DNA of 64,000 nucleotides. Source: a virus. The position numbers and the translations under genes were made by a program. The notes under the pieces are model-generated. The model worked only from the letters and a program-made list of their open reading frames with translations, ran no database searches and was not told the DNA's origin. Numbering within the stretch: position 1 is the stretch's first letter; each line of letters starts with the position of its first letter. Positions 1 to 64,000 of the stretch are shown piece after piece. The stretch lies in the IMG/VR virus record IMGVR_UViG_3300028392_000045, positions 33,265-97,264 of that record; one strand, given 5' to 3'.

Positions 1-404
1 AAAGCATAACGGTTTCCGTTTACTGGAGTAGAAAGTCCTGTGTAGCTAATAGAGCTGTGCAAATCAATTACAGGAAGCTTAGTAGATACTTGCTGAATCT
101 GATCGTAAAAGATGTCAGGAGTAGCCATGAAAGCTTGAGTTTCAATACCATTCCAGCCAAGGTTACGGCTAAAATCAGAAGATTTAGGAGTTCCTTGTAC
201 TACACGAATACGGTTAACTGCTGAAGTAGTTTCACCACCTGACAAGTAAGCACCTGAAAGTGGGTTAATTACTCCTAGTTGTCCGTTAGTCAAGTTTACA
301 GAAGAACCAGTTGTCTGGATGTTACCAGAGTTGCGAAGCCCTTGATTACCAGAAGCTACAATGAAGTATTCCTGATAGGGCTTGTTAGTTTTTTTATTAG
401 CCAT
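1..404 (-). CDS. Virion structural protein, 3' end runs off the window (MANKKTNKPYQEYFIVASGNQGLRNSG...)
   Basis: Hand-read ATG at 404, open to the window edge; G/N/S/T-rich; downstream of ring protein gene in capsid operon. Confidence 0.6.
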   Translation of the reverse strand, partial: MANKKTNKPYQEYFIVASGNQGLRNSGNIQTTGSSVNLTNGQLGVINPLSGAYLSGGETTSAVNRIRVVQGTPKSSDFSRNLGWNGIETQAFMATPDIFYDQIQQVSTKLPVIDLHSSISYTGLSTPVNGNRYA

Positions 405-423
405 TGTTGTAAATTTTTAGAAG

Positions 424-1155
424 CTACAGTAGCTCTTTTATTTTTTGTTGTGATACACTCAATTCGTTAAAATTACTATACCGTCTATTTAATTCCTGTA
501 CAGCAATTGCAACCACTACATTGATATAATCATCAGGTAGATCTGTATCTGACTTAGGTTTGTTTGGTGCATTTACATTATCTTTATTTTCAAAAGCAAC
601 ATAAGTACCTAAACACACTTGATCAGGAATTTTGATGTAAGTTAAGAAACAATCTTCAGGAATAAACTCATTATCTGTATAGATATATAGTTTATCGTTC
701 CTCTGTGCAATAATAGCTCTTTGCCATTTCTTAGAACTTTTTCTATGAAAGTTAATTTGTCCAGAAAAAAGTTCTTGATGTTGTTCCCAGTCTCCTATAA
801 TTTGTAAGTCACAATCTCTTATAGTAAACTTACAAGCTACAGCAGATTTACAAGGAACAGCAGTTTTAGTTAGGTCAATTTGATAAATATCATTTGATAG
901 CTTTTCCGCCTTCATAAATGGTTGTTCAGGAAAAGATCTAACTAAAGTCTGCAACATATCTATTCGTTGCTGAGTAACTTCAAATCCAAGATCATAGAGA
1001 TTTTTATTCTCTCCATGTAAGAACATCTCCACATACTCAAATATAGCCTTATTAAGAATCTCATCCTTTTCTGGATCAGTCAGATACTTTCTATGATTAT
1101 TAGACTGTCTATTCCACTCTAAGTCTAATTTGAGATGAAGATCTTCTACTCGCAT
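424..1155 (-). CDS. crAss-like ring/tail-adaptor structural protein
   Basis: N-terminal 'EKDEILNKA' and C-terminal 'YIKIP...DLPDD...VVAIAV' pattern resemble crAss-like ring proteins; position downstream of MCP. Confidence 0.6.
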   Translation of the reverse strand: MRVEDLHLKLDLEWNRQSNNHRKYLTDPEKDEILNKAIFEYVEMFLHGENKNLYDLGFEVTQQRIDMLQTLVRSFPEQPFMKAEKLSNDIYQIDLTKTAVPCKSAVACKFTIRDCDLQIIGDWEQHQELFSGQINFHRKSSKKWQRAIIAQRNDKLYIYTDNEFIPEDCFLTYIKIPDQVCLGTYVAFENKDNVNAPNKPKSDTDLPDDYINVVVAIAVQELNRRYSNFNELSVSQQKIKELL

Positions 1156-2240
1156 TTAACATCTTTTTGTTTCAATTCACTTATCAACTTGTAATATAGG
1201 TTTTCAGAATCAGCTTTCTTAGGATTAAATGCTTCAAACTCTTGCATAAAAGTTCCTTCAATTTTCTGAGTTGACTTACCTAGATTATACAAATTGTCAA
1301 CATCTTTTTGGCTTCTCCAAATAATAGCACCACCTGAGTTAATAAAGACATTAGTATTCAAAGCCTGTGCAATAAGATATTTAATCTTAAGTCTATTTGG
1401 TTCTTTAGTTAGAATATCCATTACCTCATTAAACTTAGTAATACGTTCTGCTTGTGTACCGTTATCGTTTTTCTTCTCATCCATGACATAATCCTGGATG
1501 GTAGATTCTACAAAGCTACTAGACACATCTCCTTTAATAAGGCGAAGGTAAACAGCAACTTGATACTGAACGAACGTAGGATATTCTCTCATCAACTTAC
1601 CTAGATTGTAAGTACCAGTAAGAATGAAGTTTCTCTTAGTTACTTTATCCTTAATAGCTTCTTCTTCTTCTGCAATGTAAAATTCATGCAAATCAGGATT
1701 TACATCATCAGCAGAATTAGCAATCATACTATGTGTTTTACATAATTGAATTGCTAATCTACCTCGTGAAGTATCAGAAGAAAAAACATTAGTACCTTCT
1801 TGTAGGTAAATTTTAAAGCCTTCCAAATAAGTCTTATTAGACAAATTCTTCATCAAGTTAATATCCGAATAAGCTTGAGCCATTGTCGGAGTAGTAACAT
1901 GTACAGTATAAGTACCTCTTGATACTTTATCCAGAATTTCAAGATAGGTTTGCTTTGTAATGTTTTTAGCTCCTCGAATAGTAGTATCCCAAGTTGAAGC
2001 CCAAGTATCATCTAGTCCTAGTTCTTCTTTGTCTTTATCAAAGAAATCATTAGGAACCATTTCCTCAAGTCCAGTAATCAACTTAGTACCTTCTCTTTGG
2101 AAAGTAAAACAAGGAGTAGCCCCTCTTGCTTTTGTTCTGTTAGTAGGTATTGAAGTACCATTGTCAGCAACAAACTCATAATTGTGTCTACCTTGAGCAG
2201 ACTGTCTAAATACAGACACTACATAAATTTTCTCAGCCAT
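1146..2240 (-). CDS. Conserved crAss-like protein of the capsid module
   Basis: 364 aa ORF; synteny downstream of MCP. Confidence 0.5.
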   Translation of the reverse strand: MAEKIYVVSVFRQSAQGRHNYEFVADNGTSIPTNRTKARGATPCFTFQREGTKLITGLEEMVPNDFFDKDKEELGLDDTWASTWDTTIRGAKNITKQTYLEILDKVSRGTYTVHVTTPTMAQAYSDINLMKNLSNKTYLEGFKIYLQEGTNVFSSDTSRGRLAIQLCKTHSMIANSADDVNPDLHEFYIAEEEEAIKDKVTKRNFILTGTYNLGKLMREYPTFVQYQVAVYLRLIKGDVSSSFVESTIQDYVMDEKKNDNGTQAERITKFNEVMDILTKEPNRLKIKYLIAQALNTNVFINSGGAIIWRSQKDVDNLYNLGKSTQKIEGTFMQEFEAFNPKKADSENLYYKLISELKQKDVKCE

Positions 2241-2272
2241 GATCTTAGCTCGTTTCGATTTTTGAAAAAATG

Positions 2273-3445
2273 TTATTCTAAAAATACTTCTTCAGGAATT
2301 GTAGAATCTTCAGTATCAAAATTCATATCGTCAGATTCTATAAGTTCCTTAAAGTTATCTCTCTTTCTTTCTGAGAAGTAATTACAGTCAGAATAAAGAA
2401 ACTCAAGAATTTTTTTAACACTACCATTTGAGTATCTTAAATCTCCTATTTCATTATCTCTGTCTTTATGACGGATGTAAATAGAAGTTTCAGTTAAACC
2501 TAAATGGTGTATCAAAACTTGTTGTACTTCAAGTAAAAAAGGTTTGTTACCAGTAAAACTTATATTGGGTCTACCTCCTGTATACCAGACAGAACCATCA
2601 CCATCATAATATCCTCTGATAAAGTGTCTAATCAAATTAGGATCAATATCAGGAATATGTTCTAGGATATGTGTTTTGTTTTGTACACAACCCCACTTAG
2701 CTAATGCATCACACAAAATAGGACTGCATATAGTCATAGTATAGAAATCCTGATGATTCTCATTCTCTCTAGTTCTAATGCCTATAGTATGTGTAGCACC
2801 AATAGCTTCTTTAAATTTATAAAGAAGTGGGCTATCTCCTTCAGCAAATCCTAACTTTATGTAAGTTTTTTGCTGGCAGTTATAACCATCTGCATAGAAG
2901 AGTCCAAGAAAATAAGCCTTGTCTTGGGTATCAATATTATCAAAATAATGATAATCGCAAGTGTAAGTATTATAATCTGCCTGTTCTCTTTTCATATCTT
3001 CAGGTAGATATTTCAATACAGTAGGTTTACCAATATCAAGTTGTTTAGCTACTTTAGCTGCTGATAACCCTTGCTCATAGAGATCGTAGATTTGAAATCT
3101 AATTTGAGTAGTAATTTCAGTTTTTACTCGAACCCATACCTTATGTTTACGCTGCATTTTCTCTACATAAGAATTACTTACTTTAAGTCTTTTAGCAATG
3201 TCAACTATACTAAGTCCTTCCTTTGTAAGTTCCACTACTTGTAATGCAACTTCTTCAGGAATTACTCTAGGTTTAGGTCTAGTGAACTCAACTCCTTTTT
3301 CTTTTAACCAAGTTTTAATAACTGGTCTTGAGATACCTACAATCTCACTAATCGTTCTTAATGAGGTTTTTTCTTGATGAAGACAAAGAATCTGATCAAT
3401 CAGACTCAATTTGACTTTTTCGGAAATAGCATTGTAATGTGCCAT
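2273..3445 (-). CDS. Free-standing LAGLIDADG homing endonuclease with three N-terminal HTH repeats
   Basis: Motifs AYFLGLFYADG and HFIRGYYDGDG; HTH-like repeats SLRTISEIVGIS, SIVDIAKRLKVS, SAAKVAKQLDIG. Confidence 0.9.
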   Translation of the reverse strand: MAHYNAISEKVKLSLIDQILCLHQEKTSLRTISEIVGISRPVIKTWLKEKGVEFTRPKPRVIPEEVALQVVELTKEGLSIVDIAKRLKVSNSYVEKMQRKHKVWVRVKTEITTQIRFQIYDLYEQGLSAAKVAKQLDIGKPTVLKYLPEDMKREQADYNTYTCDYHYFDNIDTQDKAYFLGLFYADGYNCQQKTYIKLGFAEGDSPLLYKFKEAIGATHTIGIRTRENENHQDFYTMTICSPILCDALAKWGCVQNKTHILEHIPDIDPNLIRHFIRGYYDGDGSVWYTGGRPNISFTGNKPFLLEVQQVLIHHLGLTETSIYIRHKDRDNEIGDLRYSNGSVKKILEFLYSDCNYFSERKRDNFKELIESDDMNFDTEDSTIPEEVFLE

Positions 3446-3461
3446 AGTCTATAATTTTTTA

Positions 3462-3493
3462 CAAAGATAAACTATGGCTTTCTTATTTCCAAA
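3462..3493 (-). promoter_or_regulatory. Bacteroidota primary-sigma promoter for the homing endonuclease
   Basis: Minus strand TTTG-N20-TATCTTTG matches the TTTG/TAnnTTTG consensus. Confidence 0.75.
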
Positions 3494-3518
3494 TGTTTCT
3501 TACATTAATCCCACAGAA

Positions 3519-5117
3519 TTATTCCCAGACTATTTTTCCACATGAAGAAATGTCCCATGCCCCCAAACTACCCGACAATTCACGCTTAATTGACAAAGTT
3601 TTGCCATCACGGTACACGTTAGAACCATCACGTACAACACCATTTTTGAAGTCAATTGCGTTAGCTACAGAGTAATAGTAATCTGCCATGTCTTCTACAG
3701 CCATGAAGATGTTTTCACCTGATGCATTTTCGTCAGCGTTTTCAGACTTACCAAATTCCATAATGTCAATGTTGAATGACTCTTTTGGAAGGTAAGAACC
3801 TGGAGCTTTTTCTTTGTACAATTGATCATCATCCTTAGAAGGATCATACATGATTTGTACATCAATGCCGTTAGGGAACTTAATACGAGTGAATTGGAAA
3901 CCAAATTCTTTTTCGTATTGGTGTACTCCAGTTGGTTCTGGATTAGAACGAAGTGCAAAACCTGGCTCCAATGTTTGGAATACTGATGCGTTCTGTGCAA
4001 TCAAGTTGGACAAATAAGTAATAGCACCTGTACCACCACAAAGAATAGGCTTACGATTCATGAAACCACGACGACGGAATACAATCTGATGCAAGAAATC
4101 ATAAAGGTCAGCAAGAGTAAAGTTACCATTGTGTACCATCAATTGACCATCACGAACTAGCTGTCTCCAACCTGGAGCAGTTTTGATTGCACGCTTAGAA
4201 TCCATGTCGTTGTTAATCTGCAAACGACCAAATTCACAAGCCATTTCACGGTCTCTCTCAGTACGCTCCAACAAACGTTGTTCAGCTTTAGTGATAAAGA
4301 AGCCTTTCTCAATCTTTTCGTTAGTACCAGATTTAGTCAAAGAAGTCTGATATACATAACCACGACCAAATGCATCATGATACTGCTTACCTCCATTACC
4401 ATCTTGGTAAGTAGATTTGTTAGCACCACCTGTACGAGCAGCAGCCAATTCTTGCTTAACGAATTTGTCTGTAAAAGTTACTTCATTACCATACTGACCT
4501 ACAATAGAGCGCAATTTAGACATTGAGCTGTACTGATCAGTACCGTATTTGTCGTTTTCTTCGTTAGCTACACGAGTAGACACCCGAACAAAAATACGAC
4601 CTACTTCCAACAAGCTAGAAGGAATCCAAGTATTAGGATTGCTGTCTTGTAGTTCACAAGTATACTTCCAAGAGTGACCAGCACCAAGAGGTTGAGCTAC
4701 ATCAAGGATGTTAATCAGTGGAGCATCATCAGATTCAGTCTTGATCACACATGGTGTTTTCAACCAGTTGCGGTCAAGTGCAATTTCAAATGTTGCATTG
4801 TTTTTACCAACTTGAGATCCACCAGTTACCAACAATTCGGTAGAACGGAAATCAATATCAGCATCACCTACTACTGACCATTGGTAATCATTAGTACCAG
4901 CAGGTAGTTTGTGAAAGTTACCTTGAGCCATAGTCAAATAAGTCCAACGCTTATTTGTAAGACCAAGAGAACTTGTAGAGGAGAAAAGACGTGAAGTCAT
5001 TACTCCAAAATCAAAAGGTTTGTCGTCACGAAACAAAGCAGCATGTGAGGCACTGTCAAAAAAGTTACCACCGAAGCCTTTGTATTCACTGACGCGAAGT
5101 TGCGCTCTGCGTTCCAT
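3519..5117 (-). CDS. Major capsid protein
   Basis: 532 aa; crAss-like portal-scaffold-MCP synteny; high-expression codon bias (CGT, GCT, TTC). Confidence 0.85.
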   Translation of the reverse strand: MERRAQLRVSEYKGFGGNFFDSASHAALFRDDKPFDFGVMTSRLFSSTSSLGLTNKRWTYLTMAQGNFHKLPAGTNDYQWSVVGDADIDFRSTELLVTGGSQVGKNNATFEIALDRNWLKTPCVIKTESDDAPLINILDVAQPLGAGHSWKYTCELQDSNPNTWIPSSLLEVGRIFVRVSTRVANEENDKYGTDQYSSMSKLRSIVGQYGNEVTFTDKFVKQELAAARTGGANKSTYQDGNGGKQYHDAFGRGYVYQTSLTKSGTNEKIEKGFFITKAEQRLLERTERDREMACEFGRLQINNDMDSKRAIKTAPGWRQLVRDGQLMVHNGNFTLADLYDFLHQIVFRRRGFMNRKPILCGGTGAITYLSNLIAQNASVFQTLEPGFALRSNPEPTGVHQYEKEFGFQFTRIKFPNGIDVQIMYDPSKDDDQLYKEKAPGSYLPKESFNIDIMEFGKSENADENASGENIFMAVEDMADYYYSVANAIDFKNGVVRDGSNVYRDGKTLSIKRELSGSLGAWDISSCGKIVWE

Positions 5118-5134
5118 TTATAAGAATTTTAATG

Positions 5135-6073
5135 TTAAAGTTCTAATTCGTAATCTTCTAAATTCAATCCTCCAGTCTGATAATTTTCTTGCTTACTTGT
5201 AGCAGAAGAACCAGACCAGTAATTTTTTATTTTATCTGCTACTTTTTTTGTAGTAGTAGAAAAAGCTTGCCTAGAATATCTTTCTAAATCTAGTTTGCCA
5301 TCAGCATAATGTCTTACAAAATCTACTAAATAAGGAAGTGTTTTAGGATCTTTGATCATAGCTGTAATCTTGTTACTAAAGTTACCTGATTGTAATTCAG
5401 TAGCTACTTTAGTTTTTACATCTTTTGACCAGTTCAATTCCTTGACAGTTTCTACAAAACCTTCAATTACTCTAGCTTGTTCTTCTTCAGATTCTTTCTT
5501 TTCATCTTTAGCTTGAGCTACACGATCTTTAACTGTATTAGAGACCAAATTCTGATTCTTAGCAAAAGCTCGTTTAGCTGCTTTTTCTAGTTTATCTCTG
5601 TACTTCAAATCTTCAATCTCCTCTTCAATTTCATCTTCATCTACTCCATCTTCCTTCAATACCTTACGCATAAATGCTTCTTGATCTTCTGGGTTGTCTA
5701 TATCAAACACAGAAGAATCAACAAGATTCAATACTTCTTTAAGTTCTGTAATGGTAAAGTCTTTGCCTTTAGTAAGTACTAGGTCAATAAGAGGTTGGGC
5801 AAAGTCAGGAGCTTTGGAAATGATGTCTGATTCAAATTGCTCAATAGCTTGAGTATATTGGAGATCTAAAAGATTTTGTAGACCTTCAGCAGTACCATCA
5901 AATTCTTGATCTACTGTAAGAAAGCCTTTGTCTTTGTAGTACTCATAAGCTGCTGTCGCATTAGGATCAAGTACTTGCTCTTGTCCTTCTGGTAACTCTT
6001 CCTCATGAGTCGCTTCGGTGGATTCAATCTGATCATCTGTGATCTCAAAATCCGGTAGGAATTCATTCTGCAT
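5135..6073 (-). CDS. Acidic coiled-coil protein between portal and MCP (probable scaffold)
   Basis: Very acidic, helical; conserved position in crAss-like capsid modules. Confidence 0.6.
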   Translation of the reverse strand: MQNEFLPDFEITDDQIESTEATHEEELPEGQEQVLDPNATAAYEYYKDKGFLTVDQEFDGTAEGLQNLLDLQYTQAIEQFESDIISKAPDFAQPLIDLVLTKGKDFTITELKEVLNLVDSSVFDIDNPEDQEAFMRKVLKEDGVDEDEIEEEIEDLKYRDKLEKAAKRAFAKNQNLVSNTVKDRVAQAKDEKKESEEEQARVIEGFVETVKELNWSKDVKTKVATELQSGNFSNKITAMIKDPKTLPYLVDFVRHYADGKLDLERYSRQAFSTTTKKVADKIKNYWSGSSATSKQENYQTGGLNLEDYELEL

Positions 6074-6147
6074 ACAAATCTATATTAAATAATGAAACAA
6101 TGTTTTACTTTTTAGATGTTTTATTAACAGTTCTATTAGTCTGATAG

Positions 6148-8628
6148 CTAAGACTTCTTTGTCTTAGCAGTCTTCTGCCTATTTGCTTTAGCTTGCTGTG
6201 CTATCTTTTGTTCCTCTAATTGAATCTTTTTTACAGCAAGCATAGTCTCAACTCCATCATTAATGCCGTTTTTATCAACATCTTTGTCAGGTGAGAAGTC
6301 AGAAGTTTTTAAAGCTGCTATTTCGGCATCTCTATCTTTAATCAAATTAATTTCTTCAAGCTTGTTAGCATGTTGTTTATCCAGAGCATCTTGTTTAGTT
6401 TTTTCAAGATTAGTAGCCTGCTCATAAGCTTGTTTCTGCATAGCTTCTGCTTGCTCTCTTTGCTTCTTAGCAGAGATAACTAGCATCTTATGTACTTTCT
6501 CTGGACTCTCACCTCTAGTAATAGCCATCACCAACTCAGATATAATTTCTACACCTTCTCCTCTATTCTGAGCTAAAGGCTGTAATCCAAGTTGTAATAT
6601 AGTTCTTCTATAATCCTCATTGTAAGTAGTGTCAGAAAGGTAAATACCTAGTCCTTCATTATCTAAATACTCTGGTTTGATTGTCAATAACTTTTTAGAG
6701 CCATCAGGTAGATTGTAGTTTAGGTAACATTGCTCTACATCAGGATTATCTTCAAAGTAGTTCTTGTAGTAAGTAGTAAACTGAGATAAATATTCATTGA
6801 GTACACTCTTCATCAAATCATTATGTACATGATAATACTCTTCAGTCATCGTATAAGAAGAAGTAACTGCTGCTTGATTATCAGTTACATTAGATGAAGC
6901 TGAATACATACCAGTAGCTTGAATAGGAACAAGCATCTCTAAACCCATTTGTCTATCTAATAGATCTAATAAGTTTTGCATATTTACTATTTCAGCAATA
7001 GATCCAGCTACTTCAGCTCTTACAGGAGATGTTTTTTGATAATCAGGTAGACCATTAGCATTTTCATTAGAGTCATAGTAGCTATCACCTAGTGCTCTTC
7101 TAAAGTGTCTCCATATTGAAAGTTTATCTGCACCTTCATACAGTGGTTGACCATTTTCATCTAGTGCTAAGTAGTCAGGTATTTTAGAAGCATCAATAGA
7201 CTTAATAAACCCTTCATACTTAGAAAGTTCTCTAAGCTGTAAATCCTTTACAAAGATATACTGCATCAAGGTAGATACAGCTCTTTGTACTAATGAGATA
7301 GGTTCAGCATTTAAAGAGGTAAATATTCTACCTTTTAGTGATAGTTCAAAATCATAAGGATTGTCTATATTAATAGGTTGATTAGGAACCTCTCTACGGT
7401 CTACAATAATATCAGAATATCTAGTACACTCATATCTTCTTGGTATCCATAGAATCTCTGCATAAATAGCATTACCTCTATCATCAATCCATTCATATTT
7501 CTTAGACTGTCTTCCCCATTTGTTGGTAAAAATAGTAGTAACAGCCTGTTTAGGTATTTCAAAATCAGCAGAAACAATTTCAGTTAATACTTCTCCATAC
7601 TCATCAATAGACGTTAGGAAAATAACTTCTCTAAAAGCCTTAAACTGAAATTTAGTTTTCCATAAAAGCCTACTAGATTGTAGTCTGTTAGAGTTATTAG
7701 ATCCAGTATTCTGCCCAATATATCTTTCATCAAACTGTCTACGCTCATATGCTTCTTCTACAGACAAGTAGTTCATCTGCATCTTAGACTGATTCGAAGT
7801 AACATCCCATGCTTTATTAGGTGAGATTTGAGTAGCAGAAGTATAAGTTCCTAATCTATCTAATTCTTCTTGTGATACTTTATCCATCAAGTCATCATAT
7901 GCTTCAGATAAAGTAACAGCAGTTCTTACCCACCAGAAATCTCCTTTTTCTACTTTACTCTCATCAGGTGATTTGTGAAAACCTACATTTAAAGTATTGT
8001 ATACTACAGGTTCAGGAATACCATTGTTTTCTGCTATGTCTATAAAACACATATCAGCAGCTAGTACATGCTTAAACGAAAGGCTTTTAATTCTTTTAAT
8101 GTCAAACTTAGCTTTAAAATACTCCAAGACATCAGAGTAAAAAATTTCCATAGAAGATTTAAAGCTAGTAACATCTTGTTCTTGTGGCTTTACTCTTTGT
8201 TCTTCTGGTACTTCTTGTACAGCTTGAGCTAGATACTCCTCTACTTTCTCTGATAATAAGTCAGTAAGTTCCTGATCTTTTCTTTTGTTATCTCTATCTC
8301 CAAGGAGTAGCACATCAAAATTAGTTCCTCTTTTTAGCATTTCACCAAGTAGGAACATATAATACTTAAATAAAGGATTGAATACTACAATTTCTCTATC
8401 TTCTTCAAAAGGTAATTTGAATACACTATTTTCAGGTGAGCAGAATTTCTGAATATTTTTTTGGATGTAGGTAATATCATTATTGATAATAGCATAAATC
8501 ATCCTTCTATTCTGATAGGAATCTAATTGAGTATTATGTTGAGGGACAATAGAATCCATAACTGCTTTGTACCAGTCTTGGTTCTTATCCTTATCTTTTA
8601 CTTTTAAGCTATATCTAATGTCGGGCAT
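6148..8628 (-). CDS. Portal protein
   Basis: 826 aa immediately after terminase; C-terminal coiled coil with 'DVDKNGIND' motif typical of crAss-like portals. Confidence 0.85.
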   Translation of the reverse strand: MPDIRYSLKVKDKDKNQDWYKAVMDSIVPQHNTQLDSYQNRRMIYAIINNDITYIQKNIQKFCSPENSVFKLPFEEDREIVVFNPLFKYYMFLLGEMLKRGTNFDVLLLGDRDNKRKDQELTDLLSEKVEEYLAQAVQEVPEEQRVKPQEQDVTSFKSSMEIFYSDVLEYFKAKFDIKRIKSLSFKHVLAADMCFIDIAENNGIPEPVVYNTLNVGFHKSPDESKVEKGDFWWVRTAVTLSEAYDDLMDKVSQEELDRLGTYTSATQISPNKAWDVTSNQSKMQMNYLSVEEAYERRQFDERYIGQNTGSNNSNRLQSSRLLWKTKFQFKAFREVIFLTSIDEYGEVLTEIVSADFEIPKQAVTTIFTNKWGRQSKKYEWIDDRGNAIYAEILWIPRRYECTRYSDIIVDRREVPNQPINIDNPYDFELSLKGRIFTSLNAEPISLVQRAVSTLMQYIFVKDLQLRELSKYEGFIKSIDASKIPDYLALDENGQPLYEGADKLSIWRHFRRALGDSYYDSNENANGLPDYQKTSPVRAEVAGSIAEIVNMQNLLDLLDRQMGLEMLVPIQATGMYSASSNVTDNQAAVTSSYTMTEEYYHVHNDLMKSVLNEYLSQFTTYYKNYFEDNPDVEQCYLNYNLPDGSKKLLTIKPEYLDNEGLGIYLSDTTYNEDYRRTILQLGLQPLAQNRGEGVEIISELVMAITRGESPEKVHKMLVISAKKQREQAEAMQKQAYEQATNLEKTKQDALDKQHANKLEEINLIKDRDAEIAALKTSDFSPDKDVDKNGINDGVETMLAVKKIQLEEQKIAQQAKANRQKTAKTKKS

Positions 8629-11600
8629 ATCTTAGTTGTTTAGTAAGTCCATGCAATACTTTAGTTCCTGATCTGTTAACAGCGTAATGTTCTTGTTCGT
8701 TTATAGCAAGAGGTAAGCCAAGTAATGCAGAAACTCCATCAAAGTTACCTTCTAATGTATACTGACGTATTTGTTTTACAGTAAATAAACATGGTATAGT
8801 CTCTATAACTCTTTTGCCGTCTGGTAATTCTTTCAGTAGGATTTCACTTAGACCATCTAATAGAGTAATCTTAGCTAATCTATCTCCTACGTTAAATCCA
8901 GTTTGAGTAGCATTCTTTTTAAAAAGGTATTGTCCTTGTTCAAATTGAGGTCTTAAACATAAGAGATGTGCTTTATTCTTTCTAATAGCATATCCTCTAA
9001 TCTTATCTCCTCGGTTGGCTTCATACCATAGATTTCTACTTTGTAATCCGTAAAAATGTAAACCTTTAAATACTATATCATTGTAGCCATCTACACTAAT
9101 TTCATGTTTACCTATATAAGTAGCTGCTATCTGATAACCAGGAAGTCCAAAGCTTAGGTACTTAGGATTGACTATAAAATAAGTAACACCAAGTGAACCT
9201 CCTTTAACTGGATCATCAGATACATAAGGGTCATGCGTTACAATAACTGCATCTGGTGGAAGCTGTCCGTTTATCTTTAATTTCTCAGGAGATATGTACA
9301 TCATAAATTCTCCTTTAGTACTCTCAGTAGGTTGTAGCGGCCAGTTAAAGATAGCGTTAGACTTTGATTTAGGTATTACAGAATAGTTAATTCCTGTAGG
9401 TGTATTAGAATCATAAAATAAATCTATTGCTGTGCCTAACTTTTCAAATAAATTATCTTTTATGAGTTCCTTTTCTCTTGCTTCTGCCTCTTTTACAGGT
9501 AAGTATCCAGTAGAACCAGATAACCACATATCATCTACCTGTAGTGGATAGTTCATCCTTTCAGCTAAGAGTACTCTAGGATCAGATGATTTAGCTGCAT
9601 CTTCTCTACGTTTTATATAGAACTCGTAAGCAGCTTGTATATCTGTATTACCATCTGCATCTTTGAATCTCTTATCAGTTAGAGGTGCAGGTAAGAAAAA
9701 GCATTGATCATCAAATTCTATACAATTATAATCTTTAGGGTGAGTAAAAATCTTCTGAGCTGGTCTTACCATTTCTAAATCACCAGAAGTACCAATACCT
9801 ACTTGAATACCAAACTGTTCACCATCTGTAGTTACTACCGCAGTGTTAGATGTCCAGGCTTCTATAAGCAATTGCATCAAACCTACCTCTTCGTATAGAA
9901 TAACGTTTCTACGTCCACCTGCACCTTCTTGAGCACCACCTTTCTTATTAGTAGAATATATTTTATGATTTACTTCAGAACCAGATCCTAGCTTCTTCCA
10001 TACTCCATTTTTAGATGCAGCAATTTCATGTACCCAAGAAGTATTAGCAGAGCCATCTCCTTTCATATTTCTATAGTAAGGACAAGGCTCAAATATATCT
10101 TTATCATCACCTTCTTTACCATATACACCAAATTTAGGATCTACTTTCAGCTCATGCATAGAGTCAATAAGTTTCTTCATTAATTCAGTAGACTTAGATC
10201 CTATACCTGCTGCAATGTCTATAGTAGCTTGACTTTTTCCTTGATCTGCATACTTCTTGGAATCAAATACTAGCTCATATAATGCTAGTGCAAGTCCAAA
10301 GAAATAAGAATTATGTGTAACTACATAATTAGTGGTTAAAAAATTATGATCTTTAGCATCTACACTAATGCATATAGTAGGTGCTTGATAATCCATTTTT
10401 TTAATACTTACAATCGAAGTATATTCATTAATATTTTTTTTAGTTATACGTTCTAATTTTCTTGATATAAAAAAAATAGGTAAGTTAGTAGTAATAAAAA
10501 GCCTCCAACAATCATTTCTAGTTGTAATACATCCTTTTATATCATGTACTTTGCCAGTTCTTTTGTCTATACCTTTTTGACTTTTTATACCTAAACTTCT
10601 TAATACCTCTTGTAAATCATTTAGTAAAGTTTCATTTGTGCTACTGAATGAAGCATATCCTTTTGATATAGAACCATCAGAATCCATTAAACCTCTTACT
10701 AACTCCATACGTTGATCTATAGAAGCATATTTATAAATGTCTGGTATAAATTTACTTTTACAACCGACATTTAATCCTAAAGCTTTTAAATCCCTGTGTA
10801 ATAAATTTTGATGTTGTAATAAAGGGGTTCCGTTTACCTTAGTGCCTATATTAATTTTTTCTCCTCTATGTACTATAGTGTAGTTGTTATTTGTACTTTT
10901 ATCATATACTATATCGTAGTCAGGAAAAGAATTTTTAAAACGTTCTAAAACTTCCATTTCACTAGTGGCTACTTTAGGAGTAGAACTTGTTAAAGCACCA
11001 TTTCCTAATAAGTATCCCAAAATATAAGGGTCTATTGGCAATTCTTGTTTTGGATAATTTACTGGTTTATTTTGTTTTACTTTATATCTATAAGTAAATC
11101 CCGATCTTTTATGAGCATATTTATATCCTTTTTCAAGCATATCTATTGTAGATATAACTTTATTATTTTTATTTACTGTCCATAAATGCTCAGGATTTGT
11201 ATAACATTTCCTACCATCTTTAAATTCTACCTCATAAACATCAGTAATACCTTGTGGGTATACTCCAGTTATTGTAGTCAAATTGCCATCAGATCCATAT
11301 ATTTTATCTCCTACTTGTGCATTCTTAATTAGCTCATAACCAGTCTCTTTATAGATATATTCAGTTTCTAACATTGCTTTCCCGCCGCCCCTAGAACCGA
11401 CCACGAGAAAATTCTTAGTATTATTATTGTATAAAGGTCTACCTAATGGCTTGTCATGTAATTCAAAAAGAATATCTCTTGGTTTTTTGTATTCTTTTAG
11501 CTTTCCTTTGGAGTTAGAAATATCAGCTAAATCAGATATAGATAAAGTAGAAGTATCTTTCAGAAGTCTCTCATCACCTGAATATCTATCATCATCTTCA

Positions 11601-11944
11601 AAACCAGAAAAACCAAAGCATTCAGTAATATAATAAGCAAAATGCCATTCTAAATCTCTTATAGATGGTATTACTTGTTTCCTAGCTTTAGTCTTTTTAA
11701 TAGTATCAAAGATAGAACAGAATTTAGCATAAAATCCTATACGTCCTGGACAGTATCTATACTTACCAAACTGTTCTACCCAAATACCTTCTATCAGTTT
11801 CTTTCTATTAGCTTTCCAAGCTTCTCTATATCTTGGATCTTCAGGATGATATTTAGGAGGTTCAAACTGATCTAAGATATAGTTAAGATTTTCTATCTTA
11901 ATCCAATCTACATTCGTAGAATAAATGCCCAGATTATACTCCAT
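8615..11944 (-). CDS. terL: Terminase large subunit containing an intein
   Basis: Walker A GSRGGGK|S, Walker B ILYEEVG, GTSG coupling motif, RNase H-like 'THDPY' and 'NFDGVSA'. Confidence 0.92.
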   Translation of the reverse strand: MEYNLGIYSTNVDWIKIENLNYILDQFEPPKYHPEDPRYREAWKANRKKLIEGIWVEQFGKYRYCPGRIGFYAKFCSIFDTIKKTKARKQVIPSIRDLEWHFAYYITECFGFSGFEDDDRYSGDERLLKDTSTLSISDLADISNSKGKLKEYKKPRDILFELHDKPLGRPLYNNNTKNFLVVGSRGGGKAMLETEYIYKETGYELIKNAQVGDKIYGSDGNLTTITGVYPQGITDVYEVEFKDGRKCYTNPEHLWTVNKNNKVISTIDMLEKGYKYAHKRSGFTYRYKVKQNKPVNYPKQELPIDPYILGYLLGNGALTSSTPKVATSEMEVLERFKNSFPDYDIVYDKSTNNNYTIVHRGEKINIGTKVNGTPLLQHQNLLHRDLKALGLNVGCKSKFIPDIYKYASIDQRMELVRGLMDSDGSISKGYASFSSTNETLLNDLQEVLRSLGIKSQKGIDKRTGKVHDIKGCITTRNDCWRLFITTNLPIFFISRKLERITKKNINEYTSIVSIKKMDYQAPTICISVDAKDHNFLTTNYVVTHNSYFFGLALALYELVFDSKKYADQGKSQATIDIAAGIGSKSTELMKKLIDSMHELKVDPKFGVYGKEGDDKDIFEPCPYYRNMKGDGSANTSWVHEIAASKNGVWKKLGSGSEVNHKIYSTNKKGGAQEGAGGRRNVILYEEVGLMQLLIEAWTSNTAVVTTDGEQFGIQVGIGTSGDLEMVRPAQKIFTHPKDYNCIEFDDQCFFLPAPLTDKRFKDADGNTDIQAAYEFYIKRREDAAKSSDPRVLLAERMNYPLQVDDMWLSGSTGYLPVKEAEAREKELIKDNLFEKLGTAIDLFYDSNTPTGINYSVIPKSKSNAIFNWPLQPTESTKGEFMMYISPEKLKINGQLPPDAVIVTHDPYVSDDPVKGGSLGVTYFIVNPKYLSFGLPGYQIAATYIGKHEISVDGYNDIVFKGLHFYGLQSRNLWYEANRGDKIRGYAIRKNKAHLLCLRPQFEQGQYLFKKNATQTGFNVGDRLAKITLLDGLSEILLKELPDGKRVIETIPCLFTVKQIRQYTLEGNFDGVSALLGLPLAINEQEHYAVNRSGTKVLHGLTKQLRYARH
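10310..11377 (-). mobile_element. Class 3 intein (356 aa) with LAGLIDADG domain in terL Walker A
   Basis: Starts with Ala (AMLETE), block B NPEHLW, block F PTICISVD, block G VVTHN|S; endonuclease motifs YILGYLLGNG and LVRGLMDSDG. Confidence 0.9.
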
Positions 11945-12603
11945 AAAGATTTCTTTGTTTTTACTGGAACCTGAATTGGTTGCATAATTTTAGGTTCAGA
12001 TATAGTTTGTTTAGCTATTACTTCTTTAGTCTCTGTACTATAAGTAGCAGTAGGTGTAATAAAAGTAGCTTGATCTTTTAGTTTTTCCTTGAATGCTAAC
12101 CAAGCATGTTCTAGCTGTACTCCAGAAACTATAGTAGGTAAAAACATTTTAGGACAATCCTTTCCTGTCATGTCATAATGTCTGTATACCTGATCAGTAG
12201 TTAACTTATGTTTACTTAATAGATTTTTTACTAGTTCTATAGTATTCTCTAATACTTTTTGTTGATTAGCTTCTTTGTATACACACATCTCTATACCAAT
12301 AAAAAAGTCATTAGGGTTTTGACCTTTAGGTACTAATGCATTTCTATAAGGTAGATTGTCAAATCTTTGCTTATCACCAATATGCCAAGCTACTTCATCA
12401 TCAGGTATAAGCTGAACTACTTCATGATCATCTACAAAATAATGAGCAGAAGCATTTACTTTATTCTTAGAGAAATATCTATAATGCGCTTGAGCATCTG
12501 CTTTAGATCCTACATTAGCAGTCCAGTGTATAATAATACCTTTAAGCTGTACTAGCTTTCTAAAAGGTCTATTGATAGTAATAAACTGTTGTGAAATATT
12601 CAT
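11908..12603 (-). CDS. N-acetylmuramoyl-L-alanine amidase (Amidase_2) endolysin
   Basis: IIIHWT, SAHYFVD, VAWH, IGIEMC, RHYD..GKDCP zinc-amidase motifs. Confidence 0.9.
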   Translation of the reverse strand: MNISQQFITINRPFRKLVQLKGIIIHWTANVGSKADAQAHYRYFSKNKVNASAHYFVDDHEVVQLIPDDEVAWHIGDKQRFDNLPYRNALVPKGQNPNDFFIGIEMCVYKEANQQKVLENTIELVKNLLSKHKLTTDQVYRHYDMTGKDCPKMFLPTIVSGVQLEHAWLAFKEKLKDQATFITPTATYSTETKEVIAKQTISEPKIMQPIQVPVKTKKSLWSIIWAFILRM

Positions 12604-12646
12604 ATCTTATAATTAAAAACTTTCAGGTATTAATCATACCTAAAAG

Positions 12647-13237
12647 CTAATCATCAAAAAAGTTTTCATCTTCTTCTACTCTAGTAAGTTTAATACCTGC
12701 TTTACCTCTTGCTACAGTCTTCTCTTCTAGGAATTTATTTCTAATCTTTTCATAAGATTCATAAATCTTAAGAGAATCTTTCTGTAGTAAATTTATTTGA
12801 GTAGCTGTACCTTTTTCTGTATACATTTTACCATTAGCATCCATTAAAGATCTGTCTAAAGTAAGCTCTGTATTCTTAATCAAGTCAGCTCTTTTAACTA
12901 GCTGCTCAATTTCTTCTTTTAAAGTCTTTTGTACAGTAGTCAAACAAAGATTAGTAAATTGACTCAATAAGGTATCTATATCATCACTCACTTTAGGTGC
13001 TAATGTCTCCATCAACATAGTTCGTCTAACCTCTTCTTTTACTCTATAGAAGATATTTAGATCTTCATCTGGATAAGTCATAAAGAAAATAAACCACATT
13101 ACCTTAGAAGACTCTACTTTATCCTTACTCTTATCTTCTTTGTATAGCGCATCAAAAGGCTTATACAACATAAAAGTAGGATTGAGTTCCCAGAAATTAG
13201 CAAGATGATTTATATTATCTGTATTTAGCTTTACCAT
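12647..13237 (-). CDS. Conserved crAss-like protein, possible terminase small subunit
   Basis: Helical 196 aa protein upstream of terL; position only. Confidence 0.4.
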   Translation of the reverse strand: MVKLNTDNINHLANFWELNPTFMLYKPFDALYKEDKSKDKVESSKVMWFIFFMTYPDEDLNIFYRVKEEVRRTMLMETLAPKVSDDIDTLLSQFTNLCLTTVQKTLKEEIEQLVKRADLIKNTELTLDRSLMDANGKMYTEKGTATQINLLQKDSLKIYESYEKIRNKFLEEKTVARGKAGIKLTRVEEDENFFDD

Positions 13238-13455
13238 GTAGGTATATATTTCTTTGTGATTACTTGACCTGACCTAGTAGTTGCAGAAATAACAACAACC
13301 TCTTTTACTTTCAGGTGAACTTCGTATGTAAAGTTATCTATCTTTTTGGCAGATATATAGTTGCCTTCTATCTTGCTAATCATACTTTCAAAACTAACTT
13401 CAATAGGTATTACTGAATTAAGTTTTGCGTAAGGAAGTTTAATTACTTCTTCCAT
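13231..13455 (-). CDS. Small beta-rich hypothetical protein
   Basis: ORF coupled to neighbours. Confidence 0.5.
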   Translation of the reverse strand: MEEVIKLPYAKLNSVIPIEVSFESMISKIEGNYISAKKIDNFTYEVHLKVKEVVVISATTRSGQVITKKYIPTW

Positions 13456-13667
13456 CGTTCACAGTCTTTTCTTGATGTAAGAATACCTTCAAAATTACAA
13501 CCACAGAAAGTACATTTACCTGCTTCAAAACAATCTTTACAGGTCTTAACTCTATCTAGTACTTCTTTGGTATTAGTAATAGAAGCATCTCCAATAACTT
13601 TAAGATACATCCATTTTATATAGGCAAGAACAGACTCTTTAGTTAGATTACTTAATATCTTATACAT
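13443..13667 (-). CDS. Small Cys-rich zinc-binding protein
   Basis: CKDC-x4-CTFCGC-x10-C motif. Confidence 0.6.
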   Translation of the reverse strand: MYKILSNLTKESVLAYIKWMYLKVIGDASITNTKEVLDRVKTCKDCFEAGKCTFCGCNFEGILTSRKDCERWKK

Positions 13668-13682
13668 AGCTTTAAGTTAAAA

Positions 13683-13716
13683 AGCTGTTACCTCCTTTTT
13701 ATCAGAAGTAACAGCG
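13683..13716 (-). terminator. Intrinsic terminator
   Basis: GCTGTTAC...GTAACAGC stem followed by T-run on the minus strand. Confidence 0.55.
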
Positions 13717-13744
13717 AATTAATTAAAAATTTTTTAAAGAAAAA

Positions 13745-14029
13745 TTATACGAATTCGTACTTAAATTCGATACCCAATACTTTTACAAGTTCTACAATAG
13801 TCTTGTACAAGAAAGTGTTAGGCAGACGAACAATAAAATCTTTTCCTTCACATTCTTTCAAAGTTTCGGTGATTTTAGCTACCAAAAGATTGAGTAGTTC
13901 AGTAATGTGAACAGGAGTAATAACAACTTTGTCATCTTCAATGATAGTAGAAGTAGACAATTCTTGCATTAGTTCACCAATGTTGATGGTGTAGCAAGAT
14001 GCTTTAGTCAAATCTTCAGAGATACCCAT
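13745..14029 (-). CDS. Hypothetical protein
   Basis: 94 aa ORF, typical codon usage. Confidence 0.55.
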   Translation of the reverse strand: MGISEDLTKASCYTINIGELMQELSTSTIIEDDKVVITPVHITELLNLLVAKITETLKECEGKDFIVRLPNTFLYKTIVELVKVLGIEFKYEFV

Positions 14030-14062
14030 AGCTATAGAGTTTATAAAGAGTTAAGAAATTAC

Positions 14063-14707
14063 TTATTCTTTATCTTTCACAGTCAAAGGCTTCGCGTTTG
14101 ACAGGACTGCAACAATCTGTCTAGTAGGATTCAATTGCAAATATCCAAAATGTGGATTGTCAGGTGAAGTAGGTGGCTCAAAATCTAACCAATCTGTATT
14201 GGTATATCCATACTCTAAGTGAGGTGGATGATCTACAGAAGGTTTAATAGCCATAATAGAATCTTGAGTAACTTGAACTACATCTCCTACTTGGAAACCA
14301 CAATCATAAGTTGGTTTAGCTACTACAACTCCTTTTCTGGTAAAAGGCCAAGGAGATTCCATAGTTTGTCTTACACCAATACCATTCTGAGTAACTTCTT
14401 TCATAGAAATTTTAGGTTCTATGATTAAACCAGCTTTAGTCTTTTCAGGTACAATGTGGTACATTCTTACAATAACAGAAGACAAAGGTAGGATAGAACT
14501 ATACTGTTCATCTAGTGTAGTTAGATTATTATTATAGTCTTCAATCTTCGTCTCGTTCAGTTCCCAGTAACTCTTTCGGTTTAGATCTATTAAAGGTACT
14601 GGAGTCGCCGACCGGTGCTGTTCGGTTATGTAAAAGCTTCTTTGCTGATTTGGATCGGGAAAGTGATTCTCTGCGTAATCCCGAATTGATTCTGAACTTC
14701 CTTTCAT
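14063..14707 (-). CDS. GroES-like co-chaperonin (start probably MKGSSE at 14707)
   Basis: ILPLSSVIVR...KTKAGLII...KGVVVAKP...FQVGDVV resembles the GroES fold signature. Confidence 0.6.
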   Translation of the reverse strand: MKGSSESIRDYAENHFPDPNQQRSFYITEQHRSATPVPLIDLNRKSYWELNETKIEDYNNNLTTLDEQYSSILPLSSVIVRMYHIVPEKTKAGLIIEPKISMKEVTQNGIGVRQTMESPWPFTRKGVVVAKPTYDCGFQVGDVVQVTQDSIMAIKPSVDHPPHLEYGYTNTDWLDFEPPTSPDNPHFGYLQLNPTRQIVAVLSNAKPLTVKDKE

Positions 14708-14939
14708 AAGCTTCTTGTAATTTTTCTTTTTGTTCTCCTGAACAAAGGAATGAAAATAAATAAAATGTCTTCTTTGTTGGCTTAAAGGTAAGTAAATTAG
14801 GTAACATAACATAAGAATATAATTCAGGATGTTTTAAGCCTTGTTCTAAGCTATCTTCTATACCTAAAATTATATTCTCTAGTTCCTTAATTGGAAACTG
14901 CTCCTGCTCTGCTATCTGCTGTACTAGCTTTTTTACCAT
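14541..14939 (-). CDS. HU/IHF-like DNA-binding protein
   Basis: N-terminal 'LVQQIAEQ...ELENIILGIEDSLEQGL...VMLPNLLTFKP' HU-like pattern. Confidence 0.55.
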   Translation of the reverse strand: MVKKLVQQIAEQEQFPIKELENIILGIEDSLEQGLKHPELYSYVMLPNLLTFKPTKKTFYLFSFLCSGEQKEKLQEAYERKFRINSGLRRESLSRSKSAKKLLHNRTAPVGDSSTFNRSKPKELLGTERDED

Positions 14940-15354
14940 CTTTCTTAACTTTGAGTTCCATAGTAAAAGTAAAAGAAACAGCTTGATTCTGTATCAATTT
15001 CTTTATCTGTAACAGTGTCTTATGTGGTCTAGTTTTATTTCCAGGTACAGGGTTTTCTACATTCACAATAAGACCTATATCAGTCAAAAAAGGTTTAAAA
15101 TAACTAATCTCAGTTCTATGTATCTTAAAACCTTCAATAACCTCCGCTACATTAGGTGAAGAAAACCAACATTTATCTGGATCTTCTCTTGACATTATCC
15201 AAGCCATAAAAGCAACATGTTTTGGTCGCATAGAGTAGTTACCTTTAGCTATCAATAAATTAAAAAACTGAATCCAAAAACCTTGCTCATCAATTTCTAA
15301 TGGCTCTTTAGCTTCTGATCCAGTTTTTCCAGTAAGTAGATTTAATTCGAACAT
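14887..15354 (-). CDS. Putative winged-helix DNA-binding protein
   Basis: Helix-turn-helix-like core; next to HU-like gene as in crAss-like phages. Confidence 0.45.
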   Translation of the reverse strand: MFELNLLTGKTGSEAKEPLEIDEQGFWIQFFNLLIAKGNYSMRPKHVAFMAWIMSREDPDKCWFSSPNVAEVIEGFKIHRTEISYFKPFLTDIGLIVNVENPVPGNKTRPHKTLLQIKKLIQNQAVSFTFTMELKVKKDGKKASTADSRAGAVSN

Positions 15355-15388
15355 GCTTTTGAAAATTTATTTTTGAAAGACCGTCTTA

Positions 15389-15547
15389 TTAAGAAGATTG
15401 CTTTTCTTCGTGTCTTATAGATACTATAGCAAGGATAAAGAAAAGTAATACAATAATTTTACCTAAAGTTTTATAATCTTTTCCTGTTACTATATAGATA
15501 GCTAATCTAACCATACTAGCAAGTACAAAGTTGATAGCTATCATCAT
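15389..15547 (-). CDS. 52 aa two-TM membrane protein, holin candidate
   Basis: Hand translation MMIAINFVLASMVRLAIYIVTGKDYKTLGKIIVLLFFILAIVSIRHEEKQSS; below ORF-track cutoff. Confidence 0.4.
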   Translation of the reverse strand: MMIAINFVLASMVRLAIYIVTGKDYKTLGKIIVLLFFILAIVSIRHEEKQSS

Positions 15548-15564
15548 TATTTTACCAAACCAAT

Positions 15565-16146
15565 TCATTTCTTAATCTTAAATAAAGGTAAGTAAAGTCT
15601 TGCTTCCATAACTTTAGTACCAAACTGATAGCCAGCAGATACTCCAATGTTATGCCTATTCTGTAGCTGAATACCAACAGAAGGATTATATACAGAGTTA
15701 ATACCACCATAAATACTAAACACATCTTTACCTTTAGCAGGTACTTCAACTGTCTTAGTAATAGTAGAATCTCTATATACAAAAGGAACTCTTACCCAAT
15801 CAATCTTTCTTTTCATAGATTCAATCTTACCAGATAGTGTAATAGTATCAGAAATTCTAACTACAGTATCTTGATAAGGAACTACCATAGTATACACAGG
15901 CTCTTTCTTTAAGAAAGTATCTGTCTTACCTTGTATAGAGTCAACAATAAAAACATAATTCGTATCAATAGTCTTATACTTCAGTTTCACATACTTAGTA
16001 ATAACTGTATCCTTAAGTACATAAACCAAAGAGTCTTTAGTTACTGTTACTGTATCTACTTTACCAATAACTTGTGTACGATTACACTTAGCCATAATAA
16101 GCAAACCAATAACTAAACCTAAAAGTGCACCAGATAAAATTTTCAT
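15565..16146 (-). CDS. Membrane-anchored protein (possible spanin-like lysis accessory)
   Basis: N-terminal TM then Cys, repeated DT/DS-V motifs, C-terminal beta-strands. Confidence 0.45.
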   Translation of the reverse strand: MKILSGALLGLVIGLLIMAKCNRTQVIGKVDTVTVTKDSLVYVLKDTVITKYVKLKYKTIDTNYVFIVDSIQGKTDTFLKKEPVYTMVVPYQDTVVRISDTITLSGKIESMKRKIDWVRVPFVYRDSTITKTVEVPAKGKDVFSIYGGINSVYNPSVGIQLQNRHNIGVSAGYQFGTKVMEARLYLPLFKIKK

Positions 16147-16171
16147 TCTTGTTATTTTTAATTGTTAAATA

Positions 16172-16384
16172 CTATTCAGTAACTACCTGTACTCGCTTCT
16201 TACATATCAACGTAAGCTTATCAATCATATCCTTATTCTCAGTTAATATAGAAACAACATGAATAAGATGATCATAATTAGTACGAGCAGGCATGTGATA
16301 ATTATTTGCTACTTTATCTAACCTATCTAAATGCAGTTCTAATAACCCTCTTCCAATCTTATTTACTGCTGTGAGTTTCCACAT
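16172..16384 (-). CDS. Hypothetical protein
   Basis: ORF track. Confidence 0.5.
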   Translation of the reverse strand: MWKLTAVNKIGRGLLELHLDRLDKVANNYHMPARTNYDHLIHVVSILTENKDMIDKLTLICKKRVQVVTE

Positions 16385-16395
16385 TTTGGATCTGT

Positions 16396-16656
16396 TTAAG
16401 ATTCGAAATCTTGATTTTCAACATTTAAGAGTTCTATAATTTGCTTCTCTTCTTCCATTATAATATTCAATTTATTCAGGAGTATATTAGTAACCTCCTC
16501 ATCATCCTCAAATACAGGTAGAGTTTGATAGATCTGCTCTTTAGTAAACTCAAGAGATTCAACAAACTCAGGAGAGCTTATAATATCAAAGTAAACTCGA
16601 ATAATTTTAGTCTTCTTCATCTTTTGCAATTTTTTCAAATTCTTCAGTAGGATCAT
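16396..16656 (-). CDS. Hypothetical protein (start possibly 16620)
   Basis: ORF track. Confidence 0.45.
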   Translation of the reverse strand: MILLKNLKKLQKMKKTKIIRVYFDIISSPEFVESLEFTKEQIYQTLPVFEDDEEVTNILLNKLNIIMEEEKQIIELLNVENQDFES

Positions 16657-17133
16657 CTTCTTCTATCGGACATTGTGTGTCATCAATTCTTTCTTGTAAT
16701 TTAGTCATACTGTAATTTTTACAAGACGCAAGGTATAACTTATATTTTAGTTTCTCAAAAAAATTTTTAGAAAAAAATGTTTGATCAATTTATATAGCAA
16801 TAAAAGTATTTTTAATATACCCCCTATGGTATGAAAATTATAGATATGTATATGGGTATAGTATACAACCGGCTTCGCCGTCGACATTTTCTAGCTATCG
16901 AGGTTCCCCTACCCAATTTTGATTTACACTTGTATTTCGATAAAGCGTATGGGAATCTGGTTATGGTTTGTAAAGTTTGGTTATTATTATGAGCGAGCCT
17001 TGGCATTGTGCCGATAATGAAGGTATGGAATACAGTAAATCCTTAGCTTGCTCTTTTTTCTACTCTTATTCTTATACCTATATATAAGGTATAGCATTCA
17101 ATTTGATTATTAACATTCTTAACATACATTACT

Positions 17134-17529
17134 ATGGAATTTATTTCAATTGTGACATGTCGTCAGCTTAATGCGAAATCCAAGAAGAAAGATGGTTCGT
17201 CTTACGAGATGAACAAGAACAAAGTTTATCCAGTACAGCTATCCGTTGTAAAGGGTGAACTTCCTGGAAACTGTTTGGTTGTAGACGGAACTGTTGCAGC
17301 ACGTATTAACCTATCTACGGAAGGCTATACACTATTGACTGCTGTACAATCTGGAGTAGATCCAGTTTACGGTACTCAATATCAGTTGTCTGCATTGCCA
17401 GTTGTAGGAGTATCAGATTATCTTGCAACACTAAAGCAATTGCCTAGTGCAAAGATCATCGACACTCGATCTTCAAATCCTAAAGAAGCTTTGGAAAACG
17501 CAAACGCTGGGGATAATCCATTTTCCTAA
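17134..17529 (+). CDS. Early protein, possible OB-fold ssDNA-binding protein
   Basis: Beta-rich core with SSB-like C-terminal tail GDNPFS; followed by a terminator. Confidence 0.4.
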   Translation: MEFISIVTCRQLNAKSKKKDGSSYEMNKNKVYPVQLSVVKGELPGNCLVVDGTVAARINLSTEGYTLLTAVQSGVDPVYGTQYQLSALPVVGVSDYLATLKQLPSAKIIDTRSSNPKEALENANAGDNPFS

Positions 17530-17531
17530 CT

Positions 17532-17571
17532 AAAGTAGACCACTCAGACTGATGGGTGGTTTACTCTTTTT
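17532..17571 (+). terminator. Intrinsic terminator
   Basis: AGTAGACCACTCA/TGGGTGGTTTACT stem plus T-run. Confidence 0.7.
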
Positions 17572-17647
17572 ATCCAGTCCTAGGGGTAATCTACGTTGAA
17601 ACATAGAAACGACGTATGAGTAAGTTCGATTCTTACACTGGATACCA
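17572..17647 (+). tRNA. Atypical tRNA-like RNA, anticodon not assignable (CAT present in an oversized loop)
   Basis: 7-bp acceptor stem ATCCAGT/ACTGGAT, discriminator A, encoded CCA, T-arm GTAAG-TTCGATT-CTTAC, 76 nt; non-canonical D and anticodon arms. Confidence 0.65.
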
Positions 17648-17671
17648 TTATTAACCACTAAAACATATAAC

Positions 17672-18076
17672 ATGAATTTCGAGATTAAATTCACTTCAAA
17701 GGATGGTTATCCTATTTACAAAACTACTGAAAACATCGGAGTTGCTCATGTAGATTTTATTCGCGCTGAAACAGGTGTAGCAAATCTATCTTTGGATAGA
17801 ATGCAAGGACATATTTCAAGTGTAATCGGAGGCCATAATATTCCAATTTCTGAGCATCTTGCTAGAAAATCAGGACATTTTGAGTTCGATTACTTGGTAA
17901 AAATCAAAGGAGACTCAGCTTTTCTAAATAAATATCTTCAAAAAGAAGTACAATTTAGAAAAAATGATACTACTGGAGAAGTTGAGTATGCCTGGATCAA
18001 ATGGTCATTCAATACTCACTATTTTTTAAATGTATGGGAAGAGGCAGGATTTCCATTGGATATGACAGTAGAATAA
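17672..18076 (+). CDS. Hypothetical protein
   Basis: 134 aa ORF. Confidence 0.6.
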   Translation: MNFEIKFTSKDGYPIYKTTENIGVAHVDFIRAETGVANLSLDRMQGHISSVIGGHNIPISEHLARKSGHFEFDYLVKIKGDSAFLNKYLQKEVQFRKNDTTGEVEYAWIKWSFNTHYFLNVWEEAGFPLDMTVE

Positions 18077-18080
18077 TATA

Positions 18081-18127
18081 ATATATAAGGTGTATTCTCA
18101 TTAATTGAAAGTACACCTTATATATAT
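18081..18127. terminator. Bidirectional terminator between convergent genes
   Basis: ATATATAAGGTGTA...TACACCTTATATAT inverted repeat. Confidence 0.6.
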
Positions 18128-18164
18128 GTAAAAGGTTCAAATAATTATATAATTCCAATATTAT

Positions 18165-18560
18165 TTACTTTTCTTTAAACAAAATTTCAAATACAGCTTT
18201 ATGTGAGTTATTACTAGATATTTTTCCTTTATCATCATTCAATCTATAAGTATTAGGAGCTAGTTTTATAATAACTTTTTTAGCTTGTAGATTCTTTATA
18301 GAGTCAGTAAATGCTCCTATATTTTTCTTTGATACTTTAGCTATCTCTTCTTTTAAAGCTTTACTATTACTGAATACTACACCTTGAGCATAGTTTCCAT
18401 ATACATAAGCATAGTAATGTAAATCAGAGCTATTTAATTCCAACTTATGTATTACATTCAATATGCTGCAATAAGTAAAGAAATAACCATGTTCTGTAGT
18501 ATCTATAATAATAAATTCATGATAATACAAATCAACATTTTCTGGGTGTGTAATCTCCAT
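18165..18560 (-). CDS. Winged-helix (RepL-like) protein
   Basis: 'IKNLQAKKVIIKLAPNTYRLN' wing motif. Confidence 0.5.
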   Translation of the reverse strand: MEITHPENVDLYYHEFIIIDTTEHGYFFTYCSILNVIHKLELNSSDLHYYAYVYGNYAQGVVFSNSKALKEEIAKVSKKNIGAFTDSIKNLQAKKVIIKLAPNTYRLNDDKGKISSNNSHKAVFEILFKEK

Positions 18561-18561
18561 C

Positions 18562-19227
18562 TTACTTATTTTTTACTCTTAAACCATCAGGTGTCCAAAT
18601 AAAGTCTATAGTAGTTTTTGATAAATCACTACTTAAAGTAAATTCATCTTTATTTCTCTCTACAGTTAATGTAGAAAAAGACTTTTGATCTACAAAATCA
18701 TTTAGAACAAAGTCTGAATTAGTATAAGTACTTACTATAGTAGCACAGTTATTTTCTATTGTTAAAGAGAATAACCAGTCAACTAATTTTTTATCTACAT
18801 TAGGATTATTTGATATTGTCAATATGTCAGCTAGTCCATCTATTATTAAAAGATATGTAGGATATGCAGTTAAAATTTCTTCAATTGCATTTCTAGCAAC
18901 AGCTCCTCTAGTAAGTATTAAATCATAAAAATGTAGATTTTCAGGATGATAGCCTATTTGATCTACTGTTTGCTTACATAATTCCCAAGATTCATACTCA
19001 GACATATGAGTATTGATATAGATTACATGCTTATCATCTGGACATTGAGTAATGTCAAATCCTAATTTGTCTGTATTGTCAGTAAAACAACTAGCAATAA
19101 CAGACATCAATACACGTGATTTACAAGTTTTAGTCAAACCAGTAAACTTTAAAATACTACTAGTTCTTAATAGTGTAGTATTATCCAATGCTATTACATT
19201 AGTAGGTCTAGCCAAAGATGAGTTCAT
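18562..19227 (-). CDS. Degenerate AAA_25/RecA-family P-loop ATPase
   Basis: Walker A-like TGLTKTCKS, VIYINTHMS (normally YIDTEQ), Walker B LLIIDGLAD. Confidence 0.65.
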   Translation of the reverse strand: MNSSLARPTNVIALDNTTLLRTSSILKFTGLTKTCKSRVLMSVIASCFTDNTDKLGFDITQCPDDKHVIYINTHMSEYESWELCKQTVDQIGYHPENLHFYDLILTRGAVARNAIEEILTAYPTYLLIIDGLADILTISNNPNVDKKLVDWLFSLTIENNCATIVSTYTNSDFVLNDFVDQKSFSTLTVERNKDEFTLSSDLSKTTIDFIWTPDGLRVKNK

Positions 19228-19244
19228 AGTTATGTAGTTTATAG

Positions 19245-19709
19245 TTAAATAAATTTAGACATATCCATGTCTTGAATAGGTTTAATACTCTCTCTAAGTA
19301 TTTCAACATTGCCTTTAGACATAATAGAAGCTTTACATTTCATTATAGCTTCTCCATCTTCATTCTGATAAGCTTCAAAGAGATACTGAATCTTATCAAA
19401 GTCTTTGTTTTTAATACCTAAATCAGGACATACAATGTAAGAATAGTATCTAGTATGTAGTATTAAAGTAGGACTGCGTTTAAGTAGCTTCTTAAAAGTT
19501 ACATCAATACTTCGTCTACTAGAATTAATACGTTTAGCTAGTTCTTCCATTTCTACTTTACCAAATATAACTTCATTAGCAATATCCATATTATCCATCA
19601 AATACATAAGAATAGTATGTTCCAATGAACTTAAGTCATGCATGTCAACCCATAAAGAAAAAAATGCTTTAACAAATAATTTTTGCTTAGGCTTCGTTAC
19701 AAGATCCAT
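19245..19709 (-). CDS. RepL-like winged-helix protein
   Basis: 'ILMYLMDNMD..NEV...ELAKRINSSRRSIDVTFKKL...YIVCP' RepL-like pattern. Confidence 0.6.
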   Translation of the reverse strand: MDLVTKPKQKLFVKAFFSLWVDMHDLSSLEHTILMYLMDNMDIANEVIFGKVEMEELAKRINSSRRSIDVTFKKLLKRSPTLILHTRYYSYIVCPDLGIKNKDFDKIQYLFEAYQNEDGEAIMKCKASIMSKGNVEILRESIKPIQDMDMSKFI

Positions 19710-19740
19710 AATTGTAAATTTTTATTGTGATTTAACAATG

Positions 19741-19772
19741 TAAATATACTATTTATAATTACAACATCCAAA
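19741..19772 (-). promoter_or_regulatory. Bacteroidota-type promoter for the minus-strand island
   Basis: TTTG-N20-TATATTTA, one mismatch to TAnnTTTG. Confidence 0.5.
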
Positions 19773-19790
19773 TTTAATTACAAAAAAGAT

Positions 19791-19886
19791 GTAAAGATCC
19801 TTGTATACATGTAATAAACGTTATTTTAAAGTAAAGATCCTTGTTTTGGAGACAATAACTCTTACGGTGGTGACAAGGATTTGTGT
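19791..19886. repeat. Iteron/operator-like repeat cluster
   Basis: GTAAAGATCCTTGT at 19791 and 19831; related units at 19811, 19852 and 19873 (inverted); 20-21 bp period. Confidence 0.55.
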
Positions 19887-20139
19887 AAAAAACAGGCCGT
19901 CAAGCCCTTATTTTGCTGGATTTTGCCTTACAGATAAAAGATAAAAGATAATAAGAGAGAATTTATTTTCTTAAATTCTTTTGCTGCAAGAAATCTAGGT
20001 AGTAAGTCAGAAAAAGTAGAGTAGGAGAGGGTATTAAGATATACTATATCAGCTCTTGACTATTTCCCCTTTTTAACTTCTACCCAAATTATCATATTCC
20101 TGACTTTTTAGTAGGAAAACAAAAATAATTTATACCACC

Positions 20140-20175
20140 TGACATATTGTCATTAATATATCTGACATTATGTCA
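20140..20175. promoter_or_regulatory. Tandem palindromic operators TGACAnnnTGTCA
   Basis: TGACATATTGTCA 20140-20152 and TGACATTATGTCA 20163-20175 upstream of the plus-strand operon. Confidence 0.5.
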
Positions 20176-20330
20176 TCAATTTATAAAACATGAAAACTGA
20201 AAAGAAAGTATATGTACGTAATCCACAAATGAATTATTTCGTATACCCAAAAACATTTCTAAAAGAACCAGAAAAGTTTCACGCATTGAAAGCTGACGAT
20301 ACTTATATTTCTGATGCAAATTAATTTACT

Positions 20331-20540
20331 ATGATACCTAGATTTCAAAAAGAATGGGAAACTTGGTTTGATTCTTTAAGTGAAACAGAGAAAAGAGCTA
20401 TGTTTGATAAGCATATTGCTCCTACTTTTGTAATTGAACCATCTAAAGAATCATTAGATAACATTTTTAATACTCAAATCTACAGATTAGTGCAAACTAT
20501 GTGGATATATGAACAAGAAGACAATGATACCAAAATTTAA
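20331..20540 (+). CDS. Hypothetical protein, paralog of next gene
   Basis: Shares MIP[RK]F...W..L[ST] with 20509 ORF. Confidence 0.55.
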   Translation: MIPRFQKEWETWFDSLSETEKRAMFDKHIAPTFVIEPSKESLDNIFNTQIYRLVQTMWIYEQEDNDTKI

Positions 20541-20772
20541 AACTAAGTACGAAATTGCCAATGAATGGTGGATGGCTCTAACAGATGAACAATGCGTAGA
20601 GGAATTTGAAAAAACACCTTTTGCAACTGATCCTCCAATGACTACTCCACCAAAAGAAAAAATCAAAAATATGGTAATGAAATTTCATCGACAGATGATT
20701 TATGCAAGACATATGGCTGATCTACAAGGAATAACATTCGAGGAAGCTATGAAAACTGCTTTTGGATCATAA
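20509..20772 (+). CDS. Hypothetical protein
   Basis: Likely start MIPKFK at 20524. Confidence 0.55.
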   Translation: MNKKTMIPKFKTKYEIANEWWMALTDEQCVEEFEKTPFATDPPMTTPPKEKIKNMVMKFHRQMIYARHMADLQGITFEEAMKTAFGS

Positions 20773-20845
20773 AATCTAAAGCAATTATATTAGCTAAAAA
20801 AGAAGTATTCTTCTGGTGATATTTTCAACTTTAAAACTCAAGAAG

Positions 20846-20977
20846 ATGGCGGAATGGACTGATTTTGATTTATTATTGCAAACCGAGGAACCAGAAATTA
20901 ACTTAACTGAATCTGAAGAAGAACAGTTGAATGAATATGAATGGCAACTCGATAACTTTTTGGATTATGAGTACTAG
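20846..20977 (+). CDS. 43 aa highly acidic protein
   Basis: Hand translation MAEWTDFDLLLQTEEPEINLTESEEEQLNEYEWQLDNFLDYEY. Confidence 0.55.
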   Translation: MAEWTDFDLLLQTEEPEINLTESEEEQLNEYEWQLDNFLDYEY

Positions 20978-21311
20978 AACATGCCAAATTGTGTATATTC
21001 ATGGAACTAAGTCTATTACAGGTGAAGAAGTAATTAATGAGAAAATCATTATTGCAAAACTTTCAGCCGTACAGACATTAGGTAAAAAATACACAGAAAA
21101 ATCTCCTTTCAATCCTAACATGCAAGACCATTACATTCTACCAATGAATTGTACTGTGGAAGTAAAAGATGTAGCAAATCAAAAAGTAATCTGTAAAGAT
21201 ACTTTGAAAGGTGCTCAAGCATATGGGTATTGTTATCCAGATGATAAAAAGCTTTTACTTCAAAACATTAAGGAATGTTTAAAGGGGCAACAAAATTTGT
21301 TTTCTTATTAA
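20967..21311 (+). CDS. Hypothetical protein
   Basis: ORF track 20931; likely start MSTRTCQ at 20967. Confidence 0.55.
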   Translation: MSTRTCQIVYIHGTKSITGEEVINEKIIIAKLSAVQTLGKKYTEKSPFNPNMQDHYILPMNCTVEVKDVANQKVICKDTLKGAQAYGYCYPDDKKLLLQNIKECLKGQQNLFSY

Positions 21312-21377
21312 GGCAGTCGTAGGCCGAATTACGACAGTAAATACAATCCCAGTTAGTAATTTTATTAATTAGTGTTG

Positions 21378-21409
21378 TGCCAGTCTGCTTGAGGGTAGGC
21401 TGGCTTTTT
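21378..21409 (+). terminator. Intrinsic terminator
   Basis: GCCAGTCTGC...GTAGGCTGGC plus T-run. Confidence 0.7.
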
Positions 21410-21413
21410 AATT

Positions 21414-21599
21414 ATGCAAGTAATTAGAATGCTTGCTTTTTTATTTTTATTATATAAATCAGAAATTATGAGAATATATCACAATTCAAATTATTTTAGT
21501 TTTGCAAACCATAAAAATATTGGATTTGGATTAGGAGCTTCTAATTTTTATGTAAGGCATACATTTGATAAAAAATCAATTAATATCATACTACTCTGA
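21414..21599 (+). CDS. Solo member of the microprotein family (start may be 21468)
   Basis: MRIYHNSNYF...KKSINIILL*. Confidence 0.5.
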   Translation: MQVIRMLAFLFLLYKSEIMRIYHNSNYFSFANHKNIGFGLGASNFYVRHTFDKKSINIILL

Positions 21600-21742
21600 C
21601 AAACGCGAAGCATTTGTCTGACAGTAATTTTATCAAAAATTACAGGAGTTTGGTGATTACACAAGGAAAGCCGAATTCTGAACCTATTTGTACTATCAGA
21701 TCTTTAGATCAGATTGCCAGTCAGGATTTCCAATCCTTACAG
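21596..21742. repeat. Two 50-bp double-hairpin elements
   Basis: CT-hairpin-TG-N-CA-hairpin-AG units at 21596-21645 and 21693-21742. Confidence 0.7.
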
Positions 21743-21768
21743 ACAGATTTACCTGAATATTTTCATGT

Positions 21769-21999
21769 ATGAAAACAGAATACACAATACTTGTAACAGG
21801 ATCAGATCTTACAAAATTTAAAAAAGAATATGCTATATACACTAAAGCAAGCACTCAACAGTTTGCTTTGTATGATGTAGCTAATAAAGATTCTTTTATT
21901 GCTTTTTGTAAAATATTTTCAAAAGCTAATAAAGTAGAGCTTACTTTGATGATAGTAGATAGTAAAAACACTAATTCAGAATTAAAAATAAAACCATGA
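21769..21999 (+). CDS. Hypothetical protein
   Basis: ORF track. Confidence 0.55.
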   Translation: MKTEYTILVTGSDLTKFKKEYAIYTKASTQQFALYDVANKDSFIAFCKIFSKANKVELTLMIVDSKNTNSELKIKP

Positions 22000-22226
22000 G
22001 TCCAGCACTTGCAGTACTTGCAATGATTATCATATGGGTTATGTATAATAGCCTTAACGTAACCTACAACGACAAACATAAGAATGAACTCAATTACCTT
22101 GCTTTTGATGCAGGGTTTGATCCAGAGCAGACTAAACATGAATTTCATGGTTTTAGCGCAGGGTGGATAATCATTCTATTTTGTCTATTTATAGCATTAG
22201 GCTATTGGTTTAAAACAACACTATGA
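21996..22226 (+). CDS. Two-TM membrane protein
   Basis: Two hydrophobic segments; ATGA coupling. Confidence 0.6.
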   Translation: MSPALAVLAMIIIWVMYNSLNVTYNDKHKNELNYLAFDAGFDPEQTKHEFHGFSAGWIIILFCLFIALGYWFKTTL

Positions 22227-22348
22227 AAATCGTACATATTGTGTATACTAGCTCTTTTTCTATTTCTAAAAACTTTATTGATTTCATGGAATTAAAGCAT
22301 TTAGAGGAACCAACTACTAGATGCACTCAAAAAATTATATTTACATGA
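22223..22348 (+). CDS. Solo member of the microprotein family
   Basis: MKIVHIVYTSSFSISKNFIDFMELKHLEEPTTRCTQKIIFT*, ATGA-coupled at both ends. Confidence 0.55.
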   Translation: MKIVHIVYTSSFSISKNFIDFMELKHLEEPTTRCTQKIIFT

Positions 22349-22499
22349 CAAATACAGAATTTAAGAAGTTGTTACATATTCAAGAAGACTCACTAGAAAG
22401 CAGAGTACTTGAGTATATGACATTTTTCTTTTTAGCACAGATCAAAATTAATCACTTAGCCGAGCTGATGGCACAGGCAAAATTCATAAATCTATTATA

Positions 22500-23219
22500 A
22501 TGGCACAAGGTATTTATTTGGACAATTTTCATTTTGACTTTGAAACGTCATGTAAAATCGTAAAAGCTGTCTACAAGGAAGACTTCAAAGATTTCAAAAC
22601 CGATTATCCAATGTTCTATTCGAACAATAAGGAACATTTTGATGCAAATTGGAGTTCTATTAATCCATTTACTATGGGAGATTTTGAAAACATCAAAGAC
22701 GTAAACAAGCGTCGAGTCGTTTTTAATTCTTTACCTTTGTCCTTGTTGTTTTCAGATGCAGAAGTAATGCAGGCTAAGTCTGTTATTACAAAGCAGCGTG
22801 CAGAGCCAGCTAGAATGGTTCAAGATGTAGATGGAAATACTATTGCCCTTGAGGCAGGTACTATGCTAAACAACTATTATCTAGTACGTAAACCAATCAA
22901 GTCTATTTTCCCAGATGCTAATGTAGCATTTGATTTTATTTACGCTGTACGTTGTTTTTGTACATCTCAGATTGAAGATGGTAAGCCAAAAGTTTATCAC
23001 CTGATGGTGAATTCCGAAGCTGATTACTGCAAGCCTGGGCGATTTAATGTTTTGGAAGCAATTGCTACTAGAGCAAGAACCTATGTGAATAAATTCGATT
23101 CAATCTATCGTCATGGTGAAGTAATGATTTTTAAATTGCTACCTGACTCTCAGCTTTTGGATGAGAAACGACCTCTTACAGTTGAAGAGTATTTCAACTT
23201 CATGCAAGAACAGAGATGA
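22500..23219 (+). CDS. DUF6745-like protein
   Basis: 'IKDVNKRRV...YAVRCFCTS...YHLMV...LEAIA' pattern; adjacent partner gene. Confidence 0.5.
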   Translation: MAQGIYLDNFHFDFETSCKIVKAVYKEDFKDFKTDYPMFYSNNKEHFDANWSSINPFTMGDFENIKDVNKRRVVFNSLPLSLLFSDAEVMQAKSVITKQRAEPARMVQDVDGNTIALEAGTMLNNYYLVRKPIKSIFPDANVAFDFIYAVRCFCTSQIEDGKPKVYHLMVNSEADYCKPGRFNVLEAIATRARTYVNKFDSIYRHGEVMIFKLLPDSQLLDEKRPLTVEEYFNFMQEQR

Positions 23220-23253
23220 TCATTTTTTTATAATTTAGCTAAATATTGTTATT

Positions 23254-23529
23254 ATGACTACTGAAGCAATCGGGTATCTAACCCAAAATGAAGTTGGACA
23301 ATTGGTTCTAACTCCTGGTTCACCAACTAAACACATGTTGGATCAACCAGTAATGGAAGGCATTGTTAGAAAAGACATCGTTGGTGATGTTATCTTCTTT
23401 CGTGTTCTTCAAGACGGAACCAATGTAATTCACCCACAACATGGTGATTTGCGTTTGGATGCTGGTAGCTACTGCGCTACTATTCAAGTTGAGCAACTTC
23501 TAAATAAAGAAGTTCTAGCATTCGACTAA
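23254..23529 (+). CDS. Small His-containing beta protein, usual DUF6745 partner
   Basis: 'IHPQHGDLRLDAGSY...QVE' resembles the HxEH..I.L..G.Y...Q.E family. Confidence 0.5.
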   Translation: MTTEAIGYLTQNEVGQLVLTPGSPTKHMLDQPVMEGIVRKDIVGDVIFFRVLQDGTNVIHPQHGDLRLDAGSYCATIQVEQLLNKEVLAFD

Positions 23530-23560
23530 TTTTTTTGCATTTTTTGTTAATTTCCTATTC

Positions 23561-23596
23561 AGGGGGTTGGTTACATTTGTAGTCAGCCCCTTTTTA
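23561..23596 (+). terminator. Intrinsic terminator
   Basis: GGGGTTGGTTAC/GTAGTCAGCCCC plus T-run. Confidence 0.7.
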
Positions 23597-23618
23597 TTAC
23601 AAAAATTCAATCAATCAT

Positions 23619-24491
23619 ATGGTAAATACTAAATGGATGGATAAACGACTAACATTCATTCAAAAACAAGCTCGTGGTGCAAAAGAATTTCAGATTCCTG
23701 TAAAACCAGACCTTGGCTTTTATAAAGGAGGTATCTGGACACCATCTGAATTTTTACCTATTCCTGGCGTTAAGAGTGTCCTGGACACAGATGTTAAGCT
23801 GATGAACCACATGGTTCCGTTTAACTTCATCTGGCCTTTCTTGATTTTAACAGGACGTGATCTTCCAGATGATTCTTCATGGGGATATGGCTCATTTGCA
23901 CCTGGACAGGAAGAATCAGACGAAGAGAAAAAGACTATGCCTGTGTCTAGCTTTTCTATGTTGTCTCACTTGTTTTTTGTGAATTACCTCAATATTGTGA
24001 ATGGTAAGAACCCTCCATACTTGATTAAGAAAATGAAGGATGACAGCTATTGGGGCTGGTTAAACCCTTCTATTAGAGACAATCAAGGAACTTTCATGGT
24101 TCCTACTGTACCCGATTGGAAAGCTGCAACTGCAAACTTTCCTCTGAATATGGATAAAGAGGAGTTTGCAAAGTATGTTTGGTTTTCAGAAAATAGTGGT
24201 GGATGCCCTCATCCGGTAGCAGAATTACTACCTTGGAACATGAACGAGGGACTTGCTGGCCAGGATGGTAAAACAGGAATATTCGATCTAGTTGGTAATC
24301 TATGTGCTACAGTTGTTGAGACTGATATGCCATTTATCACTAACGCTCTTTTGAAAGAACATTTCCCAGAAATTAAGCAAGCTGCTAATAACCTAACTTG
24401 GCAGGATGTTTTTGATGCTCAACTGTTAGGTAAAGCTCGTCCTGTAGGGACTGTAAATTGGCTTGGTTTAGGTGCTGATTTCATATTCTAA
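23619..24491 (+). CDS. Hypothetical protein (Trp/Pro-rich)
   Basis: 290 aa ORF, no motif recognised. Confidence 0.6.
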   Translation: MVNTKWMDKRLTFIQKQARGAKEFQIPVKPDLGFYKGGIWTPSEFLPIPGVKSVLDTDVKLMNHMVPFNFIWPFLILTGRDLPDDSSWGYGSFAPGQEESDEEKKTMPVSSFSMLSHLFFVNYLNIVNGKNPPYLIKKMKDDSYWGWLNPSIRDNQGTFMVPTVPDWKAATANFPLNMDKEEFAKYVWFSENSGGCPHPVAELLPWNMNEGLAGQDGKTGIFDLVGNLCATVVETDMPFITNALLKEHFPEIKQAANNLTWQDVFDAQLLGKARPVGTVNWLGLGADFIF

Positions 24492-24561
24492 CTGACTTAG
24501 TTATATTCAATTAAATATAAACCTCTATATTTGAGGTCATTTATTCACCAAATTTTAACTT

Positions 24562-25038
24562 ATGATTATTTTATGGATCATGTTATCTTCTTTTTTGGTG
24601 GAAGAAAAGCCTCAAACATATGTGGCAGATCTTCCTGAGTTTCTTGTTAGTGCTAAATACCCAACTAATGGTAAAGTGGCATTATTAGCCCGTTTGATTA
24701 ATGCAGAAGCAGGAGGTGAACCTATTCAAGGTCAATATGCCGTAGCTTCTGTAGTACTAAACAGAATGGAATATAAAAAAGCTTCTATAGCTAGTATTGT
24801 ATTTCAGTCAGGGCAATTCGACGGTGTTAGATCAAAAAGGTTTCGGCACTATGACCGTTACCAATACATAATTGCTTACAAAGTTCTTATATGTAAGCAA
24901 AGAACAATTCCTAGTTCTGTACTATATTTCCATAACAAGAAAACTAGTACAGATACAGGATGGGTTGCAGCTCTTAGTAAGTATGAATGGATGACAATTG
25001 GTAGACATACTTTTTGTCATTCAAAATATCTTATTTAG
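24562..25038 (+). CDS. SleB/CwlJ-type cell wall hydrolase (Hydrolase_2)
   Basis: LARLINAEAGGEP..GQYAVASVVLNR, QF, LYFHN, IGRHTF. Confidence 0.9.
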   Translation: MIILWIMLSSFLVEEKPQTYVADLPEFLVSAKYPTNGKVALLARLINAEAGGEPIQGQYAVASVVLNRMEYKKASIASIVFQSGQFDGVRSKRFRHYDRYQYIIAYKVLICKQRTIPSSVLYFHNKKTSTDTGWVAALSKYEWMTIGRHTFCHSKYLI

Positions 25039-25072
25039 ATTTCTGTTTTGATTAATTTAGTGGATTTTTTTG

Positions 25073-25104
25073 AGAAGGAGATGTAAAAAGTCTCCTTTTC
25101 TTTT
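25073..25104 (+). terminator. Intrinsic terminator
   Basis: AAGGAGA/TCTCCTT plus T-run. Confidence 0.6.
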
Positions 25105-25125
25105 ACTAATCAAAAATTATATAAC

Positions 25126-25278
25126 ATGAAGTGCAAATTCTGTAATCAAAAAATGACAAAATCTTGTCAGAATAGACAAGCAGCTAATTCTTGTGGGTTT
25201 AAGGCTAAAAAGGAGGGTAACAACAAAAAGTCTCTAAAAGAAATTAATAGAGATGCAAAAAATAAAACAAGGCCATGA
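25126..25278 (+). CDS. 50 aa Cys4 basic protein
   Basis: MKCKFCNQKMTKSCQNRQAANSCG...; same Cys spacing as 45078 ORF. Confidence 0.55.
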   Translation: MKCKFCNQKMTKSCQNRQAANSCGFKAKKEGNNKKSLKEINRDAKNKTRP

Positions 25279-25698
25279 AAATAATTGACTTTTTTGTTAC
25301 AGATGCATTTTTAGTAGATTATGGAGTACTTTGTCCCGACTTATCTAAATATGCTCATCTAAATATTAAAATAAAATCCATTTTTGATGTGTTTGAAATC
25401 TCATCAGATGGGATTATAGAAATTTCAGATGTAACGAGCAAAACAATTATACTAATATGAAATTATGTTATTTCTTTCAAGCTGCAAGATTTATGAAACC
25501 TTATAATGAGTCTTCTCTTTCTAGGATATACAACATAGTAGATGATGTTGATCCTGTAGATACAAAAAATATAATATGCATTTAAATATGAAGTATCAAT
25601 TTGCTAGATTTAGAAGTTATAAAGATTTTCTAAATTTAGAAATTAGTCTAGTGAAAAACGTTGATAATTTAGACACAAAAAATATAATCTTAATATGA
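25275..25698 (+). CDS. Microprotein array A (3 ORFs: 25275, 25457, 25576)
   Basis: Ends ...SKTIILI*, ...VDPVDTKNIICI*, ...VDNLDTKNIILI*; overlapping start/stop junctions. Confidence 0.7.
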
Positions 25699-25955
25699 TT
25701 CAATTAAACTCAAACACATTTTTTGCTCCATGTGATTTAGTAGACATGGATACCAATAAAAAAATAGGGGAAGATTATGTAGAATTTACACTTCCTACTA
25801 TATTTGAAGACAGTTTATGTCATGAAATTTTTTATCCTGAATTCAGACTAATTAAACGTATATGGAAATTCTCTTCATTGGGAATCAGTTATTCAATGAA
25901 TGCAAGACAAGCACAATTGAAGAAGCTGTCAGCTATTTCTCAAACCAGTCTATAA
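25695..25955 (+). CDS. Hypothetical protein
   Basis: ATGA-coupled to array A; overlaps polA start. Confidence 0.45.
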   Translation: MIQLNSNTFFAPCDLVDMDTNKKIGEDYVEFTLPTIFEDSLCHEIFYPEFRLIKRIWKFSSLGISYSMNARQAQLKKLSAISQTSL

Positions 25956-28009
25956 TAGGTCTGGATATAGAAACCAGTAGAAAATACAAAAAAGGTACAT
26001 TTCCTGAAGAAGTATATAGACCAGGATTAGATCCATATACTTCAGTTGCCTGTCTGATGCAGCTAGGGACTTTAGAAAAGGTTTTTGTAATAGATACTCG
26101 TGTTATTGACATAAGTGCTTTAAAACCGATCCTAGAGTCTCCTAGCATAGTTAAAGTAGGTCATAATCTACAATTCGAATACAAACACATTCTACATAAT
26201 TTTTGTATTAAACTAGATAACATCTGGGATACCATGATATGTGAAAAAGTATTGTATAATGGTTTAGGTTTATCTAATAGTCTTGAAGCATTAGCTAATA
26301 GATATTTAGGTGTAGAATCTATAGAGACTATTAATCTATTTAATGAAGAAAAAGAAGATAAACACTCTGTCGAACCTTTAGATTCGACTGACAGTCTGGA
26401 TCTCCCATCCAGACAGTATATAGATAAATCAACTAGATTAGGTTTTATCAATATAGGAGATAGCCCATTCACCATAAAACAAATTATGTATGGTGCTGAT
26501 GATATTGTATATCCTCTTAAAATTAAGAAAATTCAAGAAAAAGGAAGAGAAGTTGGAGGAGTAATTTGGAATCCAAAAAATGCTTTCAAATTAGAAAATG
26601 CTACTGTATTAGTTTTAGCAGATATGTCACTTAGGGGTATTGGTTTTTCCAGAACTGTATGGTTAGATATTCTTAGTAAACAGTTACCTTTATTTGAGAA
26701 AAGAAAACAAATTCTTAATAAATGGGTAGAAGATAATGTACCTAAATTTTGTAGATCAGGTGATTTATTCTCTTCAATTCCTACTTGTGCTGTAGATTGG
26801 CAATCACCTACCCAAGTTGTAAAGCTTTTTAAGTATTTAGGAATATGTCCTAGAGAGGTATCTAAATCTACTAAAAAGTTAGAATACACAGTAGGTGCTA
26901 AAGAACTTCTAAAGACCATGAGAGCTGAATTACAAGAAAGCTATAGTTATAATAAGGATAAACCTATAGATAGCTTAGAAGAGCTTAAATTGGCTTATTT
27001 GCTATTTAAAAAATCACAAATGTCTTGTACTACTTTTGGTGCAAGCTGGTTAGATTATGTACATCCTATTACAGGAAGAGTACATTCTAACTTTAATCAG
27101 TATATGAACTCCTCTCGATTATCATCAAATAATCCAAATATACAAAATTTACCTCAAGGAGAATACAGAGATGCATTTATTCCTTCACCTTTAACTGACT
27201 TTATATCAGTAGATTATGCAAGTCAAGAGGTAAGAATTTTAGCTGATGTTTCTGCTAATCCAGTAATGGAAGATTTCTTTGTAAATGGTTCAAAAATATT
27301 TGGGGACGATATGCATTCATTTTCTGCTACTCAAATGATGAGAGCAAAGACAGGTGATGATACTATTGTAGTTTCTAAGAAATCACATCCCAAAGAAAGA
27401 AATATATCTAAGTCGTTAACCTTCTCATTAAGCTATGGAGGTTCAGCGCATTCAATCAAATTTAAGTTAGGATTAGAGTTAGAAGAAACTGAAACATTTA
27501 TTCAGTCTTTTTTTGATGGCTTTCCTGGACTTGAAGAAGATTTTACAAATAGAAAGAAATTCGCCATAGATAATGGCTATATAATATTAGACAAAGCAAC
27601 AGATAGACGCTACTTTTTTCCTCAGTATGAAAAAATGAAAAAAGCAGAAGAGTTAGCTAAATCTTACTACACAAGAGATATGTCTGCTGAAGAAAGAGCA
27701 GAAGTTAAATTAATACCAGAAGTAAAAGAAGCTTGGAAAACTTTTTTTACTCTAAAAGGAAAGCTAGAAAGAAGAGCATTAAATTATGGAATTCAAGGTC
27801 TTGCTGCCGGAATGACAAAATTAGCTTTAGTACTACTATATAAAGCAGGAATAGCACTTGTTTCTTGTGTACATGATGAAATATGTGCAGAAGGAAATGA
27901 AAAAGATGCAAAAACTATAGAAAGACTGATGATAGAGGCAGGAAAATACTTTTGTAAACGAGTTCCAATGGGCGCAGAAGCATCTGTAGGAGATAAATGG
28001 ATACATTGA
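25862..28009 (+). CDS. polA: Family A DNA polymerase with 3'-5' exonuclease domain
   Basis: Exo motifs LDIET, GHNLQFE, YGADD; polymerase motif A DYASQEVR, B RNISKSLTFSLSYG, C VHDE. Confidence 0.95.
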   Translation: MEILFIGNQLFNECKTSTIEEAVSYFSNQSIIGLDIETSRKYKKGTFPEEVYRPGLDPYTSVACLMQLGTLEKVFVIDTRVIDISALKPILESPSIVKVGHNLQFEYKHILHNFCIKLDNIWDTMICEKVLYNGLGLSNSLEALANRYLGVESIETINLFNEEKEDKHSVEPLDSTDSLDLPSRQYIDKSTRLGFINIGDSPFTIKQIMYGADDIVYPLKIKKIQEKGREVGGVIWNPKNAFKLENATVLVLADMSLRGIGFSRTVWLDILSKQLPLFEKRKQILNKWVEDNVPKFCRSGDLFSSIPTCAVDWQSPTQVVKLFKYLGICPREVSKSTKKLEYTVGAKELLKTMRAELQESYSYNKDKPIDSLEELKLAYLLFKKSQMSCTTFGASWLDYVHPITGRVHSNFNQYMNSSRLSSNNPNIQNLPQGEYRDAFIPSPLTDFISVDYASQEVRILADVSANPVMEDFFVNGSKIFGDDMHSFSATQMMRAKTGDDTIVVSKKSHPKERNISKSLTFSLSYGGSAHSIKFKLGLELEETETFIQSFFDGFPGLEEDFTNRKKFAIDNGYIILDKATDRRYFFPQYEKMKKAEELAKSYYTRDMSAEERAEVKLIPEVKEAWKTFFTLKGKLERRALNYGIQGLAAGMTKLALVLLYKAGIALVSCVHDEICAEGNEKDAKTIERLMIEAGKYFCKRVPMGAEASVGDKWIH
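26367..26416. repeat. 50-bp double-hairpin element inside polA
   Basis: ctGTCGAACCTTTAGATTCGACtg-a-caGTCTGGATCTCCCATCCAGACag. Confidence 0.7.
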
Positions 28010-28825
28010 AAATTATACTTTACTATCATGGGACGGATAACAAGACTTCAATGCAATTTGCGATGTTGGATGTTAGAGAAAGTGTAGCAAGATTGGAAGC
28101 AAAAGTGAGAAATAAAAAACAAAACTTAATAATAGTATGAAATTGGTAGGACAACTTGGTGATGTCAGTTACAATAGTAGCAAATACATGAATAGACCAG
28201 ATAATTTAAGATATTTGTCTAATTTAGGGATTACTGTAGATTATGTTTTATCTCAATTTATGTTATTTATATGAGCTTAATAGTAAATTATTGTGGAGGA
28301 AGATTTACTACTAAAATGGAATCAGAATTTCAATTACATAGTTGTTGGTGGGATGAAAATCCTATTTTTGTATATGATTATACAGGCCAATTTATAAACT
28401 TAATTTATTAACTTTTAAACTAAAGGTTATGTACTTTTTCCTAATTGAGTATACTATTGGACAAGAATGGAAACATAAAACTGTTAGAGCAGATAATGCT
28501 TTTATGGCTAAAATGAAAGCTCCATTTGGTGCTAGGAATATTAAAGCTTATAAGGTAGCGTCATGAATTTATTAAACCACAATCTTGGGTCTGCTTATCA
28601 TAACTGCTATGATCAAGTAAAATACATATTTTATAAAAGTTCTAATTTGCCACCTTATTATCCTAGCAATAGTACTCAAATCTTAATTTTATCAAAGTAC
28701 AATATTTTTACTTTCGTGATTGCTACTATAATATGATAGAAGGTATGAAATATCCTTGTCCCATTGATTATTACATCCACAAAAACAAATACTATATTTC
28801 AAATCAAATAATCTTAATAACATGA
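28006..28825 (+). CDS. Microprotein array B (28006 TTG, 28137, 28271, 28563, 28691 ATC) plus an unrelated 45 aa ORF at 28429
   Basis: Ends ...KQNLIIV*, ...QFMLFI*, ...QFINLIY*, ...NQIILIT*. Confidence 0.65.
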
Positions 28826-29304
28826 AAAAATTTTTCTTTTTTATTCTAATGTTGCTTACTGTAACTACAAAAGCACAGTTTGGAGATGTATCTGTTATCC
28901 TTAAACAGAATTTCAAGGATTCAACTGTTACTATGGAGTGGCCTTTCAAGATTGATACTCAGAAATATGCGGTAACGTATACTTACATCCAAGATGAGAT
29001 CAAGAATGATACTGTCGCTTCTAAACGTATTTTAAAGTGGAATACTACACTTCCTTATCGTAAATTTAAATTATCTACTTATCGTTCAGTTATTCTTATG
29101 TATGTAGATATTTATCTTAAAGGAGCAAATTCTGAAGATCCAAATACCTACACATATGAAAAAACATTGTACAGTAAAACATATGATGTATATGCTGCTC
29201 GTAATGGGTATTTTGAAAAAGAAGTGGGTAAAGATGGTAGTAAATTGCTCTATTTTTATCCTGAATTTAATAGAGTTCCCTCTAAATTAAGAGGAGAAAA
29301 ATGA
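28822..29304 (+). CDS. Secreted/periplasmic protein
   Basis: Signal peptide MKKFFFFILMLLTVTTKA|QF (Bacteroidota Q-rule). Confidence 0.7.
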   Translation: MKKFFFFILMLLTVTTKAQFGDVSVILKQNFKDSTVTMEWPFKIDTQKYAVTYTYIQDEIKNDTVASKRILKWNTTLPYRKFKLSTYRSVILMYVDIYLKGANSEDPNTYTYEKTLYSKTYDVYAARNGYFEKEVGKDGSKLLYFYPEFNRVPSKLRGEK

Positions 29305-29318
29305 TTTTGGTGTTTATT

Positions 29319-29477
29319 CTGTCGAACGTGAACTGTAGAAATTTTACATTTCTACTGTCTATCAAATCTACTGTTGAACCTTTAGATTCAACTGTCAGTC
29401 AAAAGCTACGCATTTGACAGAAAAATTTAATAGAACCTTCGACTGGCAGTAAGTTTACTTAAACTTACAGAACGTGA
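29319..29477. repeat. Nested cluster of double-hairpin elements
   Basis: Full unit 29371-29420, half unit 29333-29357, outer split unit 29319-29470; GAACGTGA direct repeat at 29324 and 29470. Confidence 0.7.
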
Positions 29478-29485
29478 CTAGGTGA

Positions 29486-29522
29486 GGAGGTCTACAGTGA
29501 CGTGTGGGCTTCCTTTACTTTT
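29486..29522 (+). terminator. Intrinsic terminator
   Basis: GGAGGTCTAC/GTGGGCTTCC stem plus T-rich tail. Confidence 0.5.
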
Positions 29523-29533
29523 AATTTCAGCAT

Positions 29534-30377
29534 ATGAATATTAGAATGACTTACATATTAGCAGATTTTAATAAATTTGTTTTTAAGGCTAATAACTATA
29601 GAACTGTATGCTTAAAGCCTCAAAAATGGTGTGCTAATATAGAATTAGGAACTGAATCAGAAGCTTGTTTAATAATAAAGCTATGAAGTTACGTATTTAT
29701 TACACTGGTCATTGTTATTACCCATATGAAGAAATGCTTAAAAGATTTTCTAAAAGGCCAGTAAGTACTGATATAAATCTTTGGAGTGATTACTACGAAC
29801 AATTTAGTAAAACACATCCTTCTAAAACTGATATAATAGTAACAATATGAAGATAGTAATTTTCTATACTAAAACAAGTTATCAAGATGCTTATTACTTA
29901 AATTTTTTAAAATTAAGCAAAGATCTTGCTATTTCTTTTAACGATATTTTTGATTCAGAAGGATGTAGATTAATAATAAAATGAAATTAGAAAATCGCTT
30001 TTTTACTACTTCTTATCGTGAATATTATGGAGCATATAAAAGTCATTTTATAAAAGAACCAAGATATTATTTTCTAATTAGAGCAACAGAAAATCTTAAT
30101 AATATGCTGATATGGATTTAAAATTATGTTTATACCTAAAAAATTATTTATCAGACTATTATAAAGTGTTTAATTTTGAATACAGTAATAGTGGAACTAT
30201 TGAACCAGGATTTTTTACTGAAACTCAAATAATAGTAAAATTATGATAATACTTATTTATTCTAAGAGGGATAGATACAATACATCAAATTTTGAAATAG
30301 CCTTAGACACACTTACAAGTCCTTTACTTGTTAGTTTTCATCTTAAACATAATACTCGTTTAATTACATTCATATGA
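29534..30377 (+). CDS. Microprotein array C (6 ORFs: 29534, 29683, 29847, 29981, 30112, 30243)
   Basis: Ends CLIIKL*, DIIVTI*, CRLIIK*, NMLIWI*, QIIVKL*, RLITFI*; every junction overlaps, last one coupled to the helicase. Confidence 0.75.
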
Positions 30378-31588
30378 TACAAGATGATATTCAAAATGAG
30401 GCTATAGAAACCTGGAAAGCTTCAGGTTACAATGGTACTCTTGAATTAGGTGTAGGAGCAGGTAAGACATTCTGTATGTTTAAAGCCGCTTATAAGCTAT
30501 TAGAGGATGATAAAATTAGCAAAGGGGATAAGATAGTAATAAAGGCAGAAAGAAGTAAGAGATTTGAACATACAATAATTCCAGAAGCAGCTAAATTTTT
30601 GAAATTTACTGGTAAAGACTTTCTAAAAGATTTTACTGTAGAATTTTATACTTATCAGTCTAATACTGTAGTTGAAAATGCTGTATTAGAAGTAATGGAT
30701 GAAGTGACTGACGTAGTAACCGGATTAAAATATGTTCAAATCTCTGAAACTTCAACTCCTTATATATTAGGTCTTACGGGGACACCAAATAGACACACCT
30801 ATTTATTTCCAGAAGAAGCAGTACCTAAGTTGTACATGACTCAGTTTGAGAAGGACAATAAGGAAGTTAACTATCAAACTACTAAAGGAGATATATTTGA
30901 TATGTTCCTCCCAATAGTGTATAGTAAGACAGAAGGAGAGTTAATTGAGTTAGGTGTTCTTAGCCCATTTGAGACACACATTATATACCATGAATTAGAT
31001 GATACTGCAAAAAGACTACCAATGTGGAAATCAAAACCAGATTGGCTAGTAACAGAAAAGCAGTATTATGAAAACAAAAAGGAATTCGCCCTAAGTAAAC
31101 TAGGAGTTGTAGGTATTAACATATTGAAATATGATTTACCTCGATTCCTATACAAATTAGAATCTAAAGTTAATGTTGTTAAAGAATTGCTTGATAGTAT
31201 TGAAGGCAAAACTTTACTATTTGGAGTAGAAAAAGATCTACTTTATAAAATTACACCAAATGTTGTAGAGCCAAAGAATAGTAGTTCACTTATTCAACAG
31301 TTTGATGCTGGAGATATAGATGTACTTGCTACTTCTAAAGCTGTACAGCAGGGAACTACACTACAAGGTATACAGAATATTATCTTTGTCACATTTCAAG
31401 CTGCATCAGGTCAAGCTATCCAATCTATTGGTAGAGTGCTTAGATTTGTCCCTGGCAAGATTGGCAAAGTATATTTTATTGTTACCACTGGAACTATGGA
31501 AGAAAAATGGCTTGTCGAGTTACAGAAAGTAAAAGACTCGAAAGGCAAACTTACACGAACCTTAAATCTTAATATTGTCAATGATTAA
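30374..31588 (+). CDS. Superfamily 2 helicase (UvsW/Res-like)
   Basis: GVGAGKT, VMDEV, GLTGT, QSIGRVLR. Confidence 0.88.
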   Translation: MIQDDIQNEAIETWKASGYNGTLELGVGAGKTFCMFKAAYKLLEDDKISKGDKIVIKAERSKRFEHTIIPEAAKFLKFTGKDFLKDFTVEFYTYQSNTVVENAVLEVMDEVTDVVTGLKYVQISETSTPYILGLTGTPNRHTYLFPEEAVPKLYMTQFEKDNKEVNYQTTKGDIFDMFLPIVYSKTEGELIELGVLSPFETHIIYHELDDTAKRLPMWKSKPDWLVTEKQYYENKKEFALSKLGVVGINILKYDLPRFLYKLESKVNVVKELLDSIEGKTLLFGVEKDLLYKITPNVVEPKNSSSLIQQFDAGDIDVLATSKAVQQGTTLQGIQNIIFVTFQAASGQAIQSIGRVLRFVPGKIGKVYFIVTTGTMEEKWLVELQKVKDSKGKLTRTLNLNIVND

Positions 31589-32141
31589 TCCGCTGTATTT
31601 TGAAGGGATAGAAAATCCCAAAATCTTAGAACTAGTACTATTTTGTATTGATAGAGAAATCAATTTACATGAATCTCTACAACAAAGTGAAGGTACTATT
31701 GTGCTTGCCGATCAGTACGAGCAAACTATAAATGATATTGTAAGAAAGTTGTATGCAGATAGAAAATTAGTAGCGGATTATAGTAGAGACAATCAACGGC
31801 TCAAATTGGCTCATCCTTTTTGGATTACTAATCATGTGCAAGATGATTATGAAAATATTAGACAATATTTTAAATTTACTTACTCTGGACAAAAAGCATT
31901 AGCTGGAGATATTAATGTAGTAAAAAATAAAATAGATCAAATTATTACAGAAAAAGGTTATACAGTTGAGCAAATAGAAAAAGCAGCAAAAGCTTATATA
32001 GATAATTGTATACAAAATAATAGATGGATGAAAACTTTACCTAATTTCTTAGGTGATGCTACTGGATCTACTTTAAGTATTTTTATTGAAGATGTTGAAA
32101 GTCAAAATATTATGAACAATGACTTTTCACGATTTATATAA
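31575..32141 (+). CDS. Hypothetical replication-module protein
   Basis: Coupled upstream of DnaB-like gene. Confidence 0.5.
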   Translation: MSMINPLYFEGIENPKILELVLFCIDREINLHESLQQSEGTIVLADQYEQTINDIVRKLYADRKLVADYSRDNQRLKLAHPFWITNHVQDDYENIRQYFKFTYSGQKALAGDINVVKNKIDQIITEKGYTVEQIEKAAKAYIDNCIQNNRWMKTLPNFLGDATGSTLSIFIEDVESQNIMNNDFSRFI

Positions 32142-33147
32142 TGAGATTGAAAAAAATCAAGAGGATATAACCTCTAATAATATAAATTTCTTACCCTTAT
32201 ATCATGTCTTACCAGCATTGCGCGAAACATTACCTGGGATAATTAGATCTGAGCAGCTACTTATCTCCGCAAATTCTGGAGTAGGGAAAACAAAATTCTG
32301 TCATTTCCTTATTAGTACATTTTTAGCATTAAAAGAAAAGAAATCTAATCTTAAGATTAATGTTATTTATAATTCTTTAGAAGAAAGCGAATCAAAATTC
32401 AAAGCAATATATATTATAGCTTATCTTAGACAGCATGGCGAATTTATAAACTACTATAAACTTATGGGTTATAGCGAAACTAAAATGACTGCTAGGCAAA
32501 TGCAGTTAGTTAAGGAAGCTAAAGAAATGTTAGCTAATACTATAGATCCTTATATTGATGTAGTTGCCATGCCTTCTACTGTAAAATTTCATAAATATTG
32601 TCAAGATAAAATTTTAGCTAAAGGTAGAATAGATGAGCATGGTGACTATGTAAAAAATGATCCTAATGAATGGTTTATTATAGTATCAGATCATATTGGC
32701 TGCTACATTAACGAGCCTGGGAAAGACTTACAAAACACTTTAAGACATTTTTGCATTACTTTATCCAGAGTTGACCTTGGACTCAAGTATGGAGCTGTAA
32801 ATATACTTATACAACAGCAGGTTCAAAGTAAAGAAGCTATGGAAGTAAATGTGAAAGCAAAAAGTCTAATAGAAAAAGTAAAACCTTCCATAGATGGATT
32901 AGCCTTATATAAAAATTCAGCAAATGATGCTACTGTAATAATAGGTATTTTTGATCCGCATAAGTGGAAAGAACATCTACCTAACAGTACATATGCTAAG
33001 ATTAACCTGAATGAACTAGAACAATCAGGAAGAAGAATGAGGTCTCTTTGTTTTCTTAAAACCAGAGAAGGTGTACTAGAAGATAGAGAACTTCCTTTGA
33101 TTTTTGATGGTTCTACTAATACTTTTTCTGAATTTCCTAAAAATTAA
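32119..33147 (+). CDS. dnaB: DnaB-like replicative helicase
   Basis: ANSGVGKT, SLEES, IVSDH, IQQQ, LKTREG. Confidence 0.8.
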   Translation: MTFHDLYNEIEKNQEDITSNNINFLPLYHVLPALRETLPGIIRSEQLLISANSGVGKTKFCHFLISTFLALKEKKSNLKINVIYNSLEESESKFKAIYIIAYLRQHGEFINYYKLMGYSETKMTARQMQLVKEAKEMLANTIDPYIDVVAMPSTVKFHKYCQDKILAKGRIDEHGDYVKNDPNEWFIIVSDHIGCYINEPGKDLQNTLRHFCITLSRVDLGLKYGAVNILIQQQVQSKEAMEVNVKAKSLIEKVKPSIDGLALYKNSANDATVIIGIFDPHKWKEHLPNSTYAKINLNELEQSGRRMRSLCFLKTREGVLEDRELPLIFDGSTNTFSEFPKN

Positions 33148-33149
33148 GT

Positions 33150-34313
33150 ATGATTCACATTGTAACTATAAAAGAGAAGATACCTCTTTTTAAAGGTGAA
33201 GAAAAAGCTAATGCTATTGAAGTTGTATTACTGAATGAGTTTGGATTTGAGCTAGTAACTCAAATGAATAGATTTCAAGTAGGTGATAAAGCTTTACTAG
33301 TAGAGCCTGACTACAACTTGCCTAATATTCCTTTTTGGGCAGATTGGATTAGCCCTAATGGTGATCCTAAAAAATCTAAACTAGGAAGTAATAATCGTAT
33401 TAGAGCTATTAAGTTTAATCTTCATAAAGGAGATGGCATGCCTGTTTATTCTAATGGTATTTTATTGACTCAAGAAGATCTTACTACAGCTCCTATTCCT
33501 GATAAATTAAAGTTTACACTGAACAGTAAATGTACAGAAGAATTTCTTACTAATCTAGGTAAAGAGTATCTAGGAATCTATAAATATGATCCTGAAACCT
33601 CTAATAAAGGTAAAGTAGGAAAAGCTAGAACAACTAAAAAATTACCTGATGGTATGTACAGAACTGATGAAGAGAACTTTAATAAAATTACTCTTACTTA
33701 TCCTATACATCTGATTGGCTCCCTTAAAATTGACGGCAGTTCTTGCTCCATATGGAAAAAAAGTAAACAATCAGGTATCTGTTCTCGAAATCTACAAATT
33801 CCTTTAATGCTTACTAATGTAATAGGTAAGAAAAAAGATATTTGGAGCAAGATTAAATCTTTGTTTGGAGTAGATATTAGTATCTATAAAGAGGAAAAAA
33901 ATACTTCTGAATTTATTACTATAGGAGAGAAGTATTTACAAAGCCTTATAGAATCTGATTACGATAATATTACTTTAAGAGGTGAAATTTATGGTAAAAA
34001 TGGTTCTAAAGGTTCTGGAAATCCTAGAAATCCACATGGTAATAAACCAGGAGATATTTTATTTTATGGTGTAGATGAGTATACTAGTTCTACAAAAAAA
34101 GAACCATATAACAAATTTGTAGAAGTTACTGACAATCTAAGTCTTACTAGATGTCCAGAAATCTTTAATAAAGAATTTTCTACAAGAGAAGAATTAATAC
34201 AAGAGTGTAATCAATATTTTGCAGATAATTTAGTGGAAGGTATCGTAATCCGTACTCCCGATTCTTCTATTTCTGCAAAAATTATGAACTTGGAGTATGA
34301 TTCAAAAAAGTAA
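33150..34313 (+). CDS. RNA ligase (Rnl2/DRB0094 family)
   Basis: KIDGSS motif I, RGEIYG, EGIVIR, AKIMN; N-terminal OB-like domain. Confidence 0.85.
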   Translation: MIHIVTIKEKIPLFKGEEKANAIEVVLLNEFGFELVTQMNRFQVGDKALLVEPDYNLPNIPFWADWISPNGDPKKSKLGSNNRIRAIKFNLHKGDGMPVYSNGILLTQEDLTTAPIPDKLKFTLNSKCTEEFLTNLGKEYLGIYKYDPETSNKGKVGKARTTKKLPDGMYRTDEENFNKITLTYPIHLIGSLKIDGSSCSIWKKSKQSGICSRNLQIPLMLTNVIGKKKDIWSKIKSLFGVDISIYKEEKNTSEFITIGEKYLQSLIESDYDNITLRGEIYGKNGSKGSGNPRNPHGNKPGDILFYGVDEYTSSTKKEPYNKFVEVTDNLSLTRCPEIFNKEFSTREELIQECNQYFADNLVEGIVIRTPDSSISAKIMNLEYDSKK

Positions 34314-34315
34314 TT

Positions 34316-34924
34316 ATGGTACAATTTTCTGAAAGTCGTAAAGCATTAATGACTAAGTTAGCGGCTATCCAAGCTTTAGAGTTGGCAGCAGTTAAAAATG
34401 CTACAAATCCTGCATACAAAACTGGTAAGAATCCTTCGGGTTCAAAGTATGCTGATTTAAACTCAATTCTTGAGACTTTAATTCCTGAATTGAATAAGGT
34501 AGGTCTTGTATTATGTGGTTTTCCTACTGTAGAAGGTTTAATGATATTACTTACTGATGTAGAATCAGAAGAGTATTTATCATTTGTCTATCCTCTTGCA
34601 ATTCAAGGACAAACGCCACAAGCTATTGGCAGTCAAATTACTTACAGTTGTAGGTATGCTTTCCGTACATTATTTAATTTACAAGCAGAGGATGACGATG
34701 GAAATGCTGCATCTGGTATTCCTGTAGTAACTACAGTAAATCCTACTACAACTGGAGCAGCATCTTCTGAGCCTTCTAATTGGATTAATGCTGGAAATTT
34801 CCCTGAATTACAGGAAAAAATCACATCAGGTCAATACAAATCCATGAAAGACATTCGTGCAGATTATAAAATCTCAAAAGCAATGTCTGATCAAATTCTA
34901 GCAAAATGGCCGGAACTGTCATAA
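34316..34924 (+). CDS. ERF-family ssDNA annealing protein
   Basis: KNATNP...SKYADL, QAIGSQITY.CRY, EDDDGN. Confidence 0.9.
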   Translation: MVQFSESRKALMTKLAAIQALELAAVKNATNPAYKTGKNPSGSKYADLNSILETLIPELNKVGLVLCGFPTVEGLMILLTDVESEEYLSFVYPLAIQGQTPQAIGSQITYSCRYAFRTLFNLQAEDDDGNAASGIPVVTTVNPTTTGAASSEPSNWINAGNFPELQEKITSGQYKSMKDIRADYKISKAMSDQILAKWPELS

Positions 34925-35319
34925 TAAAAGAAAAAGGAAAACACCAAATAAAAATCACTAAAGATCTATATACCAGTTTAGAAAATCAGTACGAGAAAAT
35001 TTTTATAAGTCAGAAGGAAGGAATATGCTATATTTATAGCCCAAGTCCTTTTATTCAAAATGGTGTTATTGCTTTAGGTATGAAGCTAGGTAAAAGAAGT
35101 ATTGAAGTAATTAACTATACTCCTATAGCATATCTACCTAAAACTTTTGATGTTGAGCTAGTAGAGGAACAAATATACCAATTCATAAAGAACGGGGTAG
35201 TAACAGATTACCCTATAAAAACATTCAGAGTAAATGAACTTACTAACGAATCCGAAGCAGTCGGAACCACAGAAGAGAAATCAATTATTCACGGGATTAG
35301 CGAGACTGACTCCGAGTAA
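34906..35319 (+). CDS. Hypothetical protein
   Basis: ORF track. Confidence 0.5.
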   Translation: MAGTVIIKEKGKHQIKITKDLYTSLENQYEKIFISQKEGICYIYSPSPFIQNGVIALGMKLGKRSIEVINYTPIAYLPKTFDVELVEEQIYQFIKNGVVTDYPIKTFRVNELTNESEAVGTTEEKSIIHGISETDSE

Positions 35320-36046
35320 AATTGAAAGACAAGAAGAAGCGGATGGAAGCATTTCGCTTTCTATGTTACTGAAAAACCATGACGTATCATTTTTCCAGAA
35401 ACTAAAAGTATCAAATATTCCACAAACATTTACTAGTGGTAACAGCTTGTACTTTGCAACAAAAGGAAGTAAGTTTGATACTAAAATCGGTAACGAGCAT
35501 AATTTGTATCAACTGCACGAGTATAATGGCAAATTCTTTGGTATGACTACTGAGCAAGAGCCAAAGATTGCTAGAGAAGGTGAAGCAAATTATTTGAAAT
35601 TAGTACATACTTTGATGTCAAGCCCATCTACTGTTTACCCAAATGGTACTTGGATTAAAATTGAAGAATTGCTACAAGATTTAGAAGATCACAATATCAG
35701 TTTTGACAATCTTCTAAATGGAGATTATAATGCTGATCACTTATCAGAAACTATTGCTGCTTACAATTTAGGAGTAGTACTTCCTTTGTCTATCCGTTTT
35801 ACTAAAGATGGAGCTGCTAAACAGTCTTGCCTTGGTTTCTACTGGAATTCACTAGACTATATTTATCGTAATACTGAAGCAGAACCAGCTTTTGAGAATA
35901 AGATTATTAAAGCTAGTTTAACTGGTTATCCCATTGGCGGGAAAGAATATGTGACTTCTGCTTATCTACCTTATGAGGTAGTTGAAGTAGCACAAACTGA
36001 AGAAGTAGAACAAACTGAAGAAAGTTCAGAAGAACTTCCATTTTAA
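35234..36046 (+). CDS. Probable ssDNA-binding protein
   Basis: Acidic tail ending EELPF; between ERF and primase. Confidence 0.55.
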   Translation: MNLLTNPKQSEPQKRNQLFTGLARLTPSKIERQEEADGSISLSMLLKNHDVSFFQKLKVSNIPQTFTSGNSLYFATKGSKFDTKIGNEHNLYQLHEYNGKFFGMTTEQEPKIAREGEANYLKLVHTLMSSPSTVYPNGTWIKIEELLQDLEDHNISFDNLLNGDYNADHLSETIAAYNLGVVLPLSIRFTKDGAAKQSCLGFYWNSLDYIYRNTEAEPAFENKIIKASLTGYPIGGKEYVTSAYLPYEVVEVAQTEEVEQTEESSEELPF

Positions 36047-36068
36047 TTAAACAATAAATGATAGTCTA

Positions 36069-36941
36069 ATGAATGTCTTAAAAACAACTGCACAGAAACT
36101 AGAATCTATAGATCAATTAGAAGTATGGCGTAATATTTTAAATATGCCATTTCTTCAAATAGGGGAAAAATTCAGAAACCCATTTAGAATAGATAATAGT
36201 CCAGGTTGTGTATTAAGAGTTCGTGGTGGGAATATATTAATGTATGATATGGCTAGTATACAGTTTAGATGTATGAATTGTATGCAAGCTTTACAGTATG
36301 TTAATAGACCAATCAACTTAGACTATACTAATCATAAAAAATATGAGGAAAAACCTTTTAAGTTCCTCATAAATTATATTAAAAAGGATTACACTAAGAA
36401 TGATCAAGCTTATTGGGGTCAATACGGCATTAGCCTGGAACAGTTAGAGCAGGAATCCGTAGATTCAGTATACCAATACTCTTTTAATTCTAAGAAACAT
36501 CCTGATAAAATAGAAACACTATATCCCTTAGGGTATACTTATTGTATAAATGTAGTTGAACGTAAAAAGATATATCGGCCATATAGCAAGCATTCAAGAT
36601 TTTTATCTGATTTTTCTCCTCTTACTATCGGAGGTAATACTCCAATTACAAGCCCACTAATCTATACCAAGTCTTTTAAAGACTATGCGGTACTAACCAA
36701 CTTTGGCTATAGTTCAAGATTTATACACTGTGAGAATGTACTCAATCCACCTAAAGATGGGATTTATCTAGTGGATAATGATGCTCCTGGATTGAAGTAT
36801 AGAGATTATCTTAACTCAAATGGGTATATAGCTTTTACATTGCCAGTTGGTTATCCTAAAGATCCTAGTGATTGTTATAGATTTTTAGGCGAGGGGAAAA
36901 CTAAATCATTATTACATGACTGTATTTCAGCTAATCTCTGA
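36069..36941 (+). CDS. DNA primase (CHC2-like plus TOPRIM)
   Basis: NPFRIDNSPGC, TKSFKD, DNDAPG, KDPSD. Confidence 0.85.
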   Translation: MNVLKTTAQKLESIDQLEVWRNILNMPFLQIGEKFRNPFRIDNSPGCVLRVRGGNILMYDMASIQFRCMNCMQALQYVNRPINLDYTNHKKYEEKPFKFLINYIKKDYTKNDQAYWGQYGISLEQLEQESVDSVYQYSFNSKKHPDKIETLYPLGYTYCINVVERKKIYRPYSKHSRFLSDFSPLTIGGNTPITSPLIYTKSFKDYAVLTNFGYSSRFIHCENVLNPPKDGIYLVDNDAPGLKYRDYLNSNGYIAFTLPVGYPKDPSDCYRFLGEGKTKSLLHDCISANL

Positions 36942-37116
36942 AATAGGTTGCTCAGACTTACTCAGAGTTCAACGTACTAGAGCTTCGGTATATGCAGTTA
37001 AAATAGGTGATACTTATTACCATAAACTGAAAACATACCAAGATTTAGAAACGAGCTATTTCGAGATACCGGACGGTATGATCCGTATCGACAATCACAA
37101 AATCTCTTCAATTTAA
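36916..37116 (+). CDS. Hypothetical protein
   Basis: ORF track. Confidence 0.5.
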   Translation: MTVFQLISEIGCSDLLRVQRTRASVYAVKIGDTYYHKLKTYQDLETSYFEIPDGMIRIDNHKISSI

Positions 37117-37129
37117 AAATTAACAACTT

Positions 37130-37765
37130 ATGGCTAAGTTAATGATATTCAGCACTCGCGGTAATGCGAAGGTTGAAGGTGTTACTATTAATACAGTGCA
37201 AGACATCCTAGATGCTGCTCACAAAGAGAGCATGGTTCCTGATAACTATAGTATGGCTATCGTCTTCAAAACTGATTCTGGTCGTTCTAACATTATGGAT
37301 GCGCATCCTGAATCTACTATTCCAGCGGCAGACAGCTACATTGTTACTTTCAGTTTGAAAGATGTAAAAGCTGCTTCTGAAGGTAGTTTGCAAAATCAAG
37401 TACAATCTTTTCTTGATACTGATACAAGAAGTGCATTGTATCTAGCTATTAAAACGATTCAGAATTCTGATAGTCCAGAAGAATTGCTTGGCTTGTTTAC
37501 AGCAGAAATTGGTAACTATACCAATCAGAAAACTGCATATCTACGGGAGAAGATTCAGTGGTTTCTGGAAGAACTTAACAAAGAAGAAGCTAGTTCTTCT
37601 GATGCTTGGTTTTCTGATGAATATATTCAAGCTATTTATAATAAACTTAATACTATTGAAGAGACTGTATTATCTCTAAAAAATGCTGTAATTGATCTTG
37701 GTATTAATGCTGGTTATCTTGCAAAAGGATACGAAGAAGAAATTGCAAAAGAGTTATTGAAGTAA
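37130..37765 (+). CDS. Ubiquitin-like (beta-grasp) domain fused to a helical C-terminal domain
   Basis: ~82 aa beta-beta-alpha-beta domain ending IVTFSLKDVKAA; first gene of the E2/JAB/ThiF cluster. Confidence 0.55.
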   Translation: MAKLMIFSTRGNAKVEGVTINTVQDILDAAHKESMVPDNYSMAIVFKTDSGRSNIMDAHPESTIPAADSYIVTFSLKDVKAASEGSLQNQVQSFLDTDTRSALYLAIKTIQNSDSPEELLGLFTAEIGNYTNQKTAYLREKIQWFLEELNKEEASSSDAWFSDEYIQAIYNKLNTIEETVLSLKNAVIDLGINAGYLAKGYEEEIAKELLK

Positions 37766-37801
37766 TATTCATGTTTTGTTTTTGGATTTAATTGGTTATT
37801 C

Positions 37802-37832
37802 GAGGTAGGACTTAAAACCCCTACCTCTTTTT
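37802..37832 (+). terminator. Intrinsic terminator after the Ubl gene
   Basis: GAGGTAGG/CCTACCTC plus T-run. Confidence 0.7.
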
Positions 37833-37840
37833 CTTATTCT

Positions 37841-38581
37841 ATGGAAGAAAGAGAAGCTATTGAAGAATTGCTTGAAACGTTATATCCTGATAACTGGGAA
37901 ATAACTTTTGAGGGAAATTATATCTGGAAAAGAGAAAATATAGAAATTATAGATCTTAATAAAAATGAGCTATACGATACGATAGATATTATTTTTACAA
38001 GAATGAGTTTAGATTCTGATAATCGTTCTAAGTTTTCATTTTGTAGACTAGATAGAAAAGCTACAGATCCTCGTTATCAGCACCCACACTTTAAAGGTGC
38101 TATAAAAATGGCAGACGTATTCTGTACTGGAAAGTATGTAACAGGATTGCCAATTTCAGACATTATCTACTTTGATAGTTATATGAAATGTTACAATTCT
38201 GGTAGTGGTTATACTATACAAAGTGATTTAACTAAATCTAATGTCTCTACAGCAATTAATGAATACTTATATCCTGAATTCTTTTTCAACTATGAGACAG
38301 ACTGGATAGATGTAAGAACTAAGTGTGATTTGACATTAGAAGAGTTTCAGAAGTTTGTCATACTAGACACGAATTATGAGTCTTTTACAGTATACTTTAA
38401 AGGTGTAAAGTATGACTCTTATTTAACTATTCCAGAAGCTAATCTATACGAAAAACTATTTCATAAGTTTTTACTAAACAAAAAACTAAATTTAAATGAC
38501 AACCTTAAACATTACGCCGAGCTTTTGGCAGCAAGCCATGTACCTGAACAAGAAGTTTCCGAACTTGGAATGGTCGGGTGA
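37841..38581 (+). CDS. Prokaryotic E2-like conjugating protein
   Basis: YQHPHF-x10-FCTG resembles the E2 HPN/HPH...C[LT]G signature. Confidence 0.6.
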   Translation: MEEREAIEELLETLYPDNWEITFEGNYIWKRENIEIIDLNKNELYDTIDIIFTRMSLDSDNRSKFSFCRLDRKATDPRYQHPHFKGAIKMADVFCTGKYVTGLPISDIIYFDSYMKCYNSGSGYTIQSDLTKSNVSTAINEYLYPEFFFNYETDWIDVRTKCDLTLEEFQKFVILDTNYESFTVYFKGVKYDSYLTIPEANLYEKLFHKFLLNKKLNLNDNLKHYAELLAASHVPEQEVSELGMVG

Positions 38582-39503
38582 GCTATTATATAAAGTAGAG
38601 GGAGAAGCTACAAAAGAGACCTTTACTCCTATGCATATTATTCCACTTGATCTAGGAGATAAAGCCTACACTACTTTTAAAGATTCAGGTGTACTTGCAG
38701 AACTTATTGCAGATAATGAAGAATACTTTGATTACAAACGTGGTATGATTCATTCTCATAATACTATGCAAACTAATTTTAGTAATACTGATATTACTCA
38801 ATTGGACGATGGAGCAAAAGAATCAGATTTCTTTCTATCTGTTATTGTCAATAACGCTAATAATGTTACTGCAAAAGTAGCTAGAAAAACCATTACAGGA
38901 TTTTATACTAAAGTAGTAGAATCTTGGAACAATGGAAGAAAAGTAACTACTATGATTGACGTACCAGAAAAAGAAGAAATATTTGTACAAGACATTGAAG
39001 TAAGGTTTCACTATACTGAACTACCTGAATGGTTTACTCAAAAAGCTAATGCTCTAAAGCAAAAACCAAAACCAATAGTAAAACCTTTTACTGCTTTTGA
39101 TTATGGTAATAGAGGATTTAGCAATGGTCATACTAAAGGTTACAATGGTTATCAACCTAAAGAGGTTATCAAACATAATTCATTATCAAGTATCTATTTA
39201 GATGTAGATGAAGAACATATTTTAGATTTCTTTAAGCTGACTAATACAAAACAATTAAAAGATAAACTTACAGAGGCTACTGCTCAAACAGTATTAGAGT
39301 TTGTTGACTTTTATGAAAAAAGATTAGAATCAGACAAGAAAGACAATATTGCTGACCAAGATCAAACTCTGATAGAAGGACTAGAAGATGTTTTAGGCTA
39401 TTTAATGCTTGATTACACTAATACTCCTTTTTATAAAGAGCTACAGAAATTTATTTTTGAATTGGAACAATTAGAGAAAAATGACATCAACGTTGAGATT
39501 TAG
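38496..39503 (+). CDS. JAB/MPN metallopeptidase
   Basis: LEWSG...IHSHNTMQTNFSNTD (E-HxH-x7-S-x2-D). Confidence 0.85.
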   Translation: MTTLNITPSFWQQAMYLNKKFPNLEWSGELLYKVEGEATKETFTPMHIIPLDLGDKAYTTFKDSGVLAELIADNEEYFDYKRGMIHSHNTMQTNFSNTDITQLDDGAKESDFFLSVIVNNANNVTAKVARKTITGFYTKVVESWNNGRKVTTMIDVPEKEEIFVQDIEVRFHYTELPEWFTQKANALKQKPKPIVKPFTAFDYGNRGFSNGHTKGYNGYQPKEVIKHNSLSSIYLDVDEEHILDFFKLTNTKQLKDKLTEATAQTVLEFVDFYEKRLESDKKDNIADQDQTLIEGLEDVLGYLMLDYTNTPFYKELQKFIFELEQLEKNDINVEI

Positions 39504-40101
39504 CACCGCGCCTTGGTATGGTACATTTAAGGATATTACTATAATTGGATTGGGAGGTGTTGGCAATGGCCTAGCTCGTATTTTAGCATTAAATGGACAT
39601 AGACTATCTATTTACGACTACGATGACGTAGAAGAGCATAACTGTATCCCACAGGGTTATCCTAGAAAGTATATTGGAGTATCAAAATACGCTGCTTGTA
39701 AATCTATCATTGCTAGTTTTGTAGAGAATTTCTCAGTCGATTGTCATGGCAAATGGGATGATAGTGAATATTTGAGACCTATTGTAATAGCTTGTCCTGA
39801 TAACTTTGACACTAGGATCTCTGCTTTTCAGAAATGGAAAAGAGATAGTGATAGAGAATTGTTTATTTCTGTAGGTTTAACTGGGGATGATTACAAAATT
39901 ATTGTCATTAAAAGAGGAGATGAAGATTTGTTTGATATGCCTTCTGATTCTGTTTCTGATGAGCCTGTAGTATGTACTAATAGGCAAAGTTTGTATATGG
40001 CTCAAGCTGTACAAGCTAAAGTAGCAGAAATTATTAATAAATTTATCATTGATCCTGATCTAGTAGAAAACACTTATGTTCACAACGGAATCACTGGATA
40101 G
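39481..40101 (+). CDS. ThiF/E1-like adenylating enzyme
   Basis: IIGLGGVG, DYDDVEEHN..PQ, GVSK, CPDNFDTR, candidate catalytic Cys PVVCT. Confidence 0.88.
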   Translation: MTSTLRFSTAPWYGTFKDITIIGLGGVGNGLARILALNGHRLSIYDYDDVEEHNCIPQGYPRKYIGVSKYAACKSIIASFVENFSVDCHGKWDDSEYLRPIVIACPDNFDTRISAFQKWKRDSDRELFISVGLTGDDYKIIVIKRGDEDLFDMPSDSVSDEPVVCTNRQSLYMAQAVQAKVAEIINKFIIDPDLVENTYVHNGITG

Positions 40102-40495
40102 CGTAGTTTATGACTATGATACTGCTTCACGAGTAGAGTTAATAAATTCTAATAGTGTACTACGTGCAGAAATAAATGGAGAGAATTTCTATATTGGCAG
40201 GAATGTTATTAGAAACAATGATAAAGTTGTATTAGTATATTTTAATGATAATAAACTGTATGTCAATTCTTTAGTAGGAAAAGATTTATGGTTTTTAATA
40301 GAAGATCAAGTCTTTTTATTAAAAGAGATTGATAATATTGAGGTTGAAGTTGTTAAGAATTCTGATATTTACAAAATTATGAACTTACCATCAATATCAG
40401 AATTAAATGAGCACGCGCAACAAGAGAGCAGGCTCAGCTTGGAATTATTCCGTCGTCAATCACTTGGCGAAGATTTTTCAGTTGATCCCTTTTAA
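40076..40495 (+). CDS. Hypothetical protein
   Basis: Coupled to ThiF gene. Confidence 0.55.
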   Translation: MFTTESLDSVVYDYDTASRVELINSNSVLRAEINGENFYIGRNVIRNNDKVVLVYFNDNKLYVNSLVGKDLWFLIEDQVFLLKEIDNIEVEVVKNSDIYKIMNLPSISELNEHAQQESRLSLELFRRQSLGEDFSVDPF

Positions 40496-40892
40496 CAACA
40501 AAAACCATCAAGAGTTTAATATATCTACTTCCCAGGCTATGAGTAAACCACTTGATGGCTTGGGAGTAGATGTATACTTCGGTGAGCAGTTACCTCCGTA
40601 TATTCGAAAGATATACATACAGTGCAAGAAAACTCTAACTAAAGGAAAAGGCTCTATGGCTGTAGATATACTCCCTTTATTAGAGATGAAAATTAAAGGA
40701 ATTAACCTCCTTTATACTAGAGTTACCAAGAAACTAACCACAAAGAAAGGTTTAGTCTCTATGAAAGAAAGTGTAGTAGCAGAACTTGTTACTATGGAAT
40801 TAGAAACTTTTGAAATCTTTTTAGATGCTTATAAACGAGTACAGAGCACACCCAGCCCTGAACCAGAGTCAACTACAATTAATCAAGAATGA
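40407..40892 (+). CDS. PD-(D/E)XK Holliday junction resolvase-like nuclease
   Basis: RNKRAG...GVDV...IQCK. Confidence 0.6.
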   Translation: MSTRNKRAGSAWNYSVVNHLAKIFQLIPFNNKNHQEFNISTSQAMSKPLDGLGVDVYFGEQLPPYIRKIYIQCKKTLTKGKGSMAVDILPLLEMKIKGINLLYTRVTKKLTTKKGLVSMKESVVAELVTMELETFEIFLDAYKRVQSTPSPEPESTTINQE

Positions 40893-41673
40893 CTTTATTC
40901 CTTTTGAGAGTAAAGAAGCTTTTTTGATCGGGAATGTAGTTGAATGCTTACTTTGCTTTCCTGAACAGTTTGACCAATACTTCTATGAAGTAGGCAAAAC
41001 ACCAGAAGGCAAAGGTGCAGATGTTATAAAATACTTACACGAAAATAATCTGGATCTATATAATCTACCTGAAGACATAATTGAAGATCTTAAAGTACAG
41101 CATGACTATTATGCTAAAATGAGATCGGATAAATGGAAAGAGAAAATCCTAGAATTATCTGACTATTATGATAGCCTTAAATCTGCTGAAGGTAAAACAG
41201 CAGTACCAAAGGACTTGCTTGATAAATGTGATAAAAAAGTAAGAAGCCTAGATCCTAAATTATTAGATGAGATCTTTTTAGAGGCTGAGTTTCAGGTTCC
41301 TATTATATTTCAATATCAAGGAATTGAATGCAAAGCCTTATTGGATGTTGTGGGTAGAAAATGGTATGATATTAAAACAACGAGTAAACCATTTAGAGAA
41401 TTTCCTAAAAGCTTACTAAGAAATGGTTATCATATTCAAGGTTATTTCTACGATCAAGCTATTAAGTCATTAGGCTATGATATTGAGTTTGGTGGCTACT
41501 ATGTAATTCCTATGGGTATTGAGCCTGCTGTATTAGTAGAGTGGGACTTAAATTACGGTAAAGCCGAAACTGATCGACTTATTGAAAGATGGAAATGGCA
41601 TAATGAAAATCAAATTTTTGTAAATAAAGATCTACATCTTTCTAATTACAAAATGTATTTGAAATTCGATTGA
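40825..41673 (+). CDS. Exonuclease VIII-like PD-(D/E)XK nuclease (DUF3799-type)
   Basis: YRAHPALNQS, CKALLD, DIKTT, YHIQGYFY. Confidence 0.85.
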   Translation: MLINEYRAHPALNQSQLQLIKNDFIPFESKEAFLIGNVVECLLCFPEQFDQYFYEVGKTPEGKGADVIKYLHENNLDLYNLPEDIIEDLKVQHDYYAKMRSDKWKEKILELSDYYDSLKSAEGKTAVPKDLLDKCDKKVRSLDPKLLDEIFLEAEFQVPIIFQYQGIECKALLDVVGRKWYDIKTTSKPFREFPKSLLRNGYHIQGYFYDQAIKSLGYDIEFGGYYVIPMGIEPAVLVEWDLNYGKAETDRLIERWKWHNENQIFVNKDLHLSNYKMYLKFD

Positions 41674-42212
41674 TGGAACCACTACCATTTAGGAATAAGA
41701 CTTTTCTGTATCTAGCCAGGGCACTTACTTTATCTGGTAACTGTAGACCACTACTTGCAGAAAATATAGTTAATTATGGTGCTAAACATAAAGAAAAAGA
41801 AGGGTTATTCATCTTGTATAATTTTAAACAGATCAATAACTTTGAACAGATATATGAAGTAGCAAAAACCTTTAACAATTTTATGGAGGAATATTTGGTT
41901 GATGACCCCATTTATGGGCAGTTACATATGTTCCACTTTAGAATTAAAAAGTCAATTTATAATGCTTTTCTAGCTTCTGCTTATAGCAAGATGTATAACA
42001 AACAAGAATTAGCTATTGTGTGTCCTAATGCAATTCCATCATTGTTAGTATTACAATGTGATGAAAAAATTAAGGAGACACTAGCTAAGAAGTTGAATGT
42101 AAACTCTGATATTATAGAAGAGTTAGATGAAGCAATCATCCCAAGTCAAGAATTTTTTGAAAACGATCTATCTGAGGATCAAGAAACATATTATAAGAAA
42201 TGGAGAGTTTGA
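41670..42212 (+). CDS. Conserved hypothetical protein
   Basis: ORF track. Confidence 0.55.
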   Translation: MMEPLPFRNKTFLYLARALTLSGNCRPLLAENIVNYGAKHKEKEGLFILYNFKQINNFEQIYEVAKTFNNFMEEYLVDDPIYGQLHMFHFRIKKSIYNAFLASAYSKMYNKQELAIVCPNAIPSLLVLQCDEKIKETLAKKLNVNSDIIEELDEAIIPSQEFFENDLSEDQETYYKKWRV

Positions 42213-42598
42213 TCGCAGTTTGGAGGGAGGCATTTGGTCTTCCTCCTTTTGGTACTGAGAATCCAGAACTAAGCTGGAAACTCGTACAAGAAGAATATAA
42301 AGAGTTGTCGCAAGCTTTAGAGTCTGAACCAGATAACGTAGATAAAGAGCTTGCAGATCTTACATGGGTTGCAATTATGATGATGTATGATAGAGGATTA
42401 GACCCGTACACATTAATGTCAAAACTCTCTGCTTCCAACATGTCAAAGATATGCAAAACGGAGCAAGAAGCAAAAGACTATATTGCTAAACAAGATTTTG
42501 AATGCTATATTCAACAGTCTTCTCATGGCTATATAGTTAAGAGAGCATCTGATAACAAAATAATGAAAGCCAATTATGTCCAATTTAGTGACCTTTAG
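42200..42598 (+). CDS. MazG-like nucleotide pyrophosphohydrolase
   Basis: LVQEEYKEL, KELADL, SNMSK, KIMK. Confidence 0.85.
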   Translation: MESLIAVWREAFGLPPFGTENPELSWKLVQEEYKELSQALESEPDNVDKELADLTWVAIMMMYDRGLDPYTLMSKLSASNMSKICKTEQEAKDYIAKQDFECYIQQSSHGYIVKRASDNKIMKANYVQFSDL

Positions 42599-42929
42599 TA
42601 CTTTAGATAGAGTACAAGAGGAATTGAAGCACACAGACATACTTTTACATCGAGATGAGGAGGAAGACATATATTTAGTAGGTGTTGAGCCAGGAGATTT
42701 GACATACTTTCCTACTTTAGATCTAGTAGTTGCTAAATGTAAATTTATAGTATCTAAATTATATGATAATACTATAGAAATAGAAAGGTTTACATTTCAA
42801 CATGCATTGGACTTTTCTACAGATTTTGAAGGCATAGAAGAATATGAACTCAAGGATTTAGTAAAGAATAGTTCTGAATGGGATTTATTCAAAGATCTTA
42901 TGGCTCGTAATTTCGATTATGATGATTGA
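42576..42929 (+). CDS. Hypothetical protein
   Basis: ORF track. Confidence 0.55.
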   Translation: MSNLVTFSTLDRVQEELKHTDILLHRDEEEDIYLVGVEPGDLTYFPTLDLVVAKCKFIVSKLYDNTIEIERFTFQHALDFSTDFEGIEEYELKDLVKNSSEWDLFKDLMARNFDYDD

Positions 42930-43185
42930 GCAAACATATGCTTATTCGCATGTCCATTTTAGAGTATTATCAAATAAAGCAGATATTATATTCTGGACTA
43001 TGAACTACAAAATAAAGTCTAAAAAATATAAACAAGCTTTTGAAGTAGACGATAAAATAATTCCTTATTTAGTATTTACTCAAAGTGAATTATATACTGA
43101 AGGACAAATTCTTGTATTTATTAAGAAAGCGTATGAAATTTATTCAGCAGATCTTTTTTATAAAGATTTAAACTGTCATTTATGA
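42919..43185 (+). CDS. Hypothetical protein
   Basis: ORF track. Confidence 0.5.
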   Translation: MMIEQTYAYSHVHFRVLSNKADIIFWTMNYKIKSKKYKQAFEVDDKIIPYLVFTQSELYTEGQILVFIKKAYEIYSADLFYKDLNCHL

Positions 43186-43619
43186 TTGAGTACAAAAAAG
43201 GAGACATTTTTAATTCTGGATGTTATGCTTTTGTAAATCCAGTAAATACAGCAGGAGTTATGGGGAAAGGTCTTGCATTACATTTCAAGAAAAATTTTCC
43301 TATTAATTACCAGACTTACAAATTGGCATGTGATAATCAATCCTTTCAAATAGGACAGTTATTGTATGTTACAGAAAACAAGCATTTGATTATTAACTTT
43401 CCTACTAAAAAAGACTGGAGGCTGAAATCCAACTATGAATACATAGAACTAGGATTAAAAGCTCTTAGACAGTTCCTCTTTGATGCGCAAATTGATTCTA
43501 TAGCTATTCCTGCTATAGGCTGTGGAGAAGGTGGATTACTTTGGAGTAAGGTGAAACTAATGATAGAAAAATATTTAGGAATTTTAGAATGTAAAATTGT
43601 AGTATATGAACCTAATTAA
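43182..43619 (+). CDS. Macro domain protein (Poa1p/DarG-like)
   Basis: KGDIF, VNPVNTAGVMGKGLA, INFPTKKDW, PAIGCGEGGL.W. Confidence 0.92.
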   Translation: MIEYKKGDIFNSGCYAFVNPVNTAGVMGKGLALHFKKNFPINYQTYKLACDNQSFQIGQLLYVTENKHLIINFPTKKDWRLKSNYEYIELGLKALRQFLFDAQIDSIAIPAIGCGEGGLLWSKVKLMIEKYLGILECKIVVYEPN

Positions 43620-43938
43620 CGTACAAGTTCCTTTTTGGGACTATTTGATGGGAAAAGGAGCTAAGAATTTAGTAATTATTGGTATTATTGTATTACTGCT
43701 TTGGTTTTGTAATAGACAATGCGGTAAACATACTCATGTTACTACTATTGACAGTACACAACTTGCATTAGTAATACCTAAAGATAGCTTTAGTACTGAT
43801 ACATTAATTATGCAAACTCAGTTAAGACGAGCTATGCCTGAATTGACTGAAGAATTTGCTAAACATAATTCTACTTTCTTTGCTGCATATCTAAAGAAGA
43901 ACTACAAATATATTGATAACACGTTAAAAAGAAACTAA
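43606..43938 (+). CDS. Single-TM membrane protein
   Basis: Hydrophobic segment LVIIGIIVLLLWF. Confidence 0.6.
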   Translation: MNLINVQVPFWDYLMGKGAKNLVIIGIIVLLLWFCNRQCGKHTHVTTIDSTQLALVIPKDSFSTDTLIMQTQLRRAMPELTEEFAKHNSTFFAAYLKKNYKYIDNTLKRN

Positions 43939-44660
43939 TGAATATAGAAAGCTTGTTAACTAGTCTAGCTCCATTTTCTCTTATTATTGTATTTTTTATT
44001 CTTATAGTATATGCTCTAAGATCTAAAAATGATGGGAAAAACTTAATCAAAACCTTTATTGAAAAGAAAACATTAATGCTAGAGATAGTATTATTGTTTA
44101 TTGCAGTGGTAGAAGCTACTGTAGCTGCTCAATTAGGTCAGAAAGAAGGTATGGCTTATGCTTCTCGATTAGGTATGCATATGTCTTTAGCTTTAGCGTC
44201 TGCCACTGTAGGATTTGGCATCTTCAAACAGATGACAGAGTTCTTTGATGCTATCAGACAAAAAGCTCCTGCTTACATTATTGCTAAAGAAGGTGTAGAA
44301 TGGTTATTTTCTATTATGATTACTCTGATAGCACCAGTAGTAAATACCTATTATATTGTACTTTCTTTACATGCACAACAACAAGTATTTGCTGCTTTTA
44401 ATGGAGATTTCTTGTCTCTATCTAATCCTACTGCATTTGTAAGCACAGCAGTATGCTTTGTGCATATTTGTGGAGTGTTCTATCTAGGTCTATTGACTTA
44501 CGAAATTAAGCTTGTTGTTACTCCTATTGTTACTACTGTTCCTAATACTAAAGCAGTTATCCCTATTCATCATGGGTCAGAAGACGATGAAGATGCTGAA
44601 TTAGATTCTGTAGGTAGACATGATCCATTCTCAAAAAACGGGAGGCAGACAAAATCGTAA
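43938..44660 (+). CDS. Multi-pass membrane protein
   Basis: About five hydrophobic segments. Confidence 0.7.
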   Translation: MNIESLLTSLAPFSLIIVFFILIVYALRSKNDGKNLIKTFIEKKTLMLEIVLLFIAVVEATVAAQLGQKEGMAYASRLGMHMSLALASATVGFGIFKQMTEFFDAIRQKAPAYIIAKEGVEWLFSIMITLIAPVVNTYYIVLSLHAQQQVFAAFNGDFLSLSNPTAFVSTAVCFVHICGVFYLGLLTYEIKLVVTPIVTTVPNTKAVIPIHHGSEDDEDAELDSVGRHDPFSKNGRQTKS

Positions 44661-44722
44661 GCCCAACCGTTAAGCCGTTTAGCAATGTTATAAATTTCAT
44701 AGCAAAACACGTATTAACTAAT

Positions 44723-45076
44723 ATGCCAGATGCACATGAAAAGTTAGCTGCTGCTATACAAATAGATCCTGAGATAGGTGCAGAATGTCAACGGCTAGTA
44801 GATATAGCTGTATTACATCAAAAAACTATTAAAGGATTTGAGGATGAAATGTTTGAGTTAGAGAAACTAAACACAACAGACAGAACTACTTTAAAAAGTA
44901 GAGGTGGTGCTTATAATACTGTACAAACTCAAGATAAAGTAGCGAATGTTCTTAATGGCAGAATTAGAGCAAGAATTGTATCTTTGGAAGAGATTGGTAA
45001 TTCTATTACCAAACGATACGAGCTGTACAAAACTCAATTGGATAATATTAAAGATTACCTAACAGACGTAATGTAG
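44723..45076 (+). CDS. Coiled-coil hypothetical protein
   Basis: Heptad-rich ORF. Confidence 0.55.
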   Translation: MPDAHEKLAAAIQIDPEIGAECQRLVDIAVLHQKTIKGFEDEMFELEKLNTTDRTTLKSRGGAYNTVQTQDKVANVLNGRIRARIVSLEEIGNSITKRYELYKTQLDNIKDYLTDVM

Positions 45077-45077
45077 A

Positions 45078-45269
45078 ATGGGAATTAGAAAAGGAGTCAG
45101 GTGTGAATTCTGTAATCGTACATCAACTGCTCCATGTACTTCTGCTAAACAAAGTGAGAAGTGTGTAAAGCAGTTAAAAAGACCATTAACATTTTATGCA
45201 GAGATTTACCATTATTATTTACAAATCAGAAACAGAGCTTATAGAGCGAATTATCCAAGTTCGTGCTAA
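45078..45269 (+). CDS. Cys4 zinc-binding small protein
   Basis: CEFCN-x6-C-x8-C. Confidence 0.5.
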   Translation: MGIRKGVRCEFCNRTSTAPCTSAKQSEKCVKQLKRPLTFYAEIYHYYLQIRNRAYRANYPSSC

Positions 45270-45517
45270 AAATCAAGCTGCTGTAGAAAAGATTGCTAAA
45301 AGGTCTATTACTGAAGATCAGTATTATGACATTAAAGATTACTGGGCGTGAAAGCAAACTACAAGGTTGTTAATTTACAGACTGAATTAGTGGTAAGTGA
45401 ACATGTTTCTAAATCAATTGCTAACAGACATATTAGAGACATGGGGTGGAATACTGCTATTTATAAGATAGTCTTTGCCCCTAAACTCGAAGTTGGTCAA
45501 TGGTACAATCCTAGAAC

Positions 45518-45754
45518 ATGAATGAATATTTAATAAGTCCAAAAAGCAAAACCATTACACTATATGGTAATTGGACAATTCAAGAATTCCTAGATCTACA
45601 AATGAAATTATCTATGTGTAATTTAATTGATGGGTCATGGGTTATAAAATCTAAAAAAGAAGATGACACCACAACAGCAGGAACAGTACTTCGATCAGAT
45701 AGTCGAAGCGATGTCAAAAATAATGAAGAGCAAGAGGACAGATTATTCGTCTAA
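45518..45754 (+). CDS. Hypothetical protein
   Basis: ORF track. Confidence 0.45.
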   Translation: MNEYLISPKSKTITLYGNWTIQEFLDLQMKLSMCNLIDGSWVIKSKKEDDTTTAGTVLRSDSRSDVKNNEEQEDRLFV

Positions 45755-46001
45755 GGAAGATGCTTTATCTAATTTTAAGCAAGTAGCAGCTATTGTTGGC
45801 ATTACACCAGAGCAAGTATGTCTTGTATTAATTGCAGTGAAAGCTTCCAGATTAGGTAATCTATTTATTCAAAATTTAGATCCTCAAAACGAGAGTATTG
45901 AAGACAGTGCAAAAGATTTAACTATCTATACTATGCTTTTGCAAATGATTCTTCAGGATCATCTACAAAATATAATTAAAACTGCACAATCTGATCTATA
46001 A
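45663..46001 (+). CDS. Nucleotide-modification-associated alpha-helical protein (DUF1599-like)
   Basis: KRTDYS...LSNF...KASRL.NL...NESIEDS..DL..Y. Confidence 0.75.
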   Translation: MTPQQQEQYFDQIVEAMSKIMKSKRTDYSSKEDALSNFKQVAAIVGITPEQVCLVLIAVKASRLGNLFIQNLDPQNESIEDSAKDLTIYTMLLQMILQDHLQNIIKTAQSDL

Positions 46002-46026
46002 TTTTTTGCTTTTAATCTCAATGCTT

Positions 46027-46068
46027 GGGGGTAGATACTGTGTAAAAAGCAGGAGGCTACCCCTTTTT
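46027..46068 (+). terminator. Intrinsic terminator
   Basis: GGGGTAG/CTACCCC plus T-run. Confidence 0.6.
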
Positions 46069-46080
46069 AATTTGTAAATT

Positions 46081-47156
46081 ATGGAATTAAAAAAAGAAGA
46101 AGGACATTTATGCTATCATATGAGTGCTTATCACATGATACATTACTCATATAGATTTCATATTTATCAGACTTTTATTATTTTAGGCACAGACGATACT
46201 GTATTAATAGGAATGATATGATAATTAAATCAGGTGGTTTATACATTAGCTATTTTGCTTATCATTGTAGCTTTCTTACAAAAGAAATTAGTTTTACATA
46301 CCCCATCAGGAAAGTAAGTATTTCTGATGAATCAACTTCTTTAATGCTAATAAAAATATGAATTTACAGGCTTATGAAAGTTTTCTATTACATGATAGCT
46401 ATTATCAAGAACTAGAAAACCTATTCGAATTTTTTCCTTATAGTGATATATATTTTGTGGATAATACTTTTTCACATTCAATTATTTTAACATGAAAATA
46501 CTTGTACGTAATGACTAGATGGGAGATCACTCTTCTGCTCATTATGTAAAACTCACTTTATGTTGGTCAGATATAAGAATAGATAACTTAACAAAAAAAT
46601 TGATAGTATGTGTGTAATCTTGAATAATAGTTATGTACACTATGATAAATATATTTATCGAAAGTCTATAATATTAAATATAGTACCAGCACATCCATTC
46701 AATGTGTTTACAAAAAGAAGTACAGCATCAAAATTAATAGTAATATGCTGATAAAAGGCCATGCAAGTGTTCTCTGTTTTTATATGGATAAAGACAGAAT
46801 AAAAAATTACATCGTTACAGGAGTAAAAACTTTTGGTAGTGTTAAGTCAAGTAGATACTATGAAATAACTCATACAATTATTATATTATGAGAATAATAT
46901 GTGTATCTGATAGTGGTAAATATTTTTACGAGCAGAAAAATTTTGATAAAATAGAATGGTGCTCTTATGGTTCAATGTTAGGTGATCGTAATTACACTAA
47001 TGCAATTATATTATGCGAATCAAAACTATACTTATAGGAATCAATTTTCTTCATGTAGACATTTCTAGTATTAATTTAATATTTCAAGATATTAAAATGC
47101 TAGATCATTTTACAGCAGTCTATCCTGGCTGTTCACAAATTATAAATTTAAACTGA
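46081..47156 (+). CDS. Microprotein array D (8 units: 46081, 46218, 46358, 46492, 46608, 46745, 46888, 47013)
   Basis: Ends VLIGMI*, LMLIKI*, SIILT*, KLIVCV*, KLIVIC*, TIIIL*, AIILC..., QIINLN*; all junctions overlap. Confidence 0.75.
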
Positions 47157-47461
47157 TGAGAGAGATAAACATTCCCGAAAGCTTGAAAGAGCAAATTATT
47201 GAAATGCGTAACATGGCAGGTATTTCGATAGAGCCAGCTAAAACGACTCACGATCGTCTACATTCATTTCTTTCTGGTGAGCCTAACGATCAACTGCAAA
47301 AAGTAATGAATGTTTGTATGAAAGCTTATAAGCCTTATATGACAGTATCTCCATTAATGTTACAGTCCTATGGTGTGGCTATGTACTGCTTACCAGAATG
47401 TAATGATACAGAGCTACTAAAAATTGCTAAAGAGATTTATGAGACGTTAAGTCACATGTAA
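47156..47461 (+). CDS. Hypothetical protein interrupting the arrays
   Basis: ORF track; TGATG coupling. Confidence 0.6.
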   Translation: MREINIPESLKEQIIEMRNMAGISIEPAKTTHDRLHSFLSGEPNDQLQKVMNVCMKAYKPYMTVSPLMLQSYGVAMYCLPECNDTELLKIAKEIYETLSHM

Positions 47462-47493
47462 TTTTAAATTTCAAAATCTTTAATTTTAAAAAC

Positions 47494-47643
47494 ATGAAAA
47501 AGAAAACCAGAAACATCAATATAGAAGAATTGGCTATTGTCAATATTCTAATTTTTACAATCGGATTATGCATGAGTTCTTTAATGGGACTTGTATTTTG
47601 TGGGTTGTATACTTTCTTTTCGTTAGTAGAATTTGACAAATGA
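47494..47643 (+). CDS. 49 aa membrane protein
   Basis: MKKKTRNINIEELAIVNILIFTIGLCMSSLMGLVFCGLYTFFSLVEFDK. Confidence 0.55.
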   Translation: MKKKTRNINIEELAIVNILIFTIGLCMSSLMGLVFCGLYTFFSLVEFDK

Positions 47644-50600
47644 AATTGACAAAACATTATTATAAACCTATTTTATTTGATAAAAGAATTACGGATATAT
47701 TAAGAGTAGATATATTTGATAATATTTTAGGACAAGGAAAATTTTTTACTCCTATAATGGTATTGATATGATGCTGAAAACAAACTATGTGAATTTTACT
47801 TACCATCATGGTTATTTTTACTTTGCATCTAAAAGTGCGCAACCTATACAAGGTAGATATACTAGTAATCATGAATCTTATGATGAAGCAAATTTAATAG
47901 TAATAATATGAAAATACAATTTAGAATATCAGGCATAGCTTATTTCCTAGACAAACAAAAATCAGGATTAAGTAATCCTAGTGAAGATTTAAAATATTTT
48001 GCAAAATGGAATACTAAAGAATTGATACTATGGAACTGAATCTACATTATGTACCATTCTTCTATGGATCAATAATTACAAGAACTGATTTTATAAGATT
48101 TCAATTGGATGGTGAGTATCGCATTGAACACTTTATCAAAACGTCAACTTACCTGGATGCAGCTATATTTGAGGAGGTAGACGATAGTGCTTTTTTGATT
48201 TTAGTATAACTGAAAAATTATGCAAGTAATCTTAATCAGACCAAGTTATCATCCTTGTAATTATTTAATGCCTTATTATGTTAGAAATGCGTCATCAATT
48301 GACTTAACTTTACTATGTTACTTACGCATTCCTAGTCATGGTAATATCATCACACAAATACATTAATATGCATTTAGAATACTTTTACAATAGTATAGGC
48401 TATTATGATAATGAGGTAAACATAAATTTAGAACTTCTTCCTAACTGTAGTCCAATAGAAAAAGCTCTTACATCAATTTTATGGGATGCAAAATTAATTA
48501 TAGCTATATGAACATAAAAACATACTTAACTAATCGTACAAAGCATTATAAAATGAGTTTTGACTCTGATATTGCTAGAGGTATATATAATGCAAAAAGA
48601 AGTAATAGGTTTCACTCAACTTTTCTAATATGTTTATAGTAAATAAATATGGATGCGGAGAGTTTTGGTATAAACAGACACTATTTCTGTATTATGACCA
48701 TTTAGATGAAATATATTACGGATTAAAACTAATAGAATGAAACTATATACTTACAATCCAAGTATTACACACTGCCATCATAATAGACACAGCTTCTTTA
48801 ATCAGTCAAATACATTTTTTATTAGAGTATTTGGTATTAGTGAAGACTTTACTAACACAATAATTATAATATGAAACTATACTCTTATTATAGGTTTTCT
48901 TTTTATAACAGTTACCAGCGCCAATGTAAAAATATAGTAAAAGATGATTATATTCTTATTGATTCTATTGATCCAGATGCTAGTACACTATTAATACTAA
49001 TCTAATGAAGTTAAAATTATTACAATCAGGTGTAGGATACCATCAAAAGAATATCCATATAATAAATTCTACTGCCTTCTTAGGGATTTTTCATATCTCA
49101 AATAATGTATATTTAAATAACTCAATGTTAGCATGGATCTAAAAGCTATTACAGTAGGAAATGGATATACCGATTATCTAGTCCATTACCAATTTAATTC
49201 AGTGATGAGATATCCTACCAAATTCACTATCAAATTCACAAATAAAATACTTAATAATCTAATTTGTATCCAATGATGATAATAGCTAAATATACTCTGC
49301 ACCATTTTGATTTAAGTCAACATCACAGCAATCTTAATGATAATAGATTTTGTCCTATTCATCCATTAGATATTGATGGAAGTATTAGTGTAATGACAAA
49401 AAGATTAAGCAACAAAATAATTCTAGCATGAGTATAGATATATTTAGAGCTAGACATTGTTTTGGCAGTTTAATGCTAAGTACAATAACTCACAATTATA
49501 TTTATCCATCTGTTAATTATGGAAGTTATTCTTACAGAGCAAATCTAATAATAAATATATGAAAATAAATCTAGTGTTATTAGCACGACCAAAGCTTTAT
49601 AGACCTGTAGCTTTTCAAAATTATAAAGCTTATTTACCTTTAGAAAATAAAGAATTTAATTTGCAAATTTGTATACAATGAGAATACATCCATCAAAATT
49701 CAATAATCATTATTTCTCTAGGAGAAATTATAAATCAGAACCTAATAAATGTTTGTTGTATATAGGCTATTTACTTTATGGAACTGTAATAATAGAAATA
49801 TGATTTTATTTAGAAATGATTTTCATACTTATTATTCTTTACACATATCTCATATTTGGATTGAATATCCTAATTGTAGTTGGCTTCTTGTAGATAGTCC
49901 AGCAAAAACTAAAACATCTAATTTAATATTGTTATGATGCTAAGAGTTAAAAAGATGCCTACTAATTTTATAAATAGACAACACTTTTATAAAGAGTCAT
50001 GGTGGACATTAGGGCAAATAAATCATCTGAATAGCCATTCCAATACAAAAATAATTTTGATATGAAAATTAAAAGAGGAAGGTTTCTAAGTGCTTATTTT
50101 ATGCATGTATCAAATTTTTCAAATATTCCTAATTTAGATATTAATTTAAAAGTAAGCTATTTTTCACATACTTGTAAACTTAAATTAATATAATGGAATT
50201 AGATTGCAGATATTTTGGGGCTTCTCATTATAAAATTGATCCTGCTGCTCATAAAACTAATACTGGAATTTATTATATATCTGGTAAACCTAATGGACTT
50301 ACAAAAAATTTAATATGGATATGAATGATCGGTACAGAGCTAGGAAGCATAAAGTAAGATATGAGAAAATAGATAAAAATCTTGTGTACGACAGGGATGG
50401 ATGGAAATGCTATATCTGTGGTATTTTCATCTCTCCTAGTCCTGGCTATGACTTACCTTACAATGCTACCTTAGATCATGTAATACCTATGTCTAAAGGA
50501 GGAGACCATACTTATGATAATGTTAGAGCTTGCTGCTATTCCTGTAATCAGAAAAAAGATGACTCATTGTGAATCTAAAAGACTTTACTCAAAGCTACCT

Positions 50601-51384
50601 ATGTTATTACTATGATCAAGAATATGTTTGGAGTAATAATGGTTTTAGCTGTTATAAAACAGAAATTTTAAATATCTCAAGGGCAGATGGCTACTTAATA
50701 ATAGAAATATGAATTTAAGAACACAATATAAATATGCAAATTTCCTTTCCTTATGTGATGTAACTGAATTTTGGAGAGCTGGAATGTATTTTGGATATAG
50801 GAATAAAACTAATTTAATAATACTATTATGAAAATAACTTATCATGTATTTGATTCTAGCTTTGAAGATACATACAGATATATTCGTGCTAATATAAATA
50901 ATAGCTTAGAACAATCTCCTTTAGTTTACCTAACTGATACTAGTCATTTAATTTTAATCTAATGCACTTAACTGTATATTACACAACACCTTGGTTTTCT
51001 ATAAAAATACAACGGCCTTTAATTAAATCCATATTTACTAGTATGAACATAAATATGTATAATCATCTGATTACTCATAATAGCATAAAAGACAATACTA
51101 AATTATTAAAACTTGAATTATGCCATTACTATGAAATTAAATATATACAATAATTTTACTGGATACTTTAGTTCTGAAGTATTAAGAAATAATGCAGTTT
51201 ATTACACGTATTATGTATCTGAAAAAGCAACATCACTTAATAAAAATTTAATACTAATATGAAACTAGTAAACTATCATGATTATCAAGCATACATTTTT
51301 AGACATATCCCATCAAATAGCTTAAGTAAATGTGATATTGTAAAACATTGTAAAGTACATAAAAATTTACTTTTCTTTATCTAA
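47640..51384 (+). CDS. Microprotein array E (26 ORFs plus embedded HNH gene)
   Basis: Starts 47640, 47768, 47908, 48030, 48220, 48368, 48508, 48630, 48737, 48871, 49005, 49133, 49273, 49428, 49559, 49678, 49800, 49934, 50062, 50193, 50569, 50709, 50828, 50962, 51131, 51259; all open, 36-63 aa. Confidence 0.8.
50315..50572 (+). CDS. HNH endonuclease
   Basis: RDGWKCYICG...TLDHVIPMSKGG.H...N....C..CN..K. Confidence 0.92.
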   Translation: MDMNDRYRARKHKVRYEKIDKNLVYDRDGWKCYICGIFISPSPGYDLPYNATLDHVIPMSKGGDHTYDNVRACCYSCNQKKDDSL

Positions 51385-51431
51385 ATACAAATCTTGAAGT
51401 GTATATAAGGGGCGTAACTGCTTGACTTGAC

Positions 51432-52349
51432 TCATGTTCGTATATATTTGAGAGTCAATCCAATTCCAGCACTTCCTTTATTTAAACCTTCAGGATATTT
51501 AGTACCTAATAAATTAATCCAATAGTCTTCTTTATTTTTTAATTCATGGGCTTTACCTTTTTCTAATTCTTTTATAGATAACAAATTCATGTCTTTGCCT
51601 GTTAAGAATTCAGTTAATTTAGTATTATTTCTCTTTTTAAGCACAGTTTCTTTATGTGCTCCAAGTCTTGTAGATAATCGTCTTGTAGTTAATCCTACAT
51701 AAGGTATTACTTCATTATCATATACTAATTGATAGATAAACCCTTCTGATTCAGGATGTACACTTTTATTACTACATGCAGAACAACCTCTATTTTTTGA
51801 AAGAATATTACAAGGTTTAGTTTCAAAGCTAGTTTTACATTCTTTACATGTGACTTCTACTTTGCCTAATCTTCTAAAAGGATATTCTATTTCTCTAAAA
51901 TCATAAATGTCACCATTTCGCTCAATACTTTTTTCTACAAAAGAGTCAAATGATTTTCTTGTTATGTGGCCTGATATTAAACTTCCACATTTAGAACATC
52001 CTCTTCCTTCTAAATGATCTTTAGCTGTTTGCTCAAAGTCCCCATGATCTTTACAAGTTATTATCAATTTTTTCTTCCCTCCTACATACACAGATTTAGT
52101 ATAGTTATATCTACCTTTGTGTTTTTCTATTGCTCTATTTATCCAGTAAGATGTTTTATCTATTGCACATTCTATTGTAGGTTTAGATCTAGTTAAACTT
52201 TGAGCTTGAACTTCGAGTAATCCATAATGATCTTGTACTAAAATCTTATTTCTTTGCCTTTTAAATTCACCAATAATTGTTAATTGTGGATTTGCTTGTG
52301 CAACTCTTTTTGTAAAATTTTCTAGTATTAATTCAGTAATACGTGTCAT
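51432..52349 (-). CDS. Homing endonuclease: Zn-ribbon (DUF723-like) repeats plus C-terminal GIY-YIG domain
   Basis: CKDHGDF...HL.G.GCSKC, CKEC...GCSAC; FIYQL...YVGLT...RL..H...E...GLN. Confidence 0.85.
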   Translation of the reverse strand: MTRITELILENFTKRVAQANPQLTIIGEFKRQRNKILVQDHYGLLEVQAQSLTRSKPTIECAIDKTSYWINRAIEKHKGRYNYTKSVYVGGKKKLIITCKDHGDFEQTAKDHLEGRGCSKCGSLISGHITRKSFDSFVEKSIERNGDIYDFREIEYPFRRLGKVEVTCKECKTSFETKPCNILSKNRGCSACSNKSVHPESEGFIYQLVYDNEVIPYVGLTTRRLSTRLGAHKETVLKKRNNTKLTEFLTGKDMNLLSIKELEKGKAHELKNKEDYWINLLGTKYPEGLNKGSAGIGLTLKYIRT

Positions 52350-52365
52350 ATTAAATTAATTTTGT

Positions 52366-55300
52366 TTACTTATTTTTGTCTACATATAAATCTTCAAGAT
52401 TATATAAAGGGGAAAGTTGTTTGTGTTTCAGGAAGTTATTAGCTCCTTTAGGATCTTGGAATAGAGTATATCCTTTAATACCAGGAATAAGCTGTAATAG
52501 AAATTTCTCTCTTTTACTCAGCCCTTCATACTTACCTGACTCTATTAGCTCTCCTGAAAACAACTCCGTAAAGTTGGTAATTAACTCAAGATCTCTAGCA
52601 GGTACAATAGGATCTTTGATAGCATTAATTAATTCAGTAGGGTTATAGAAAGAAGATACTTCAAGTAAAGCTCTGTTACTTTGATAAGCTAGTAAATCCA
52701 TAAACAAATCATCCTCGTCATCATCTCCACTATTAAGAGCTAGAGCTATAACAGTAAATGCAGAAATCATCAATAATTCTAGCACTACTCTTTTTAGATT
52801 TTCTTTCTGATAATCCTCTAACTCATTCCAATTAGCTAATAGAGATTTTATTTGACTTATTTTTTCTTTAGGCATAAAGTATTTACCTACAAGACTTATA
52901 GCTGACTGATAGGCAAATGTACCAGCAGTTCTATACATGCCTTCAGTCATATCTTGTAAAGTAAAATCATAACCTTTAGTTTTTAATCTTCTTGACATAC
53001 CTTCAAAAAGCCAACCTCTATGTAAACCTACCATAGCAAATACAGAGTGCTGATAGATAGCTGCTTTGTCTTCTGGTGATAATGCTCCATCTACTTGTGA
53101 TGTAATAGTTTTAATCCTTGATGTAAGGTTATCTATTACAGACTGTGACATACTGTGAATAGCTGTACCATCAGCAGTATTAATCATAGAGTAAGCGGAT
53201 ACCATTTTATCGAAGTCTAATCCTGCTCTTTGTGCTTCTTTAGCAGTATAGAATTTACCTTCATGCATTCTAAAGTTATCAAGTACTGAAATCATTACAA
53301 TAGCTTTAGAGAAATAATCTCCAGCTTGATAACCATACATTAAAGTCTTATCTGGTTGATTACGCATCAATACATGCTTGTCTAGGTCATTAAATAGATT
53401 ACGCATATCTTCACCTAAACCAAAAAAACGCATTAGAGTGCTAATCCTATCTGTGGATCTATACTTCTCGTGTGAGTTAAGTATACTAGGTAGCATACTA
53501 AAGAATTCTTTATTAGCAAATGCAGAAGATTTTACTGTAGTATATTTTCCTATTAAAGATTCTATAGTAGCAAAGACCTTAGTACTAATTAAGTTAGAGG
53601 TCATAGTAATAAAGTTCAAACCTAAGTTTTTACTTCTTACCCAGCCACTTAATCTATCTACTAACTTAGATACGTTTACATCATTACCTAGAATTTCTAC
53701 AGTATAGTCGTCTCTTTCTTTACCTGAAATATGTACATCTAGGAAATTCTTTAATGCAGTATAAGACCAAGTAGACTCACCTGACTTCTGTTCTTTACCT
53801 ACTAGTCGTCTAGTTTTAGATAACTGTAGAATATTTTCAAAAGTAGATAGCTTCTTTGACTTCTCTATATAGTTAGTAGCCATCTGCTTGTAAGCTACCA
53901 TAGAAGAAAGTATATCAGAGCTAATTCTTGATGGATCTTTTAGCTTACTGATAAAACGTAAAGGAGCTTGTTCTAGTAGAGTACCATCATTTAACTTAAT
54001 CTCATTATTAAACTCTGTATCATCTTCCTTTCTAGTAATAGCTCCACCTACATTAGCTTTAAGTCTTTTATACAAATCAGGATCTTTATTAAACATAGCA
54101 TCTAACATACTTTCGTAGGTTTGAGGAGCTAGTCTAATATTAGCTTCAGGTAAAGTAAAGTCAATTTTTCTCTTTTCTTTTTTCAAGTATTCTAATACTT
54201 CTTGCTGTCTAGCAGTTAGTTTGGCATAATCCTTATTAGTATAGTCTATTGTAGTAAATTTTTCTTTACCTCGTTTTACTTCACTACCATCTGATGGAGA
54301 TACAAGCTCACCTTTAAAATATTTTATAGAACCATCTTCATTAGTTGCAGTATTTAAAGACCACCATAGACTAAATTGATTAGGACTAAGATGTATTTTT
54401 CTAAGGTTAATAATTTCTTGTGCATTATCAACTACTTTAGTATTATACTTATTCCAGTTATCAATTGCCCTATTATAACTTTTTAGTCTTTCTAATTCTT
54501 TTGCATAGAAAGTTCTAGTAGCAGCATCTAATCCAGGATCAGTCATAAGTAGTTTATAACTCTGAATTAATTTTTGTTCTTTAGCTCTTTCAGTAAAATC
54601 TTGAGAAAATCTATATTGAGTATTTAAATTTTGATAAAACTCTTTTTTATTTTGTTCCCATTGAGTATAGTGTAATCTATGTAACCAGTATCCAGTTTTC
54701 TTTCTTACAGTTCTTACTTTACCAGTTTTTTTGTCTTGTTCTACATAATTATGATATTCGTATACCCAGCTCATATCTTTACCAATAAAATCTTCTACAC
54801 CTGTCATAAAGCTATCAGCCCAAGCCATTGTAGTTCTTCTAATGGCATTATTCAAATCGAATACAAGCTTATGTACTATACGATTTAAAGTATCTGTATT
54901 ATTTCTAATAGGAGCAAACCAAGTCTCTAAGAAATTAGAATCTTTATAAAAGAACTTTAATCCTTTTTTCCAATCCCATCCTATTTTAGCTTGAATCTCT
55001 TCATCAGTTAAGTCAGGAAATTCTTTTCTAAGTCCATCACCAACTTCTCCTACTCCATCTTCATATACCAATTGAGCATAGGCTTGCTGTATTACATCAA
55101 ATCTATTCTTATGGTTAGTAATAAGTTTATCTAATACCATCTTTCTAGCTGAACCTATAATACTATCTTGACCTATAATAGATTTTAACTCTTCTAAGAA
55201 TGGTCTATAATAACCAATAAAAGCTGCTAATTGAGTGACTAAATCATTATTAGTTATTGCAGTACTATTTCTATCTCCTAAATACATACCATGACTAGAT

Positions 55301-58300
55301 TTCTTTACATCAAAGTAATTCTCTAGCCATTTAAAAGCACTATTTAAATCGTTATTAAGAAAGCCTAAAAACTTATAAATACCAAGACCATTGACGTTAC
55401 CTTCTAGTTCTTCAGCAAGAGACTTAATTTGTTTGTCTACAGACTTAATTGCATCTTCAGGTATGTTATTTCTTTTACGTAATGCTTTTTGTCTTTCTTT
55501 CAAAGAGCTAATCTGACCTTTTAGATAATTCTCTTCATCCTGTAGACTATAGTAGATTTCATCTCTTACTACATTCAAAGTAGGTTCTTGTAAAAAAGTA
55601 TCAGTAATATTTTCTAAGTAGTCTGTAAGTTCTTTAGTCTTAAATAAATTTAGGAATTTTCTCCATAAACGCATTAGCCAAGTATCTACACGAATAGGAG
55701 CTAACTTATTTTTTAATACTTGATTTAGCTGCTTACCTAGAATTTCTATCCTGGCCTTACGGTCTGCCACTTTATCATCTAAATTAAAATCTTTCTTATA
55801 TCTTTCTTTGTAGGTTTCATACTCAGAAAAGAAAGGACTTTGCTCAACTAGATCATAAGCTTTTTGAAATTCAGTAGTTCCTTCACTATTCATTACAGCA
55901 ATGTGAGCTACTTCTTCTCCTAACTGCTCTACAGTATAGCCATTACCTAGAGCTACTACTTTCTTAGTAAAGTCAACTAAAGCATTTACATCTCTTAAAT
56001 TAAGATTTGACTCTTTTGCATAATCATCTAGTGTAGATAACTTTAATCCTGCTTTAGTCAATAAATTCAGTAATTTAGTCTCTACTTCTGATAAATTTTT
56101 AGTAGGTGTAGTATCTATATTACCTAGTGGATCTGAAGATAAATTAGGTATTTTTTGAAATGGAAGTTCATCAGGCTCAAAAGGAAGTGCAGTATTAGGT
56201 CTTGTACTAGATAGTTTAACTTCACTTCTAATTAAACTTCTAGGATATTTTTTAGCTACTTCTTTTAAAGCTGCTATTTTAGTATTAATTAAAGCTTGAT
56301 TAGTGTATTCTTTTTCTTTTACTTGCAGATTTTCTAGCTCCTCAGAATTAGTTTTTAAATAACTTTCCCAAACTTCATCAATTCCTAGTCCTACATCTGT
56401 CATATTAGTAATGTCATAATCTTCTACTTTAGTATTAAAAGGAGCATCATAAGGTACATTTTTCATAAACCAATTTCCATTTTGTTTATAAAACCATGTA
56501 TCATTTGCATAGCCTGTATACTGACTTTTTAATACAAATTTATCAGGTATAACTGTAGCTCTGGTATCTAATTTAGTTTTAACGCTGATAATGCTTTCTT
56601 TTATATTGTCTTTAGTTTGAGTAGGTTGAATACCTGAACTAACCCTATTGTTTTTAGTAATTTTAGGTGTAACTAACTTACCATACCTATGATCTAATAT
56701 TCTATTAATTCCATCAATAATTTTTTTAGTTTGATAAGGAATATCTTCATCATATTCTAATCTAAAATTATTGCCTGTAAGAGCTATACCCAACTCATTA
56801 TGATGATGTGCAAGATTGTCTATAATAGATGCTAGATTAGGTTGTACTACATCTATATTTTTTAAAGCTGGATATTTAGTATAGCTTACTCCGAGTAATT
56901 CAGATTTTTTATCTTTATTTACTTTTTCAGAAGCATCCCATACACTACCAGAATATACATCAGTATTAGCAGCCCATAAAATATCTTTAGATTGTGGGTA
57001 TATTTTAAATTTGATTTTACCACCTCCACCTTCTAAATGCCCTATTGTTTTATCTATAGGTTTAGTATAAGCAGAAATAGCAAATTGTCCTCCTGCTTTT
57101 TCATTATCTTCTATATGCTGTAATAAATTTTGCATCATAAGATCTACATCAAATGATGAGTAAGCACCTACTACAGAACTAAACTCTTGTCCTCTTGAAT
57201 ATACTTCTTCAGGGTTATATTGAATATTATTTATTTTTTTCCACTCGTCTATAATTTCTTTAGACTGTTCATATTCTTTGTTTTTTTCTATGAAATGATA
57301 TAATAAAGTGTTTTTTAAAGGAACTATTTGGAGATAAAAATCTAATATTTCTTGTGAATTTCCATATAATTCATCTTGGTATATATCATGTTTAGACCCA
57401 TCCTCAAACTCTAAATGGAATTTATCAGGACTTGGAGGTTCCCATTGATTTTCATCTGCCAAAAAGGTTGCTGGATCTCCTTCTATAAATTTAGCAGATT
57501 TCACCTTTTTACCTGTTATAGGATCTATTTTACCAATAATAGATTTTTTTTCTATTTTAACCTTATTTAAATCAACATCTTTAACATCTCTAGCTAATTT
57601 TCCAATATGATTACTTGCTTCTTGATAGGTTTTAAACTTCATATTATCAGGAGTAGTGTATTCTACTTCATATCCTGGAAGTATAAGCTTACTATTAGAA
57701 TAAGCTAATAAATCAGCTAAATCTTTTAATACTAGATTATCAGGAAGTTTATCTATTTCTACTTCTCTTTTAAATAATAGCTCTTTGATTAAAGATTTTA
57801 TCTCTTTTAATAGTCTTTTAAGTAGTGATATAAGCTTACCATCTTTTACTTTATCTAACCTATCAGCAGTCATCATACCAAGAAGTTCTACAATAGCTTC
57901 TTCTTGTTGTTCTTCTAATGTGTACTTTGTTTTTAAATCATTTTCAGTAATAATAAATTCATCTTTTGTAAAAAGATTCTCATTTAAAAAAGTTGATAAC
58001 CTTGTATTTGTATCATTAATTTGAATAAAATATCTTTTTGAACCAAATAAATTATCTGATGTGACTTTTGCACCAATTAAATCTGTTATTTTATTAATCC
58101 CCCAATCTTCAAAATCATGACGAAGATTATTATATTTATAAACATAATCTCTCTTAATCCTATCTAATACTTCTTTACCTCTACCATATTCAAGTTCTTT
58201 AAGTAAGTTTTGATATAGACTAGAAAAATTTTTCAAATACTCACTATTTAATTTATTCCATTCTTTACCATGTTCTTTAAAAGCTTCATTATACTCATCT

Positions 58301-59253
58301 TCTGACATAACACCTTTCATAAATGCAAAGTCAGGTTTATATCTATCTTTATTTTTTTGTACCCAATCTATAAAGTTATCTTTATTAAACTCTATATCAT
58401 TTTTATTTTTAATAGCTCTAATAATAGGGTGTCCTAATATCTCATGTATAGGCGAGTCTAATGTAGCATAAGCTAAGTTTATATAGGCTACTCCATCTTC
58501 AATCTTCCCTTTGTATTCTTTAGACCTATCTGATTCTATCTTATAAGGCATACCTATCCTATCTGCTAGTCTAGCAGCTAAGTCTCTAATAGTTTTTTCA
58601 GAAGCTATTATACCTTCATCATTACTATTTTGATAGTTAATATTAGATTGATTTTGTGCGTCTTGTTTTTTGCCCCAATCATATTTATTAATTAAATAAT
58701 CTAAGGCTGTAGCATGAGAAGGTTCTCCAAGTTCTTTATAATAAACAACAGGTTTATTTTTTAATTTACCAGATTGTAACCATTCTCTAATAAATTTATG
58801 TTGTTCAGGTTTAATAGTAGTTGTTGGAGAAAGTATCCATTCTATATATTTCTCAACACTTTCTTTTGTAGATTTAGTTCTTATTAATCCTTTTTGTATT
58901 TCACTTTCAACAGAACTAAAAGGATTACCAAATTGATTATTAGTACCATTAACTCTTAAAGAAAATATGCCACCAATAGATTTAGCATATTGTACTCCTG
59001 CTGTTTGATAAACAGATTGGATTATAACATTACCTTCTTTAGTTTTATTTCCCAGCTTAGAATAAATATTAGATACTGAAACAGTATCTTTTTTTACTAA
59101 AGTATTAGCCAATTGACTAGAATCAGGGAACTCTTGGCTATTATTTGAGTCCTGCCATACTTGAATTTTAGCAGCTACTACAATAGCAGGTAGATTCAAT
59201 TCTCTACTTAAAGCAATTACATCAGGATGATTGATATTAATACAAGAAGCCAT
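52366..59253 (-). CDS. Giant virion cargo/polyvalent protein (2295 aa)
   Basis: Adjacent to the vRNAP gene; DUF4326-like (FGNPFS...HATALDYL) and zincin-like (IHEILGH, GEEVAH) segments; long helical C-terminus. Confidence 0.7.
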   Translation of the reverse strand: MASCININHPDVIALSRELNLPAIVVAAKIQVWQDSNNSQEFPDSSQLANTLVKKDTVSVSNIYSKLGNKTKEGNVIIQSVYQTAGVQYAKSIGGIFSLRVNGTNNQFGNPFSSVESEIQKGLIRTKSTKESVEKYIEWILSPTTTIKPEQHKFIREWLQSGKLKNKPVVYYKELGEPSHATALDYLINKYDWGKKQDAQNQSNINYQNSNDEGIIASEKTIRDLAARLADRIGMPYKIESDRSKEYKGKIEDGVAYINLAYATLDSPIHEILGHPIIRAIKNKNDIEFNKDNFIDWVQKNKDRYKPDFAFMKGVMSEDEYNEAFKEHGKEWNKLNSEYLKNFSSLYQNLLKELEYGRGKEVLDRIKRDYVYKYNNLRHDFEDWGINKITDLIGAKVTSDNLFGSKRYFIQINDTNTRLSTFLNENLFTKDEFIITENDLKTKYTLEEQQEEAIVELLGMMTADRLDKVKDGKLISLLKRLLKEIKSLIKELLFKREVEIDKLPDNLVLKDLADLLAYSNSKLILPGYEVEYTTPDNMKFKTYQEASNHIGKLARDVKDVDLNKVKIEKKSIIGKIDPITGKKVKSAKFIEGDPATFLADENQWEPPSPDKFHLEFEDGSKHDIYQDELYGNSQEILDFYLQIVPLKNTLLYHFIEKNKEYEQSKEIIDEWKKINNIQYNPEEVYSRGQEFSSVVGAYSSFDVDLMMQNLLQHIEDNEKAGGQFAISAYTKPIDKTIGHLEGGGGKIKFKIYPQSKDILWAANTDVYSGSVWDASEKVNKDKKSELLGVSYTKYPALKNIDVVQPNLASIIDNLAHHHNELGIALTGNNFRLEYDEDIPYQTKKIIDGINRILDHRYGKLVTPKITKNNRVSSGIQPTQTKDNIKESIISVKTKLDTRATVIPDKFVLKSQYTGYANDTWFYKQNGNWFMKNVPYDAPFNTKVEDYDITNMTDVGLGIDEVWESYLKTNSEELENLQVKEKEYTNQALINTKIAALKEVAKKYPRSLIRSEVKLSSTRPNTALPFEPDELPFQKIPNLSSDPLGNIDTTPTKNLSEVETKLLNLLTKAGLKLSTLDDYAKESNLNLRDVNALVDFTKKVVALGNGYTVEQLGEEVAHIAVMNSEGTTEFQKAYDLVEQSPFFSEYETYKERYKKDFNLDDKVADRKARIEILGKQLNQVLKNKLAPIRVDTWLMRLWRKFLNLFKTKELTDYLENITDTFLQEPTLNVVRDEIYYSLQDEENYLKGQISSLKERQKALRKRNNIPEDAIKSVDKQIKSLAEELEGNVNGLGIYKFLGFLNNDLNSAFKWLENYFDVKKSSHGMYLGDRNSTAITNNDLVTQLAAFIGYYRPFLEELKSIIGQDSIIGSARKMVLDKLITNHKNRFDVIQQAYAQLVYEDGVGEVGDGLRKEFPDLTDEEIQAKIGWDWKKGLKFFYKDSNFLETWFAPIRNNTDTLNRIVHKLVFDLNNAIRRTTMAWADSFMTGVEDFIGKDMSWVYEYHNYVEQDKKTGKVRTVRKKTGYWLHRLHYTQWEQNKKEFYQNLNTQYRFSQDFTERAKEQKLIQSYKLLMTDPGLDAATRTFYAKELERLKSYNRAIDNWNKYNTKVVDNAQEIINLRKIHLSPNQFSLWWSLNTATNEDGSIKYFKGELVSPSDGSEVKRGKEKFTTIDYTNKDYAKLTARQQEVLEYLKKEKRKIDFTLPEANIRLAPQTYESMLDAMFNKDPDLYKRLKANVGGAITRKEDDTEFNNEIKLNDGTLLEQAPLRFISKLKDPSRISSDILSSMVAYKQMATNYIEKSKKLSTFENILQLSKTRRLVGKEQKSGESTWSYTALKNFLDVHISGKERDDYTVEILGNDVNVSKLVDRLSGWVRSKNLGLNFITMTSNLISTKVFATIESLIGKYTTVKSSAFANKEFFSMLPSILNSHEKYRSTDRISTLMRFFGLGEDMRNLFNDLDKHVLMRNQPDKTLMYGYQAGDYFSKAIVMISVLDNFRMHEGKFYTAKEAQRAGLDFDKMVSAYSMINTADGTAIHSMSQSVIDNLTSRIKTITSQVDGALSPEDKAAIYQHSVFAMVGLHRGWLFEGMSRRLKTKGYDFTLQDMTEGMYRTAGTFAYQSAISLVGKYFMPKEKISQIKSLLANWNELEDYQKENLKRVVLELLMISAFTVIALALNSGDDDEDDLFMDLLAYQSNRALLEVSSFYNPTELINAIKDPIVPARDLELITNFTELFSGELIESGKYEGLSKREKFLLQLIPGIKGYTLFQDPKGANNFLKHKQLSPLYNLEDLYVDKNK

Positions 59254-59264
59254 TTGGTATTATT

Positions 59265-59618
59265 TTAAGATAAGAAACGTAATTTGTATACAACACCTAC
59301 AATTAGATCAAGAACATCAGAAACAACTTGCTGTAAATATATTTCTTTTACAGTAGCTACATAAGCTTCATATGCAGTTATTTTACTTTTTAAATAAGTA
59401 ACTGGATCTTGACCTTCATTAAAAGATACAGTAGTAAATCCTTTTACAATACCATATCTACCTTGTACTTGTTCTACATAACTATCTCTTAGTTCTACAA
59501 TCTCTTTATATAACTCATCTAAAGCCATATGAGCAGCAAAACTAGAAGTCTGTAAATGCATCAAATGAGCTGTAATCTCTAGCTCAAATAAATCCTGGAT
59601 AAAATCTTTATGTGTCAT
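59265..59618 (-). CDS. Ferritin/Dps-like protein (DUF5856-type)
   Basis: HLMHLQTSSFAAHMALDELY...D...E..QGRYG. Confidence 0.8.
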   Translation of the reverse strand: MTHKDFIQDLFELEITAHLMHLQTSSFAAHMALDELYKEIVELRDSYVEQVQGRYGIVKGFTTVSFNEGQDPVTYLKSKITAYEAYVATVKEIYLQQVVSDVLDLIVGVVYKLRFLS

Positions 59619-59658
59619 ACTATTGAATTTTTAAATTTGATAGTTGAAAATGTGATAG

Positions 59659-62600
59659 TTACAAACATTTAATAATTTCTGATTTCTCAGTATTAGATAA
59701 AGTGTTCCAAATCTCTTCAGTCATTGTTATACCTTTTTTATCTCTAGCATTCTTTTCTAGTATAGCATCTTTGTAGTTATCCCAGCTATAGTCGTTAGTA
59801 TCAATTTTAGATATTCTATTACCTACTATAGAGTCTTTATCAATTACATCAAGAATAGAATTATAATATTTATCTCTTAGCCTTTTCTGTTCTTTATTAA
59901 ATTTATCAAAATTTTCTTTAGATATATCTTCCTCTTCATCTAAGTTTAATGCTTCCCTAACTATATCTTCTCCCTCTACCATATTATAAGGTTTAAGAAA
60001 TAGCAATTCCTTTTCAGTAACTCCTCTTGACTTTAACTCCTTTAATATAGCTTGATAATATTCTTCCTCATTTGTTGCATATCCTTGTGCAGCCTCTCCA
60101 TACCTATTAAACTCAGCAATATCTGTTTCAAAAAATTGTTTTGCCCACTCGTCAACTAAATGTAAAGTAGAAGCTTTGTCAAAATTATAATCTAAAGATT
60201 TTTTATGAATGATATAACTACCTTTTGGTATTACAATTTTATCTTTAGTTATAATTCTTTCTTCATTTTCGTCTCCTACAACTCTTTTTCCATAATCATT
60301 AGATTTTCCTTTTAAATCTAAAGGAAATATTTTATCAGCATAATCTTTATCTATTTCAATTATGTAAGGGTTTTTAGAGTATCTACTTCCGTATGATTCA
60401 GCTAGACCCATGTTATTAGCAAAAGATACACCTTCAGATCTAAATAGAGTATCATAAGAAGGAGTAAGTATTAAATTACCCTCTAAGTCAATAGTTGGAC
60501 TATGCTCCTGCCCTCTGAATAAAGAGTTGTTAAAGTTATCTTTTGTTTTTAGAGTTTTACCAAACTTATTTACAGCATTCTGCTTTTGACTTTCAGGTAA
60601 AGCATTTATTTCTTCTAAAGTATATTGCTTATCAAAACCAGCATTTTTTACATTACTGTTGATAATATTCAACATATCTTGAGTTATAATAGTATTAGTA
60701 GTTGGTTCAGTTTTTTCTAATACAGGTATAGTCTCTACAGCTTTTACTTCATGTCTTTTTTCTGTAGGAGAATAAATCTGAAAATTCCTTATTTTTTGAT
60801 TGTATACAGCTTTAGGTTTTAAGTATTCGTATACACCAAAGTCAGCCATTACATACACATGTTCAAAATCTTTCCCTGCTTTTACATATCTAGGAGATAC
60901 AGTATCAGAATCATATGAAACATTTTTCATAGTAAATACAGTTCCATCTGCATTATACTCTATTTCACTAGTTACTTTAGGTAAATTAACATCTCTATGG
61001 TTATTTCGGATATATTGCTCAATAAAGTTTAAAGCTGTCTCTGAGTTATTCTGCTGGAATGCTTTTAAACCTTTTTCCATATGTTCTGTAAATTCCTTAT
61101 TCTTAATAAAGAAATCTACTGGAATTAGTTGTCCAAAAGTATTAAATCCAAACTCAAATCCTTTTTTATAGAAAGCATATTTGATTAGCTTTTCTGCATA
61201 TGCTATAGTATCTTTTGCTTGTTTAGTATCTATAGAAATTCCTGTAACTGGATTTGTATGCTCTACCTCATTTAGTAAATCATTCCAAGAATCAATTATA
61301 GTTTGAATTTCTACTTCATCATTAGTATTACCTCCAATAAAATTAACTACTCCATTCTTTAATTCTAGTCTACCTAAGAATTTATTATCAGGGTATAGCT
61401 CTTTGTATTTTTGTAATTGAGTCTGTACATTATTAACTACAGTATTGTCATATTTAAAGAAATCAAATCCAGATGCTATGTAAGTATATACAGAATTATA
61501 CATAGACTTCATCTGTTCATCACTTACATAAGTAAAGACATTATCTATAGCTTCATTAAAGATTTGATAGAATACACCTCTTTCCATATTAGGCATACCT
61601 AACTCATTTACTAGGTGCTTATTCCAGTTTACTAATCCTTTATTAATTAAAGCTTCTGTTACAGTAGCATCAGGTGTAAGTGTATCTGAAAAAGATTGTT
61701 CTAGTATAGAATTACCTAATGCTTTACGTACAGTCTTGATTTTCAATAAGTTATCTATTAAAGAAGGGCCAGCACCAGCATTTGCTACTTTTACACCTTT
61801 AATCAAATCTCCTAGTTTTTTAGTAGCTACACCAAGACCTTTATACATAGCTGTATATACTGTTGTATTACCTCCTTTTATAAGACCTGATCTTACACCT
61901 TCAGAAGTAATATCAAGTGCTTGTGGCTGTAAATCAAGACTAGTATCTACTTGAGTCATAAACATTTGTGCTACATCAAGAGGTACACCTAAATAAAGTA
62001 ATGTAAGAGCTGAGTTAATAGTTTCTAAAGTAAAGTTAGAATATTCAGCTTGTGGATCTTTACCATTATCTACTACAGCAGCTAATATCTGTGCTATGTT
62101 AGATGAAATTAAAGTACCATCTGTAGCATGTGTTTTAGATACTTCACTTAACTGCTCTCCATTAAATGTAATAGGCTTAACGTATACTTTACTGTATTGT
62201 ATTAAAGCTTGTACAGCGTTAAAGTTGGCAGCAGATCCTACTAGAGCTTTACCTGTATTCATTCTTTTAGCAATAATAGATAGAGTAGAAGGAGAATAAT
62301 AAGGATAAGTATCTTCTAGTATAGCTTCTTGTTCTTTCTCAGATAAAGCTAAGAATTTTTCTATGTCTAAGCCTTTCTTAGCTGCTCTAATCAATCTGTT
62401 AGTTTCTTTAAGTCTATCAAACCCACCAGGAGTTAGCTGCTCTTGTAGTGAACTAGGATGCTTTAAAATACTAGACATAATATCTAATATCTTATCTTCT
62501 CTTTCAGATCCACCAAAAAAGAATCCTCTTACTTTGTCAATATCAAAATCAAGACCAGCTATCTTAGTTACCATGTCTGGCATATAAATAACACCATTAT

Positions 62601-64000
62601 CTACAGGTAAGTAACCAATTACTTTAATATTGAACATAGAATACTTTCCTTCTGTAGGAATTCTATAAACTAAACCTTCTGTTAACTTAGCATCTGGTGA
62701 ATTAGCTAGCTTAACCATATCTACTAGACCAGTTTCAGAATCTATGTAGTTATATAATCTCTTATCATTAATAGGAGCGTATACTTCAAAATGACTAATT
62801 CCTTTTTTAGGATCTCCTCCATTCCATACTATCTTAGGCTGTCGAGCAAAGCCAATAGAAGAAGCATTAGCAAAAGTATAGCCATGCTCCATTTTGATTT
62901 TAGTAATCTTATTTTTAGATAATGAGTTAAGAATTTGTTCTACTCTAGTAACATGTATAGGATGTGATAAAGGTAAATTAGATACAGAGTCAATATAATC
63001 TTCTCGCATACCTCTATTTACCATATCTTCAATAAGTAGTCTCTTTACATTTTCTACAGTAACCTCACTAAGTAGTTTATCACTAGCTTCTACTACACCT
63101 TCAGTAAGTAGTTGATTATATAATTTGAAAGTACCAACAGCATCTAAGCCTTGATAGTATATTTCATTCTTATCTAAGTTAGCTGTAATCAACTTCATAA
63201 TCTGTGTACCAAAAATAACATCTGAGTCAAGGTGGTGAGCTGGTGTTTCTTGCTGCTTACCCCATTGAGCTAAATCAAATGTCATATTAGGTCTCTTACC
63301 TACTTTGACAGTAGTATCATAAGTAACAAAGTCATATTTTCTGTTATCCAGATTATAAGACATTGTAGTAAAGTCATAACCCATTTGCTCTAGCCATTCC
63401 TTGTATTGAGGATTGTACATAGGGTTAGGCTTACCATTTATAGTCTCTCTACCATAGAAAGGTACTATAAGAGATTCTGAGTCTTTCTTTTGAGTAGGAG
63501 CAATAAATCCATCTTCTACTGTATTCCAATTAAAGTAGAAAGGTTTAATTACAGTAAGTGTAGCTGCTTTATTATTTCCTAGAATTTGATTACCTACATA
63601 AGAATAAGGTGTTTCTCCTTTTTCTAATACCTCAAAAGTAGCCTGCATATCATCAGTCCACTCATTAAGTGTAATCATCCTATCTCTATAAGCATATAAA
63701 TCTATAAAGGTTTGAGCATCTGTTTTACTTACTTTACCATAATCAAAGCCGATAGACTTTAATTCTTCGTCCTGTTCAGACAGTTCTTCTACATCATCAA
63801 TTACTAATCCTTTTTGTATAGGAGAATGTACAGTAATGCCTTTAAAGTTATTTTTGACATTACCTCGAATAACAGGAGACCAAATTTGTTTAGCTCTTTT
63901 GTAATAGTCAATTAATCCTTTATAAAAGGCAGGATCTCCTACAGTAATCCAAGAAAGCTGTGTATGAACATACATATGCTCTAAGGTATACTGAGCTAAT
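59659..64000 (-). CDS. Virion-associated RNA polymerase (5' end beyond window) with C-terminal accessory domain
   Basis: Catalytic GLDFDIDK motif characteristic of crAss-like vRNAP, YRIPTE, TDAQ, AVVDNGKDP; frame open to position 64000. Confidence 0.9.
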   Translation of the reverse strand, partial: LAQYTLEHMYVHTQLSWITVGDPAFYKGLIDYYKRAKQIWSPVIRGNVKNNFKGITVHSPIQKGLVIDDVEELSEQDEELKSIGFDYGKVSKTDAQTFIDLYAYRDRMITLNEWTDDMQATFEVLEKGETPYSYVGNQILGNNKAATLTVIKPFYFNWNTVEDGFIAPTQKKDSESLIVPFYGRETINGKPNPMYNPQYKEWLEQMGYDFTTMSYNLDNRKYDFVTYDTTVKVGKRPNMTFDLAQWGKQQETPAHHLDSDVIFGTQIMKLITANLDKNEIYYQGLDAVGTFKLYNQLLTEGVVEASDKLLSEVTVENVKRLLIEDMVNRGMREDYIDSVSNLPLSHPIHVTRVEQILNSLSKNKITKIKMEHGYTFANASSIGFARQPKIVWNGGDPKKGISHFEVYAPINDKRLYNYIDSETGLVDMVKLANSPDAKLTEGLVYRIPTEGKYSMFNIKVIGYLPVDNGVIYMPDMVTKIAGLDFDIDKVRGFFFGGSEREDKILDIMSSILKHPSSLQEQLTPGGFDRLKETNRLIRAAKKGLDIEKFLALSEKEQEAILEDTYPYYSPSTLSIIAKRMNTGKALVGSAANFNAVQALIQYSKVYVKPITFNGEQLSEVSKTHATDGTLISSNIAQILAAVVDNGKDPQAEYSNFTLETINSALTLLYLGVPLDVAQMFMTQVDTSLDLQPQALDITSEGVRSGLIKGGNTTVYTAMYKGLGVATKKLGDLIKGVKVANAGAGPSLIDNLLKIKTVRKALGNSILEQSFSDTLTPDATVTEALINKGLVNWNKHLVNELGMPNMERGVFYQIFNEAIDNVFTYVSDEQMKSMYNSVYTYIASGFDFFKYDNTVVNNVQTQLQKYKELYPDNKFLGRLELKNGVVNFIGGNTNDEVEIQTIIDSWNDLLNEVEHTNPVTGISIDTKQAKDTIAYAEKLIKYAFYKKGFEFGFNTFGQLIPVDFFIKNKEFTEHMEKGLKAFQQNNSETALNFIEQYIRNNHRDVNLPKVTSEIEYNADGTVFTMKNVSYDSDTVSPRYVKAGKDFEHVYVMADFGVYEYLKPKAVYNQKIRNFQIYSPTEKRHEVKAVETIPVLEKTEPTTNTIITQDMLNIINSNVKNAGFDKQYTLEEINALPESQKQNAVNKFGKTLKTKDNFNNSLFRGQEHSPTIDLEGNLILTPSYDTLFRSEGVSFANNMGLAESYGSRYSKNPYIIEIDKDYADKIFPLDLKGKSNDYGKRVVGDENEERIITKDKIVIPKGSYIIHKKSLDYNFDKASTLHLVDEWAKQFFETDIAEFNRYGEAAQGYATNEEEYYQAILKELKSRGVTEKELLFLKPYNMVEGEDIVREALNLDEEEDISKENFDKFNKEQKRLRDKYYNSILDVIDKDSIVGNRISKIDTNDYSWDNYKDAILEKNARDKKGITMTEEIWNTLSNTEKSEIIKCL

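Follow-up and report, generated by a model that had tools for sequence, protein, structure and literature searches.

A tandem array of fixed-end microprotein genes in the genome of an uncultured freshwater crAss-like phage

In large lytic phages, host-takeover and hyperplastic regions such as the SPO1 host-takeover module and the small early genes of T4 are variable regions whose operons hold numerous accessory genes, short and little conserved. Their genes are not mutual paralogues and form no regular array of fixed-length units. Tandem paralogues are found in jumbo phages, in which dozens of tandem copies per genome have been ascribed to tandem duplication (Hua et al. 2017, PMC5646251). A third arrangement is that of the T-even internal-protein (IP) locus, which encodes small proteins with a common capsid-targeting sequence, the known members of which function in counter-defence (PMC3012670).

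The locus described here belongs to a 97-kb phage genome (IMG/VR record IMGVR_UViG_3300028392_000045), of which a stretch of 64,000 nucleotides, hereafter the window, was analysed. It resembles the SPO1 and T4 takeover regions in its small, variable accessory genes, with the difference that its genes are paralogous and regularly arrayed. The jumbo-phage paralogues are very similar to one another and reside in genomes several times larger, whereas the genes reported here, of about 135 nt each, cannot be aligned save at their ends. Its likeness to the T-even IP locus lies in the restriction of common sequence to a short terminal region, the remainder being unrelated, and in the variability of the locus between phages. 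Such a pattern, together with the ejection of packaged proteins such as the virion RNA polymerase by Crass-type phages, raises the idea that the conserved ends are sorting signals for a varied set of small proteins packed in the capsid and ejected with the DNA. This is distinctly improbable. The IP locus comprises a handful of genes against 46 here; its signal, about 10 residues long with Leu/Ile-x-Glu at its end, is N-terminal only and is cut by the head protease, whereas the present units are conserved at both ends and have no Leu/Ile-x-Glu-type cleavage motif behind their N-terminal residues; and IP genes are late genes for packaged proteins, whereas the present units lie on the replication-gene strand, away from the head and tail genes.

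The original prediction, made from the sequence alone, described positions 46081-51384 of the window as tiled almost without gaps by 34 small plus-strand units, translationally coupled in a constant -1 register, with common ends enclosing unrelated middles. Open frames of 36 codons or more on the plus strand (40 frames) indeed cover 98.2% of this interval, compared with 37.3 +/- 7.7% (maximum 57%) in 300 dinucleotide shuffles, which places the real array at a z of about 8; coverage on the minus strand is 51%. This depletion of stop codons is highly significant, in line with real coding units. The tiling itself stands, with the correction that three non-family open reading frames (ORFs) and one decayed unit are also contained within it (Table 1). 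The frame rotates 0>2>1, that is, back by one, at all junctions except three, and among 33 junctions there are 21 ATGA (-4) overlaps, four -1 overlaps and four -7 or -10 overlaps in the same register, in agreement with the predicted coupling. Unit length peaks at 43-47 aa, a typical member having about 44 residues. When a two-ended profile was run over the whole window it recognized 46 units, all on the plus strand, close to the 'about 50' first estimated, and a single borderline match on the minus strand. The main array, with its 34 units, is a tandem series of more than 30 genes of one family, as in the tandem arrays of jumbo phages. It contains no internal terminator-like site, and promoter-like sites are not in excess. 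An alternative code in which TGA or TAG specifies an amino acid was rejected, since code 11 leaves the large genes unbroken and the old frame runs into a stop shortly past each junction.

Table 1. Features of the main array, its surroundings and the outlying unit clusters (positions in the window)
Feature	Position	Strand	Remarks
Lone unit candidates (two, weak)	22223-22348 and 16831-16992		
Lone unit	21468..21599	+	Directly after terminator-like hairpin
Cluster of 3 units	25275..25698	+	Directly upstream of DNA polymerase I gene
2 units	27997..28274	+	Overlap end of DNA polymerase I gene
Cluster of 5 units	29534..30246	+	Begins 15 nt past terminator-like hairpin
ERF-family single-strand-annealing recombinase	34316..34924	+	PF04404, 1.1e-13
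Intrinsic-terminator-like hairpin	46028..46075	+	8-bp G+C-rich stem, then T run; -18.3 kcal/mol, z -2.2; ends about 6 nt upstream of first unit's ATG
Units 1-8 of main array	46081..47156	+	Includes decayed unit at about 46491-46608
101-aa ORF, non-family	47156..47461	+	Coupled into chain
49-aa hydrophobic ORF, non-family	47494..47643	+	ATGA-coupled to following unit
20 units in succession	47640..50324	+	Longest unbroken run of the family
83-aa HNH endonuclease	50321..50572	+	PF01844, 6.5e-12; ATGA and GTGA coupling to flanking units
Last 6 units	50569..51384	+	Final unit keeps hydrophobic tail
305-aa endonuclease, GIY-YIG-like by eye	51432..52349	-	phrog_681; between array and virion RNA polymerase gene
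Crass-type virion RNA polymerase gene	52366..59253	-	Converges on array; synteny anchor

Several lines of evidence identify the units as real coding genes of one family. In the unit middles, with the ends and stops excluded, codon usage is best in the annotated frame for 39 of 43 units and scores 0.41 bit per codon, compared with 0.50 for real genes of 100-200 aa and 0.08 for random stop-free frames, among which frame 0 wins in 39%. Third codon positions are T-rich and G-poor, as they are in the large genes. With a leave-one-out two-ended profile, 34 of 44 units score higher than 99% of the 1,136 decoy ORFs drawn from AT-rich viral loci, and the interior positions of the profile by themselves also separate units from decoys. 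The amino-acid composition of the units, by a rough estimate, is near chance for AT-rich DNA, so that the constraint on the unit middles may be weak.

The common ends described in the original prediction, M-polar-[IL] at the N-terminus and an Ile/Leu/Val tail at the C-terminus, are present: residue 3 is Leu or Ile in 41 of 45 units, and Ile, Leu or Val predominate at the four C-terminal positions. Conserved interior positions were missed in that first reading. Residue 12 is Tyr or Phe in 35 of 45 units and, being encoded 36 nt past the ATG, lies beyond the reach of any initiation signal; position -7 is Thr, Ser or Asn, and position -15 is hydrophobic. Towards the N-terminus, conservation is confined to residues 1-3, 7 and 12. 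The middles are as unrelated as had been claimed, with a mean local alignment score of 19.2 against 18.9 for shuffled middles; mean column identity among units is 17%, and neighbouring units are no more similar than distant ones. AlphaFold2 modelling of one unit, with 19 paralogues as the alignment, and AlphaFold modelling of a 61-aa unit alone both gave low confidence (pLDDT 53 and 41, respectively), too low to assign a fold such as the terminal beta-strand scaffold put forward in the original prediction.

An alternative is that the peptides are functionless, and that the frames stay open either because unbroken translation keeps a long read-through transcript from being terminated or degraded, or because the DNA serves as genome-length filler. 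Middles no more alike than shuffles, a composition near that of translated AT-rich DNA, the absence of a predicted fold and the location of the clusters behind terminator-like hairpins are all in keeping with such translated filler. Yet filler requires neither a fixed length of 43-47 aa nor an aromatic residue at position 12, nor a Thr or Ser at -7, nor that cluster-final units have hydrophobic tails; its codon usage should not rise, as it does here, well above the level produced by stop avoidance; and the plus strand carries nothing essential beyond the array. We regard this explanation as fairly improbable.

The original prediction had further remarked that the array resembles a degenerate repeat at the DNA level. 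Junctions share the consensus TAATA-N-TAATA-TG-AAA, and mean identity is 44% among junction windows as compared with 32% among mid-unit windows; even the junction maximum is 67% over 48 nt, an identity so low as to make the junctions a poor substrate for ordinary homologous recombination. Part of the resemblance is a generic Bacteroidota initiation signal, since A occupies positions -12 and -11 in 77% and 74% of cases, respectively, in units and large genes alike. Adenine is favoured at -3 and -6 too, and an adenine-rich initiation context has been described in Bacteroidota (PMC6847099), with which the third-position adenines of the unit tails agree. The other part is specific to the units: a T in the second codon position of the tail is found in 25-30 of 39 units, compared with 27-38% at equivalent places before large genes, and an invariant T stands at +7. 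Within the tail codons, position 1 is free (A, T, C or G) while position 2 is fixed as T, the mark of selection for hydrophobic residues. Cluster-final units, which precede no downstream start, still carry hydrophobic tails, and in the final unit of the main array T or C takes the place of A at the third position of the four closing codons. The initiation region of the next gene thus explains the hydrophobic tails only in part, and, given the unit-specific T residues and cluster-final tails, AT-rich initiation regions are not the sole source of the shared ends.

The junction consensus, and the excess of junction over mid-unit identity, might be taken to indicate that a motif of about 25 nt is itself the functional element (a binding site, promoter, processing site or structured RNA), the open frames being a by-product. 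This reading is largely refuted and we consider it very improbable. Conservation follows codon periodicity with the first position free, stop depletion and adapted codon usage extend through the 110-nt 'spacers', RNA structure over the array gives no signal (mean z 0.10), an Rfam search with the array returned no match, and there is no excess of promoter-like sites. Nor do junctions of such low identity, separated by 'spacers' that carry a coding signal, constitute a CRISPR-like repeat-spacer array.

Searches for relatives returned little beyond the window itself. Among 31 units scanned against Pfam there were only two chance-level matches (E about 0.09), and PHROGs yielded no families; the units do not match unrelated known families, and their family lies outside Pfam and PHROGs coverage. 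Array DNA had no match among 50,697 phage records in either near or distant searches, or in IMG/VR by exact 32-mers. A word-indexed protein search with the unit alignment recovered the window's own units only, as did a full profile search of 1.84 billion representatives, for which a 45-position profile has little power, and the ESM Atlas gave no usable match for the units. The 101-aa ORF, used as a query in a Pfam/PHROGs scan and a related-locus search, likewise found no relatives. Two other candidates were rejected: a two-junction IUPAC pattern hit 114 loci in IMG/VR, all attributable to chance, with at most two unit-like ORFs per 3 kb, so that these loci served solely as a negative control; and the 'intergenic' regions that are strongly transcribed in Cellulophaga phage phi14:2, considered as a counterpart, have no unit-like tiling.

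At the level of the locus, the C-terminus of the virion RNA polymerase alone retrieved no close relatives as a related-locus query. An alignment-based related-locus search retrieved only a syntenic relative (G001), four relatives at greater distance and a metagenome contig of 7.7 kb whose flanks are too short. In addition, 18 Logan/JGI relatives (P0005-P0022) show 57-62% virion RNA polymerase identity, and an 88.7-kb contig carries an identical unit. The unit family is absent from the syntenic relative and from the four more distant ones. In the syntenic relative, unrelated ordinary genes stand at the array's place, which marks this as a variable accessory region. In this freshwater crAss-like phage the family is placed among the variable, accessory stretches of the early/replication genes on the plus strand. 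Every cluster is located directly behind a terminator-like hairpin, and expression may for that reason be low.

The comparison of unit content between strains, proposed with the original prediction, was possible with a strain from another study, represented by contigs in runs X3 and X4 that were aligned to the array. The difference between strains is one of whole units, with joints no more than a few bases away from unit starts: 47643>47906 (two units), 48879>49132 (two units replaced by 130 nt) and 50563>50701 (one unit). The decayed stretch is also absent (46486>46603) and the endonuclease gene beside the array is skipped (51421>52421); most joints do not show what lies between them, so that deletion and replacement are not always separable. 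Shared units match at 85-95% (5-15% difference) with no gaps inside them, while flanking genes differ by 6-13%. None of the 40 best-supported strain variants lies in the array. PF00078 finds no reverse transcriptase in the 97-kb record while giving matches in control genomes, as the original prediction had held for the window. Neither was there an adenine-biased template/variable repeat pair of the kind that defines the targets of diversity-generating retroelements (DGRs): long direct repeats are absent, the strongest repeat families measuring 15-55 nt at 61-95% identity, and the middles are unalignable. The idea of an ongoing diversifying mechanism is not supported, given the lack of a reverse transcriptase and the divergence of shared units to much the same extent as their flanks. 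Unit differences look instead like old divergence combined with unit-wise turnover.

Whole-unit presence and absence between strains, the scatter of units over at least five separate places, always in variable intergenic slots, and the proximity of nuclease genes (an HNH gene within the array and a strain-variable endonuclease adjoining it) would also suit selfish cassettes, that is, small mobile or hitch-hiking genes spread within and between phages by junction recombination, perhaps nuclease-aided, with little benefit to the phage. We think this rather improbable. There is no transposase or integrase; a homologue of the HNH gene occupies the syntenic position in G001, a genome without units; all copies share one orientation and are joined to the translation chain of the host operon; and a pure passenger needs neither open frames nor adapted codon usage. 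Some RiPP or bacteriocin-like loci, typically with many tandem short precursors that combine conserved recognition ends with variable cores, offer a further parallel. A precursor role is nevertheless extremely improbable, as no maturase, protease or exporter family was recognized among 30 proteins scanned (Pfam, PHROGs), and the units show neither a leader cleavage motif, of the Gly-Gly or any other type, nor a Cys/Ser/Thr pattern.

On balance we lean, at somewhat better than even confidence, towards the view that a single family of microprotein genes, each about 44 codons long, has expanded in this lineage, to 34 copies in the main array and about 46 in the genome, and has a host-directed accessory role. 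The main array would be read as one polycistronic message, in which each start that overlaps the previous stop (ATGA) may allow ribosomes to terminate and restart. The adenine-rich Bacteroidota initiation context, which operates without Shine-Dalgarno pairing, would be written in the third positions of the preceding tail (NTA codons). The products have a small frame in common: Met, a polar residue and Leu/Ile at the start, an aromatic residue at 12, hydrophobicity at -15, Thr, Ser or Asn at -7, and a four-residue Ile/Leu/Val tail, the rest being unit-specific. Change in the family is ascribed to old divergence and to turnover at the conserved junctions, where whole units are gained, lost or replaced, probably through short-homology recombination, for which the phage's own ERF annealing protein is a candidate agent. 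The products are most likely host-directed accessory proteins, engaged in takeover or counter-defence, each presenting its own surface on the common frame. A more specific version, which we hold to be unlikely, is a natural mini-binder repertoire: an N-terminal strand, the aromatic residue at 12 and a C-terminal hydrophobic strand would form the conserved frame for some 46 surfaces, each directed against a different host defence or housekeeping protein, and re-dealt between strains by junction swaps. If true, it would be the phage equivalent of a diversified library of receptors or inhibitors, one that works without a hypermutation engine.

Unit genes make up about 6% of this 97-kb crAss-like phage genome, a share overlooked or labelled hypothetical by standard annotation and outside the database families. 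The C-terminal codons appear to serve a double use, providing the hydrophobic residues of their own product and the initiation adenines of the next gene, in a phylum that does without Shine-Dalgarno pairing. If the units act on host proteins, a single phage would carry 46 natural variants on one small frame and, if so, would offer a compact test bed for phage counter-defence and for the folding and binding of very small proteins.

Of the main array (46081-51384), 98.2% lies within plus-strand open frames of 36 codons or more, against 37.3 +/- 7.7% in dinucleotide shuffles (maximum 57%) and 51% on the minus strand. The tandem array of coupled short units and the depletion of stop codons, both claimed in the original prediction, are thus borne out. 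Units are usually 43-47 residues long and follow the frame order 0>2>1 along the array, with three junctions as exceptions; 21 of the 33 junctions are ATGA overlaps and eight more overlap by 1, 7 or 10 nt with the register unchanged. One decayed unit retains an ATG-AAA-ATA start after 46495 and meets a stop eight codons later. Across the window, a position profile anchored at both unit termini recognizes 46 units, all on the plus strand (the minus strand yields one borderline match).

Positions of unit clusters, neighbouring genes, hairpins and strain joints
Feature	Position	Strand	Remark
Single units	near 21468 and 22223	+	outside main array
Further unit cluster	25275-25698	+	outside main array
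Further units	27997-28274	+	outside main array
Further unit cluster	29534-30246	+	outside main array
101-aa ORF outside family	main array		coupled into chain; no relatives found
49-aa hydrophobic ORF outside family	main array		coupled into chain
83-aa HNH nuclease outside family	main array		coupled into chain
G+C-rich hairpins with T run	17567, 21405, 23591, 25101, 29519, 37828, 42247, 46064	+	
RNA-ligase-family protein	33150-34313	+	
ERF-family annealing protein	34316-34924	+	
ThiF-family (E1-like) protein	39481-40101	+	
PDDEXK-like (DUF3799) match	40825-41673	+	weak, under Pfam cut-off
Macro-domain protein	43182-43619	+	PF01661, 1.1e-13; phrog_335 'phosphatase'
117-aa ORF	44723-45076		mosaic patch at 44866-44998
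305-aa endonuclease	51432-52349	-	phrog_681; adjoins array
Joint in related strain	46486>46603		decayed unit absent
Joint in related strain	47643>47906		two units skipped
Joint in related strain	48879>49132		two units replaced by 130 other letters
Joint in related strain	50563>50701		one unit skipped, in both runs
Joint in related strain	51421>52421		endonuclease absent

In a codon-usage test trained on the phage's large genes, with unit ends and stop codons excluded, the annotated frame was preferred for 39 of the 43 units, with a signal of 0.41 bit per codon; the phage's own 100-200-aa genes gave 0.50. Stop-free frames generated at random from a Markov model of the array reached 0.08 bit per codon and won just 39% of the time, so stop avoidance does not account for the signal. 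The units are T-rich and G-poor at third codon positions, matching the large genes. The units show no excess of RNA structure (mean z 0.10), Rfam returned no match to their RNAs, promoter-like sites are not enriched in the array and no terminator-like site lies within the main array.

Anchored at the N-terminus, the units share Leu or Ile at residue 3 (41/45), Tyr at residue 7 (15/45) and Tyr or Phe at residue 12 (35/45); anchored at the C-terminus, they share a hydrophobic residue at -15 (31 units), Thr, Ser or Asn at -7 (30 units) and chiefly Ile, Leu or Val from -4 to -1. Leave-one-out scoring placed 34 of 44 units above the 99th percentile of decoys (1,136 ORFs from AT-rich viral loci), a separation that persists with interior positions alone.

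The DNA logo of the junctions is codon-periodic when read in the frame of the upstream unit. Counting back from the next ATG, second positions (-1, -4, -7, -10) carry T in 25-30 of 39 units and third positions (-3, -6, -9, -12) carry A in 24-30, while first positions take any of the four bases. Upstream of large genes just 27-38% T occurs at those T positions, whereas A at -12, -11, -6 and -3 is common to both; in Flavobacterium johnsoniae, initiation is promoted by adenines at -3, -6, -12 and -13 (Baez et al., PMC6847099). Genome-wide, Ile is encoded by ATT (55%) rather than ATA (33%), NTT being the preferred type. Since the T positions are unit-specific and the A positions are shared with large genes, the unit tail is doubly coded: second-position T supplies hydrophobic residues, and NTA in place of the preferred NTT serves the start of the next gene. 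Cluster-final units lend support, keeping hydrophobic tails without A-ending codons: the main array's last unit has a Leu-Leu-Phe-Phe-Ile terminus, with T or C closing its last four codons, and the same holds for the units at 21468 and 48030. The original prediction would have been refuted had initiation regions alone explained the shared ends; given the unit-specific second-position T and these cluster-final tails, that explanation fails.

The unit middles, called hypervariable in the original prediction, are indeed no more alike than shuffles (mean local score 19.2 versus 18.9, with one of 990 pairs beyond 99.9% of the null), and adjacent junctions are no more similar than distant ones, but divergence between strains is not raised. 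The array is matched at 85-95% by contigs of a related strain in two public runs (X3 and X4), which belong to a study other than that of the probable source sample. Divergence is 4.9-15.6% in shared units, without a gap inside any unit, and 5.9-12.9% in flanking genes, including the polymerase. The units are thus not mutating faster than their neighbours, and the best account of their unrelatedness is old divergence. The lack of a reverse transcriptase, already remarked in the window, holds for the whole record, control genomes having given the expected signal. Contig joints fall a few bases or less from unit starts: strains differ by whole units, with the intervening sequence unread at most joints, such that deletion and replacement are not always separable. 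Upstream, a 117-aa ORF holds a local mosaic patch, for which the related strain has a diverged 131-nt stretch of the same length.

The closest relative among those accessible, IMGVR_UViG_3300017774_003070 (103.8 kb), is syntenic over the whole genome, with a polymerase C-terminus 60% identical and typical proteins at about 45-50%. In place of the main array (about 69.9-74.6 kb) it carries some 4.7 kb of ordinary 95-144-aa genes without homologues in the phage, followed by a homologous HNH gene; one of them has a helix-turn-helix look. In this phage group the slot is an accessory region of variable content. Throughout that genome the unit pattern gave at most one chance match and the profile nothing, although the same profile matched 14 places in the genome that holds the window. 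The longest run of abutting 30-70-aa ORFs is 21 in the phage; the maximum is three across five loci anchored on the polymerase and at the left end of Cellulophaga phage phi14:2. In the latter (NC_021806), annotations for about ten small ORFs, lying on both strands at 2904-4602, were dropped in 2020; this region, reported as a highly transcribed non-coding RNA, was rejected as a counterpart, unit-like tiling being absent. Pfam, PHROGs and the ESM Atlas, a word-indexed search of 5.8 billion proteins and a profile search of 1.84 billion representatives returned only the window's own units. The family is thus either confined to a narrow lineage or diverged beyond detection.

The source record is a 97,264-base IMG/VR virus (completeness estimate 91%; window, bases 33265-97264). 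Two of its proteins, DNA polymerase I and one of 2,295 residues, resemble the crAss-like polymerase and 'RNA-polymerase subunit' at only 22-30% identity, and the public runs holding the array are freshwater metagenomes. Large-gene starts carry A at -12 and -11 in 77% and 74% of cases and lack a Shine-Dalgarno signal, the pattern described for Bacteroidota (PMC6847099). Collectively, these features make the phage a deep-branching freshwater member of the crAss-like group, with a Bacteroidota host inferred. The array's plus-strand block also encodes RNA-ligase-family and ThiF-family proteins. The ERF-family protein and the predicted PDDEXK-like protein may be the phage's own recombination pair, and the macro-domain protein, encoded upstream of the array at a distance of about 2.5 kb, could remove ADP-ribose marks. 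The 305-aa endonuclease has a GIY-YIG-like motif by eye; its absence from the related strain is consistent with a mobile homing-type gene.

The main array starts 6 nt past a terminator-like hairpin with a T run, the clusters at 21468 and 29534 start 9-15 nt past such hairpins and that at 25275 starts 174 nt past one. Microprotein clusters follow four of the eight G+C-rich hairpins. Between most of the eight and the start codon that follows lie only 9-30 nt, which leaves no room for a promoter. Some ordinary genes (23619, 37841) likewise sit behind hairpins, and so we read these as general punctuation dampening read-through into downstream genes; attenuation of read-through or the marking of RNA ends may be their role. 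Translation would pass from unit to unit by termination and restart at ATGA, each unit start probably also being set in a favourable initiation context. Junction identity is modest, and we therefore only infer that the ERF-family protein could support exchange on short junction homology.

Tandem paralogue expansion in phages is already a known kind. Jumbo phages G and 121Q carry arrays of more than 30 genes (PMC5646251), but their copies are described as very similar, whereas the middles here resemble shuffles. The T-even internal-protein locus shares the plan of a conserved end and unrelated body, the sorting signal being the sole common part (PMC3012670), and differs in its few members, cleaved N-terminal signal and late expression. 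No description of such an array in crAss-like phages was found in the literature. What is new here is an undescribed family, a scale unusual for a 97-kb genome and clear dual coding where the units join. Other explanations of the units were considered, namely selfish cassettes, translated filler, virion cargo, a DNA-level repeat and RiPP precursors. The family occupies variable slots of this phage group and, by analogy with small, fast-turnover phage genes in variable regions, such as those of the T-even internal proteins, we favour the view that the units may be host-directed accessory proteins built on a shared frame.
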